DNA of 61,741 bases, the filler included, from Basidiobolus ranarum (lineage: Eukaryota): NCBI GenBank assembly GCA_040143965.1. It is 13 parts of 13 records of this genome, joined end to end, with 100 filler letters (N's around TTAATTAATTAA, not from the genome) between each part and the next. Parts side by side here need not be neighbours in the genome. Positions count along the whole stretch, not along the records: positions 14,312 to 18,977 come from JASJQH010001873.1; 12 more parts are not named here. One strand, written 5' to 3'. This document shows positions 1-61,741 of this stretch, one piece after another. A program made the translations under genes and the position numbers. How positions within the stretch are numbered: the first letter of the stretch is position 1; every line of letters starts with the position of its first letter. The notes below the pieces were generated by a model. It did no database searches. It was not told where the DNA came from and saw only the letters and a program-made list of their open reading frames with translations.

Positions 1-1702
1 AACCACTTATTCTAGTCTACTTCTCACCAACCAAGGCAATACCATCACACACCCCACCTTCTAAACCACAATCGAACCAACCGTACAAAGAGAAAAAGAA
101 GTCGACCATTTCGAGTCACTCAGTCTCTGAGCCAACGCAACTCGCCCTAGCCTCAAGACCATCCCAGATCGTTCAAAATACTGAAGAACTTCCGAGTAAA
201 AAATCCACTCTGGCAACAAATCTTCAACTGAACAATGACCCCCTTCCAACCTCGCCGTACGACTCGAAGTCTGCAACCCTCGCTTCTTCCACTAGATTTC
301 TGTTGGTGGTTTATTGCTCACTAACAATAGCCTATGTGATGTGCTAGTAGCCAAGAGTAAATTGCATATATCGTGTGGATGACCAACATTAATACGAATA
401 TTTAATGGAACAACAGCTTGTAATCTAACATTATTCAGTAATAAAAAGGATTCTGCTATTTTCAATGCTTTGAGAATACCACAAGTTAAGGGAGATGTCC
501 AGTTTTCACCTAAAATTTACTTCCTTTTCTGTTGTTACTCGTACCCAACTCCATTTTCCGTACTTAATTGGTCATCAATTCTCCTTCCAATATTAGTATT
601 TCAATTCCATCTGTTGATCGTTTTTCGAAGTACTCTCCGATTCCGTAAGAAGATTTGCCAACGTACTGTTCCACGACTCTATCCAAACTCGTTCTTTCGT
701 AGTATCATTCTCATACAACAAGTTTCTATCCCAGGGTTTTCAGTAGATACCTTCATAGTGTTCATTTTTTTCAAGTCTATTACTAAGCTTTGTGTCTCGT
801 GTATATCGGATATGAAGTGTAGTTTCACCAGTATATGACAAGACTCTCCCGTAACAATATCAAAGTTGGCCTAAGGTGCGTGGGAAGAGCCAATGGGATG
901 TCTAACGTATGTTACCACTCAAACCAGGAATTCTTCACCTCCACCGTGACAATGTTGGGGAAAAGTAAGACTGTCTTGAAAAGGTAGAATGGTAGTAGCT
1001 CTAGCTATCTAATACATAAAATTAAGTTATTTTTAACCTATATTCTAGTTAGCTTTATCCCTCTCTTTCGAAAAATAAAGAAACGAGAGGTTTCATAACA
1101 AGTGAGCGAAAAGGTTTCACTTTCTTTTTACCTCATCCCCCTTTCCATCAAGCATCAGCCGATCGACTCCTTTCAGCTGGGAAGATACCCAATAAGTTAA
1201 GGAATTGTGGAGTGGATAAATCTGAACGAAGCTCCATGTTGGATAATGCAGTTGCACAGATAAAGATGTGATTCAATGTAAGAGAATAATTTATTAATAG
1301 CCAAATGAAAACGAAATGCATCACATCACACAAAGGCATACACTTGGTGATTTGGCAAGAATGAGCATCTAATGATTGATACAATATAATTATACTCTTT
1401 AGAATGTCACCATCAACATCACTATTTCCCCATGATTCTAGAAAAGCGGTAATTCCGAATTTAAAATAGGTTTACTCTTATTGTTTGTATGAAATATGTT
1501 AGCTATGCATGTCGATGAAATATGGAATAATGATCAACAATACCATCTAAAGAGAGAATATGGATAACTGAGGAAAAGTATCTACTAGAAGTCAGCAAAG
1601 CTAATAAAGAAATGAGCTCATTTGTGAGCAAGCCATAAGGTAAAATGATTGATTGGAGGCTGGTGAATATATCAAATCGGTCAATTGGTTGTTCACGAAC
1701 TG

Positions 1703-3394
1703 TTATACGCCTCTAGGGGCGCCACCGATCATAGCATCGTAGAAGGAAGCTCCTCCCATATATGCCTCACCGTTACCCGAAGGAAACCCACCGGATACAT
1801 CCCCTTCGGGCGCACTCTTAGGAGGTCTAGGTGGATTTCCACAACGATCTTTGCCATAATTTATGCGAAAGTTTGCATATTCGGGGTTTGATTTGATACC
1901 ATCGATGGCTTTGACTGCAGAAAGAATATTGGTAAAATTAACGAATGCGCAATTCTTGTCTTTCAACATATTCACCAACTCGATCTCTCCAAACACCGAA
2001 AAATCTTGTTTGAGTTTATCTTCATCAATGGCATCGTCAATATTCCCAATGTATACGTTCCTAGTTGCCCCAGATTGCGCCGCCATGGCTACAGCAGGGG
2101 GGAGTGGGATGCTTTTACCCCAACCAACTTTGAGACGTCTATTCTTGATAACAATCCCGCTATAATTCGCAAGATTGTAGAAATTCATGGCGGCCCCAGG
2201 ATCAATAAAGCTAACAAATGCAATATGCTTGTCAGTCATAAAGCGGATCTGGTGAAGGATACCGCCTCTGACAACATTACATATATCTTCACACGTGGTT
2301 TCAGGGTGTATATTACCCAGATAAATGGTTCGGTTGCTAGCAGGGCTCATTCCACCATATGCAGAGGCAAGATACCCACCACTCTGGCCAGTTGGGTCGA
2401 CTCCCATACCATTAGAGGCATATGGATCAAAGCCCATCCCACCGTAAGCACCCGGAAAGCTGGGATATCCCATGGTTCCCATTCCCGCACCAACAGGAAA
2501 ACCAATATTCTGGAAAGACTTTGGAGTTTGAGCACATCTGTCTTTGCCGTAGTTGACTCTTTTACCGGCCCATTGAGAATCCGATTGTAAAGTAGAAACG
2601 CACTTCACAGCAGTCGAAATTGACAAAAAATGAACAAATCCAATATTCTTCTCCCTAAGGATCTTGATATTATCGATAGGACCGAAAACCGAAAGATCTT
2701 CCTTAATTTTCTCTTCAGTAATTGAATCTTCCAAGCTTCCAAGGAAAACATTTCTACTGGCCCCCGATTGAACAGCAACAAGGACATTAGTGGGAACGGG
2801 AGAGGGTTTTCCCCATCCAACTTTGAGATCTTGGCCCTTCACTGAGAGTTTTCGGATACTTGCTTCGTGGTAAAAAGTTGCAGCACTGGTACCATCCAAG
2901 AATGAGATAAAAATACAACTCTTTTCAGGCAAAACTTTGATATTTTCAACAGGTCCACCTTTAACTTGGTTAAGTACTTCATCAACAGGAGTATCGGATG
3001 GAACGTTTCCAATGTAAATAGTTCTCCCTGATCAAAAATCATCAAATTTCAGCTAAGAGATATCAACAAGGATAAACATGCGAGTGAAGAGTATACCTTG
3101 TGCACCAGGATATTGGCCAGTGGCTCCATATGAACCAGCACCCTGAAGTTGAGCCATACTATTATATTGCCCCATAGCCGAGTATTGTGACATGCTTTGA
3201 GGATATTGCGGAGGCATCATCATGGGGTGTCCCATGGAGTACTGATTGTATAGATCGCTAGCAGAACCCGTAGGAAGGCCTAAACCGATATTGGATGCGT
3301 CGCCAGCCAGTGAAGGATGGTTATAGTTTTGACCGAAACGGGGCTTTTTAGTGGAATCCTGTGAATGGTTTCCGTATTCGCTACTTCTTTTCAT
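1703..3394 (-). CDS. nrd1: Multi-RRM RNA-binding protein, S. pombe Nrd1 / S. cerevisiae Mrn1 family; 2 exons (3394-3097, 3027-1703)
   Basis: Four RRMs with RNP2 motifs RTIYIGNV, RNVFLGSL, RTIYLGNI and RNVYIGNI, plus repeated LKVGWGK and YGKDRC signatures. GTATAC...CAG intron at 3096-3028 joins the 113-aa N-terminal ORF in frame. Not the S. cerevisiae NRD1 termination factor. Confidence 0.9.
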
Positions 3395-4672
3395 ATTGAA
3401 GAATTAGGAAGATTGTAAAGTCGAGTGTCTGGAGCGTGAGAATTGAATATTGTAAAGGATTGGAAGGAGAGTATACCAAGCCACAGGAAAGCAAGCGTCA
3501 GAAGAATCCGATAAACAAAAAAAGTAGAAAAAGGAATAGTTAAAATAAGTAGATACTAGCGGAAAAGTTGACCGAATTTGAAAGTTGCAAACCAATAAAG
3601 ATCAAGGAGAAAAGTGTTCAGCACCAGAAAAACTAAAGCGGTACTTTTTTGTTGAGGTCAAATAAACCAAGCAATACAAACGAACTATTGTAAAAGCCTT
3701 CAGCAAATTGAAAAGCGTAGTGTAAGGAAAAACGATGAAGTGTTGAATACTAATAGTACAGTGCTAAAGCGCAAAAAATTTGGAGAATAAAAAGGTCAGG
3801 AAATTTAGTATCGACCATCAAAATTGGATGAAAATATAAATGAAAGCAATGAATCAAGAATTTGAACACATATGCTCTTAACTGAAAACTGCTCCTAATA
3901 AAACAGAACATTGACACTTACAAACTCGACTTCAAAGTATTGGACGCTTGTGCATACAAAGGTACTCGAGAAGGTTGATTTATTAATGGAGAAGCGGGGG
4001 TTCTAAGTACTTCCGAAAAAAATGAGCTAAAAAAAAAGTAAATTGCAAGTATAGTTATGTTATTAGATCCTACTGAGACCCCACTTCGCCTGGACAAACG
4101 AGATTGGGTGATATTATGTGATTGGAGTGGAAACGAATTTAGGGTTAGTATTATATTTATCATTATTATATCCTCTGGCATAAGATTCAATGCTCATATA
4201 TAGTTGTGGGGATGGATAAGCGGATAAGCGGGTATGGATATATATATTTATAGCCCGTAGAGGATCGACAATCGCTACTATATTATGGGTCATTGTTGAA
4301 TAGTGAACAAGGTAAGATACCCGCATACATCCTTCCTTTGTTCTTTACAGGTAAAGTCTGGACTCCATTGGCTTCATCTACATACATTTGCATCACTATG
4401 ATTGAGCATATTTTCGTGCATGCTCAATGGTAGATTCGTAAATCATGGACATTGTTATGCGACTCTTTGTTAGTCAAAGCAAAGCATATACATGGAGAGT
4501 AAATGCTTGCTTAGGCAATGTATCAAGCCTAGTTAGCATGATTTGATTTGAGGATCTTCAAGATCATTCGTGACTTTGATTTGATCATGAAACTCATGTT
4601 TGCAGCAGTGTAGAGGAAAGGAGAGTTTCCTCTTTGTCTCTAACATATTTCTAACTCCTCTCGCTGCTATGT

Positions 4673-4772
4673 NNNNNNNNNNNNNNNNNNNNNNNNNNNN
4701 NNNNNNNNNNNNNNNNTTAATTAATTAANNNNNNNNNNNNNNNNNNNNNNNNNNNNNNNNNNNNNNNNNNNN
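4673..4772. other. Assembly linker N44-TTAATTAATTAA-N44 (first of 12; others start at 9443, 14212, 18978, 23741, 28501, 33260, 38017, 42765, 47512, 52257, 57000)
   Basis: Identical 100-nt spacer carrying stop codons in all six frames; the flanking contigs decrease monotonically in length. Confidence 0.98.
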
Positions 4773-4895
4773 CTAAAATTTATGCAGCAAAATTTGGCAC
4801 TATCCAGCACCCTCTGGCATGATCAATTTCAATCACATTTACCCTAATATATTGATCCAAGGTCCAATAAATCCTGGCACAATAGAACAAGTCCA

Positions 4896-5520
4896 TCATC
4901 TTGATATATTATGGTAGGATTGCCTTGATCATATTCTAATTCCTTGAGAAGGCTCCTTGAGTATCTAGCTTTGTGAGCAGCCATAAAGCTTGCCATATAT
5001 TCTGCCTCTGTAGTTGATTATACAGTAGTTTGTTATTTCCTTGTAATTCAGCTAGCTTAAACACTAATCCAGTCCAGAGCTTATGAAATTCTACATTGTT
5101 AGTCTAGTCTGAATCAACATATCTCTCTGAAATGTTACATGTGCTGTGCTGTTTACAAAACTGAATTCCATGATGTCTTGTTCCTTTCAGATAATGTGCT
5201 ATCTGTTTCACCACTGTCTCATGCACCATTGAAGGATTTTCAATATATTTACTCACTATGCTTACAACTGTAGTACTAGCAGGCTTGATACCTTTTGTTG
5301 CATATAGGAGACTTTCAACTGCACTATATTATGGAATATGTTTCATTAATGCCAACATCTTTGGAAATTCTTGGTTCCATATCATTAGTGAGTTTCAGCA
5401 TACGTAGGCAACATGAAGCTGTTTTTCAGTATGACATATTACCATTATTTAAAGCATTCCCAATATAATTTTCTTGTGAAATACACAATTGGACACAACG
5501 CTTTTTTTGGAGATGTTGTA
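4896..5520 (-). mobile_element. Degenerate Ty1/copia RT-RNase H fragment
   Basis: Minus-strand translation gives STTEAEYMAS...LLKELEYDQGNPTIIYQD, typical of copia RNase H; many stops. Confidence 0.8.
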
Positions 5521-5860
5521 CCTGCCCATACCAAGTTACCCAATATAGTATTGCCAAATTAAGATTTTGGGTAACTGACAAAGCAAGTTCATCCCTTGGT
5601 TTATAACTTACCATTTACTGAATGTGTAACAATAAGCAATTTATACTGTAACTTACCCAATGAAATGTATAACCCAGACACTCACATGTTTTTAGGCCAA
5701 TTGTTTGTCCCTCACTATCACAATATCCTGATTTCTGATTGGGCGCAATGGCTCCTCCATTATGAAACATCAGTAGTTTTTGTACACAAGTGACAAATCA
5801 CAGAACTCAAAGATGGATTGATCTGCAGTATGATAGTAATGATCAGGATCACTTGATTTA
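5521..5860 (+). repeat. Dispersed repeat, subterminal/internal part of a TIR-like element (other copies at ~23340-23740 and ~26856-27250)
   Basis: The block ccaagttacccaat...tttgggtaactgacaaagcaagttcatccc...gatcaggat recurs in three contigs. Confidence 0.85.
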
Positions 5861-6154
5861 TTGTGATCCAACTAAAGCAATTTTGGCTATATTTAACTGT
5901 GATCCATATCAATTTTGCATGATTGGCTAAACAGTAAAGAGAGGATAATATAAGTATTGACAAGAGCATTCAGTGGTTGCCCAGGTTTGAAGTGGTAGAC
6001 TGTTCAATAATTCTTGCAGTTGGCCTTTGTTACTGTTGCATGGTTGTATGCATTAAACCAGTTTGTCTTTCTGGTGGCATATTCCTTGGAGCTAACTCTT
6101 CTCCAGATATAAAAAGCTCACTGGTTGATTTGGTTGAATCATGTAAATCATGTG

Positions 6155-6780
6155 CTATGATATGTGAGAATGCAAGCCATCCTCTTTCTGGTTCTTCATC
6201 AACTGCTTGCTCTTCATCAAAAACAGGAGAAACGTCACTGACTCTTCAAAGCTGGCATTGCTATTGATGTGTACTACTAGCTGATGAGCCAACTTGTTGT
6301 TCTCTTGCCCTTGTTGAAGGTGTTTCCTCATTTCAAATGGTGAGTTGTGTAAGTTCTTCTTGTGATATAGATACCTTGTTAGGAGTCTCTTTGATTTGGA
6401 GTGATCTAGTAAATCTGTGCAAAGGTCTAGACTGCTCCAATTTGCCTTTGGGAATATCTTCTGATTCAATAAATTGTTTTGTTTTTCTCTGAAAATATCT
6501 GTTGATTACTCTTGCCATAGTGTCCTGAAATGTTGTTTTGAACTCTGCAACCTCCATCAACAGATGCTGCAAAGTCTCATTGAGTAGTGGTAGAAATCTC
6601 TTTAGAGCATCTTTTGTCTCTAAAGCTGAGGCTGCAATGGTTGCTTCTTGTGCCTACAAGCAGAAACATGATTGAAATTGTGTCTTTGCAGACACAAAAT
6701 CAAAATTCCTATTTCTCAGCTCACACTTTCCATCTTCATGAATCTTATTTTATATTTTCTTGTAGACCTCTGAAGGCATG
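6155..6780 (-). repeat. Repeated degenerate ORF of an unidentified mobile element (second copy at 28142-28500, + strand)
   Basis: LLMEVAEFKxTFQD...QFIESEDIxKGKLEQSRPLxR is present in both copies; CpG-poor and disrupted. Confidence 0.7.
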
Positions 6781-7401
6781 AAGATATAGTATTCTCTCCA
6801 AAGCAGAGTCAAAAGTTGCTTCCATTTTTGTCTAATGCCCCATTGCCCAGCTTCTGTCATGTTTATCAATAACTCCCATATACCCAAGCAAGAATTCATA
6901 GTGGATACCTGGGCATCTGTAAATTATTAGGTGTGCACTGCTTTGTGCCACCCACACCTTAACTTGACTGCTTATGGTAAACTTTGGAAGTGGTGGCTTC
7001 CTTTACCATAGTAGGTTGTGAACCAGGAAGAATCTGTTTTGACAATAAACATAACTACCACATATATCTATGATGTTAGATTTATTGGTTTCAGTTAGAA
7101 TTAGGGATCTTTGTATATTATAGGTTAAAATGTCAAAGTTAATTTTCTATAGTGTGATCAAGCATAATACATTCAGCTTTGAGCCATTTTGATATATATG
7201 CAAAATAAAGTGATTCAAATCAAACTATGCTTAACTTTGCTGATGAGGTTTATTATATAATTTGCATGCAATTACACATAATTGAAATAATTAGGAAAAT
7301 AAATGCAAACAGAAATTTTACTTTACTGAATGTAGGGAATTTTAGTATGATAATTGAAATTCTTAAATAAATAACTCTTGCACACCAGATTCATCAGTAT
7401 C

Positions 7402-8130
7402 ATGCCAGCTGAATACAGGATTGATATCATGCTCTCCATCTACTCTAAATGATCATTCCTCATCAATTCAAAAGCAACTATTGGCTTTCCTATCACCACC
7501 CTAGAAGCTATATTTGAGAAGTACTGTGGCTCATATACTCCAATACCTACCAGAAAGCAGATAGTCAATTTGTTTTGTTACTACAAAAACTATTGCTCAA
7601 TCAGATTTCAGTGCTCTATTGATGGTAGTTAAAGTTGAAGAAGCTTCCATACCAGGCTTCAAGTAAGTGAGAATTATCTACCTTCAGTGATGAATGATGT
7701 TGAAGGTGCCTGGGACAAAAGATTTAGAGACTCTAGTTTCCTTACATTTCCTGGAGTATTTCGCAATAGAGTTCATATCAGAAGTTTTCATGACACATTT
7801 CCTGTGAGAATTAACAGGCGCAGAAGCAACCAAAAGCTATTCTATTCTGGCAAGTACAAAGCTCACTGTGTAAAGTTCCAGGCTTAGATAGATTTTGATG
7901 GGAACATCATTTGGTTTAGTGGGCCACATCCAGGGAGACACCACAATAAAAGGCTTTGGATTGAGAGTCATGCACCATTTGTAAGATATGAGAAGACTAT
8001 GGTTGATTTGACATATGTTAGGGAAGAATGCAGAAGGCTAGGATGTGTCACAGCTAACAAGAGGCCAAGTGGAGGGATACTCACAGAGAGGCAAGAGCTT
8101 TACAATGACATTTTTTCCCATTTCCCTGAC
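7402..8130 (+). mobile_element. PIF/Harbinger- or ISL2EU-like DDE transposase relic
   Basis: Motifs IDGS (~7618), FYSGKYKAHCVKFQ, DGNIIWFSGPHPG and VDLTY resemble DDE_Tnp_4 transposases; stops and frameshifts present. Confidence 0.65.
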
Positions 8131-10879
8131 AAAAAAAATTTTAGATTTGTATTTCATATGTTTTTCTTACTGTTGCATGATGGCATTATTCTGATATTGC
8201 AACAATTTTCTTATTGGTTGTCTACCAGTCTTCTTTTTGTCCATTTTATAATGGTATTCCTACCCCTATATTTGTGTTTTGTCTGGTTTTCCTCTGGTAT
8301 TCATTCCCATATTTTCCATAGGGATTTTAGATCAAGAGTAGATCATAGCTTTGGTTTCCTAAAGAGATAAACATTGTAGCAGGAAAGTATGGACAAAAAT
8401 CATTTTGTGGGCCTTAGTCAAAGTTAAGCAAAGTTGTCAAAATCTTGATTAATTCTCAGTACATTCATACTCAAAGATATCCATTGAGAGCTCCAGACTT
8501 AAGACACTATGAATAAAGCTTTCATCATGTTTTGAATGCACAAAAATGTCTAAAAGTACTTTTTGTAAATATACCACAGAAGTAAAACTACTGTTGCTAG
8601 AATGGTAAATAACATTGTGCCAGATAGTGCCCAATCATGCCAATTTGTGCTGGCACTCTTTTTAGCTGGGCTGATCTAACACAATAAAATGGAACAAATC
8701 TTATATACAGTAATCAGCTTTATCAAAGTGAAAAAGATGCTGAATGGAGATGTGATTGATTTTAGTATTCCATACACAAGGAGCCTGTTTCAGACAATAT
8801 AGACTCCTCTGTATATATCATATTTGATAATCCTTTCTTTAGGCATTGAATCTCTCTGATTGATCCATGTGTACATCTTTATCAATTTCTCCATTTGGAA
8901 ACACTGTGCTAATATCATTAGTTCAATCAGCATTCCTTGGCAAATAGCAATAGCCAAGATTACCCTGATTTACATAAACTTAGTAATAGAAGAAATTACT
9001 TGATCATAGTCAGTGATATGCTTCTGTGCCTAGCTGTGTACTAATGGTCCTGCTTTATACCAGTTAAAAGAGCAATCTGAGTCAAGGTTCAGTTTCAACA
9101 TCCATCAGTTGACATCAGTTTCACTTCCAGTAGAAGATTTACAAAGATACAGATTTAATACTTGATTAGGGATTGGATTTCATCAACAGTAACTTTTCTT
9201 CATTCTGTTGCTTTTTCAGATCACAGAGCTTGGGGCATATTTTCTGGTTTAAAAGGGCAATGTGTAAGATATATTGCATCCTTTTTCTGTGTTGACTTCA
9301 ATGATTCCATGCTCTGATTTGAGACATCCAAAGTTCATGCTAGAAAGGCCAGATATTTCACTTACAGGATTTTCTGATTTTCACCTGGTAGGATTTCTGA
9401 GACTTGGTTGTCTAAATTTTGTGATTGATTGATTACTTCCAGNNNNNNNNNNNNNNNNNNNNNNNNNNNNNNNNNNNNNNNNNNNNTTAATTAATTAANN
9501 NNNNNNNNNNNNNNNNNNNNNNNNNNNNNNNNNNNNNNNNNNCACAAATCTTAGCAGCTTAAGTTTCAGTTAAGTGATGCAATATTCAGAATTATCAATA
9601 TGTTAGTATTAACAATATATTAGCACTACCAGTATATCAGTATTACCCCCCAATCAGGTTTATGAGTATGATCATTTATCAGTTATGTAGATATCAATCA
9701 GATTAGTCTGCACTAATTTAATGTTCCAGTAGCTGATCATAGTTAGGCAGTAGGTAGTGTTGTGATCATATTCATTGAAGGTCACATAGTCATATCCCTT
9801 CCCTTTGAGTAGGTCATGCAATCACCTTCATTGTGCCAACCCAACATGTAGCAGCTAATTGCTATGCCACCCAAGATGTCTTGGCCAAGAGCTGTGCCAT
9901 CCCACCATGATGAGTACTCAGTGGTTGAGTCATTACTCATCTAATGTACCAGTCTAAATACATATACAGGATTGTCTAACACATTAAACCACAGTTCAGT
10001 TTTGGTGAATACAAATATAACTTACTCAACCTGCTATAATACTTGGCTACTTTAGTATCATGAGACTACACTGTCAGCCCTGGCCTTGATGGACTTTTTT
10101 CTGTAGAAATTTGCAAAATCCTGTTTGAAAATGTTGTGATTACTAATATAAAGGGTGTAAATGCTTTAGTCTGCAACAAAATTTTAGAGTTCCAAGGATT
10201 TTTGGGCCAAAGAACAAATAATCCTATCCTGATAAAGCCACTTGACTAGTAGTAACATGATATAGCTTACTCATCTGATGCCTCATCCTAAGTATATATA
10301 TAGCGACATCTTTCTTACCACGACCTGCTTTGCTGCTGGGAAAAGTGCTCTGAATTTGATAGCATCTACAAACACTAATTGTTTACCAATATCATTGCTG
10401 TTACCCCAAAATATGCTGTCACAAAGCAAGCATGAGTACTCTCATGTTACATTCAAAGCTTCCCCCTAAATATCTAGACAAGTTTTTGACACCAATTTTA
10501 TGCTCTATTCATACACTAGTGGGAAATGGCTCAATGGCAGGGGGTCAATGAATTATTCAATAAGTTATTTGATATAGTAATGCTATGTAATCACAGATAG
10601 AGTGGTCCATTTCAAAAGGTTAACTACCAAGTCCCATCAGATTCACAAGCTGGCAAATTTGTCCCCTAATCATATTTAGAGCTTTATCAATCATGTTGAC
10701 TATCTGAGATTAAACCAGGAGAAGCCTATCTTCTTGAAACATCTCCCTCACAGGAGACTATGAACTTTTAATATGATCAGTCCTACTGTGCAAAGCAGGA
10801 TTCCAGGTCAAGAAAGTAGATCTTTGATTGAGTTGATTGGTGGCAGTGAGTTCAAATTGCTTGAATTTCAGTCTGCAAC

Positions 10880-11630
10880 AAGATTCATTAACCATACATC
10901 CTTTGGTGATGCTTCAGTTATAGCATTATATTTGCCTTTGGCAGTTGGCAAAGCTATGGTTGGTTATTCTCTGCTATTCAAGAATAGAGGTCATTCTCCA
11001 ATGTCAAAGCTATATGCAGTTGTGAAATATGGCCATTCAACCCAGTCAGAATCACAATATCTCAGCAATATATGTTAATAAGTGCATGGTCCATATTTGA
11101 AACAGTAGTCTTTAGTTACTTACTAATTGCATAAATCCTTTTAATAGCAGTCTAGTGTGCTGTTTAAGGATTAATCAACTATTGAGCCACTGTCACTGGA
11201 GCACATGTGAAAACAAATTTTCTTCTAGCTATTACTGATAATATACTTGTAATGGCTGGCACAATAGCTATTTCTTCTCTCTCTTTGAGGGAATGGTGAC
11301 TAATTTCCTTAATCAGCTTAACAATCACAAACATCTTGGTAGACACAGGTTTACAGGCATGCACAGTGATTCCACCTGGAATTCATTGATGTAGCTGCTC
11401 TAATGTATTTGGATGGCCTTCAAAATCTGTCTATAGTAGCTTTAAATCAAACTTATGGCTGAATATCCATATAACTGGTCACTTTATACTCTGCAGAGAG
11501 TTCCTTGTTCACAGCTCCCAGTTTCTTCAGATTGCCTCATATTAGGATCAGTTCTTGAGCATCCAGGCCAATAGTTATTTGCCAAAAAAAGTGGATACTA
11601 TGATCAGATTTGCTATGTATATCTTGCACA
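10880..11630 (-). mobile_element. Old, highly degenerate copia RT/RNase H relic
   Basis: Minus-strand YCDSDW...TTAYSF...PTIALPTAKGKY...VWL matches the copia RNase H consensus. Confidence 0.6.
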
Positions 11631-11634
11631 GAAT

Positions 11635-14211
11635 TGATAAAGGTATTTAGTGGATTGTGAAGTGTTTTGGTCAAAATTTGGATTTGTAATTTAGATACTT
11701 AAGATTTATTGAATTGAATAAGTTTTACTCATATTTTACTAAGAAATAGGACTATTGGATTTGCTTAGATCATAACAAACATGCCTGTTCAGCATAGGTG
11801 GAAACTTGAGATGATTTGGTGTATTCAGAAAAAATAGTGAAAATTGGTAAAAGTGACCTAATTGATGTTTATATCAATTAGAGCAATAAGCACATGTTTT
11901 TGAATGGTTGAAGTGAGTGCTAAATAATCAGAATACAAATAAGCTAACTACTAAATAATTAGGTGCTATTCACCTGATTTTACCATTCCTGCTGAATTAA
12001 TTATTTTTCATTTCTCTTAAACTTAACTAATAACTTAATAATTCAAATTGTGCCTGAGCTACAGGCTTGGTCAAGATTCCAGCAATCATTTCTTCATTGG
12101 GTCAATAGACAAGTTTCATTTATATTGTTCTCTATTGCTTCTTTGACAATATGATGCCTGATACCTATATGTTTTGTTCATGCATGAAATGTAAGGTTAT
12201 TAGCTAATGAAATGCAACTTTGATTATCTTCAAATACAGTAACAGCATGTTTTTGCATGCATCCTTAGTCCATAAGTTACTTCCTTAAACACATAGATTC
12301 TAGTGTAGAAGCAGAGGTAGCCATGTTCTCTGCTTCTGTAGTGGAAAGTGCTATGGTTGCTTGCTTCTTACAATACCCAGTTATGCCTCCATTACCATAG
12401 AGAAGAGTGTACCCAGTTTTTGATCTTCTATCATCAAAGTTTCTTCCCCAGTCTGTTCACTGTAGCCTTCAAAATTTTGTGCATTGAAAGTGGCCAAGTA
12501 TTCCAGAACTAGATCTAGAGTTCCTCTTAAATACCTGAATATTTGTTATACTGCTGTTTTGAGCTCAGATCATGGATTTTTGAGATATTTGATGACAGTT
12601 CCTACTGGCACAGCAATGTCTGGACATGTTCCAACCATTGTATTTGTAAAACAACCCAACATGGATTGATAAGGGAACTGTTGGCTTTGATTTGGGTCAA
12701 TTTGGGCCATATTGGATTAAATTCTTATTAAGTTTGCATTGGGATCCATTGGTGTTGATACAGGCTTATTATTATGTATCTAGACTGATTCAGCATGCTT
12801 TTCCAACTGAGCTTAACTCTCCTAATTTGGACTCCAAGGAAATAACTTAGTTCACCTGTATCAGTCATCTGAAGTTAGTATGATAAGCTGCTTTTGGTCT
12901 GCTTAAGTGCTTCTAGATCATTTATGGCTATTATCAATTTGTCCACATATAGTGCCAAGATCAGAATCCTATTTCTGGTTGTTTTGCTGAAAATATTGTG
13001 ATCTGCTGTGTAATGTTGAAATTAAATGGATTCCAAATAGGTATCTATCTTGTTACACCATGCCCAGGGTGCTTACTTGAATCCATATGGCAATTTCTGC
13101 AATCTAAGTACCTTATTTTGGTGTCTAGATCAATAAATCCATCTGGTTGTACCATATAGATCTTTTCTTTGGGATCTCTATTTAGCAAGACTGTTTTTTC
13201 ATCCATTTGATGTAAATCAAGATTGTGCAAGGCTTCAAATGCCAGGAATGCTTGAATGGAGCTGAACTGAGCTAGTGGAGCTAGGGTTTGATCAAAATCA
13301 ACTCCTAAAGTCTGGAAATTACCTTTTGCAACTAATCTTACTTTGTGCCTTTCTACGGTTCCATCAGCGTGGTTTTGACTTTGTAGACCCATTGGTAGCC
13401 TGTTGGCTTTCTCCCTGATGTTTGAGGATTTAAGGCCAATGTTTAATTTTGTTAAGTGAATAAAGCTCATCAGACATTGCTTTTTCCCAGAATTTTTACT
13501 CAGGACACTCCAGAGCTTAATCTAGAGTCACTGGCATGTCACAGAATGCTGCATAAGCATAGATTTCATCATTAAAAGTGCTCCACCAGCTATGTGGCTT
13601 ATTCCTCCTTCTGGGTGATCTTCTAGGACAAGAATTATCCTCTGATGTAATTGGGGCTAATATCTGGTAGAGTAGGGCTCAGATACAGCTGGAATTTTGT
13701 CAGACACTTCATCAATAGTACTGATTGTGTTTCCTGAGGCAAAAACTGTGGTTTGAGGTGAAAAGTTTGCTTTCTCATCAAAAATCACATCTCTGCACTT
13801 AATTAACTTCTGATTCTTGTTATCAAACAGTTTGTAGGCCTTAGATCCATCACGGTAACTAAGATATATGCATTTCTTGCCTTTGGGTTCCATTTTGGAG
13901 CGTTTTTGAGCTGGAATTAGGCAATATGCTCTGCAATCAAAGTTCCTGAGATCATACACACTGGGTTTTGATTCATAAAGGGATTCAAATGGAGTAGAAT
14001 TTTGTGGCAATGTTCATAGGCATCTGTTTTTGATCTAGACTTTGGAGAAGACAGAATCCACCCAATATTGGTAATCTAACTTTTGATCATCTAACATTGA
14101 GCTTGCCATCTCCACTATTTTCCTATTAGGGCATTCTGCAACTCTATTTTGCTGTGGAGTATATGGTACAGTAGTTTGTTGCATAATTCCATGTTTAAAA
14201 CCAAACTAGCA
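11635..14211 (-). mobile_element. Ty1/copia retrotransposon, family 1: integrase-RT-RNase H plus 3' LTR (11635-11985); 5' end lost at the linker
   Basis: ORF fragments KMEPKGKKCIYL, KVRLVAKG...LHQMD and RNase H motifs in INT-RT-RH order; ~350-bp TG...CA LTR homologous to 22103-22453. Confidence 0.92.
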
Positions 14212-14311
14212 NNNNNNNNNNNNNNNNNNNNNNNNNNNNNNNNNNNNNNNNNNNNTTAATTAATTAANNNNNNNNNNNNNNNNNNNNNNNNNNNNNNNNN
14301 NNNNNNNNNNN

Positions 14312-14442
14312 CTCAACCTCCACAGAATGCTGAGACTCCACAAGCCCCTGATGAGGAAGAACCCAAAGATTCAAGCTCGGGTTGTAGCAGTTGTGGTTGT
14401 AGGCATTGTGGTCGTAGACGCCACTTTGGTCGCAGATATTGA
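14312..14442 (+). CDS. Partial (3' end) copy 0 of the secreted Cys/Arg-tailed protein
   Basis: Translates as QPPQNAETPQAPDEEEPKDSSSGCSSCGCRHCGRRRHFGRRY*, followed by a homologous 3' flank; truncated by the contig start. Confidence 0.85.
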
Positions 14443-14999
14443 TATGCTTTCCTTCTGTACTATAGCAACTATGTATTCTACTCTATTCAAGAATAAATGA
14501 AGAGAGATATTACAATGCGACAAGCTTCATACCTGTATTTATGAGACGAAAAGCACATATTAACCCTTTACCTAGCGTTAACAAGGCATTGACTTACTAA
14601 GATTTTCTTTCATATAATGCAATATTGCATTAGAGTTATTAGAGTTCAAATACTTATCATGAGGGTAATACGTAATAGATGAGGTTCCGGTAACCGGCTC
14701 AAATTTGACAATGTCTGTAGATATTGTACCAAAGTCGTGTGTGAGTGAAACAGTCATTATGTTCCTAACAATTTAAGAATGTTAACAAGTTAAGTTTTGT
14801 AGATTTCAGCATGAGTTATTAATTTTTGCTAATACAGATTCGTATAGAAGTAATCGCAAGCAAGTAAAGTAAATAGTTGGAATAACTATAGTAAAGGATC
14901 AGTAATTGGTCCATTCTTTACTAGCATCTATTTGTATTCATACAATTTAGTTCAGTCATTTAAATAATTTCAAGAGTCACAGTTATATCATATAATCTA

Positions 15000-15272
15000 G
15001 CAAGTGAACCATAGTTTATTACTTTTATAATATAAAAAAGTGTAGATTCCGATTGTACAATCATAATTTTCGTTGGCAGCTGAATTTAATCACTAGATTG
15101 GTGAACAGTTTGATAGTGCTATTATGATTTAAACATTCTCTATACTTTCACTAAAGCATCAATGTGACAGCGTTCCAAGTCTAATTGATAAAAAATCTAT
15201 TTTCAGGATACTCTCTAGGTTTATATAAATATGTTCTTGAAGGTCTATGAAGAATACCCATAGTATACAAAT
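15000..15272 (+). promoter_or_regulatory. Conserved upstream block of the array genes (homologous to ~17860-18103)
   Basis: Shared gcaagtga..atagtttattacttt..gtagattc..taattttcgttggcagc..ctttcactaa..gcatcaatgt motifs and a TATA box before copies 1 and 3. Confidence 0.55.
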
Positions 15273-16028
15273 ATGCATATCAAACTCAAATTATTCATTA
15301 TTTCCGCATTACTAGCAAAGGCATCTGTTGGAGTTCCTCTGAGTGCACTATCCCCTGACTATAACAATGTTGCGCTACGAAACGCAAGCCCGTTAGGAGA
15401 AGGTGCTCAGATTCTGTCACCACCCATGCAGCAGTCAGGATACATTACCAATCAGTCAGAGCAGTCGCCACTTCTAAAGCAAGTGTTTAATACCGAAACA
15501 AGAAAGCATGACTATTTGAATGACGCAAGAATAGATAACGACAGAAATTCGAATATAAAATTACAATCAGGCCCTAGCTTGGAAGCCGAAGGTAACGAGG
15601 CACAATCTGACCAAGGTGAACACACAGATACTGGGTCCAATATTGATCTCGGAATGGCTCAAGTAGCACAGAATTCTGAGGGCGATGCAACCAATAACCT
15701 AGTATCGTCCTCAGAGAATATAGGATCAGAGGGGAGCATACCACTACAACAGTTGCCGAATAATCTGGGTCAGACTTTACCTCAGGTCGCCTTACTTGAC
15801 GACGTTCAAGGGAATTCAGCACAGACAGGACATGCTCTATCAGATTCCAATCAGTTTGACCAAGTGCAACGGATTGAGCAAACATTATATCAATCGCCTC
15901 AAGCATCACAGAAGGCTGAGACTCCACAAATCCCTGACGAGGAAGAGCCCGAAGATTCGGGCTCGGGTTGTAGAAGCTGTGGTTGCAGGAATTGCGGTCG
16001 TAGACGCCACTACGGCCGCAGATATTGA
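15273..16028 (+). CDS. Secreted N/Q/S/E-rich protein with C-terminal CxxCxCxxC/Arg-rich tail, copy 1 (251 aa)
   Basis: Signal-peptide-like N-terminus MHIKLKLFIISALLAKASVG, intronless ORF, TATAAA ~50 nt upstream, frame conserved among paralogs. Confidence 0.9.
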   Translation: MHIKLKLFIISALLAKASVGVPLSALSPDYNNVALRNASPLGEGAQILSPPMQQSGYITNQSEQSPLLKQVFNTETRKHDYLNDARIDNDRNSNIKLQSGPSLEAEGNEAQSDQGEHTDTGSNIDLGMAQVAQNSEGDATNNLVSSSENIGSEGSIPLQQLPNNLGQTLPQVALLDDVQGNSAQTGHALSDSNQFDQVQRIEQTLYQSPQASQKAETPQIPDEEEPEDSGSGCRSCGCRNCGRRRHYGRRY

Positions 16029-16679
16029 TATAGTTTCCTTTAGCATTATAGCAATTATGCATTCTACTCTATTCAAGTGTTAATAAAGTGAGAGATTTCA
16101 TTGCGACAAGTTCATTGTTTGCCTTTGTGAGACTCAATAAGTAAAGTAGCACTTAACGTAGCCTAGACTTATTAAGATCTCCTTTCATACATTACATATA
16201 ACATAAGAGCTTATGCCTTTAATATCATAGATTCAAACAGGTACAATGGATAGTTAGAGTAATTACGGTCAAGGATCAGAGATTCCACCATTCTTCTTTT
16301 CCCATCTTATGCTAGTACCCACACAATCAAGTTCATTTACTCTAAAAATTCACATATTATTTAGCAATCGAATTATAATATACAGTTAAACTTCAAAAAC
16401 GTGTCGATTGAGATTATTCAATGATGAGCTGAATATAATTACTGCAATGGTGCACTGATTTATACTTTCGTTGCACTTTCACTAATTTATTGAAAGCATG
16501 ATTCATATTAGCAAACTAGTTAGAGGGCATTCTTTAGTATTTTCATATACTTTCGCTGATGCGTAAATGTGACGGTGATTCAATTATGATTCATGATAAC
16601 AATTTTGATATAAGATCCTCTTTAGGCCTGTATATATACGCACTTGAATGTCTATGAACAATCACTAAATTGAACAAAA

Positions 16680-17447
16680 ATGCATCTCAAACTCAGTTTA
16701 TTCTTAACCTCTGTAATACTCGCTAGGGTATCTGTTGGAGTTTCTCTGGGTGCTTTCTCCTCTAACTATAATAATGCAGCAGTTCCAAGCACCAGCCAGC
16801 TGGAAAACGGCAGTCAAGTTCAATCCCCAACTATACGGCAGTCGACATATCTTGGTAGTCAATCGAGTCAGTCACCACTACTCCACCAAGTGTTTAATAC
16901 TGCAGCAAGAAATCATAACAATTTAAATGACGTAAGGATCAATAGCCAAGGAAACTCGAATGTGAAATATCAGTCAGGCCCTAGCTTGGAGGCTGAAGGT
17001 AACGAAACAAACTCAGACCTAGGTGAACACACAGATACTGAACCAAATGGTGGGTCCAATATTGATGCTGGAATGGCTCAAGTCGCACAGAATTCTGAAG
17101 GTGATGCAACTAATAACCTAGTACCATCCTCAGAGAATATAGGATCAGAGGGGAGTGTGCCACTACAACAGTGGCTGAATAATATCGGTCAGGCTTTACC
17201 TCAGCCAGCCTTACTTGATCACGTTCAAGAGAATTCAGCACAGGCAGGACATGCGCTATCAGATTCAAATCAGTTTGACCAAGTACAGCGGATTGATCAA
17301 ACACTATATCAGCCATCCCAACCATCACAGAATGCTGAGGCTCCACCAGCCACTGACGAGGAAGAGACCGAGGATTCGGACTCGGGTTGTAGAAGCTGTG
17401 GTTGCAGGCATTGTGGTCGTAGACGCCGCTTTAGTCGCAGATATTGA
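16680..17447 (+). CDS. Secreted Cys/Arg-tailed protein, copy 2 (255 aa)
   Basis: Paralog of copy 1 with a frame-preserving indel; tail GCRSCGCRHCGRRRRFSRRY. Confidence 0.9.
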   Translation: MHLKLSLFLTSVILARVSVGVSLGAFSSNYNNAAVPSTSQLENGSQVQSPTIRQSTYLGSQSSQSPLLHQVFNTAARNHNNLNDVRINSQGNSNVKYQSGPSLEAEGNETNSDLGEHTDTEPNGGSNIDAGMAQVAQNSEGDATNNLVPSSENIGSEGSVPLQQWLNNIGQALPQPALLDHVQENSAQAGHALSDSNQFDQVQRIDQTLYQPSQPSQNAEAPPATDEEETEDSDSGCRSCGCRHCGRRRRFSRRY

Positions 17448-18103
17448 TATAGTTTCCTTTAGCATTATAGCAATTATGCATTCTACTCTATTCAAGTGTT
17501 AATAAAATGAGAGATTTCATTGCGACAAGTTCATTGTTTGCCTTTGTGAGACTAGATAGAAAACTAGTGCTTCATATACCCTTGACTCAGAGTAGTTTTA
17601 TTAAGATCTTCTTTCATTTAACAATATGTTGTATAAAAATTAAGTTAACTGGTGACTAATCCAATGAACGAGATTGTGCCGATTAAAATACCATTAATAT
17701 ATGTATATCATAAATCCATGTAGAAGTTTAAACAAATGCAATAAGTGGAGGCAGCAACTATAATAGAGAACCAGAAATTTTACCTTTTTCACATCGGTAG
17801 CTTTTACTCATGCAATCAAGTGCAATTACTTCAAAAATCACAATTATAACATATTATATAGCAAGTGATAGTTTATTACTTTTGCAATATAATAACGTGT
17901 AGATTCTGATTATTCGACCTTAATTTTCGTTGGCAGCCTAATTTAACTGGACTGGTGAAGATTTTATAGGCCCTAAACTTTCACTAATGCATCAATGTTA
18001 CGTTGTTCCAAGTTTAATTGATAAAAAATTCACTTACAGGATACTCTCCAGATATATTTATAAATACCTGCATTTCCATGAAGAATATACACATTACACA
18101 ACT

Positions 18104-18871
18104 ATGCATCTCAAACTCAATTTACTCATCACCTCTGCAGTACTAGTAAAGGTATCTGTTGGAGCTCCTCTGGGCGCGCTATCCTCTAATTATAACAATG
18201 TTGGCCTTCTAAGCACAAGCCAGTTAGCGGAAAACAATCAGTTTTTATCGCCGACTAGACAACAGTCCACTTACATTAACAACCAGTCGGAGCAGTCTCC
18301 ACTTCTCAAGCAAGTGTTCAATACCGTAACAAGAAAACATGACAACTTAAATAACGCAAGAATAGATAACGACAGAAATTCGAATATAAAATTCCAATCA
18401 GGCCCTAGCTTGGAAGCCGAAGGTAACGAAGTACAATCGGACCAAAGTGAAGGCACAGATACTGAGTCCAACAGCGGGTCAAATATTGATGCCAGAATGG
18501 CTCAAGTCGCACAGAATTCAGAGGGTGATGCAACTAATAATTTGGTACCGTCATCAGGAAATATAGGATCAGAGGGGAGCATACCACTACAACAGTTGCC
18601 GAATAATCTGGGTCAGACTTTACCTCAGGTCGCCTTACTTGACGACGTTCAAGGGAATTCAGCACAGACAGGACATGCTCTATCAGATTCCAATCAGTTT
18701 GACCAAGTGCAACGGATTGAGCAAACATTATATCAATCGCCTCAAGCATCACAGAAGGCTGAGACTCCACAAATCCCTGACGAGGAAGAGCCCGAAGATT
18801 CGGGCTCGGGTTGTAGAAGCTGTGGTTGCAGGAATTGCGGTCGTAGACGCCACTACGGCCGCAGATATTGA
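18104..18871 (+). CDS. Secreted Cys/Arg-tailed protein, copy 3 (255 aa)
   Basis: Start at ATG 18104 (MHLKLNLLITSAVLVKVSVG) by homology to copies 1 and 2; TATAAA at ~18059. Confidence 0.9.
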   Translation: MHLKLNLLITSAVLVKVSVGAPLGALSSNYNNVGLLSTSQLAENNQFLSPTRQQSTYINNQSEQSPLLKQVFNTVTRKHDNLNNARIDNDRNSNIKFQSGPSLEAEGNEVQSDQSEGTDTESNSGSNIDARMAQVAQNSEGDATNNLVPSSGNIGSEGSIPLQQLPNNLGQTLPQVALLDDVQGNSAQTGHALSDSNQFDQVQRIEQTLYQSPQASQKAETPQIPDEEEPEDSGSGCRSCGCRNCGRRRHYGRRY

Positions 18872-19077
18872 TATAGTTTCCTTTAGCATTATAGCAATTA
18901 TGCATTCTACTCTATTCAAGTGTTAATAAAGTGAGAGATTTCATTGCGACAAGTTCATTGTTTGCCTTTGTGAGACTNNNNNNNNNNNNNNNNNNNNNNN
19001 NNNNNNNNNNNNNNNNNNNNNTTAATTAATTAANNNNNNNNNNNNNNNNNNNNNNNNNNNNNNNNNNNNNNNNNNNN

Positions 19078-22000
19078 GCATATGTCAAACAGGAAAGATT
19101 GGTTTTCCAGCTTAAAACCAACCCAAACAAGGAAAGTCTACTTAGATGATGACTTTGCACTAGATGCAGTTGGTAAGGGCACAGTTGTGCTCAATTTAGA
19201 CCAAGATTCAGCTACACCATCTGCAATGTTCAATAATGTTCTCTACATACCAAATATAGCCAAGAATCTACTCTCAGTAAGCCAAGCAACAACTCAAGGA
19301 TTAAATTTCTTGTTTGGTAAGGCTGGATGCACAATTACAGCTCAGAATAATACCAAATTAGCTACTGGGATCAAAACTTAAAGCTTATACAAGCTAGAAA
19401 TCAACAAATTGCATTCTGAGCATGCAAACCTGGCCAAAACTGGTGAAATAAGTTGTCAAACATAGCATAAAAGATTAGGCCATATTGCAGGGCAAAAACT
19501 GACCCAAATGATCTGAAATCAGCTTGTTTCAAGCTTCAAAAGTGGAAACATCACTAAGTTGGATCTGTGTGAGGTTGCATATATGAAAAACATCACAGAC
19601 AGCCGTTTTCAAGTTGGGAGAGATCAAATCTTCTCAGAATCTTTCCCTGATTCATTCTGACCTATGTTCGCCCATGAAAAATGTCTCATTGGGCTGGAAA
19701 AGGTGCTTTATGACCTTAATTGATGACAAAACTAGATCAACTTGGGTATTCTTTTTCAAATCAAAATCTGAAGCCTTAGCTACATTCAAGCACAACAAAG
19801 TGATGGTAGAGAAAGAATCAGCACAAAAAATAAGGGTACCAAGGAGTGATAATGGTGGAGAATTTTGCTTTAAAGACTTTGCTTGTTTTGCTCTAAACAT
19901 GGAATTAAGCAACAAACTACTGTACCTTATACTCCACAGGAAAATGGAGTTGCAGAACATTTTAATAGGACTAAAGTGGTGATGGCAAGATCAATATTAC
20001 ATTATCAAAAGTTAGATTACCAATATTTGGCTGAATCTGTCTCCACTGGAGTCTTTATCAAAAACAAATGCCCAACAAGATTGCTACAAAATTCTACTCT
20101 GTTTGAAGCCCTATATGGATCAAAACCAAGTGTGGATCATCTCAGGATCTTTGGTTGCATAGGATATTGCCTAATTCCAGCTCAAAAATGCTCAAAATTG
20201 GAACCCAAAAGCAGAAAATGCATATTTCTTGGTTACTGTGATGGATCTAGGACCTACAGATTGTTTGATACCAAGAATCAGAAGTTAATCAAGTGCAGAG
20301 TTGTGATATATGATTAAAAAGCAAATTTTTCACTTCAAATCACAGTTTTTGATTCTGAAAACACAATTAGCACTGTTCAGGAAGTGTCTGACAAATTTCC
20401 AGCTCTATCTGAGCCCTATTCAATCGAAATACAGTCCCAATTACATTGAAGAATGATTCGGGACCCAGAAAATCATCCAGAAGGAGAAATAAGCCAGGAA
20501 ACTGGTGGAACACTTGCAATGATGATGTATACGCTTATGCAGCATTCTGTGACAAGCCACAGACTCTAGATCAAGCTCGGGAGTGCCCAGAATCAAAATT
20601 ATGAAGAAGCAATGTCAGCTGAGTTTTGTTCACTTCAGTACAATAACATATGGGTTTTAAGTCCTCTACCATCAGGGAGAAAGCAAATAGATTGCAAATG
20701 GGTCTACAAAGACCAAAACCAAGCAGATAGAACCATAGAAAGGTACAAAGCAAGATTAGTTGCAAAAAGCTACTCCCAGACACCAGGAGTTGATTTATTG
20801 AACGTTTTGCTCCAGTAGCTAGGTTTAGCTTGATTAGATCAATCCTGGCACTCTCAGCCATCCATAACCTTGATTATATCAAATGCATGTAAAAACAGCT
20901 TTTCTGAATGGATATCTAGAAGAAGAGATCTGTATGGAGCAACCAGATAAATTTGTTGACCCAAAACACACTGATATGGTCTGTAAACTGCAAAAATTGC
21001 TAAATGGACTCTAGCCAGCACTCCAGGCATGGTGCATCAACATAGATACCTATTTGGAATCACTAGAATTCCAACAATGCATAGCAGATCACATTATTTA
21101 CATCAAAACAACCAGAAATAGGATCCTTATCTTGGAACTCTATGTGGACGCCTTGATCATAGCCACAAATGATCTAGAAGCACTAAATCAGACAAAAAGC
21201 AGCTTATCAAACCAATATCAGATGACTCATATGGGTGAATTAAGTTATTTTCTTTGAAACCAAATCAAGAGAGATAAACCCAATCAGAAAAGCATGCTGA
21301 ATCAGTCTAGATAAAACCTAGATATCCTAAAATGCTTCAACATGAAGAATTGCAAACCTGTATCAACACTAATGGATCCCAATGTGAAACTAATGCAAAT
21401 TTTCATCCAATTTAGCCCAAAACAACTCAAATCAAAGCCAGGCGCTCCCTCACCCATCCATGGTGGGTTGTTTTATACATACAATAGTTAGAACATGTCC
21501 AGACATTGCTTTGAGAGTGGGAAATATCAGACATTATCTCAAAAATTCAGGAAAAAAAATATTCAGGTATTTCAGAGGATCTGAAGATCTAGTTCTGGAA
21601 TACTCTGCCACTCCTGATGCACAAAGATTTGAAGGATACAGTGATTCAGACTGGGGAACAAGCCTTGATGGTAGAATATCAACCACTGGGTATGCTTTTC
21701 TCTCTGGTAATGGAGCCATAACTTGGGATAATAAGAAGCAACCAACCAAAGCACTTTCCACTACAGAAGCATAGTATATGGTGGCCTCTGCTACTACACA
21801 AGAAGCTATGAGGTTAAGGAAGTTATTTACACACTCAGGATACATGCAAAAATGTGCTATTACTGTATCTGAAGATAATCAGAGTGGTTTTTCATTAGAT
21901 AAAAACCCAACATTTTATGCTAAAACAAAACATATAGACATTAGGCATCATTTTGTTAGAGAAGCAATGGAGAATGACATAATTGAACTTGTATATTACC

Positions 22001-22453
22001 CTGCTGAAGAAATGATTGCTGACATCTTAACCAAATATTATGTTAAAGCACATAAGATTAAGTTAGGTTTAATAGAAATACAAAAGATTTAGTGAGTGGG
22101 ATTGTTCGAATTAGGTGTATAGCAACTCATTGTTTAGTAGTTAGTTTATTCATATTCTGATTATTTAGTACTCAATTCTGTCATTCAAAAATGTGTGTTT
22201 ATTGCTACAAATGATTGAAATATCAATTGGATCACTTTTACCAATTTTCACTATTTTCTCAAATCTTCTCCAAATCAGCACAAAATTTTAACCATGCTTA
22301 ACAGGCATATTTGTTATAGTCTAAGCATGTCCAATAGTCCTATTTCCTAGTGAACTACAAATAGGACATATTCAACTTAAGTTACTTAAGTGTCTAATTT
22401 ACAAATCCAAATCATGTCCACACCACTTCCAAATACCCTTAACACTTAAATCA
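19078..22453 (+). mobile_element. Ty1/copia family 1: protease-integrase-RT-RNase H, PPT and 3' LTR (22103-22453)
   Basis: Motifs HMSNRKDWF, LIHSDLC, RSDNGGEF, PQENGVAE, YKARLVAK, LYVD, GYSDSDW and KTKHIDIRHHF; purine tract agtgagtggga precedes TGTT; many stops. Confidence 0.95.
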
Positions 22454-22949
22454 AAAAAACTGTCAAGAAGCCACCATCATACCATCAAAATCTCTGGCAG
22501 AAAGCAAGCTACCCATACTGTGGGATACTCTGATGGTTTTGTACTTTAGAAGGGTGGATCTATTCCAGATCAGGTCAATTTTATTTTTGTTAGGGAACCA
22601 CAAGGAGATTATTCAAGTAGCATATCCAACACATAGCTCTGATAAAGTTTCAGAAGTTGCTTACATAGCAATCACCATGCTGGCTGATAGAAGTAGTGGT
22701 ACTTACTCTGCTCACTGCCAACCTTGTCAATCAAGATTGCTGCACTTCATGAAACCACTCCATTCTCTCAAATATTTGGAAGAATGCTCAACCATCTATA
22801 GAACTACCAAGATGTTCTACTCAAACCAATTAACACTAAAGACTTAGTAAAATGCCTTCAATTTCTAACAGATATAGTGTACCCTGGATTCATCTCAAGA
22901 AGCAAACATGGTCAACATTAGATGATATCAAAGCAATGGTGCAGATTGG

Positions 22950-23160
22950 GGACATGATATTCAGGATATAAGATTTATCACTTGATATATCTTTCTCTAT
23001 AGTGAAGCAGCCAAATCATGGAATAGCAAGAAACAACCAACTGCAGTACTATCAACAGCTGAAGCAGAGTACATGGCAGCATCACATACAACAAAGGATG
23101 CTATGTGGTTAAGGAAACTGCTCAAAGACTTGAGCATTTTTCAAAGCTCACCCACCATAA
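22950..23160 (+). mobile_element. Copia RNase H fragment cut by a TIR-like element
   Basis: SWNSKKQPTAVLSTAEAEYMAASHTTKDAMWLRKLL...PTI, followed abruptly by TAGACTTGTT. Confidence 0.8.
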
Positions 23161-23740
23161 TAGACTTGTTCCATTGGACCAGGTCAAATTGTGCCGCTCA
23201 ATCCAGCCAGCTAGTACACCATCTGGCACGATCTGTCAATTACCATGGCTGGGTCCTATAACACTTGATTGGTCATGGTAAGGAACAATATGGCACTATC
23301 CCACCACAATCGGACATGATAATTTTTTTGAGATATCATGCCAGCCCATACCAAGTTACCCGATTTAGTATTGCCAAATTACGATTTTGGGTAACTGACA
23401 AAGTAAATTCATCCCCTAGTTTGTAACTTATGGATTACTGAATGTGTAACAATAAACAATTTATACTGTAACTTACCCAATCAAATGTATAACTAAGACA
23501 TTCACATGTTTTTAGGCCAATCATTTGTCCCTCACTAACACAGTATCCTGATTTTCAATTGGGCACAACAGCTCCTGCATTACAAAACACCAGTAGTTTT
23601 GGCACACCGGTGACAAATCACAGCACTCAATGATGGATCAATCTGCAGTATGATAGTAGTGATCAGGATTGCTTGATTCATCATTTTTAGATCAGCAAAT
23701 TATTTATTCAATCATGTAAGCTTCTAATTGGGTGAAAATG
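23161..23740 (+). mobile_element. Terminus of a TIR DNA transposon, possibly hAT-like; homologous termini at 27437(+), 4895(-) and 47931(-)
   Basis: Terminal motif TAGACTTGTTmCAwT...CCAGG occurs at four junctions with two different internal continuations (left and right ends) and a shared tggcactatc subterminal motif. Confidence 0.6.
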
Positions 23741-23840
23741 NNNNNNNNNNNNNNNNNNNNNNNNNNNNNNNNNNNNNNNNNNNNTTAATTAATTAANNNN
23801 NNNNNNNNNNNNNNNNNNNNNNNNNNNNNNNNNNNNNNNN

Positions 23841-24007
23841 AGAAGTTTTGAGAAAATAGTGAAAATTGGTAAAAGTGATCTAATTGATATTTCTATCAAT
23901 TAGAGCAATAAACACACGTTTTTGAATGACAGAATTGAGTACTAAATAATCTGAATATGAATAAACTAACTACTAAATAATGAGTTGCTATTTACCTAAT
24001 TTCAACA
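23841..24007 (-). repeat. Partial family-1 copia LTR, nested antisense in another copia pol
   Basis: Reverse complement of the LTR start TGTTGAAATTAGGTAAATAGCAACTCATT, abutting pol sequence at 24008. Confidence 0.85.
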
Positions 24008-26856
24008 CAAGCAACTGCTCAAGGACAAAAATTGTGTTCAGCAAGGCTGGATGTACTACCACATATCAAAATAATGCAAAATCAGACACAGGGATCAAAA
24101 CTGAGAATATATACAAGCTAGAAGCTAACAAACTGCTTTATGAGTATCCATACCAGGCTAAAATTAATGAAGAAACTGTCAAACATGGCATAGTAGGCTA
24201 AGACACATTGGGGAACATACACTCACTTAAATGTTCCAAAATCAGTGTGTTACAAGCTTAGCATCTGAAACTATCACCAAATTGGTTCAGTGTAAAGGTT
24301 GCATATATTGAAAACATCACAGACATTTGTTTTGAAGCGTTCAAAAGGTCACCTCCACTCATGAAATTGCACTTCTTCATTCCAATCTCTGTAAGCTCGT
24401 GAAAAAATATATTATTTGGTGGGATAAAATACCTTATGACCATTATTGATTAAAAAGCAAGTTACATTTAGGTACTCTTACTCAAATCAAAATCTAAAGC
24501 CTTTACTATGTTCAAGCACTACAAAGCAATGTTGGAGCAAGAACCGGCACAAAAAAGGGATATTAAGGATTCAAAATGGTGAAGAATACTGCTCTAGAGC
24601 CTTTGTTAGTTTCTGTTCTGAACACAGAATTAATCAACAAATTACTATACCTTTTACTCAAAGGCAAGATGGAGTTCAAGAATGTGCAAACAGGACAAAG
24701 GTGGAGGTGGCAAGATGAATTTTACAAGAGCAAAAGTTTAATTTCCAACATGGGGCTGAATCTCCACTGTAGTCTATATCAAAAACTGATGCTTTACAAG
24801 ATTGCTAAAAATTATACTCCAATTGAAGCTCTGTAAGGAGCAAAACCAAGCATGGATCATCTTACAATCTTTGGTTGCACAGCATATTGCCATATTCCAG
24901 CTCAAAAACTCTCTAAATTGGAGTCAAAAGCAGCAAATACATACTTCTTGATGACTGTGATTAATTCAAGGCCTACAGACTGTTTGATACCAAATATCTC
25001 AAATTATTGAGTGCAGAGAAGTGCTTTCAGATGAAAAAGCATATTTTTCTCCTCAAATCACAGTTATTGATCCAGCAAGCACAAACAGCACTATTCAAGA
25101 TTTGTCTGGCAAATTTCCAGCTGTATTTGAGCCAAATTCAACCAATGTTCTAGTATCAATAACATCATTGAAGGATTCAAGACCAAGAGGCCATCCTTCA
25201 GGAGAATCAAGCCAGAGAACTATTGGAACACTTGCCATGATGCTGTTGGTGCTTATGCAGCATTTTTTGACAAGCTATGGACTCTTGATGAAGCTATGGA
25301 GAACCCAGAATCAAAATTATGGGAACAAGCAATGTCTAATGAGTTTTCTTCACTTCCAGATAATAAAATCTGGGCTCTGAGTCCTTCACCACAAGGAAGA
25401 AAGCCAATTGGTTGCAAAGTAGTCATCCAAGCCCAAAATTAAGCTGATTGACCATAGACAGGTACAGAGCATGATAAATTGCAAACAGTTATTCCTAAAC
25501 TCCATGAGGTGACTTTAATAAGTCTTTGTCTCCAGTGGCTAAGTGTAGCTTCAACAGATCAATCCTGGTACTCTGAATTGCCCATAATCAGACAAAAAGC
25601 AGCTGTACAAACCAATTTTAGATGACTGTTATGGGTGAACTAAGTTATTTTCTTGAAATTCAAATCAACAGAGATAAACCCAATCAGAAATCTTGCCCAG
25701 TCAGTCTAGATATATCCCAGACCTCCTAAGCTACTTCAACCTGGAGAATAGCAAGCCTATACTAATAGCAACGAATCCCAATGTTAAATTGATCAAATTT
25801 CATCCATATTGGCCAAAAATGACCGAAATCAAAGCCAGGAGCTGATTTAGCCATCCATAGTGGGTAGTTTACTCTATCCAATTGTTAGAACACATCTAGA
25901 TATTGCTGCAGCAGTGGGAACTGTCAGCCAATATCTCACAAATCCAGGATGTGTGTGTAGCACACAAGTAAAACAAATATTGAGGATTTGTGATGAATGA
26001 TGCTCATAGTTCTGGAATACTCTGGCACTCTGGGTGCCCAAAGTGTTGAGGGCCGTAGTGATGCAGACTTGTGATGAAACCTTGATTATAGAAGATCTGC
26101 AACTGGGTACACTTTTCTCGATTGCAATAGGACCATAACTTTCAATAGTAACAAACAACCAAACATATCACTTTCCAATACAGAAAAAGAGTATGTGGCT
26201 GTCTCTGCTACACCACAAGAAGCTCTATGATTAAGGATGCCATTTACAGACTTTGGATCAATGCAAAAATGTGCTATTACTGTATTGGTGGATAATCAAA
26301 CATGTATATCATTAGCTAAAAACCCTACATTTCATGCTGGAACAAAACACATAGATATTAGGTAAGATTTTGTTAGATAAGCTATAGAGAATGAAATAAT
26401 TAAACCTGTCCATTACCCTTCTCAAGAAATGTTTGCTGACATCTTAACCCAACTTTTGGCAAAAGCACAATTTCAGTTATTAACATATGAGTAAGGTTTA
26501 TGAGAAATACAAGATAATTAGTCAAGTGGGAATGTTGAAACTTGGTAAATAGCAACTCATTATTTGGTGGTTGGTTCTTTCAAATTGTGAATAGTGAGCA
26601 CTTGATTCAAAAATTTAAAAATGTGTGATAACTGTTCTAATTGATAGAAATATCAATTAGATCACTTTGACCAAATATCATTATTTTCTCAAAAACTATT
26701 GAAAATCACCTTAAGGTTTTGCCCAGGCTTTACAGGCATGTTTGCTTTGATCTAAGCTTATCCAAAAGTCCTAGTTTATACTAAACTCTAAATTGGACAT
26801 ATTCAATCCAATATTACTTAAGTTTATAATACATCAACCCAAATCATGTCCAAAAC
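24008..26856 (+). mobile_element. Ty1/copia family 1, degenerate integrase-RT-RNase H with 3' LTR (26533-~26856)
   Basis: Collinear with 19290-22430 but with an internal RT deletion; PPT aagtgggaa then TGTTGAAA. Confidence 0.9.
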
Positions 26857-27611
26857 CAAGTTACCCAATTTAGTGCTGTCAAATAAAGATTTTGGCAACT
26901 GACAAAGCAAGTTCATCCTCTAGTTTGTGACATACCAAAAATTGAGTGCATAACAACAAACAAGTTACAGTGTAACTTACCATATCAAATGTACAACCAA
27001 GACATTTGCATGCTTTTGGGCCAATCATTTGTCTCTCACTCACACAATATCCTGATCTTTAATTGGACCCACTGGCTCCCACATTATGAAATGCCAGTAG
27101 TTTTGGCACACTGGTGACAAATCACAGCACTTGATAATTGATTGATCTTCAGTACAATTGTAATGATCAGGATTGCATAATTCAGCATTCTTTGATCAGC
27201 AAATTATTCATTCCAGCATATAAACTTCTAATTGGATGAGAATGTGAATGGATTGAGCCATATTGAGGCAAAATGGCTGCACAAACTTCTTATTGACAGA
27301 CATTTTGCATATGATTGAAGCAAAATTGCTTATATTAACAGGCTATCATTGATTTTTTTGATATATGACAATTTCAAACTGGCTCTGTCTCATTAAGACA
27401 TAAGCAATCATGATATAACTAAAGCAATTAATGCTATAGACTTGTTACATTAGGCCAGGTCATAATGTGCTGCTCAATCCAGCCTGCTAACAAACCATCT
27501 GAACAATCTGTCAATTACAATGGCTGGGTCCTATAACACTCAATTGGACACTAAAGGAAACAATATGGCACTATCACACCATCATCTGATATGATGATAT
27601 TTAGAGATATC

Positions 27612-28141
27612 TGTCACAATAAGGAACCGGACAAGGACTGGAAACAATGACAAGAGGCTAGAAGGCAGTAGAGTACTTGGGTGTAGACCACAAGACAAGA
27701 AAAGACTGGACAGGGAAGATACTTTGGCAAGAATCTTTATTGATAACTGGCATTGATCAGACTGAGGTGTGATCAAGGAATATATGGGGCTTATATAGAT
27801 ATTGCAAGGTGAAACATAATATACCAAAAAAGGAAAATACGGTGGCACGTTTGAGCGGTAGGGAGTTTGGGACTACCAGGACCAATACAAAGAGGGATGA
27901 TGTAAGGATGATCAGGTGGCCTTCGATGGAAGGTCTTGGTAGAAACGCACTATGTGTGGGATGACATGAATGGTTAGGTTTCATGGAATGTTCCAAAGAA
28001 CATAACTTCTACATAAGGTAATCTGTATTGACTGACACCAGATTGCCAAGAACGGATGGTAGAGCTGATATGATGTCATAATCTGATAATAGAAGAGTTC
28101 TATTTGCAGTGGATCAGTATGCCAAGATGAGAATCATGACA
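27612..28141. repeat. LTR-like element of ~530 bp (TGTCA...TGACA); a second partial copy lies at 47612-47721
   Basis: Inverted 5-bp termini; the last 110 nt recur near-identically in another contig and end at the same catgaca. Confidence 0.65.
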
Positions 28142-28600
28142 GAAGTCTGCAAGAAAATATACAATAAGACTCATGAGGATAGAAAGCATGAATTGAGAAA
28201 TAGAAATTTCAATTTTGAGTCTGCAAAGGCAAAATTCCAATTGCATTTTTGCTTGTATGGACCAGAAGCAATTGTTGCAGCCTCAAGTTTAGAGACAAAA
28301 GATGTTCTAAATAGATATCTACCACTACTCAATGAGATTTTGCAGTAACTGTTGATGGAGGTTGCAGAGTTCAAAAAAACATTTCAGGACCCTATAACGA
28401 GAATAATCAACAGAGGTGAAAAGAGAAAAGCAAGACAGTTTATTGAATCAGAAGATATTCTCAAAGGCAAATTGGAGCAGTCTAGACCATTGCAGAGATG
28501 NNNNNNNNNNNNNNNNNNNNNNNNNNNNNNNNNNNNNNNNNNNNTTAATTAATTAANNNNNNNNNNNNNNNNNNNNNNNNNNNNNNNNNNNNNNNNNNNN

Positions 28601-29380
28601 TGGTTCATGATGCCATCAACAAAAACTAATGGGCCATAGCCGCCAGCCCAAAAACAAGACCAAATCATTACACTGCCCCCACCAAACTTGACAGTTCTTA
28701 GGAGGTGACAGCTCTCGTAACGTTCGCCTTCCTTTCTCAAAACTTTTGGCTTGCCATCATTGCCAAACACGCGAAATCTTGATTCATCAGACCAGATTAT
28801 CGCGCTCCATTGTTCGTTGGTCCAGTTGACGTGTTTTTTGGCCCATTCGTATCTTTTTTTTCTGTGTATCAGAGAGCTTAGGCTTGCTTGCAGGAGAGGA
28901 GTATTTGAATCCCAACTGCTTGATCCATTCTTTTACGGTTGAGCGACAAACAGTTTTACCCATCAAGCGGAGTTTGTCTCTAATCATCTCAATTGTCTGA
29001 AAAGGATCTTTTCTGATTATGCGCTCCAAATGGCGCTTTGTATACTTGTCAAAGGTAGACGGTCTACCCGTGCTCTTCCCTGCCAAAGTGGTACCAGTTT
29101 CAGCTATTCTACCAATTGCACTTTGCACAGTTGTGCGCTTCATGTCAATCATGGTTGAAATGTCATGCTGACTGATTCCAAGCTGCTGCAAGTAGAAAAC
29201 CGTGGTCAATTTCGTTTTTTTTACTTCTTGTTCTGATCCTTTAGGATCTTGCAATCTTTTAATGGGAATTTCTACAGTTTTACTCTTATTGTGACCTAAT
29301 AAAATAGCTTGAAGTAGAAGTGAAGAGGAGGAAAATTTGCTTAATTTTTGGAGTTGACGAAACATTATTAACCCCGACCG
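28601..29380 (-). mobile_element. Tc1/mariner transposon, 5' part with a frameshifted transposase
   Basis: HTH region with STGRP, then WSDESRF and TVKFGGGSVMIWSCF after a frameshift in an A-run at ~28855; probable TIR end CGGTCGGGGTTAATAATG next to TA at 29381. Confidence 0.9.
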
Positions 29381-29464
29381 TATACTTTTATAAAGGATAA
29401 ATCGAAGTTAAATTAACCCAACCTTTTTAGATCCTCTAACTGAGCCAACTGAGTCAAAAATCTG

Positions 29465-30000
29465 ATGATTCTTCCAACAAAGTTTGTCTACCCAATGGCA
29501 AACGATAATGTTAAAGTTCACGGAGGATTCTATGAAATTTATTCGGGTATCGAGAATACCGTTCGTTCCGGGCTCAAGGACATTTTGACAACACTAAAGG
29601 ATCAGTCAAACACTTATAAACTAATCATCACTGAGCATTCCTTGGTAAGTTGAGTAAATTTGGAATGGTCAGTAATAATGTTTATTGATATAATAACTGT
29701 AGGGAGCTGCTGTAGCAACATTTTGCGCAATGGATATACAGAGAACATATCTGATTCCAAGCCAGTGGAAGATCCTTCAAGTCTAAGTTGCTAATTATTG
29801 AACGCTCTCAAGTCTACTTGCATACCTATGATCAACCAAGAGCTGGAAACATGGACTTCTCTCAACTGGTGTACAATACATTTGGGCTGGGTACTACTCG
29901 TACAACATTGGCCAGAATCACCAATAAGGGCGACCCAGTGACTAGACTTCCACCTCAAGACATGGGATAGGTGTATTATTACCTGCCTCATCCCACAATA
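29465..30000 (+). pseudogene. Class 3 lipase pseudogene
   Basis: VHGGFY, LIITEHSLG (GHSLG mutated; intron 29645-29702), AAVATFCAMDI, TYDQPRAGN and RITNKGDPVTRLPP; frameshift and stop present, N-terminus missing. Confidence 0.85.
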
Positions 30001-30049
30001 TATAGGACAGCAGGGTTGATTTAATAGTTGATTACCACAATCAGTAACC

Positions 30050-30135
30050 TACTTACCTGGCAGGGGAGCTTACGATCAAATAGGCGAGCTTTTCGTCTTG
30101 GAATTTGTGCAAGGCACAGCGTCTCAGAGTCCTTG
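30050..30135 (+). ncRNA. U1 snRNA-like element (5' end plus stem-loop I; possible Sm site and 3' hairpin); pseudogene or short variant
   Basis: TACTTACCTGGCAGGGGAG matches the canonical U1 5' end. The stem GGGGAGCTTAC/GCGAGCTTTTC closes the loop GATCAAATAG (canonical GATCACGAAG). AATTTGTG lies at 30102-30109. Confidence 0.75.
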
Positions 30136-31179
30136 ACGCGAACACCCTTAGCTTCTTTAGGATCATTATTTTTTAGCACCTTCCTTCTCAATTAAGTGAT
30201 GATGAATGTGATTGGAATCAGAACATGAACAGTCCAAGATTCTGTATTATAAATGAGCTTCCAATCCTTGCAGTTCTCACCCTTGACTTGTTAGCAGTAG
30301 CCATTCTGACTTACACCGGGAGGGACAGCAGGCTAAGTGTACTCTAGGAATGAAATATCAGTATAATTCTAGCTCAGTTAATCGAAGCAAGCATTGTTGA
30401 CACAAAGCTGTAAGCCTGGAAACCTACAAGTGACACAATGTAGAATAAAGAGAACTAAAGACAGTATGGATGGTAGTCATAGGTCAAGAATTAGTAACAC
30501 TAGTTACCAAAGTACTGAATTATTTATTTCTCTGAGTAATGCGTTTGGAGAGAAGAGCACTTTCAAAAGTATGGAAGTACATAATAGGTTAATCGATACT
30601 CATTCTAGGCGTAACAAGGTGTCAGTTACTGAATTATATATATATACCTGCGCGGTCATACTTCATCTCATACTATAAAGAGTGTGAGGTATACAGATAA
30701 CATTCAAAAGTAATGAATGTACTCACCTCAGGTATGGACTCATGCAATTGATTCTTTCACTCTCAAGGTGTCTTTATTACATGATCGGCATTTTCCAACG
30801 GTTAAACAACAGATAGCCTTAATTGCACTAAGCGATAGATTGATAACTACTACAGACATCAGATTTTAACGTGATAAATATCCAACCGTTTACTTGCTTA
30901 CCCATAGGGAAGTAGCCAGACGTTGCTCAAGAGCGTACGTCGATGTATGTAAAACCTCATTGTGACGGAAACCCATGATACAATGATACCTAAGCATTGG
31001 GACATCAACTCAACCCATTTCATATTTTATACCGGGCCTTCTTGATTGATACATGACGCACGTATGATATTTCCGAGGGCGATAGTTAGCAACAGTTGAA
31101 GAGGTGTTGTGGGTCAGTAGTTGTGGTGTTTATTCAGCATAAATAGTTTCTTCATCTGAAAACCAGCTTACAGACATAT

Positions 31180-31530
31180 GCCAGAAATGGTATGGAAAGG
31201 GTGAGATATCTGGGAAGAATCATTCTACGTTTTGGAATGCAATTTGTAGATTTACCGATGATTTATTTGAATTACGATTATTACCCACAGTTTGGGAATT
31301 TGATTAACAGAAGTGTGCATCACTTAGGAAATTGATCATTGTGTGCAACACTTCGATCAACTCCACATTCATAATTGGATGGTGTCAACACTAGTAAAAA
31401 ACTCTCTGCCACTAGTTTGGCCAATCCTCATGTCGCCGGGGTTGCGGTATTGCCTCAAACTGAATTCCAAATCTAAAGATATTTGACCGCTTTGAAAGGT
31501 GTTACACCAAACCTTCTGTCATATAGTAGC
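31180..31530 (+). pseudogene. Subtilisin/proteinase K (S8) pseudogene remnant
   Basis: TLSATSLANPHVAGVAVL at ~31401-31452 resembles the catalytic-Ser motif SGTSMAxPHVAG, followed by TPNLLSY; fragmented. Confidence 0.55.
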
Positions 31531-32390
31531 AGTGTACAAATTCACCTCCGCAAATGTGAAGGAGTTGAGTTTCTAAAAATACAAATACGATCAAGTATAC
31601 TATCAACAGGATCACATGTGTATCCTTTATCCTGATTGTAGGCTATGTAAGGAGTGATCTTGTTGGTTCTAGATTCTATCATGCAAAGATTGCTCTGATA
31701 TACCATCAGAATACTATTCATTGTATTTCTTGCTTTTTCGATTGTTACTTGCCGACTTCGTAATATATTGATATTTCTATGGTAATTACATTTGCTAATG
31801 CTTAAACCAGCAGAGTTGTGGATGGAAATGGAGATGCTGGTAATGGTGGACGTAGTGGAGCTGGTCATATGATTGTGGCAATAGTGGTGCTGATAATGAT
31901 GAAGAGATCAATACTTGAGATGACCCTGAGAGCAATCCAAATAACCGGGAGAAAATAAATCGTCATGGCTGGTACTGTAACAGATGTTTGAGTCGCATTC
32001 ACAGCCCTCTCAGTGGTTAGAGCCGGCTATAAAGTATATGCTTTGCTTGACGAATCAGGAACTTTCAACTGCAGCATGAAGCATATCCCATCGACTATAT
32101 GTGACATTAAATCGTTTTTGAAGTCATAGATTGACCCTTTCTGTTAGTTACTACAATATAGATATAAGAAAAGTATTCGTTTGATATTTAGGTGGCATTC
32201 TGTACAAGATTGAATAAAGGTTGAGAGTTACATGTGTGTTGAAGAGCATTGAAGCACAATCATTTACTATTTTAAATATTCACTAACTTTCATAGAGCCA
32301 GTTTGTTGATCATCGCTTTGCGAGAATGTTCGACTCCTATTTACGCTTTATTTGTGTAAGTGAGTCTATTTATAGATTATCGATTAACTC

Positions 32391-32474
32391 TTAGTGGTTG
32401 CTTGGTATTAGCTTCTTCTTAGTGGTTGCTTGGTATTAGCTTCTTCTTAGTGGTTGATTGGAATTAGCTTCCTC
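32391..32474 (+). repeat. Tandem repeat, 3 x 28 bp
   Basis: ttagtggttgcttggtattagcttcttc occurs twice exactly, plus one diverged copy. Confidence 0.95.
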
Positions 32475-32975
32475 TTACCGCCACCCTACTTGCTTTAAAT
32501 ATTAGTTATCTAGAATGGTTATGGTAGTCGCGCTTATCTATTACAAATAGGAGGGTGAGAAATAGCCATAATTTATTTAGCCTTCAACCTGTGAATAGGA
32601 CTGTTGTGCGACTTTCCTTTCGAATCTCCCTTTTAAGCCCTCATTGTTGTTTCTTTCATTTAAGCCTGAATTTATCTGTGAACGGCGAGCTAACACAGTC
32701 ATTGGAGGAAGCAGAAAGAATCTGATACTTTGATGGTCTGATCCTCTGACGCCCTGATGATCGGATCTACTGATGAATGAACATGACGAGGCAGTGCCCT
32801 TACGTCATGTCTGTTTAAGGGTCAATTATATTTTGTAGTATTCACGATGAATGCCTTAAAGATCTGTCACGTAAATTAGTTTTCCATGCTTACGTAAGTA
32901 CGTCTAGCATAAATATATATTCGCGCCTTCTCCCCCCAAATTACGCAATTTCTCTTCCTTTCCTCATCATCTGCC

Positions 32976-33259
32976 ATGGCTGCACCATCCAAGCCCTCCG
33001 AAGCCATGATCTTCTATGACATTGCTATGCGGCCGCCAGTTGCTTCTACCTGCTCCTCACCGAACCCCTGGAAGGCCCGATTAGCGCTTAACTTTAAAAA
33101 CATTGATTATTCCACCACATGGGTTCCTCTTCCCGACATTACTGAAGTTCGTCGCACTCTCGGTTTAGATGCCTGTCGCCAGTTTGGAGCTGGCACGGAG
33201 GTCTATTCCCTCCCCATTCTTGTTGATACTACTACAAACTCCAAAATCGGGGACTCCTT
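32976..33259 (+). CDS. Glutathione S-transferase N-terminal domain, GSTFuA/etherase-like class; partial, cut by the linker
   Basis: IFYDI...SPNPWKARLALNFK.IDY.TTWV.LPDI...YSLPILVD...IGDSF; TATA-like sequence at ~32914. Confidence 0.85.
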
Positions 33260-34150
33260 NNNNNNNNNNNNNNNNNNNNNNNNNNNNNNNNNNNNNNNNN
33301 NNNTTAATTAATTAANNNNNNNNNNNNNNNNNNNNNNNNNNNNNNNNNNNNNNNNNNNNTTAAGAAATGAGCTCCATTAACCTATCAGCGAAAGATCGTG
33401 GGGTTCATAAATCAACCCCACCAACCCTGATGATCCATACGTAATGTGAACAGTGCTGCAAAAGACTCTTTCATTGGCCGCGTTGCGTGCTGGCTTCAGT
33501 CCTGATATCAACAAAATTATTATATGGAGATTTGGCTTGTTAAGCTTCGAATTTAAATGGGTGCCAGGATTGGCAACAGCATTCACGATATTACTTATTT
33601 ACGTCAAGTAGAAGCATGTCTAGTTATCGATATAAGGGGTGAGTAGTTATGATGCTGATGGCGTTACTGATAACACTGAGCGATATTGTTGTAGAAAGTG
33701 ATGACTGTGGGAGAGCGCACATCACTAATCACAATATAAGAAATCAAGGAGCATTTCTCAGAAACATAGTATTGCTTTCATGGACCTCCATGTAGATCCC
33801 TCGTCAGGGGATCGTAAATAGATTTTTCCACTGCTTTACTTTTCTGATATGCAATCCTCTTCATACTAGATATGTCATACTGGGCCATAGATAAGGGTCA
33901 GGTTCCTGCAGCATAAACAACGGTCGAATTCACAAGGTCGTCTATATTCACTCTGGATGGGCTTGGTTCAGCTCATTGAGGTGTGGAGACAGCATAAATG
34001 GTTGCACATGTAGAATCTGTTGAGCACAGATGGGTTCCCCATTGGAGTCAAGTCAACTGGTTGAAAATTACCTATTCGTTGTTTTATTAAATATTTATTT
34101 CTTATAAATTACTGATTTACTGTATTCATTTCCAATCGAAATTTAGCATT

Positions 34151-35841
34151 TTAAATAGGTTCTATCTGCTCAATGCGGATATGAATGTTTGCCGGATGTA
34201 TCGCGAACTTGAACTTCTCCATTACTGGTTCCTCAGCTGGTGGCGCGTCAATCAAAGAAAGTTGAAAGTTTGTTGTAATCATTGCAAGAAGGACAATCAG
34301 CTCCATCTCTGCTAAATGACGTCCAGGGCACACACGCGGGCCATAACCGAAAGTTAATCCTGTTTGATTCATAACTTTAATTTGACTCTCGGTTTCTCCG
34401 TTCTCGCCTAGCCATTGCCCTGGATTGAACTTGAAGGGCTCCGAGGTGGGCCATGACCTTAACGTTGCAAGACGAGTAAGAAGAAATATTTGGGTTCCTT
34501 GTTTGATAGGAATCCCTTGGATTTCTTGATCCTTTATTGCGCTAAAATGCAAGATCGGCGTGACTGAATGAAGTCGCATTATCTCTTGAATGAATGCATT
34601 AATGAAAGGAAGGCTTTCACTGATGGAGTTAAGAACCTTGTCAATGATATCCAAATCTTGATCCATGTCGACTTTGTTGATGTCTCCAAATGCTTGCTTC
34701 GCTTCCCCACGAATTCTTTCTTGGTAACTGGGGTTCTTTGCAAGCTCGTACAAGGCCCAGCTCATCAATGTGGCGGAGCTTTCTATTGGCAATGGAGATG
34801 TTAATAACAATGTGTGGTACACAAAATATGAGATTTCATAGACGTACCATATCCCGCCAACACAACTGTCAGTAAGTTGGCTTTCATCTGACTAGTGGTG
34901 AGTCGAAGAGTCTTGCGGCTTGTTTCGGTCAGGTCCGCTTCTTCATCAACTTCAAGGGTATTTTTCATAAGAATTTCGAGTAGAGTTCGTGAACTTCCAG
35001 TATCCGTTCCAAGAGATTGGTTGCTTTGGTCAACCAACGTCTGAATTCGTTCATTAAATTCTTCGGTAAATTCTTCAGCAATTCTATCGTCTTTACTTTT
35101 GTATATTTTCCAAATTGGAAACAGTGTCATCGTACGTTCGAAAAAGCGAGAAATAAGCACTTTACTTTTTTCCAATATCTCGGGCGAGAGAAAATTGTTC
35201 TCACCCCAGGAAAAAGAAACGTCACAAATAATGGAGAGAATGGTTGTCTTGATTTCCATCAAAATATTGTCAGTCAAATCATTACCGTTGTACCAATGTC
35301 TCATTGGATACTTGGCTTTGGTCGAAGAGGTGATATCAGAGTGCTGCTGGGCCAATAACACTTTTTGATTCTTAGCAATATCTGACAACTTGGCTTGAAG
35401 TTTCTTCGAGTGATACCATATACCTCTCTTAAACTCACGAACTTGAGTGCGGGAAAACGCTGAAGCAATCCAGCGTCGCGAATGCCGCCACTCTTCGCCT
35501 TCTTGACTAAATACACCATGCATATTCAAATCCGCCGCCACCTGTGCTACACCTGCGCCGCGAGCAAAGCCATCGGGCCGGGATTTTAGAATTTCATGGC
35601 ACATTTGAATATCAGAAATGACCAAGAATGGCTTCCAAAATAGTTGTAAGCAATACATTGATCCATACTTCCAAGCCCAGTTTTCGAAATCTCTTAGTAA
35701 AGATGCAATTCGTAACTGTAGCATATTTCCAAACAACGGGTGTACTTTCGGGCCCGGCAAGTGATTATACGGGTTTTTCTTGGTAATTCTTGCAAGATAG
35801 ACACATAGCAATAGAAATACGAGTAGAAGCGTTGGAAGCAT
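34151..35841 (-). CDS. Cytochrome P450, 2 exons (35841-34848, 34782-34151)
   Basis: N-terminal anchor MLPTLLLVFLLL, LPGP hinge, WxxxR, I-helix AGYESS rebuilt across a GTACGT...TAG intron (34847-34783), EIMR, and heme motif FGYGPRVCPG. Confidence 0.93.
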
Positions 35842-37157
35842 CTTGGCGGTTGAATTTGGCGTTTCGTTGCTTAAGTAGTGATGAGAGCTAGGCGATTCAG
35901 ATATGCGTATTGTACAACCTGACCTCATTCCACGATAGCTTAAAGACTAATTAAATCCATTATTAAGCAGATTGAAGGGGGAGGGAGGTGTAGGGGGTCT
36001 GTCGGACATGTTCTGTTATACTAAAAATAACTAGTTCTTCATGCTTCACTATGTACATTAGATATATTACAGTGAATCCACAAAGCAAATGCTGCTCATT
36101 ACGTGAAACTTCATGCTAGTGTGTGTTTCAGCATAGTTGCATGAAATATCTTGGTTTACTGTCACAAGCGACGAACTAATTGTAACAATAGTAGTAGAAC
36201 TTGCGTCTCGGATCCATGCAGCAAATCGTGAAACAGCATTGAGATGTCTACGATTTGATTTGATGAACATACGCCTTAAACAAATACTATCAATAAAAAC
36301 TCGTTGCATGAAGAAAATTATTTTTTATATAGTGGCAGCATATTTTCACTCTTTTAAATAGATGTCTAACTAGAGAAGTATATCTATTTTGCTTCACACC
36401 CGACTCACAGACGGACATAGAGTGCAAGCTTTGCATATCTGTCAAGAAATACTTTAGCGCATTATTCCTACAATATAGTTTTGAATATTACGCTTCCTTA
36501 TTTAAAGTTGATCAGGTTTAGGGGATGCTTCCCAGCTATTGGCATGTGATTTACATTATGAATTCAGTTATTAACTCGGAAATGGCCTTTTGCGGATTTA
36601 CTAATGTGTTCGAAGGATAAGTGGAATAAATGGTTGGGTTTACTGAACCGATGAAATAAAGCAGCACAGGACAGTAGAACTGTGCAGTAAGGATAGGGAA
36701 AATTCTTGGTGCAGAGTTGGGCTACTATATATCTTGGGATCAGTATGGCATTTTTATATTATAGTAATGTTACGAGTTTATAGCAGAGTTTACGAGTGAT
36801 TTATCTTTTGATCTATGCATATTTAAAAATCGAGCATATAATGAGCTATAACCTCAGTGAGTTTGTACAAGAACGGATATTTGCAATAATTCTGGTAACT
36901 TTGTTTCTAGTTGCAGTGATATTCAAAATATTATACGTTTTTAATGAGCCTTTGCTGGCATACTTACTATATATATATAAATGCTATATTATAGCCCAGT
37001 AATAAGTAAAAAAAATCAACGACCTGATTTTGTGTCCACAAGAAAAGTGATAAAAAGTCTTTTACTTTACTGAAGTTTGGGTTAGACTTTTAGAGGTTTT
37101 ATTGAGCATTCCAAGTTAATTTAGGAGGAGTAAAAGTACCATTTAGGGACAATGGAA

Positions 37158-37510
37158 AGCACCCAGTAGTGTGGACTTTATTTAGCTTATGTACTAATCT
37201 AAACAAAGTGACAATAAGGCATCAATCTTTATGATATTATAAGATTACTGGATCATATCCATACTGAACTTGATGACCAATGTAATCAAGTTTGGAGGAT
37301 GTAAGTATAGTGTTAAGGGAAAAGGGGGTAGGCAGAAAGGAAGCTACTCAGTACAAACTAAATGGGTTAGGGGGGATGAAAAGCACCTAGTGGTGTGAAC
37401 TTTATTTAGCTTATGTAAAATCCAAACAAACTTACAATCAAGACATCAATCTCTTAAGATATTGCAACAATACTGAATCATATCCATACTTAACTTGATG
37501 GCCAATCTCT
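37158..37510 (+). repeat. Diverged local direct duplication (~125-bp units at 37158 and 37381)
   Basis: aagcacc.agt.gtgtg.actttatttagcttatgta...tcatatccatact.aacttgatg appears twice. Confidence 0.75.
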
Positions 37511-38457
37511 AACAGAAATTTGAGGACTGTTATTGTAGGAAAACCATCACAGTTTTAATCCATTTTGGATTGACCATTTACTTGCCATCATAAAATTGAC
37601 ATGTTAGATTTGATTTTAATCAATTTTTTCAGTTTCTGGAGTAAAATTTCAAGATCTTGCAAAGTAGTTGCACATGATTAACTACAATATTGCAGAACTA
37701 TGGTTCAACACATGTGCAAAAAACATAACTCAACTTCTACACATATACCACTTGAACACAAATTTGTCACCTTTGAAATCCCTAGTTTCTTTGATACATT
37801 CTCCTGAATATTTTTACAGAGTTCTTCATACCCAAGGTTAAGCTCATGTTGTGTCCAAGAGAAAAGTGGATAAAAAATCTTGAACTTTACTGAACCAAAA
37901 AACATTTAAGTGCAGAATCTTAGAACTGTTTAAGCAGGATATATAAGCAGAGCAGATCTAACTAATATATGTCTTGGGAATAGCAGTGGGTTGCTATGTT
38001 ATGGTAGAGAGTAGGTNNNNNNNNNNNNNNNNNNNNNNNNNNNNNNNNNNNNNNNNNNNNTTAATTAATTAANNNNNNNNNNNNNNNNNNNNNNNNNNNN
38101 NNNNNNNNNNNNNNNNATGCAAGATATATAAGCAAGTTGATTAGCATATGGAGCGTAGTATATAAAGTATCTCCATATCCGCTAAGCTTTTGGTTCCAGT
38201 TATTGGTTCCATCATTGCAGATATGATGCATAACTATTTTTATTGCGATGATTGAAAGTTACCCTAAGGTTACCACTAAGGAAGCTTGAGATGTGGTCTA
38301 TCTTCTGAAATTATATACATGAATATCTGAATACTACTGAGAAGAACGGATTATTTCTTACCTGAATGACACATCATTATTAGAGTTGGATATACTTTTA
38401 CTATACCTACTCTTTTGAATCTCTATCTGCTCTAACAATGCTTGATTTGGGTGTAAC

Positions 38458-38549
38458 CTAGGATAGATGGCTAGGATAGATGGCTAGGATAGATGCTGCT
38501 CCATCTGTCAAACATACTGGTGCTCCATCTGTCTGCAAACATACTGGTG
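38458..38549 (+). repeat. Short tandem repeats (3 x 13 bp ctaggatagatgg; 2 x ~24-28 bp tgctccatctgtc..aaacatactgg)
   Basis: Directly visible just downstream of the stop codon of the minus-strand 865-aa ORF. Confidence 0.9.
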
Positions 38550-38589
38550 CATCGTTGTTATCATCTTATTTGGGTTATATTTTCAATCA

Positions 38590-41187
38590 TCACTGAATGA
38601 ACATTGGGCGCTGTACATCGGGTATTTCATCACACATTTTCTTTCGAAGCCATCCCATTTTCCCCAGAAACAAGCTTGCACTACCAAAATCAACTATAAG
38701 ATCAGAGTCAGACAAGGCCCGAGTGTCGATTGGTCTGGTCTTTCTATCAGTTATATACACGAAAAGATCCCAATCCTCAAGATTCGCCTTGCCTCGCTCT
38801 ATCCTAAAGCCTGAAGGGCTAAGAATATAGGCACCCTCCTCTTTTGAGCGACTGGTTGGACTACCTTTAGATTGCACATATATTGCTGTCAGTTGCCCAT
38901 CGGCTGTTGTTTTTCGTTTCTTGTTCACGGCGCTAGCTGCTATGTTCGGTTGCGAGTTTATTGGTTCTACAAATAAAACAGAGTCTGGACCGGATGCTTG
39001 TGGATAGTTGATGAATGCTACAATGACTTCTTCTTCCGACCTGCTGTTGAGATTTTGCTTGACTGAATCCCGAAGCGAGTCCAATTGAAATCCTGACTCT
39101 ACTCGATTACGTATGAAACATTGTGGAATGTAATATTCTTGCGTACTACGCTCAATATCTTTGAAATGGGCGAAAGATTCGCGTGGAAAAATGTCGACAA
39201 GTCGAAAAGCTGTGTAACCAAGTAACTTGAGCATTTCCAACTTTAACAGTATAATGTCCATATCGTTTCTCTCGTTTTCATCCGATGATAAATGCGTTAA
39301 AACTGAGGTTAGTACATATGGCCGTGATATAGTGTGCTTTTCAAGGGCCGCCTTGAAAATTAAAAATGGTACATCAACCAAGTACTTATCCGCATGTAAA
39401 TCCAGTGCAATAAACCCATTTTCGACAAGTGTTGAGATTCGTATACCCGGCCTGGTTAAATCAGTCAGATTTCCTGAATCATCGCTCGGTATTGGGACGA
39501 TCTTGTCCAAGAAAACAGGCATCTGCAAAACCTGATACGCTGCGAGCTGAGGCATGATTTTCAACACATCTGCGTTGGTGTCCTCATAGAGCTTTTTGGC
39601 GACATCATCAACAGCACGATCGATTAAGCTGATGGGTATTTTGCCGATCAAGCTAGTGTACAGCTGTCGCCACGAAAAATTTCCAGAGATTTTAGCTTTT
39701 CCTAACCGAAATAATAGCTCCACGAATATTCGAATGTGACCACCGGCTAGAAGAAGCCGATTTTTGACTTGCCTGTGGATCTCAAGTTCATGAATATCGG
39801 GAAGAGCCTTTGTAATAAGAAGACGACAAATTTCGCAGAGGTGAGGGTACTGGAGGAGTGGGATGGGGATGACATACTTTCGCGCTCCACTCATTTCCAC
39901 AGTGCTTAGTAACTGTTCTTGGCGCGTACCGACGAAGATCGGCATGAAGATAAATGTATCACGTTCATCAATCATGCTTTGACGATAAGCTGTCATCATG
40001 TTGGTCAAAAACTGCGTACCCTTATCGGAGTTCAAAATAGAATTGGTTTCATCAACGAAAAGAAGAAGAACTGATTTCGATTTTAAGCACATTGTCTGCC
40101 TGATATGTTCAAATACCATGGGTGTAGTGAGATTCAGCAGACTTTTTTTCGCATTTGCACAGATGCTATTTAATAGCTGCGGAGATGCTTTACGGGACTT
40201 CAAAAATGCATAGAGTAAAGGAATGGCGATATTGCCACTCGAAAAAATAGATGTCAACTCATACATATTGACATGTAATGACAAACCTTTATCGTGGCCA
40301 CATCGGAAAGCCTCTTGGAGGGAATCCGGTAGCGAGCGAAAAGATTTGAATAAGGAAGAATCCTTGTTGCTTGCCGGTTGATTTGAACTGATTGTATCAC
40401 CCGCTTTAGAATGCGAGGGTGCCGATGCAGCTGTTAACGCGGACACTATTGAAGCTGTGGAGGTCGCTAGCTCCTCACTACCGTAGGTAGGGGGAGTGAG
40501 GGTCAACTCCTGATAGTTGACAATTGTAGCCAATGCACGAAGGCAGAATGTTGTCTTGCCAATACCTGGGGCGCCCGTTATTGTGAGTAGTCGAGCCTCC
40601 TTCATCACATTAGAAAAATATTCACTAGAGTCTAGATTCGGGTTATCGGTATATTCAAGCAAGGAGTGCATCTCAGCAATGTAACCAACGAGACGGCGTA
40701 ATGCGGATTCTCGATTTACAAACGGAAAAGCCATGGCGAATATGGATAAACTTATAAGTTTATCTTCATTCGGGAGCTCGAACGATTCCCAATTTGTTCC
40801 TAATTTAAAGTTGTCGTAATTAAACCCAGTTAGAAGCTGATTAAGATTGGGCAGCACTTGCTCTGCTTCAATTGCTTTTTCCTGACGGCGTGTTTCTTCT
40901 TCCTGACGACGTTCTGCTACAATTTGAAGCTGTAGACGAAGGAGCTCGACTTCCTCCTGACGACGCGCTGCTTCCTCTTGACGAGCTTCTTCCTGGCGAC
41001 GAAAATGATCATACTGTCCTTGCCCATATGCATTGGCTGCTGAGAGAGGAAGCGTCACATAGTTATTTGCAACGACATCATCTTCAGGAAGGCCCATCAA
41101 CCAATTGAAGGCATCTGCAGTTAAACTTGTTTGATTCCTAGCAAGTTTTTCGTAAAAACCTTCTGACATTGATAAGAAATGAAGCAC
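38590..41187 (-). CDS. P-loop NTPase plus C-terminal restriction-endonuclease-fold protein (Crinkler/CR-effector-like); start at ATG 41169 or an upstream exon
   Basis: Uninterrupted 865-codon ORF with an R/E/Q coiled coil, PFVNRE, Walker A ITGAPGIGKT, Walker B LLLFVDE, AGGHIR, and C-terminal GPDSVLF...IYVQSK...FVYITD. Confidence 0.8.
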   Translation of the reverse strand: MLHFLSMSEGFYEKLARNQTSLTADAFNWLMGLPEDDVVANNYVTLPLSAANAYGQGQYDHFRRQEEARQEEAARRQEEVELLRLQLQIVAERRQEEETRRQEKAIEAEQVLPNLNQLLTGFNYDNFKLGTNWESFELPNEDKLISLSIFAMAFPFVNRESALRRLVGYIAEMHSLLEYTDNPNLDSSEYFSNVMKEARLLTITGAPGIGKTTFCLRALATIVNYQELTLTPPTYGSEELATSTASIVSALTAASAPSHSKAGDTISSNQPASNKDSSLFKSFRSLPDSLQEAFRCGHDKGLSLHVNMYELTSIFSSGNIAIPLLYAFLKSRKASPQLLNSICANAKKSLLNLTTPMVFEHIRQTMCLKSKSVLLLFVDETNSILNSDKGTQFLTNMMTAYRQSMIDERDTFIFMPIFVGTRQEQLLSTVEMSGARKYVIPIPLLQYPHLCEICRLLITKALPDIHELEIHRQVKNRLLLAGGHIRIFVELLFRLGKAKISGNFSWRQLYTSLIGKIPISLIDRAVDDVAKKLYEDTNADVLKIMPQLAAYQVLQMPVFLDKIVPIPSDDSGNLTDLTRPGIRISTLVENGFIALDLHADKYLVDVPFLIFKAALEKHTISRPYVLTSVLTHLSSDENERNDMDIILLKLEMLKLLGYTAFRLVDIFPRESFAHFKDIERSTQEYYIPQCFIRNRVESGFQLDSLRDSVKQNLNSRSEEEVIVAFINYPQASGPDSVLFVEPINSQPNIAASAVNKKRKTTADGQLTAIYVQSKGSPTSRSKEEGAYILSPSGFRIERGKANLEDWDLFVYITDRKTRPIDTRALSDSDLIVDFGSASLFLGKMGWLRKKMCDEIPDVQRPMFIQ

Positions 41188-41399
41188 CTACTGCAAAAAC
41201 AAAACTGAAAAATACAAAATCAATTTGAACTAGGTCACGTGCCCTCGGTGAAAGTTCGCTGACGACAGTTGAGAACATGCGAGTGTACTGACTCCACGTA
41301 ATTGGTCGTGACTAGGTGTTATATGTGTGTGTAAAATTGAACACATTCTTAATCATCAGGGTCCGATTCCGGAGTTGCTTTAATCAAAGTTAGGTATAG

Positions 41400-42764
41400 G
41401 TTAGTGTCAATATTCTTAGTAAATTCCTTATGAGAATAATGGGTAATATCTTAGTGAATTATAAGATAATTAAGTACTAAGCTATATATGAATATATAGG
41501 TGTTTAGTTAATACTAATTTCAACATTCTCCCCCAAGTAAATAGTCATATAAACTAATCCCAAGGAAGGTCTAAATTTCTCAAATTTCTATCTAGCTAAT
41601 GGTTGGTTTATTATGTCAGTAATCATGTCTTCTGTAGAATAATAAGTTAAGTCAATATATGTATTCTCTATAATCTCTCTAATAAAATGATGTCTAATAT
41701 CTATATATTTGCTTCAATTATGAAACACAGAATTTCTGGCTAATTCAATACAACTTTTACTATCTTGAAATATTGTAATTGTTGAATTTTGAGAATAGCC
41801 TAAATCTGTAAAGAGCATTCTTAACCATATTGCTTCTTTTGCTTCTTCATAGGCAGCCATGTATTCTGCTTTTTTTTTCAATGGTGCAATATGTTAAAGT
41901 TTCTGGGAGCCAGTTGGAAGTGGTTTGGAAATTTAGAGAAATTGCTGATTACCACATATTAATTTATTGAGTAGAAAGTTAACATATATAGTTTTATCAG
42001 GAAGCAAACAAACCAATGTGTAGAATATGTCAGGAAAGGTCCCAGGAATATGTGTGCAAAATTAGAGGCATCTAGCACAAGTTTGAAAAATTTATATATT
42101 TCAGAACTTCTAAGTTGGCAAAAATATTTCAAATAAATTCCATTTGAGAATAGCGTATAATATCTTGGTAAGATATAAGATAACTAAGTACTAAGCAATA
42201 TATGACTATATAGATGTTTAGGCAAAGCTAATTTCAATACTCTCCCTCTACTTAATAGTCATATAAAATAATCCTAAGGAAGGTCTCTGTTGAAGTATTT
42301 GGGAGCCTGTTGGAAGTGGTTTGGAGAATTAGAGGAATTGGTGGTTTTCACTTATTGATTTACTGAGTAGAAAGTTGATATTTATAGTTTTGTCAAGATG
42401 TAAACAAACTAATGTGTAGAATAGGTTAAGGAAGTACCCAGGAACATGTGTGCAAAGTTTGGGGCTTCTAGCATAAGTTTGAAAAAATCTATATATCTAA
42501 GAACTTCAATGTTGGTAAAAATATTCTAAGTGAATTCCAATGGAGAATAATTGATAATATCTTAGTGAATTATAAGATAACTAAGTACTAAGCTATGTAT
42601 GACTATATAGGTGCTTAGGCAATGCTAATTTCAACACTCTCCCTCAACCAAAGAGTCATATAAACTAATCCTAATAAAGGTCTAAATTTCTCAAATTTCT
42701 GTCTAGCTAATGGTTTGGTTAGTATATCAGCAATCATGTCTTCTGTAGAACAATAAGTTAAGTC
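41400..42764 (-). mobile_element. Three stacked 3' ends of copia family 2 (LTRs ~41400-41525, 41892-42239, 42288-42636), each with a PPT and an RNase H tail
   Basis: TGTT...AACA LTRs of ~350 bp, PPT TGAGGGAGAG, and DLTYCSTEDMIADILTKPLARQKFEKF. Confidence 0.88.
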
Positions 42765-42864
42765 NNNNNNNNNNNNNNNNNNNNNNNNNNNNNNNNNNNN
42801 NNNNNNNNTTAATTAATTAANNNNNNNNNNNNNNNNNNNNNNNNNNNNNNNNNNNNNNNNNNNN

Positions 42865-44450
42865 ATAGAAAATCTTTGCACCATTGCTGTATCTGCCTGA
42901 GATCTGCCAATCTGAGTTGATGCCCTAAGAATATATTGACAATATCCACAAACAACTCCCAATGTTGCCCATACTTATCAGGCAGATATCTTTTCAAGAT
43001 TCCCCTCAAATATATAAAAATCCAATATTTTCAGTGTTTGCATTTGAATAAATACCTACATGAGCAGATATTGATGGGAGTTCTGGTAAAATATGATGGA
43101 ATTTTGAAGTTTTTAAGCATTTTCCTTTTGATTCAAACTTTGACCCTATCTCAAATGGCTCATTCAAAGCATTTCTGCTTGAGTATACATAAATCCAATA
43201 GTTCCAAGCATAGCATTTAAACCAACACCTGGATGAGTCAATATTTGTTGGAATCCTGGAAAGTATGATGGTACCTTGAAGTTTTTAAGCATTTTCCTAA
43301 ATACATCTAGCTTTGATACTATCTGGTATGGCTTATTCAGATTGAGTTATTCACTCTACAGCTAAGTAAGTAGTATTGGAAAGTTGCTAAAAAGTGAGTG
43401 CACAGTGTCTAATTGGAAGCTCTGGCTATAGCAGATCCCAAGTAACAATATAATCTTAGGCTTATGTCTAATAGCAAGTTTGATCTTAGATTAACTATTT
43501 GTGGAATTGATACCAGTGATCATGTTGAAATCTGACTGGGATTTTTATGATAAGATTATGGAGTTTAGTTTTGTATTTGGATAGTAGTATTGCATAATGC
43601 CTGATAGAGAAGACTCCATTGATTTGACAAAATCTACAGAAAGATAGGTCATTGTGCCTGCAAAAACCTGCAAGTTTACTAATGGCCGGAATGTACCTGT
43701 AAATACAATGATATTAGCTTTTATCAAATACTCACCCATCTGAACCCCATTAGATAATCATTCAAATTCCGCAATCAAAGGAACTAAGAAGCTTTCTATA
43801 AGTACTGGGGATTTAGGTTCAGATATGATGAATAGTATCAAACCATTACAACTCTTATACTGCTTAGAAGGAGGAAGATTTAAGTTCATTAAAGTAATTG
43901 GCCAGCAAGCCTTTCCAATGATATATTCATTTAATGAGAGACCATCCAGAGCCAATACTAATGCATGCTCATATGTATTCTGAAAGAAATCTTGACTTTT
44001 CAGAATCTGATAGTGATATCCTTTAAGTGGATTGGTAATACCATCAGCTTTATCGTGAGTAATTTCTTATTGGATCAATATTCTATATTTGGGTGATTTC
44101 ATCAAAGCTTTAAGATGGTGAATCAATGGTACGTAAGCTGAGTATGAACAATATTTACCTGATTCAGTGATTGCCAATTGCATGCAAACAATACATGACT
44201 TCAGGTTTTTCAGATCACCAGTGAAAGCCAAACAACCATTTGGACATTTTAGGTAGTTTAATTGCTGAAGGATTATAAGTCATATGATTGACAAGTGCTT
44301 TCCACTTGTACCAGATCAGTGCCAAGCAACAGTTACCAATCAACTGTGGTAAAAGTGTAAGAAAACCAATAAACCCCTGATTGCAAAGATTAGATTGAAC
44401 TTCAGATTTTAAGTGAACAGTCTGTCCAAAATGCATTAAAATTGTGATGG
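42865..44450 (-). mobile_element. CACTA/EnSpm-like (Transposase_21-type) transposase relic; homologous fragment at ~46100-46325
   Basis: ALVLALDG...CWPITLMNLNLPP...IISEPKSP..IESFLVPL and QHWELFVDIV; many stops. Confidence 0.7.
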
Positions 44451-46329
44451 TTTTCCTTCAATAACAAAAATTTCATATGGCTCAACCTGGGTTTGTAACA
44501 GCAAATGGCAATTGGGCTAGTATAGATCTGTTTATGAACTTCTTAAAAGTGAGCAATTAGCAACTTGTAAAAGAAAGAAAGAGCAGCTAAAGGTGTACAC
44601 AAGGAGCTGAAAGTTATAAACTCAAGCAAAAAGCAAGGAAGCCAGTTATTTTAGGCTCTATGGACCTACTTACCAGATTCTTCACATATTTACAATAAGA
44701 AGTCAGAATTACTGGCAAAGAGGCTTGATTTTACCATGGAGCAAAGTACACCAGATAGAAGTTTATCCAAAACCTGGCCCCACTCAACAAGCTAAAACAC
44801 CAGCCAGTAAGACTCAAGGCTTGCCAACCTCAAGTGGCTCATTTCAAAGTGTTGAAATTAGCCCCTAACCAAAGGCAAGCAAAAAGTTACCAAAACACCA
44901 TAAAGCATAGTGAATAGTGTCACACTACACAGACAGATTAATCAGCAAAAGTGCTTGAAGAGTATTTTCAAAAGTATGAAGCAAAAATTGCAATGCAAGA
45001 ATGCTGAAAGCAAGCTCAGAAGTACAACATTTAATTTCACATTTAGATTAGTGTTGATCAAGCAGATCTATAGGGAGAACTTACTGCATCATGACACAAG
45101 ATGACATGGTATTTGCCAGATAGCTGGAAGAATTTAGATTCAGCAAAATTAGAACAATGGTAGGCTTTGATAGAGTTATCAATTGAATCTTGTGTTGGAT
45201 ATGAGCTAAACCTTCGATATGAAGAAACCTATAAATATACTTGGGAGAAACAACAATGGAACTATGTATAACTGTGTAAAATTTGAGTTTCATTTTTCAT
45301 GCATGTCTTAATCCATAGTTTGTTGAGATTGTGGCTAATAATATGCACAATTTTGTGAGATCTTGAAATTTCATGGCTGAAACAGAAAAAATTGATTAAC
45401 ATCAAATATAGTTTGGCAATTGTATGATGGTAGGTAAGTAGGAAATCCAATATTGACTAAAATTGTGGTAGTCCTCATGAAATAGTAATACTTATATCTC
45501 TATTAGGGCATCCAAATATAAATTGTTGATCCAATACCAAATACTCATCATAAAGCTAATGATGTTACTTATATGCTTGATGCATATCAGTGCTAGAATC
45601 CAGGAAGTCAAGGTTTCTTTCAGCCTCTAATTGTTCAATTGGAATAGGTATCTAATGGAGTTCAGATGGGTGAGTAATTGTTCAAGCTAATACCTGGGTA
45701 TATGTTGGAGCCACTGCTGCCATCAGTAAACCTGGAGGCTTTTGTGAGCACAATGCATTATCTTGTGATATATTCTATCAGATCAATTGCATTCACTTCA
45801 CCAGGGTGAAGCATTACTACTATCTAAGTACAATGGTAAACTCCCTGATTCAACCATCAAGAGCCTGGCCAAACTTTAACATGCTCACTGCTATCAGTTC
45901 ACCAAATAATCAATCTAGTATCAAACTTGGGATTAACTGTAGGCCTGAAATTTTATTGCTCAAGGGAATCAGGTAGGCACAGAGCTTCACATTAAGCACT
46001 ATGCACCTACTTTTCAACCACATACCAATGCTATCTACTCAGCTGTATAGTTGGAAACCTAATCGGAATGAGCAATAATTAATAGAATCAAAGTTTGAAT
46101 CAACTGGGAAAATGCAAGAAAACATCAAAATACCATCATATTTTACCAGGACTCCTGTCAATATTCACAAACAACTCCAATGGTACTAATACTTATCAAG
46201 CAGAATTCTTTTCAAAATTCCACTTGAATATATACAAATCCAAGCCTTTGGTTTTTGCATTTGAATGACTGCCAAGGTGAGTGGATATAGATAGGAGTAC
46301 TGGTAAAATATGATGGCATCTTGATTTTT

Positions 46330-47450
46330 TATTGAAAATAGGTAAATAGTAACTCCTTATTTGGTACTTTATTCATTTATATTTTGATTATTTAGCACTC
46401 AGTTCTGCAATTCAAAAACATGTGTTTATTGCTCTAATTGATAGAAATATTATTTAAATCACTTTAACTTATCTTCACTATTTTCTCAAAGCTTCTCCAA
46501 ATCGCCTCCATTTTCACCCATGCTTGGCAGCCATGTTTGTTACAATCCAAGCACATTGTATAGTCCAATTTCATAGTAGACTAAAATAGGACATATTCAA
46601 TTCAGTGAAACTAAATGGCTAATTTATAAATCCAAATATTGGCCAAAACACTTCAAAATCCCCAAACACTTTTATCTGGTTATGGGCCCTTAGCTAGCTG
46701 TTAAAGCAATGCCTACCAGTACTATCAAAGTGTTCCTGCATCCACAGAGTAGCTTGCTGGTGAAGACTTTCACCATTGGAAGTTCAAGATGTAAGTGGTA
46801 CTAATAATGAAGGCTATTTGGGATCTGTTACAGGAGAAGAAATAGAGCCAAAGGGACCACTAGAAGCTATCCTTGCATTTAACAAGAAGCAGAGGAAAGC
46901 ACTCTCTACAATTTGTCTACATCTCAGAGACTCTTGATTGGGGCACATACATTCAGTCAAATATGTTGCACCTGCTTAGCAAACACTTAAGGGACTATAT
47001 AAGACTAAAAGTCTGGCTAATAGGCAATATCATAGGCAAAAGTTGCTTTCAATTTAGATGAAATTTGATGATTTTATGCTAAACCATATTGAAGTATTAA
47101 AAACTATGGCAGATCAGCTCTCATCCATTAGGGCATGTCTATATAAAGATGAGTTAGTCATGATACATCTTGGGAGCCTGCCAGATGAGCTTGGAAACCT
47201 CATAATTGGCCTAGAATCCAGATCAGAGCCAATAACAATAGAACATACTGGTCCTAGGTCTTTGAATGAGGAATCAAGGAGATCCAATTTTCAGCAAAAT
47301 AATGCAGAAAAGGCATTTTTTGGAGCTGTAAAACATCTAACAGGCTTCATTAATGGTGACCCTGACAGGAAATCAAACATCTGCAAGTATTGCAAGAAAG
47401 CAGGCCATTTAATCAAAGAATGCAGAAAAGGAATTTTGCCCTATTAAAGC
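46330..47450 (+). mobile_element. Copia family 1 5' end: LTR (46330-46677), PBS and gag with zinc knuckle
   Basis: LTR homology; GGTTATGGGCCC at 46678-46689; LGSLPDE gag motif; CKYCKKAGHLIKEC knuckle. Confidence 0.9.
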
Positions 47451-47984
47451 AAACATTGCTACACTCATTCCCCAATCACCTATTCTATTCATTACTAATG
47501 CTTTAATTGCTNNNNNNNNNNNNNNNNNNNNNNNNNNNNNNNNNNNNNNNNNNNNTTAATTAATTAANNNNNNNNNNNNNNNNNNNNNNNNNNNNNNNNN
47601 NNNNNNNNNNNCTGACACCAGATTGCCGAGAAGGGATGGCACAGTAGATATGATGTCATAATCTAATAATAGAAGAGTTCCATATGCAGTGGATCAGTAT
47701 GCCAAGATCAGAATCATGACACCTTTAGCTGAAGCAGAATTTGAATTATTGGACTTGTTCTCGGTGATAATGCTACATTGTGCTCTTTAGGTCATAAAAA
47801 GATTTTTTCTTACATTTATGTGGCACAATTTGGCACTATCCATCACCCTCTGGCATAATCAATTTTAATCACATTAACTCTAATATATTGATGCAAGGTT
47901 CAATAAGTCTTGACTCATTGTAACAAGTCTATTGAGATATAAGTTAGGTGTAAGAGAAATACAGGAGAATTAGTTGAGTGAGAA

Positions 47985-48335
47985 TGTTGAAATTAGGTAA
48001 ATAGCAACTCATTATTTAGTAGTTAGTTTATTCATATTCTCATTATTTAACACTCATTTCTATCATCCAAAAATGTGTGTTTATTGCTCTAATGGATAGA
48101 ATTATCAATCAGATCACTTTTACCAATTTCCACTATTTTCTCAAAACTTGGCCAAATCACCTCAAATTTTCACCCGTGCTTATCAGGCATGTTTGTTATG
48201 ATTTGAACACATCCAATAGTCCTATTTTAAAGGATGCTATAAATAGAATATATTCAATTCAACAAAACCTAAGTGTCTAAATTGCAAATGCAAATCTTGT
48301 CCAAAAACTTCCAAACCCCCTAAATTCTTTTATCA
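47985..48335 (+). repeat. Copia family 1 3' LTR, preceded by a PPT and ~50 nt of pol tail
   Basis: TGTTGAAATTAGG...TTTATCA, homologous to the other family-1 LTRs. Confidence 0.9.
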
Positions 48336-50289
48336 GAAGTCACTAGTAAGCTTAAAAGCTGGCAAAGAACAGCTGAAACACTCTCAGTCAAACTAGAAGG
48401 GCTTAAGAGAAACACAGAAAATTAAAAAAGCTTGAAAGGAACATGCAGCACAAGAAAATGCTATGAGTAGATTCTTCAGTATCATATACAACTTATTATT
48501 TCTTCCAGAGCTCATAGTGCAGACATCTGGGAAAAATTTACAGGAAAGTGGTATCAGATTGCAACATACCCACTTGAAAGCTGGAAAAATATATGCATTT
48601 CAATGTTATTACAACTGTGGCGCTTGAAGATTTTGCTGATGAGGAGTTGTGTTGGATATGAACCAAATATGTGTTATGAAGCAATTTATTAAAGTATTCA
48701 GTAGAAACCAGGATAGAAACCGGTCGTTTCAAAGCACAAAATTAGGCAGTTAATACTAACTGAGCAAAATTGGACTTGTATTTTTCAAACTTTGCTTGAT
48801 CTTGAGTTGTCCATTACTGAGGCTAATAATGAGGAGCTGTGTTTTAATATTGGAAAATAACAGCTTGCAAGATGTAAAATTAGATTAAACATGCATTTAA
48901 CTTGACATTATATAGTTGTAATTAGATTGCTTACCTCAGAGGGACTAGATTTGTGATGGTACTGTTACATTGAACTTGTCACATTTTGCTAGTATCTGTT
49001 GGATCTTGACTCATTATATTAGTGTCATTGTAATTGAAATTGATTTTAGCAGCGCTTGCTGGATAGAGTCAAATTTTGCTGCTTTGATTTTTGAATACTT
49101 TATCAAATGAGAAATTAATAGGGCAATCTGTTACTCACAAAGGGAGCAATTGCAATACAAATACAGCAATTTCTCTAAAGACTTCACACAGTGTTTGCAG
49201 ATTGTAAAATCATGCTTTATTTGCTAGAAATGTTTGTTGAATGCATATGCGGAAAATGCCACATTGAGCCATATCTGCTATGTTACCCCCTGCAAACCTT
49301 GTCCTGACCATCTCAGCCAAGTTGACCATAAACATCATTCAGTAGAGCACCAAAGACAAATAACCATATATTGGCAAGTATGATACCCTTAGCTGTGGTC
49401 AGGGACTATCATGGGGGCTGGACAATGTGGAGAAATGGTAGAAGACATTTGTACAAACAAGAAAGCCAAATCTTTGCTGAACACTTGTGAAAAACTTGCC
49501 AAATTCCACAGTTAATTAGTGTTAGTAGAAGGAAGAGGAACCTTTTACTTGAAAAATGTATATGTTTCCAGTGATATATTACATATGGCAACATTGCTAA
49601 TTTGAGTATAGGGGAGAAAAGCATCACAATTTTGAGATATACATGCCTAAGCACAAAAGGGCATAGGTTGAAGTGATGCAATATGAAATATTATGTGGTT
49701 TTACTCCACTGGAAATAAACATAACAAATGATAAATGCAGTGTGCCAAATATGTGCATGCCGAGGTCCAAATTGATAGTGCCAAAAAGTGGTAGGATATA
49801 AAATAAGTATTTTGCACATGGTTTTAAATTATGGTTAAAATATTTGTTGTACAAAATACCATGGGAATAGCATCAGCAAACAATAGAGTAGTCCTTTCAA
49901 AAGCAGGCAAAGTTCAAGTGGCAGTTATCACAAATATTTCTGATAGCTTTCCACCAATTTGAAGGGGATTCCATCCAGTGTATCTAAAATTATTTTTCTC
50001 AAGGTTACTAACTGTTTTGCCCCTATTTTCTTCAATACTTTGAAGACCTTCAAAGAGGAAGCTCAAGAAAAACTACTGGGCACAGTTATTGGCTGTTATA
50101 TTACTGGAAAGAACTTTCCAAGCTCAAAGGACAAAGCAGTTGGTGTTGTTTTTCTCATGCTGTACTTTTTTTGCTTGCTTTTTCTGCATAGGAAGGAACT
50201 TACTCTATCCATTGATAAATCCCTACTGGTGTGTCCATGTGCATGATCCTGCTGGCTGAAATCACAGTTATTTTGATTGGATGTCCTGA

Positions 50290-51829
50290 GACCTTTTCCA
50301 GAAATATTCTATATCTTAGTTTGTTTACATGTTTGCCAAATTATAAATGTCAAGTTTAAGTTAAATAAATCCAAAAGTGACCATCACCCACTTCTTGATT
50401 CAGCCAACCCTTTTCCAACAGTCTCTTAAGTTTCTTTACAAGTTGTGAGCCACTCTCTGTAATGTCCACTTCTCAAATTTTTAAACATTTTCCTGTTCTG
50501 AATGATTGGATTCAACCAATTATTGAGTATTGAAAATACAAAAGAAAATGTTGTTGCTAGAAGAAGGACTTTTAGATACTACTGCAGGAGAAGAACACCG
50601 CGCCAAACTATCTGAAGCCAAAGTTTTAAACAATGCTTTTAACACAATTTATTGTAATGTTAAAGAGAGATTTCAAATTTGATGTTCAAGAGCTAAAGCT
50701 GTCAAGAAGGTATGTCAAGCCTTTAATGACACCTACAAAACATGTTCTGCTGCCATTCAATCACCAACAATTAAAGTCAATTTGTTAGTGTATAAAATTT
50801 AAGGAATTGGAATACATATAGCTAATCACCATATCATAGTTGCAGTGCTGTATAGAGTGCCACATAAGTATCACAGCCTGGCAATGTTTCTAGAAATAAG
50901 AACTGACAACCTTACCTTAAATTCTGTACTTGGCATACTTCTGGATGAAGATTTTTATATGTCAGGGTCTAGCCAAAAGAAAGAAGAAAATGCTTCAATA
51001 GGCTATGGTCAATCTTCCTATAAAGGTCAATAACACTTGAAGAATGACAAAACACTTTGTGATAGCTCTAGATGCACTGGCCTTTCAGCAACAATTGCTT
51101 TAAAGGTTTTGTGAAGGAAGAAAAGTGCATCCAATGTGGGAATGTGGTTACAACAGAAGAACACTTGTTAAGTTACTCTCCCTATGACTATCAACAAGGA
51201 CTCTCTGCTATGGTATATTGACTTGAAAGCTTCCCAACTTTTCACCCAAAAATATTGGTGTGTGGATTATAAATAAATCCAAATTAAAGTGGTTTATATG
51301 ACAAATGTCCATTCATTGGATCCCATTGGAACAAGTACAGTAGACATCAGTTTATCTGGTGCTTTTGAAGAATGCCTGCATATTTTTAAAGATAAGGTAC
51401 ATGCTCAATGTATTGTCATGAATATATATCTGTATGCAAGACCACTCTATATCAACTAAAATTCAATTTCTCAAATGAGAGTGCTCTAGCAGTAATCTAC
51501 ATTTGCAGTATTAAGCTTTAGGAGGAAAGGATCAGTACTTAAACAAGCTCAAATAGGATCTCAGTGGTTGTATGAGTAAATATGGATTATTCAATCAAGA
51601 AAATTTTTGATTACAGCTCAAGAGAATTTGCCATATTGGAATTGATTTTTGAGCCAAATGACTTGAACACATATTCCTGGGATCTTCCCTGACATATTCC
51701 ACATGTTAGTTTTCTTACATCTTACAAAGATAAAAATGTGAGCTTTCCGCTCAATAAATGAATAAGTGAAAGCCACCAATTTCTCTCATTCTATATATCA
51801 CTTCAAGCAGGCTGCCAAATCCTTTAACA
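50290..51829 (+). mobile_element. Internally deleted copia family 2 relic (partial LTR, degenerate PBS, gag/protease remnants, partial LTR)
   Basis: 50290-50440 and ~51590-51829 resemble the reverse complement of 42288-42636; agttgtgagcc follows the first LTR; gag-like remnants lie between. Confidence 0.6.
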
Positions 51830-52525
51830 GACTCCAATCTTGGCCATAGATCCATATCATCTGAAATCCTCAATTGGCTGAAAAGTAGTAGCCAAGATGT
51901 AGGACAGAAAAGGCATGTCAATGGCCTGAGTGTATAGATTTTTTCTGATTGCTGGACATTTATATAAATATCACATAATCCAAGAGGTTTATGTGTAAGA
52001 ATAGGTTACTTCATTCACAAAACTATCTCATTAAAGCTGCAGAGATTTGCCCATATTCTATTGCGTAATTTCATGAAAATGTTCAAAGATTGCCAATTTC
52101 TGGAATTTCAACCTTCCCGCTAAACCAAATGTAAGTCTGTGAGGGTTTTATAGATGGAAAAAAAGCCAGGCAGCAACTCACAAGCTCCGGTTTAATCATA
52201 TCTGTCAAAGAATATGATCTAATGCCCCTAATAAAAATAAAATCAATTTGATCCGGNNNNNNNNNNNNNNNNNNNNNNNNNNNNNNNNNNNNNNNNNNNN
52301 TTAATTAATTAANNNNNNNNNNNNNNNNNNNNNNNNNNNNNNNNNNNNNNNNNNNNATAAAATTCCTATTAGCCCGCCTAACCGGCTTCACTGGATTGGA
52401 ATTCAGGGGTAACGTAGAGCACTAATGAACGTGTGGCTCATAGCTTAAATCTAGTATTTAAGCAATAAGAATCCGTGCATCTATCTAAGTAGCTCTAAAT
52501 CATCCCTCAGTATTTAGTAAACAAT

Positions 52526-53384
52526 ATGCAAGCAGTTAACAACGAATTCTTCAACAAGTTTGCCAAGGAGTACGATCAAGACCCAAACTGTTCACAAGGC
52601 GTCGATATCGGTAAGGCCATTCTTCGTGAACTTGGTTCATTACTAGATAAGTCAAAGACGGTAGCGATGGATTTCGGTTGTGGCACAGGTAGGTGAACTT
52701 TTTTATTTTCATCATCGCTTTATCCAGAATATTCATCTTAAATATTTGCCTTTAGGCTTGGTATCACAACAGATGTACCCGCATGTTCATCAGTTGGTTG
52801 GTGTAGATGCTTCAAAGGGCATGGTGGAGGTATACAACGAAAAGTTTGCCAAGCATGAGATTGACAATGCACATGCAGAGTGCGTGGAGCTTACTGCCGC
52901 CGAAAGTGATGGAAGTAATGGTGAAAAATGGGTGTTCAAAGATCAGTTGGACGGTAAGCGGTTTGATCTGATTTTTACCTCAATGGCGTGGCACCATGTT
53001 GAGAACATCGACATGATGGCTTGGATCTTGAAGAATTATCTAAAGGACGGTGGTAAATTGGTCGTGGCTGATATTAGAAAAAATGGTGAACAAAACACAT
53101 CAAATTCTGATGAGAGCGACAAACACGCACATAAGGCGCATGGTCACCAACATCAACACCACCATCAGCAACATGAGTCTCACGGTGCTTCTCATTTAGA
53201 TGGAAGCCATACAGTGACACACCATGGTGGATTCACCGACCAAGAAATCACTAAGAATTTGCAACAGGCTGGGTTGAAGGATATCGAGACTCGGATGTTG
53301 ATCACTATTACGATGAAAAAAGAAGAGCAATCCAAGGGCGTATCAATGGACATATCAATGGCTATAGGCACACGTCGTGATTAG
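52526..53384 (+). CDS. Class I SAM-dependent methyltransferase with a His-rich insertion; 2 exons (52526-52688, 52756-53384)
   Basis: Motif I MDFGCGTG is rebuilt across a GTAGGT...TAG intron (52689-52755); VGVDAS, FDLIFTSMAWHH and LKDGGKLVVAD follow. Confidence 0.92.
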
Positions 53385-54462
53385 AATTTCTTTATAATAA
53401 AATCAACTAGCTGTACTATTAATTCGATCGTGCCTCATCTTACTAAATATTCTTATGAAAGTTCCACGCGCTTTCTCTGGCGATTGCATCACGCGGCCAT
53501 TACTACATTTGTCGCCTAAACTAACTATTTTGTTCGTCTTGGCCGACCACACAGCTAAGTATGTCCACCTTGCTTCAGTAGAAGTTTGATACGGTATATA
53601 GCACTTACGATATCTAATTGAGCTCTGTTTACTCGCAAATATGTTTGGATGATGTTAAAGTCCTATAAAAAAGTGAGAGAGAGCCGAAAGATTAGTAGCG
53701 ATAGAGATATAGCCTCCTTAAACATTATTAAGTTCAAATTTGCGTAGAGACCTGCATAACAGATTGAAGTAAGACACCGTTATGTAAAATACACCAAGGA
53801 CTTTCCCTTGGACAAGCTACTTCGAATTACAGAATCAGATAGACTTCACTGAAAAGAGAGAAAACAATTTTTCATGCTCTCCAGTTCCTTTAAAGATACT
53901 TTACCTCGTTCTCTGCGACCTCATTTTTCATGACGACCAAATTGAATAGTAAGCTGCCACAGTGTTATGGATCTTCATTGTAATGATGAACTTTTCTCGT
54001 TTATAAGACATGTTAATAGTAATATATTGACCTTCATAAGCAAAAAGACATGTAGGGCCAAGTGCTGAATGCTTTCATATCTCTACTCTCCAGCACAAGT
54101 TCCCATGAATCCTGATCTATCGAGAAAACGGAGAGATGCCACTCATTTACTCCTTCACACCGAACGATGCGTTAGAAACTGGTTGATCCAAATAATTCCA
54201 AACCTGATGAACACAACGCACAGTCAATAGCGTTTTATACTTTGATCCTTGTGAAACAATATTCCCGAGGTAGTATATTCTCTTGGGAATCAGCTCACAT
54301 ATTTCACTTGAAATGGCTCAGATTAAACTATGTGACGCATGGAATTAACTGTGATATTCACTTTTATTTATACAATTAAGGAAATGCAAATAATACTGTT
54401 CTAAAACTCCAAGTGAATGAATCACTTTGGTAAAAGCCAAAGATACTACCTCGTGATTGTGC

Positions 54463-56791
54463 TTAATGTCGACGATTACCACCACCACCTCCTCCGCCGG
54501 ATACTTGTGCATGACGTTGCTTGAAGGATTCAAATTCACTTTCCGAGAGTTGTTGCATCTATGTAGTGGATCGCAGAAATGTTTAATTAGTAGCTTTCAA
54601 AAGATTTATAGAAAATTTTCAACTCACCTTCATCGTAGTTTTGTTGAATCGGTACGGAATGAGCCCAAGCGTTCCATCGAATCTAATTGAAAAATGCATC
54701 TCTAGATGAATATATGAGCATGCTTGTTCATCTTAACAAGAGTACATTACCTGTTCTTTTTGATGTCAAGGAATCGAATCATATCCACCCCAGGCTGCAT
54801 GATGACGACATTATCAGCCTCTTGAGTAACTTTACCTGAGCCGAAAATGGAATTCAACTCCAAAAACTCTCTATCATCTTTTCGAGGATGTACCACTAAG
54901 GTTACATGTATATTGTTCTCAGTGGCAAACTTTCGGAATGTCGATACTGCATTCTCTTGAATCTCCCATTTGTCGAAGCTTCTGCCTTGACCAGAAGTCA
55001 TAAATTGTAAATTGTCGATAACTACGTGCTGCACATCGTACGCAAATACTGCGTGCCTCATTGTTTCTACCACTTCGTGTACTTGAGTACTTCCATGATA
55101 TTTGAGGAAATGCATTGGGAGTTGTTCAAATTGGTTAGCCCAGTCTATAAAATGCTCCGGAGTTTCACTTAGATCTTGATTCGCAAATTGGCAAAGCATT
55201 TTCTTGGCAAGACGTACGTTGGGAATTTCAAAACTACCCCACAAGGTGCTTACTCCGGAGGTACAGAAATCCAATGTAAGCTGACTTAAAAAGGTGGTTT
55301 TACCAATACCCGTGGGCCCTGTAATTACTGTCAATTCACCTGGACGATGTCCTTTGAGGATAGAGTTCAATGAAGGGAAATCTTTGGATTGGACACCACG
55401 AACTTGCGTTGGGTTGGAGATCTCTAGATGTACGGCGTCACGAAGGGTGCTGAAGTCCAGGATTTGTTCATGGCCCAAAGGCTTGGACTTTTTCAGGATA
55501 TCTGAAAGATTCTTGTCCATGATCAATGCTTGACTCGCGTTGATAGGTCCATCCAGTTCGCCACGGTTAAGTGTGTTGACTATTAAGCATCTATCAATTC
55601 CTAGTTTGTCAGCAAATCTACGGGCAATATCTTGGCCTTGAATGTCATCATCAAACCAAAGGTAGATTTTCTGGAATCTATCTAGCATTGGAAGTGTCTC
55701 CAGTGGTAGTTGATAAAGTCCATGTGGTAGTGAAATGGCTGGAATACCAGTAGCTTGATAGGCAGCCATAGCATCGAATTCTCGTCCAGCAAGAATAATC
55801 TTTTCCGATTCAGGGTGAATGGTATGGAATCCAAATAACCCTGGTGCACCGTTTCGGTCTGGGTCAAAGAAACTCGCTTTAGAATCTGGCCAAGAAGTAG
55901 CTTTAACTCTCACTGTACGATAAGTGACTTCCATTTCCCCACTATCGGCAACTTGAACTTGATCATAAGCAGTACGAGGGAAACTTAAACATAATTTTCT
56001 ATTTTCATTAGAATCTAAATCGCTTTCCTGAGCTTGGACGGACTGCTTTCCGACAGGATAATATCCAACTCCAACTCCATAGTACTCTAGAGTTTCGGGT
56101 GAAATCCCCTTTTCATCTATGCACCAACCGAGAATATCTGGAAATTCAGTTATCGGTTGAATTTCAATATACGGTTGTCTTGCTGGAATGTCTTCTCCCT
56201 CTTGTGCAAGTAATTTTCCTTGCTCTGAGTTGGTTTGGGACATCAATTTGAAGTCTTCCCAAGATCCTCTAGATAAACAAGAAGAACATCTGAAATTTCC
56301 GGTATCAGTTTTTAATTGGGCGGTAAAATTGAACTTGTATGGTTTACGTGGGCATTTTGGACATTTTACAGTGACTTCATTGGCAACGTTTGATCGCTTT
56401 GTGTGATTGTAGGTTTTCCACAGGTATTGGCGAATTTCTCTACTTCTATCGACAGTAGCAGCCTTTGCCGTACTAGAGCTCGCATGTTTCTTTGATGCGT
56501 TGCCAGGAGGCATCCCTTTAGTAGCTTTCTCAGATGCTGTAGTGCTACTGTAAAGAGAAACTCTAACACGAGAGCCCAAGGAATTTCTATAAAACCTGGA
56601 ACCAGAGCCCTCTACTTCCCAAAGATCCTTTGTTTATTTGTAGCATAGGTAAGTAAGCTGGATGTACGTATTTCACTGCCTCCAGTCAGATTAGATATTT
56701 TCAACGAATTGGGTTGAAAGTTGCTCACAGAACGAGTCAAGAGTTTCTGGAAATTTGGACTCCGTAAAGCATCTTTACACTGTGTATACAT
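54463..56791 (-). CDS. TWNK: Mitochondrial Twinkle (T7 gp4-like) primase-helicase; predicted exons 56791-56668, 56611-54751, 54682-54628, 54558-54463
   Basis: Zn motifs CPKC...CSSC, TOPRIM-like IYLWFDDD, SF4 motifs GELTVITGPTGIGKTT, IDNLQF, VVHPRK, TQEADNV and KNR/FDG joined across an intron; phase-compatible GT-AG introns. Confidence 0.92.
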
Positions 56792-57099
56792 TTAATGGAG
56801 GGAAAGAAATATTTCAGGGAATTGGACTGGAAATAGGTTGAATCTCGAAAAAATACTAAACAAAAGAATCACTTTACAAAAAGTAAACTTCAATCTTATT
56901 AAAGACTCTATCAATGAACGAAGTGAGTAACACTCAGCAGTCGATATATTATAGGAAAAAAAATTCCTAGATCTATGTTTAGCACTGTTTAAAGTATCCN
57001 NNNNNNNNNNNNNNNNNNNNNNNNNNNNNNNNNNNNNNNNNNNTTAATTAATTAANNNNNNNNNNNNNNNNNNNNNNNNNNNNNNNNNNNNNNNNNNNN

Positions 57100-57797
57100 G
57101 AAGACTTTACGAATCACTTGAAGCATAGGAGTAATACCAGTACCACCAGCAATCATACCAATATGGTTAAGAGTGTTAGGCTTGTAAGTATATTTGGGGA
57201 ATGGTCCCTTTACAGCCAAAGTATCTCCAGGCTTCATGTTATGGATATGTTCAGACATGGGTCCGTTAGGATACTTCTTGATGATCATATCGAAGTGACC
57301 GACGGTATCATCATCGGAGGTAGGAGTGTAAGGACGAATGACAACACCCTTACCATCAGCCTTAGGGATCTTGGTAATGACACAAGAGGCGACGGTCATA
57401 CCCAAAGTCTCTCCTTCAGGAAGTTCGAAACGGAATAATTTGGTATTGTAGTTGATCTCCTCAACTTCGCGAAGTTTGAAGTCGATGAACTGCTTGGGAT
57501 CCAAGGAGGTCTTCTTAGCTTCAGCACTAGCGCTGTCATTTTGGACAGGGGAAGTGTACTGATAGTACATGGCTATTGTTGATTAAGGGATCAGACAAAT
57601 ATCTCTACAGTATCATTCAAAATAAAGTACTTACCACCAGCCACAGTGGCAGGCAATGCGAAAGAAGCGAACTTCATAAGGGAACTTCTACCTGCGGCTG
57701 AACCAGCGTAGGTGGAGAGTGGGCGAGTCATAGAAGGACCCTTAAGGGACATGGAAGCTCTTTGAGCGGCAGCAAACATAGTAGTGTGGAAACGCAT
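57100..57797 (-). CDS. MCR1: NADH-cytochrome b5 reductase, mitochondrial Mcr1-type; partial (3' end lost at the linker); intron starts at 57634
   Basis: RPYTP, GPMS and MIAGGTGITPMLQ FAD/NAD motifs; mitochondrial presequence-like first exon followed by a hydrophobic anchor. Confidence 0.9.
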
Positions 57798-59938
57798 GAT
57801 TTTAATGGAGGCTCGTAAACGCTACTACGGAACACTTCTGGCTTGAGCAACGTTTTATATTTCTACTCAAATCTGAGTGGAATATTTTGGGGCAAAATAC
57901 GATTTGAAGATTGGTATGCATTGTTACTTTAGGCGATGATGGTTTTTTCTAATCCAATCAATTGGATATAATCTCCATTTGCCGAGTTTAGTTTGTCAGC
58001 TCATTGTTGTTTTTTCATGCGAATATTGATGGGCAATACATTCTATATCGAGTGTCTAATACTGTAGTCATATTTCGTAAGATTAAAGGCTAAATAGCAT
58101 CGCTATAATATGACTGATGATAAGTATCTATTTACATTCTGGGCTTATTTATCCAAGGCCATAGCAGAATGCTTCGTGAAATGGATAATTTGTTATTGAA
58201 GTGCCTACGTGATTCAAGTCCGATCTCAAATAGTAATTGCGCCGAACCGTGCTTACTAATTTGCTGAACAGAGGATGACGTAATACCGATAAGACTGGTA
58301 AGAGAGTTCAAGACCACACATTGGCTAAAAGGGACAAGTTGTATCATTTATTCCGGATGTATGAAGTGTCTAAAAACGGTCATTCCAATAACGATCACGA
58401 TGCCACTGTGGAAGTGGAGATAGATAGAGGCATTCAAGTTGATTTAGTTTATGAAGAGGCGTCCGTGGTGTGATATCCTTTACTTGCAGTTTTCTCCATC
58501 CTATATCCTCCTTTACCCACTTGCTCTGTCATTAATCAAGGATAGTTCTGAGTGTTCTCCTGTTCTTTTCTTATTTCAAAACCTCTTGAGTAAGAAAAGT
58601 AGGTAACTTTAGTTTTGTCTTCCAGATTACGCCTCAGAGCTACCGAGCTAGTTAACGCCCGTGCATAAATCCCAACACGATTCAGTTCGCTAACCTGTTA
58701 AAGGTAGTAGCCTCCATTTGATCTTAAGTTGGAGTGCACATTATCATTTGAACCGCCACCTGGATCACACAGCTCAAGATAGCAGCGCCTGATTTTGTAG
58801 CCTCGTCTTCAGCCTCTTTGATTTCAATGTTTTCTCAATAGAATTACTATATGCTGTAACTTCTTGGTATTTTTGACTCATCAGCAGCTCTCATTTTGTA
58901 GCTAAAAAGGAGTGGTTATTGTGGTTTGAAACCGTAGGCTGTAACTACAATTGATGTAGACAGCAATCATCTAACGCATGCTGGCCAATCAGGGGTCCAA
59001 TATTATTCATGGCATTGTATTGTTGTGAATGCCATCTTTTATTTTCATGATCCATATGTGAAATTGCCATTGTTGCCATGAATTTGGAATGCACATTTGA
59101 ACTATGCAACAGAAAATGTTGTGTTTCGTTTGTAGAGTGGTCAGAAATGAATGTTTCAGTGGAATATAATCCATTCCCTTATTTAGAAGCCAAGTAGGTT
59201 ATTAGACCAATCAATCATCGCTTATTCGCTATTTATGGGATGATGTTAGTTTGAGTAATATGAGGCGATTTAGAGCTGGTCTACTCTATCCACTAAAGGC
59301 AGTAAATGATGGTGGAGACTTGATCTTTTAACCATCTATCCTCAACTTGAAAGTGGTCACTATTGGTTTCTTAATTAAGGTTCAAGCGTCCAGCTTCTCA
59401 ATCATGAAGTTCTGCAACTACTTATCGAAATATCGCACAAAAGCTCACAAAAAATCGTATACGCCTTCTGATGTGAAGATCCAAATCCATTGTGCTCCTA
59501 GATCCTAAAGATCACAGGAGTAAATGGTGCGGATCTCCAATTAGACTGAAACCACCGAACAATACTGGAATTCCTCGAAAGTTTGATATTTTTAAACTCT
59601 AAACCAAGTAGACCACTTCAACCTATGACATTTTGTCGGACATGCATAGACATATATAGAGGAGTTAAAAATAGTTTACAGGTTTAATCGCAACAAAATT
59701 CTCCTCCTGTGCATTCTAGCATATAATGTAGAATAAGGCTAAATAGATAAATGTAATTAGTCTCTACTTGCTGCATATACGGTGACTCGGATTTCCTTGA
59801 GTAACATTATGAAAAGTGGATGCCAGAACGGAGTAGGACAAATTTAGGTATATCCAATCAGCGTCGGAGTCATATTGAGTATAAAAGTCCTAGATTGGTC
59901 TGGTAGGAAACAGTACCATTCATCTATCTGCTGTTATA

Positions 59939-60439
59939 ATGAAATTCACTTCCGCCCTTGTTGCTTTAGCCGTCTGCTTGGTTTCCACTCAAAGTGTTAA
60001 CGCTGTATGCACCGCCCAAGCTAATTTCGACCTTTGCATCAAGAATTCCCAAGCTGAATTAGATAAATGCGGTACACAAGATTTTGTCTGCAGATGCCAG
60101 CAACAACAGAACGTGGCTCAATGTTACCAACAGTGCCCTGATGATCCTATTATCCAAGGCCAAGCTGTTGGTGCCAAAGGTCTTGTTACTACTTACTGTG
60201 GCGCTGTCCCATCGGCCAACTCTGTTACCCCCTCTACCCCAGCTGCCTCAGCTGTTCCATCAACTAACCCCTCCGTCCCCTCCGCAGGCAATTCCAATGC
60301 CGTTCCCAGCGCAAGCACTTCATCTGGTGCTAGTGCTGCCCCAGGTTCTACCAACAAGCCTGCCAGTGGTGCTCAATCGATCACTTTTGGAAGCTTCGTT
60401 GCTCTTGCGGGTCTTGGAGCTGCCGCCATGAATATGTAG
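59939..60439 (+). CDS. Secreted GPI-anchored protein with an 8-Cys CFEM-like domain and a Ser/Thr/Pro/Ala stalk
   Basis: Signal peptide, 8 Cys including CxC, low-complexity stalk, hydrophobic C-terminus; TATAAAA at ~59880. Confidence 0.88.
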   Translation: MKFTSALVALAVCLVSTQSVNAVCTAQANFDLCIKNSQAELDKCGTQDFVCRCQQQQNVAQCYQQCPDDPIIQGQAVGAKGLVTTYCGAVPSANSVTPSTPAASAVPSTNPSVPSAGNSNAVPSASTSSGASAAPGSTNKPASGAQSITFGSFVALAGLGAAAMNM

Positions 60440-61631
60440 ACGAGATTTCTGAACCATTTTCGAAATATTCTTTTCCGCAATAGAAATATTTCGTGAGTAC
60501 TCGTATCCTATATCCTTGTAGTAACAATAATTCCGCAGTTGTCTTCATCAATTTACCATATGATTCTATCTGAAGAACTGTTTTTCATTGGAACAAATAA
60601 ATAATAAACTAGTGATCGATAGTAATTCAATCAATTCACTTGGCACTTACCAATAGTTGATCTAGTTCCTACCAATATTTGTGTGACCAATTGTATGAAG
60701 ATGTTGTCGACAAGGAGATAAATGCTAGGCAAAATCAGGATCTTTTTGAAGGCTTTGGGGTGGCAAATTTCTGGTGGCTACATTGGATGTTGGGGCCATT
60801 CATATTAACGAGCAAATTGATGCAAGAGTTGCTGGTCCTAAAAGTAGTAATTCCCCAGACTTATGAAGCAGCTCCAGTATTCTTGTTTCTCACTATTGTA
60901 CCTGGCTGCAGGATGATTAGCGCCAATTGTAGTGTTGTCACCAATGTATTAATTCATGTACTTGTTCGGCAATAACAGGCTTTAATAATCATATGAAACT
61001 AGAGAATGCCATAAGTCCATTTCAAAGGGACAAAATATAAATGTTGCGTTACATTTGTGCTGGTTCTCTTGAAACTTTCAACCGTTGCTTTATTATATTT
61101 TTGCTATTCAATGAATATACAGAAATGCCTGTGAACTCAAAAGGCCAGTAACCCTCAGACGACTTGTGCCAAATGACTATTGAAGTATATCTCTAACATG
61201 CTTTCCCTCTCTTTATATATTGAAGGTAACATTATTTAGCTAAATATCAGTCCAAAATCGCTGTTAATATTTATGATATATGCAAGAGTCACTCCAATAT
61301 TTAACATCATCTAAATTAGCTCCAGGAGGACTTATTTTACATTTTTAAATGGTTTTAATATTCTCTTAGACAAGTATAGAAGCTTTCAACTCAGACTAAA
61401 TGATTAAAATCTCTCAAACTCATAGTACTCTCATTTCTCAAATAGTTTGAATATCCTTGTCAAACATCACAGTTGGTGGCTGAGTATATAGAAGTTCACA
61501 TTTTAGTTGAAGTGTAAAGACCCTCATGCACACAGGTAGGGAAAATGAAGTGTCTTGTATGTAGGTAGCAAAGTAGCAGTGCTGCATCATGTTTGGAAAT
61601 GATATGTAAGAAATGAATGTAATGTATAATC

Positions 61632-61741
61632 TGTTGAAATTAGCATTGCCTAAACACCTATATAGTCATATATAGCTTAGTACTTAGTTATCCTACAATT
61701 CACTAAGATATTATCAATTATCCTCAATTGGAATTTACTTG
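61632..61741 (+). repeat. Start of a copia family 2 LTR
   Basis: TGTTGAAATTAGCATTGCCTAA matches the reverse complement of the LTR end at 42636. Confidence 0.88.

Follow-up and report, generated by a model that had tools for sequence, protein, structure and literature searches.

A tandem array of genes in Basidiobolus ranarum encodes members of a large, previously undescribed protein family, which is, as judged from sequence, predicted to be secreted and unfolded and is confined to Basidiobolus. We consider, with a probability of approximately 0.5, that these are bulk extracellular structural proteins, which would co-assemble through two conserved motifs (A and B) and would be cross-linked or made sticky by Cys/Tyr/basic ends, in the spore wall or in the adhesive tip of capilliconidia. 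The motif pair, and not the Cys tail, is held constant in the family; therefore, a wall or glue material that self-assembles is the more probable reading, ahead of an antibiotic of the defensin kind. A cross-linked wall or adhesive protein was among the alternatives named in the first-pass annotation of this DNA, and it is now the best reading.

The tandem array

The window, i.e., the whole stretch of B. ranarum DNA analyzed (61,741 nucleotides, filler included), consists of mutually unrelated contigs, each approximately 4.7 kb long, with N-spacers between them, and one of these contigs has the following features.

14312..18977, no strand: whole contig JASJQH010001873.1, 4,666 bp between N-spacers
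14314..14442, +: copy 0, the final 42 codons plus stop of a paralogue truncated at its 5' end, encoding a Pro/Gln/Glu linker and a Cys/Arg tail
14380-14439, +: copy 0, Cys/Arg tail
15140..15272, +: conserved proximal upstream block, putative promoter
15273..16028, +: copy 1, 251 aa (signal peptide, motif A, linker, motif B, acidic linker, and Cys/Arg tail, in this order)
15468..15593, +: copy 1, motif A, residues 66-107
15777..15893, +: copy 1, motif B, residues 169-207
15966..16025, +: copy 1, Cys/Arg tail, 20 aa
15717..16134, +: 418-bp repeat, letter-identical to 18560-18977
16029..16134, +: conserved 3' flank, putative poly(A) region
16680..17447, +: copy 2, 255 aa
16875-17000, 17196-17312, and 17385-17444, +: copy 2, motif A, motif B, and tail
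18104..18871, +: copy 3, 255 aa
18299-18424, 18620-18736, and 18809-18868, +: copy 3, motif A, motif B, and tail

The head-to-tail intronless array described in the first-pass annotation as filling the whole contig is real. It consists of three complete single-exon ORFs on the + strand and one 5'-cut tail, and extends past both ends of the contig. Stop-to-stop distances along the array are approximately 1.59, 1.42, and 1.42 kb, and the copies show 71–86% identity to copy 1. The start of copy 3 was placed at the second ATG, which is homologous to the ATG of the other copies; the upstream ATG at 17987 was not used. Copies 1 and 3 share a stretch of 418 bp, reaching the contig end, without a single mismatch, and the array therefore has just three distinct tails. 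The end of copy 3 may reflect recent gene conversion or assembly collapse.

A TATA-like box lies approximately 50 bp 5' of the ATG of copy 1 (15222-15229; counterparts at 16631-16638 and 18059-18064), and the upstream block probably acts as the promoter. Similarly, AATAAA at 16082-16087 in the 3' flank, with counterparts at 14492, 17501, and 18925, is a candidate poly(A) signal. Overlapping ORFs (15574-16062 and 18534-18905 on the - strand, and 83-aa + frames) recur only as shadows of the repeated gene. The apparent proximity of the array to Copia elements is an artefact because these elements sit on other contigs.

A Basidiobolus family with two conserved motifs

Each full copy begins with a hydrophobic N-terminus (best 11-residue Kyte-Doolittle mean, 2.3–2.4), and this predicted signal-type sequence marks the window proteins as putatively secreted. 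The N-terminal signal helix was the sole helix in both AlphaFold2 monomer models, which were run on shallow alignments (27 and 51 rows); the chains were otherwise unfolded (pLDDT 49.6 and 52.9), and motifs A and B did not pair in either model. Pfam returned nothing at the cut-off for the three window proteins, 27 aligned members, and 12 further members, PDB sequences gave no matches at E 10, and the ESM Atlas contained no usable match for copy 1 or for residues 96-184 of P0077. With the motif B alignment as the query, 109 pattern matches were obtained in the JGI metagenomes, none of which was confirmed. The labels "CBM1 domain" and "SCP domain" attached in UniRef to a few homologues were not reproduced by Pfam. 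Hydrophobins have an eight-Cys pattern; no hydrophobin Pfam match was obtained, and the window proteins hold four Cys, all terminal.

The labelled homologues were all from Basidiobolus and were all named "hypothetical" or "uncharacterized". The first 11 matches showed 41–100% identity and carried the same motifs A and B. Examples are K7432_018056 and K7432_013124 in B. ranarum, and K493DRAFT_362234 and K493DRAFT_307178 in B. meristosporus. Thirty-eight proteins were labelled B. ranarum or came from the window, and clusters headed by a B. meristosporus protein, including 90%-identity clusters of 32 and 23, held approximately 108 member sequences (the sum of the member column over clusters); uncollapsed haplotypes or fragmented gene models may make these counts too high. 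The size and redundancy of the family suggest a role for dosage. The literature searched, partly under the genus name Basidiobolus and mostly below the full-text level, held no account of this A/B family. The proposal of an undescribed fungal secreted multigene family without a recognizable domain was borne out.

The family-conserved parts are two motifs of approximately 37 residues: A, which is basic, and B, which is acidic and Asn/Gln/Ser-rich (average net charges of the cores in the family, +2.9 and -2.3, respectively). Motif B is the most conserved block, with a mean top-residue fraction of 0.71 versus 0.40 for both the linker and the tail (41 rows). It lies directly upstream of the acidic patch and was missed by the first-pass annotation, and the second query block proposed there (MAQVAQ...) was not conserved beyond the closest paralogues. 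The cores of A and B are equal in length from LL to the closing Pro. Homology between them was not detectable (hhalign probability 0.2; profile shuffle p 0.29). When the two motifs were compared register by register, complementarity of charge (p 0.79) and of hydropathy (p 0.66) did not exceed that of shuffles in any register. Spacers differ freely in length and composition and range from nothing to tandem repeats (P0019).

The window genes carry both motifs fused in one chain. Among 96 proteins, a count that takes in partial models, the architectures were A-only (34), B-only (29), A+B (18), B+A (7), BBB (1), and unassigned (7). Complete A-only chains (P0045, P0053, and P0088) and complete B-only chains (P0077, P0036, and P0049) each have their own predicted signal peptide. 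Dozens of relatives have motif A and lack the Cys/Arg tail; A-only chains have a Cys/Arg/Tyr segment at the N-terminus instead. A and B genes appear to be neighbours, as in the pairs ORX75913 (A)/ORX75914 (B), K493DRAFT_302776 (B)/_302777 (A), and ORX85812 (A)/ORX85814 (B), with adjacency being read from accession order, equal-sized contigs, and fused gene models rather than from DNA. The seven B+A models fuse a B gene with the next A gene, and one of them, P0084, retains the signal-like stretch of the A gene.

The C-terminal tail and the possible functions

All four Cys of each full copy lie in the last 20 residues, together with six to eight Arg, as the first-pass annotation reported. The pattern CxxCxCxxC occurred five times in a six-frame scan of the 61.7 kb; four of these matches are array tails, and the pattern is therefore not due to chance. 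Its spacing, previously described as invariant, is so among the window copies, but not across the family: among 39 members ending in motif B and a tail of 25–62 residues, it was found in only five. Any CxxC was present in 17 tails, and another 17 were Cys-free, most of them Lys/Arg/Tyr-rich (18% Tyr, 20% Lys, and 15% Arg in Cys-free tails). In several members, the chain finishes with a stub of six residues, for example RCxRCN. Neither a gamma-core (GXC or CXG; three patterns) nor a CS-alpha-beta/CSH pattern was present in any of the five four-Cys chains. These results do not support the earlier suggestion of a precursor of the defensin type built on an invariant disulfide core. The absence of a Kex2 site directly before the core, also noted earlier, held: no dibasic site lies near the tail, the nearest K/R is 18–32 residues upstream, and internally the window proteins have at most one RK, within motif A (none in copy 2). 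RF-G-RR is an RFamide-like amidation signal pattern; such a signal was found in P0003, P0004, P0006, P0007, and P0008, and in none of the four window tails, and this reading was rejected.

We propose that, once the chains are secreted, motif A of one would bind motif B of a second, probably through beta structure. If so, A-only and B-only chains would form a two-component assembly, and A+B chains, as in the window, could link head to tail. The ends, in which Cys, Tyr, Arg, Lys, or His abound, may lock or glue the assembly: the Cys-dense tails of the window through inter-chain disulfides, and the Cys-free branch through Tyr/Lys cross-links or electrostatic adhesion. Likely sites are the wall layers of spores or zygospores or the adhesive tip of capilliconidia. 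The genus is described in the accessible parts of two sources as having adhesive-tipped capilliconidia and thick-walled zygospores (PMC10964425, PMC13370150). We also put forward a bolder version, tentatively and with more doubt than conviction: basic A and acidic B, encoded on alternating genes or fused, would zip together outside the cell into a polymer that shows interchangeable Cys/Arg or Tyr/Lys sticky ends, has no sequence relative outside the genus, and is the basis of the glue tip attaching capilliconidia to insects (or of a zygospore coat).

It is unlikely that the family is a library of cationic peptides, built like cathelicidins, that are antimicrobial or shape the microbiome. A conserved pro-region (B, to which A would serve as partner or inhibitor) would then carry and neutralize a variable cationic C-terminal peptide, to be cut extracellularly by a non-Kex2 protease. 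The net charge of the last 22 residues is at least +4 in 28/39 tails, and in the Cys branch the tail follows an acidic patch. The fungus shares the gut with bacteria, as stated in the part of PMC10964425 available. Sub-threshold Pfam matches of the mussel myticin precursor to A-only-type N-termini (P0028, P0082, P0086, and P0088; E 0.0025–0.21, all below the cut-off; best 18.4 bits against 28.5) also lean weakly toward such a library. However, no conserved cleavage site before the tail was found among family members, a 20-residue tail contains just 0–1 hydrophobic residues, and a whole sub-branch (P0010 and P0013-15) ends in a 6-residue stub after the acidic linker. Moreover, 34/96 proteins have motif A only, and approximately 230 precursor residues would be spent per 20 of product. 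The pN/pS values of copies 1 and 2 (tail 0.085/0.237, motif B 0.066/0.304, and overall 0.155/0.343) are based on small counts and give no sign of a diversifying tail. The distance from motif B to the C-terminus is 43–49 residues in 28/47 chains, and a terminal G-x-R-Y/H is common to the branches of the family; these features would suit a recognized or processed tail just as well as they suit the structural reading.

Being multigene and restricted to one lineage is typical of families of interaction proteins, and Arg accounts for 43% of the last 20 residues in the Cys branch. Single-chain surface adhesins or host-interaction proteins, in which this tail would bind polyanions (mucus, cuticle, or bacterial surfaces) or enter cells while the motifs hold the chain on the fungal wall or on a receptor, are nevertheless quite improbable: amplification is near-identical rather than diversifying, the window copies lack a GPI-type hydrophobic C-terminus, and the paired A-only and B-only genes are left unexplained. 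The cycling of the genus between insect surfaces and herptile guts, as outlined in the same source (PMC10964425), is consistent with such proteins. The four Cys, spaced as CxC and CxxC units over nine residues, resemble a metallothionein-like site of a secreted metal-binding or redox-buffer protein, and the Cys-free tails (17/39) and the small number with four Cys so spaced (5/39) make this function very improbable. Furthermore, the Cys of secreted proteins are normally oxidized, and four Cys per 250 residues would be a poor chelator.

At approximately 40 to more than 100 gene models in each genome, the family may rank among the larger sets of secreted proteins in Basidiobolus. If its members form spore glue or wall, they would open to molecular study the step by which this gut fungus leaves faeces for insects and returns to frogs and lizards, the surface antigens of a fungus that occasionally infects humans and animals, and a hetero-assembling protein material of a new kind. 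Should the tails be released instead, the family would be a fungal parallel to cathelicidins. Either way, motifs A and B are ready-made profiles for annotating the genus.

Comparison with known systems

CS-alpha-beta defensins, including fungal plectasin, are described in the accessible text of PMC5116183 as having six or more Cys in a CSH/CS-alpha-beta array (CSH motif, CxxxC ... CxC), usually with a GXC/CXG gamma-core. The window proteins are similar to these precursors in having a signal peptide, an acidic stretch, and a cationic Cys-containing C-terminus; however, their tail has four Cys in nine residues and neither motif, and the Cys are not family-conserved. Cathelicidins, as portrayed in the available portion of PMC5564380, combine a signal peptide, a conserved pro-part, and a cationic C-terminus that varies widely and may or may not contain disulfides. 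The family shows this layout (0.71 for B versus 0.40 for the tail; 28/39 tails at +4 or above), and the likeness extends to layout only: there is no cathelin fold or Pfam match, and the conserved part consists of two short unfolded motifs, sometimes on separate genes.

The Rep1 repellent precursor of Ustilago maydis is cut into 11 peptides according to the part of PMC3133707 available, whereas the window proteins lack processing sites and internal repeats, including repeats separated by dibasic sites. Like Rep1 and fungal functional amyloids, they are lineage-restricted secreted proteins, the short conserved motifs of which may assemble at the cell surface. HET-s, a fungal functional amyloid, stacks two repeats of complementary charge. 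Although A and B have opposite net charges, no register beat shuffles (p 0.79), and they are not two homologous pseudo-repeats because they are not detectably homologous.

Insect chorion, plant extensins, mussel foot proteins, and the Bacillus spore-coat proteins CotC and CotG are cross-linked extracellular structural proteins. Their design is one of multigene clusters, low-complexity spacers, and Tyr/Lys/Cys-rich cross-linking or adhesive blocks. No sequence relationship to the Basidiobolus family was found, and the analogy is in design only; the shared traits are a secretion-type N-terminus, no predicted fold, blocks, amplified genes, and Cys/Tyr/Lys ends.

Gene array and other genes in the window

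The window is made up of separate contigs of ~4.7 kb divided by N-spacers. Three complete single-exon genes on the plus strand and the end of a fourth take up the whole contig at 14312-18977, and this bears out the tandem array of intronless paralogues described in the first-pass annotation.

14314-14442, +, last 42 codons of a fourth gene
15273-16028, +, complete single-exon gene (copy 1)
16680-17447, +, complete single-exon gene (copy 2)
18104-18871, +, complete single-exon gene (copy 3)

Within the array, protein identity to copy 1 is 71-86%. Every protein starts with a hydrophobic N-terminus and continues with a Cys-free body rich in Ser, Gln, Asn, Gly, and Glu, and all four of its cysteines lie inside an Arg-rich tail of 20 residues. 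Since TATA-like boxes are present ~50 bp upstream, the 3' flanks are conserved with AATAAA, and pN (0.155) is lower than pS (0.343) between copies 1 and 2, these sequence features indicate that the ORFs are genuine genes. A letter-identical stretch of 418 bp shared by copies 1 and 3, reaching the contig end, may reflect gene conversion or assembly collapse. Upstream of each gene (15140-15272, 16546-16679, and 17974-18103), a shared AATGT(G/T)AC element is followed by GATAA and then by the TATA-like box; these are candidate common regulatory sites. The other contigs carry the following features.

1703-2482, -, exon of an RRM protein
13045-13893 (-) and 19082-22092 (+), decayed Copia-type retroelement pieces (RVT_2, E 2e-17)
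28787-29365, -, Tc1/mariner transposase fragment
34151-35928, -, cytochrome P450 in two ORFs (34801-35928 matches p450, E 3e-20; 34151-34765 has the heme motif), probably separated by one intron
38590-41169, -, 859-aa ORF, intact, weakly matching the P-loop family AAA_22 (E 0.0002, below the cut-off)
52773-53384, +, methyltransferase with a His-rich insert
54747-56513, -, 588-aa ORF with Toprim and DnaB-like helicase
59939-60439, +, small secreted six-Cys protein with a Ser/Pro stalk and a GPI-like end (no Pfam match at the cut-off)

The Copia pieces sit on the contigs flanking the array contig in the window, with no physical linkage to the array. The C-terminal stretch of the 859-aa ORF looks like a PD-(D/E)xK nuclease, in a layout that we take to be Crinkler-like, and the 588-aa ORF is presumably Twinkle-like.

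Constant motifs and variable ends

What stays constant in the family is a pair of ungapped motifs, each ~37 residues long: the basic motif A (copy 1 residues 66-107; core charge +2.9) and the acidic motif B (copy 1 residues 169-207; core charge -2.3), which has ALSxSNQFDQ in its middle. Both motifs show helical periodicity over their first 12 residues, and motif A has in its second half a beta-strand-like alternation with a variable polar turn. No homology between the two motifs was detectable. The mean top-residue fraction is 0.71 in motif B versus 0.40 in the tail.

The Cys spacing, previously regarded as invariant, is not a constant feature. Among 39 proteins ending in motif B plus a tail of 25-62 residues (shorter and longer tails excluded, the two odd models P0030 and P0058 included), CxxCxCxxC occurs in five, any CxxC in 17, and no Cys at all in 17; the end carries a net charge of +4 or more in 28/39. 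In 28 of 47 chains, 43-49 residues separate motif B from the C-terminus. The B-region tree, which is weak in detail (49 rows, 55 columns), has two branches, both containing B. ranarum and B. meristosporus: one (21 rows, support 99/97) in which the linker is acidic and most tails are of the Cys/Arg type, and one (28 rows) in which most tails are of the Lys/Arg/Tyr type. The form with four Cys is a recent sub-branch. The terminal RRY, also claimed as invariant, holds in part as a family trait, since a terminal G-x-R-Y/H is common to both branches.

Split and fused architectures in Basidiobolus

We concluded that this is a genus-wide, undescribed family with a split-or-fused two-motif design. Counted with partial models included, 96 family proteins comprise 34 with A only, 29 with B only, 18 with A then B, seven with B then A, one with three B, and seven in which the patterns matched neither motif. 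Both species have complete chains of the A-only and of the B-only type, each with a signal peptide of its own. In A-only chains the Cys/Arg/Tyr segment is N-terminal and the C-terminal part is acidic, an order that B-only chains reverse. The fusion in the window genes is real because A and B share one uninterrupted frame. In B. meristosporus, ORX75913 (A-only) and ORX75914 (B-only), K493DRAFT_302776 (B-only) and 302777 (A-only), and ORX85812 (A-only) and ORX85814 (B-only) are neighbours by accession, and we infer an alternating A/B gene layout. The B+A records resemble models in which the annotation of a B gene continues into the A gene that follows. Modules co-amplified side by side in one species and fused in a second usually act together, and A and B probably do so.

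A-only, B-only, and basal A+B chains (P0017-P0019, P0022, P0028, P0034, P0045, and kin) share a C-x6-C pair close to the N-terminus of the mature protein; the window's branch lacks it and has the tail cysteines instead. In P0028 and P0082, B. meristosporus proteins from different contigs, a whole A-only chain is joined to a B-only chain directly after its signal peptide; this is either a genuine fusion that arose independently or a gene-model error that recurs.

Basidiobolus was the source of every labelled match. Of 373 candidates, the first search matched 11, made up of the three array proteins themselves plus eight hypothetical proteins from B. ranarum. Profile searches gave 27 among 4,973 candidates, 39 among 8,000 candidates scored, and, at E 0.001, 43 among 1.84 billion representatives; 30 of the 37 new proteins in the last were traced to an organism, in each case B. 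ranarum or B. meristosporus. The family has 38 proteins that come from B. ranarum records or from the window, and clusters headed by B. meristosporus proteins hold ~108 member sequences, among them one cluster of 32 and one of 23 members at 90% identity; these counts may contain duplicated haplotypes and fragments. Fifteen examined members of the 32-member cluster were 11 A-only, three B+A models, and one B-only. The proteins searched matched no Pfam family at its cut-off; PDB sequences gave no match, the ESM Atlas nothing usable, and JGI metagenomes no confirmed locus. Other genera may nevertheless contain relatives that are too divergent to detect or lack annotation. No description was found in the titles and abstract beginnings of the Basidiobolus literature searched, a scope outside which most subscription journals and older ultrastructure work fall. 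The first third of 10.1101/2025.03.31.646025 and main-text passages of PMC9391592 do not mention the family; the secretome orthogroup tables of the latter may list members without comment.

Possible roles of the family

The signal helix was the sole structure in the AlphaFold2 models (pLDDT 49.6 with 27 rows and 52.9 with 51 rows), and the monomer is predicted to be unfolded. A-B pairing was absent in both monomer models, and no pairing register stood out. We give a probability of about 0.5 to the family being bulk structural proteins whose chains would associate through motifs A and B and whose ends would then fix the assembly in place. Because four Cys lie within nine residues, the Cys-dense tails would be better suited to bridging chains than to forming a folded core, and Tyr/Lys in place of Cys in the sister branch would provide the other widespread chemistry of cross-linking and adhesion. 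A two-component polymer or glue is a tentative and less probable suggestion.

The first-pass reading of a defensin-type precursor was not supported. The family is not of the CS-alpha-beta defensin type, as the features that define that class in PMC5116183 were not found in the tails. Cathelicidin, hydrophobin, and Rep1-type repeat precursor (judged from part of PMC3133707) identities were also rejected. The leading alternative, a cathelicidin-like precursor library, compared on the basis of passages in PMC5564380, would agree with the cationic tails, their fixed length, and weak myticin-precursor matches. However, stub tails and A-only chains without a tail exist, and the tail lacks hydrophobic residues, cut sites, and diversification; we consider such a library unlikely. 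Some other explanation is also unlikely, a single-chain adhesin or cell-entry role more so, and metal binding very improbable.

Regarding bulk structural proteins, Basidiobolus forms adhesive-tipped capilliconidia that stick to insects and thick-walled zygospores, according to passages of PMC10964425 and PMC13370150. The family proteins could be located at the capilliconidial adhesive tip or in the zygospore wall. Tyr/Lys cross-linking and adhesive chemistry is found in extensins, mussel foot proteins, and spore-coat proteins. With no sequence link to any such protein, the family may, by analogy, act like a cross-linked wall or glue protein.
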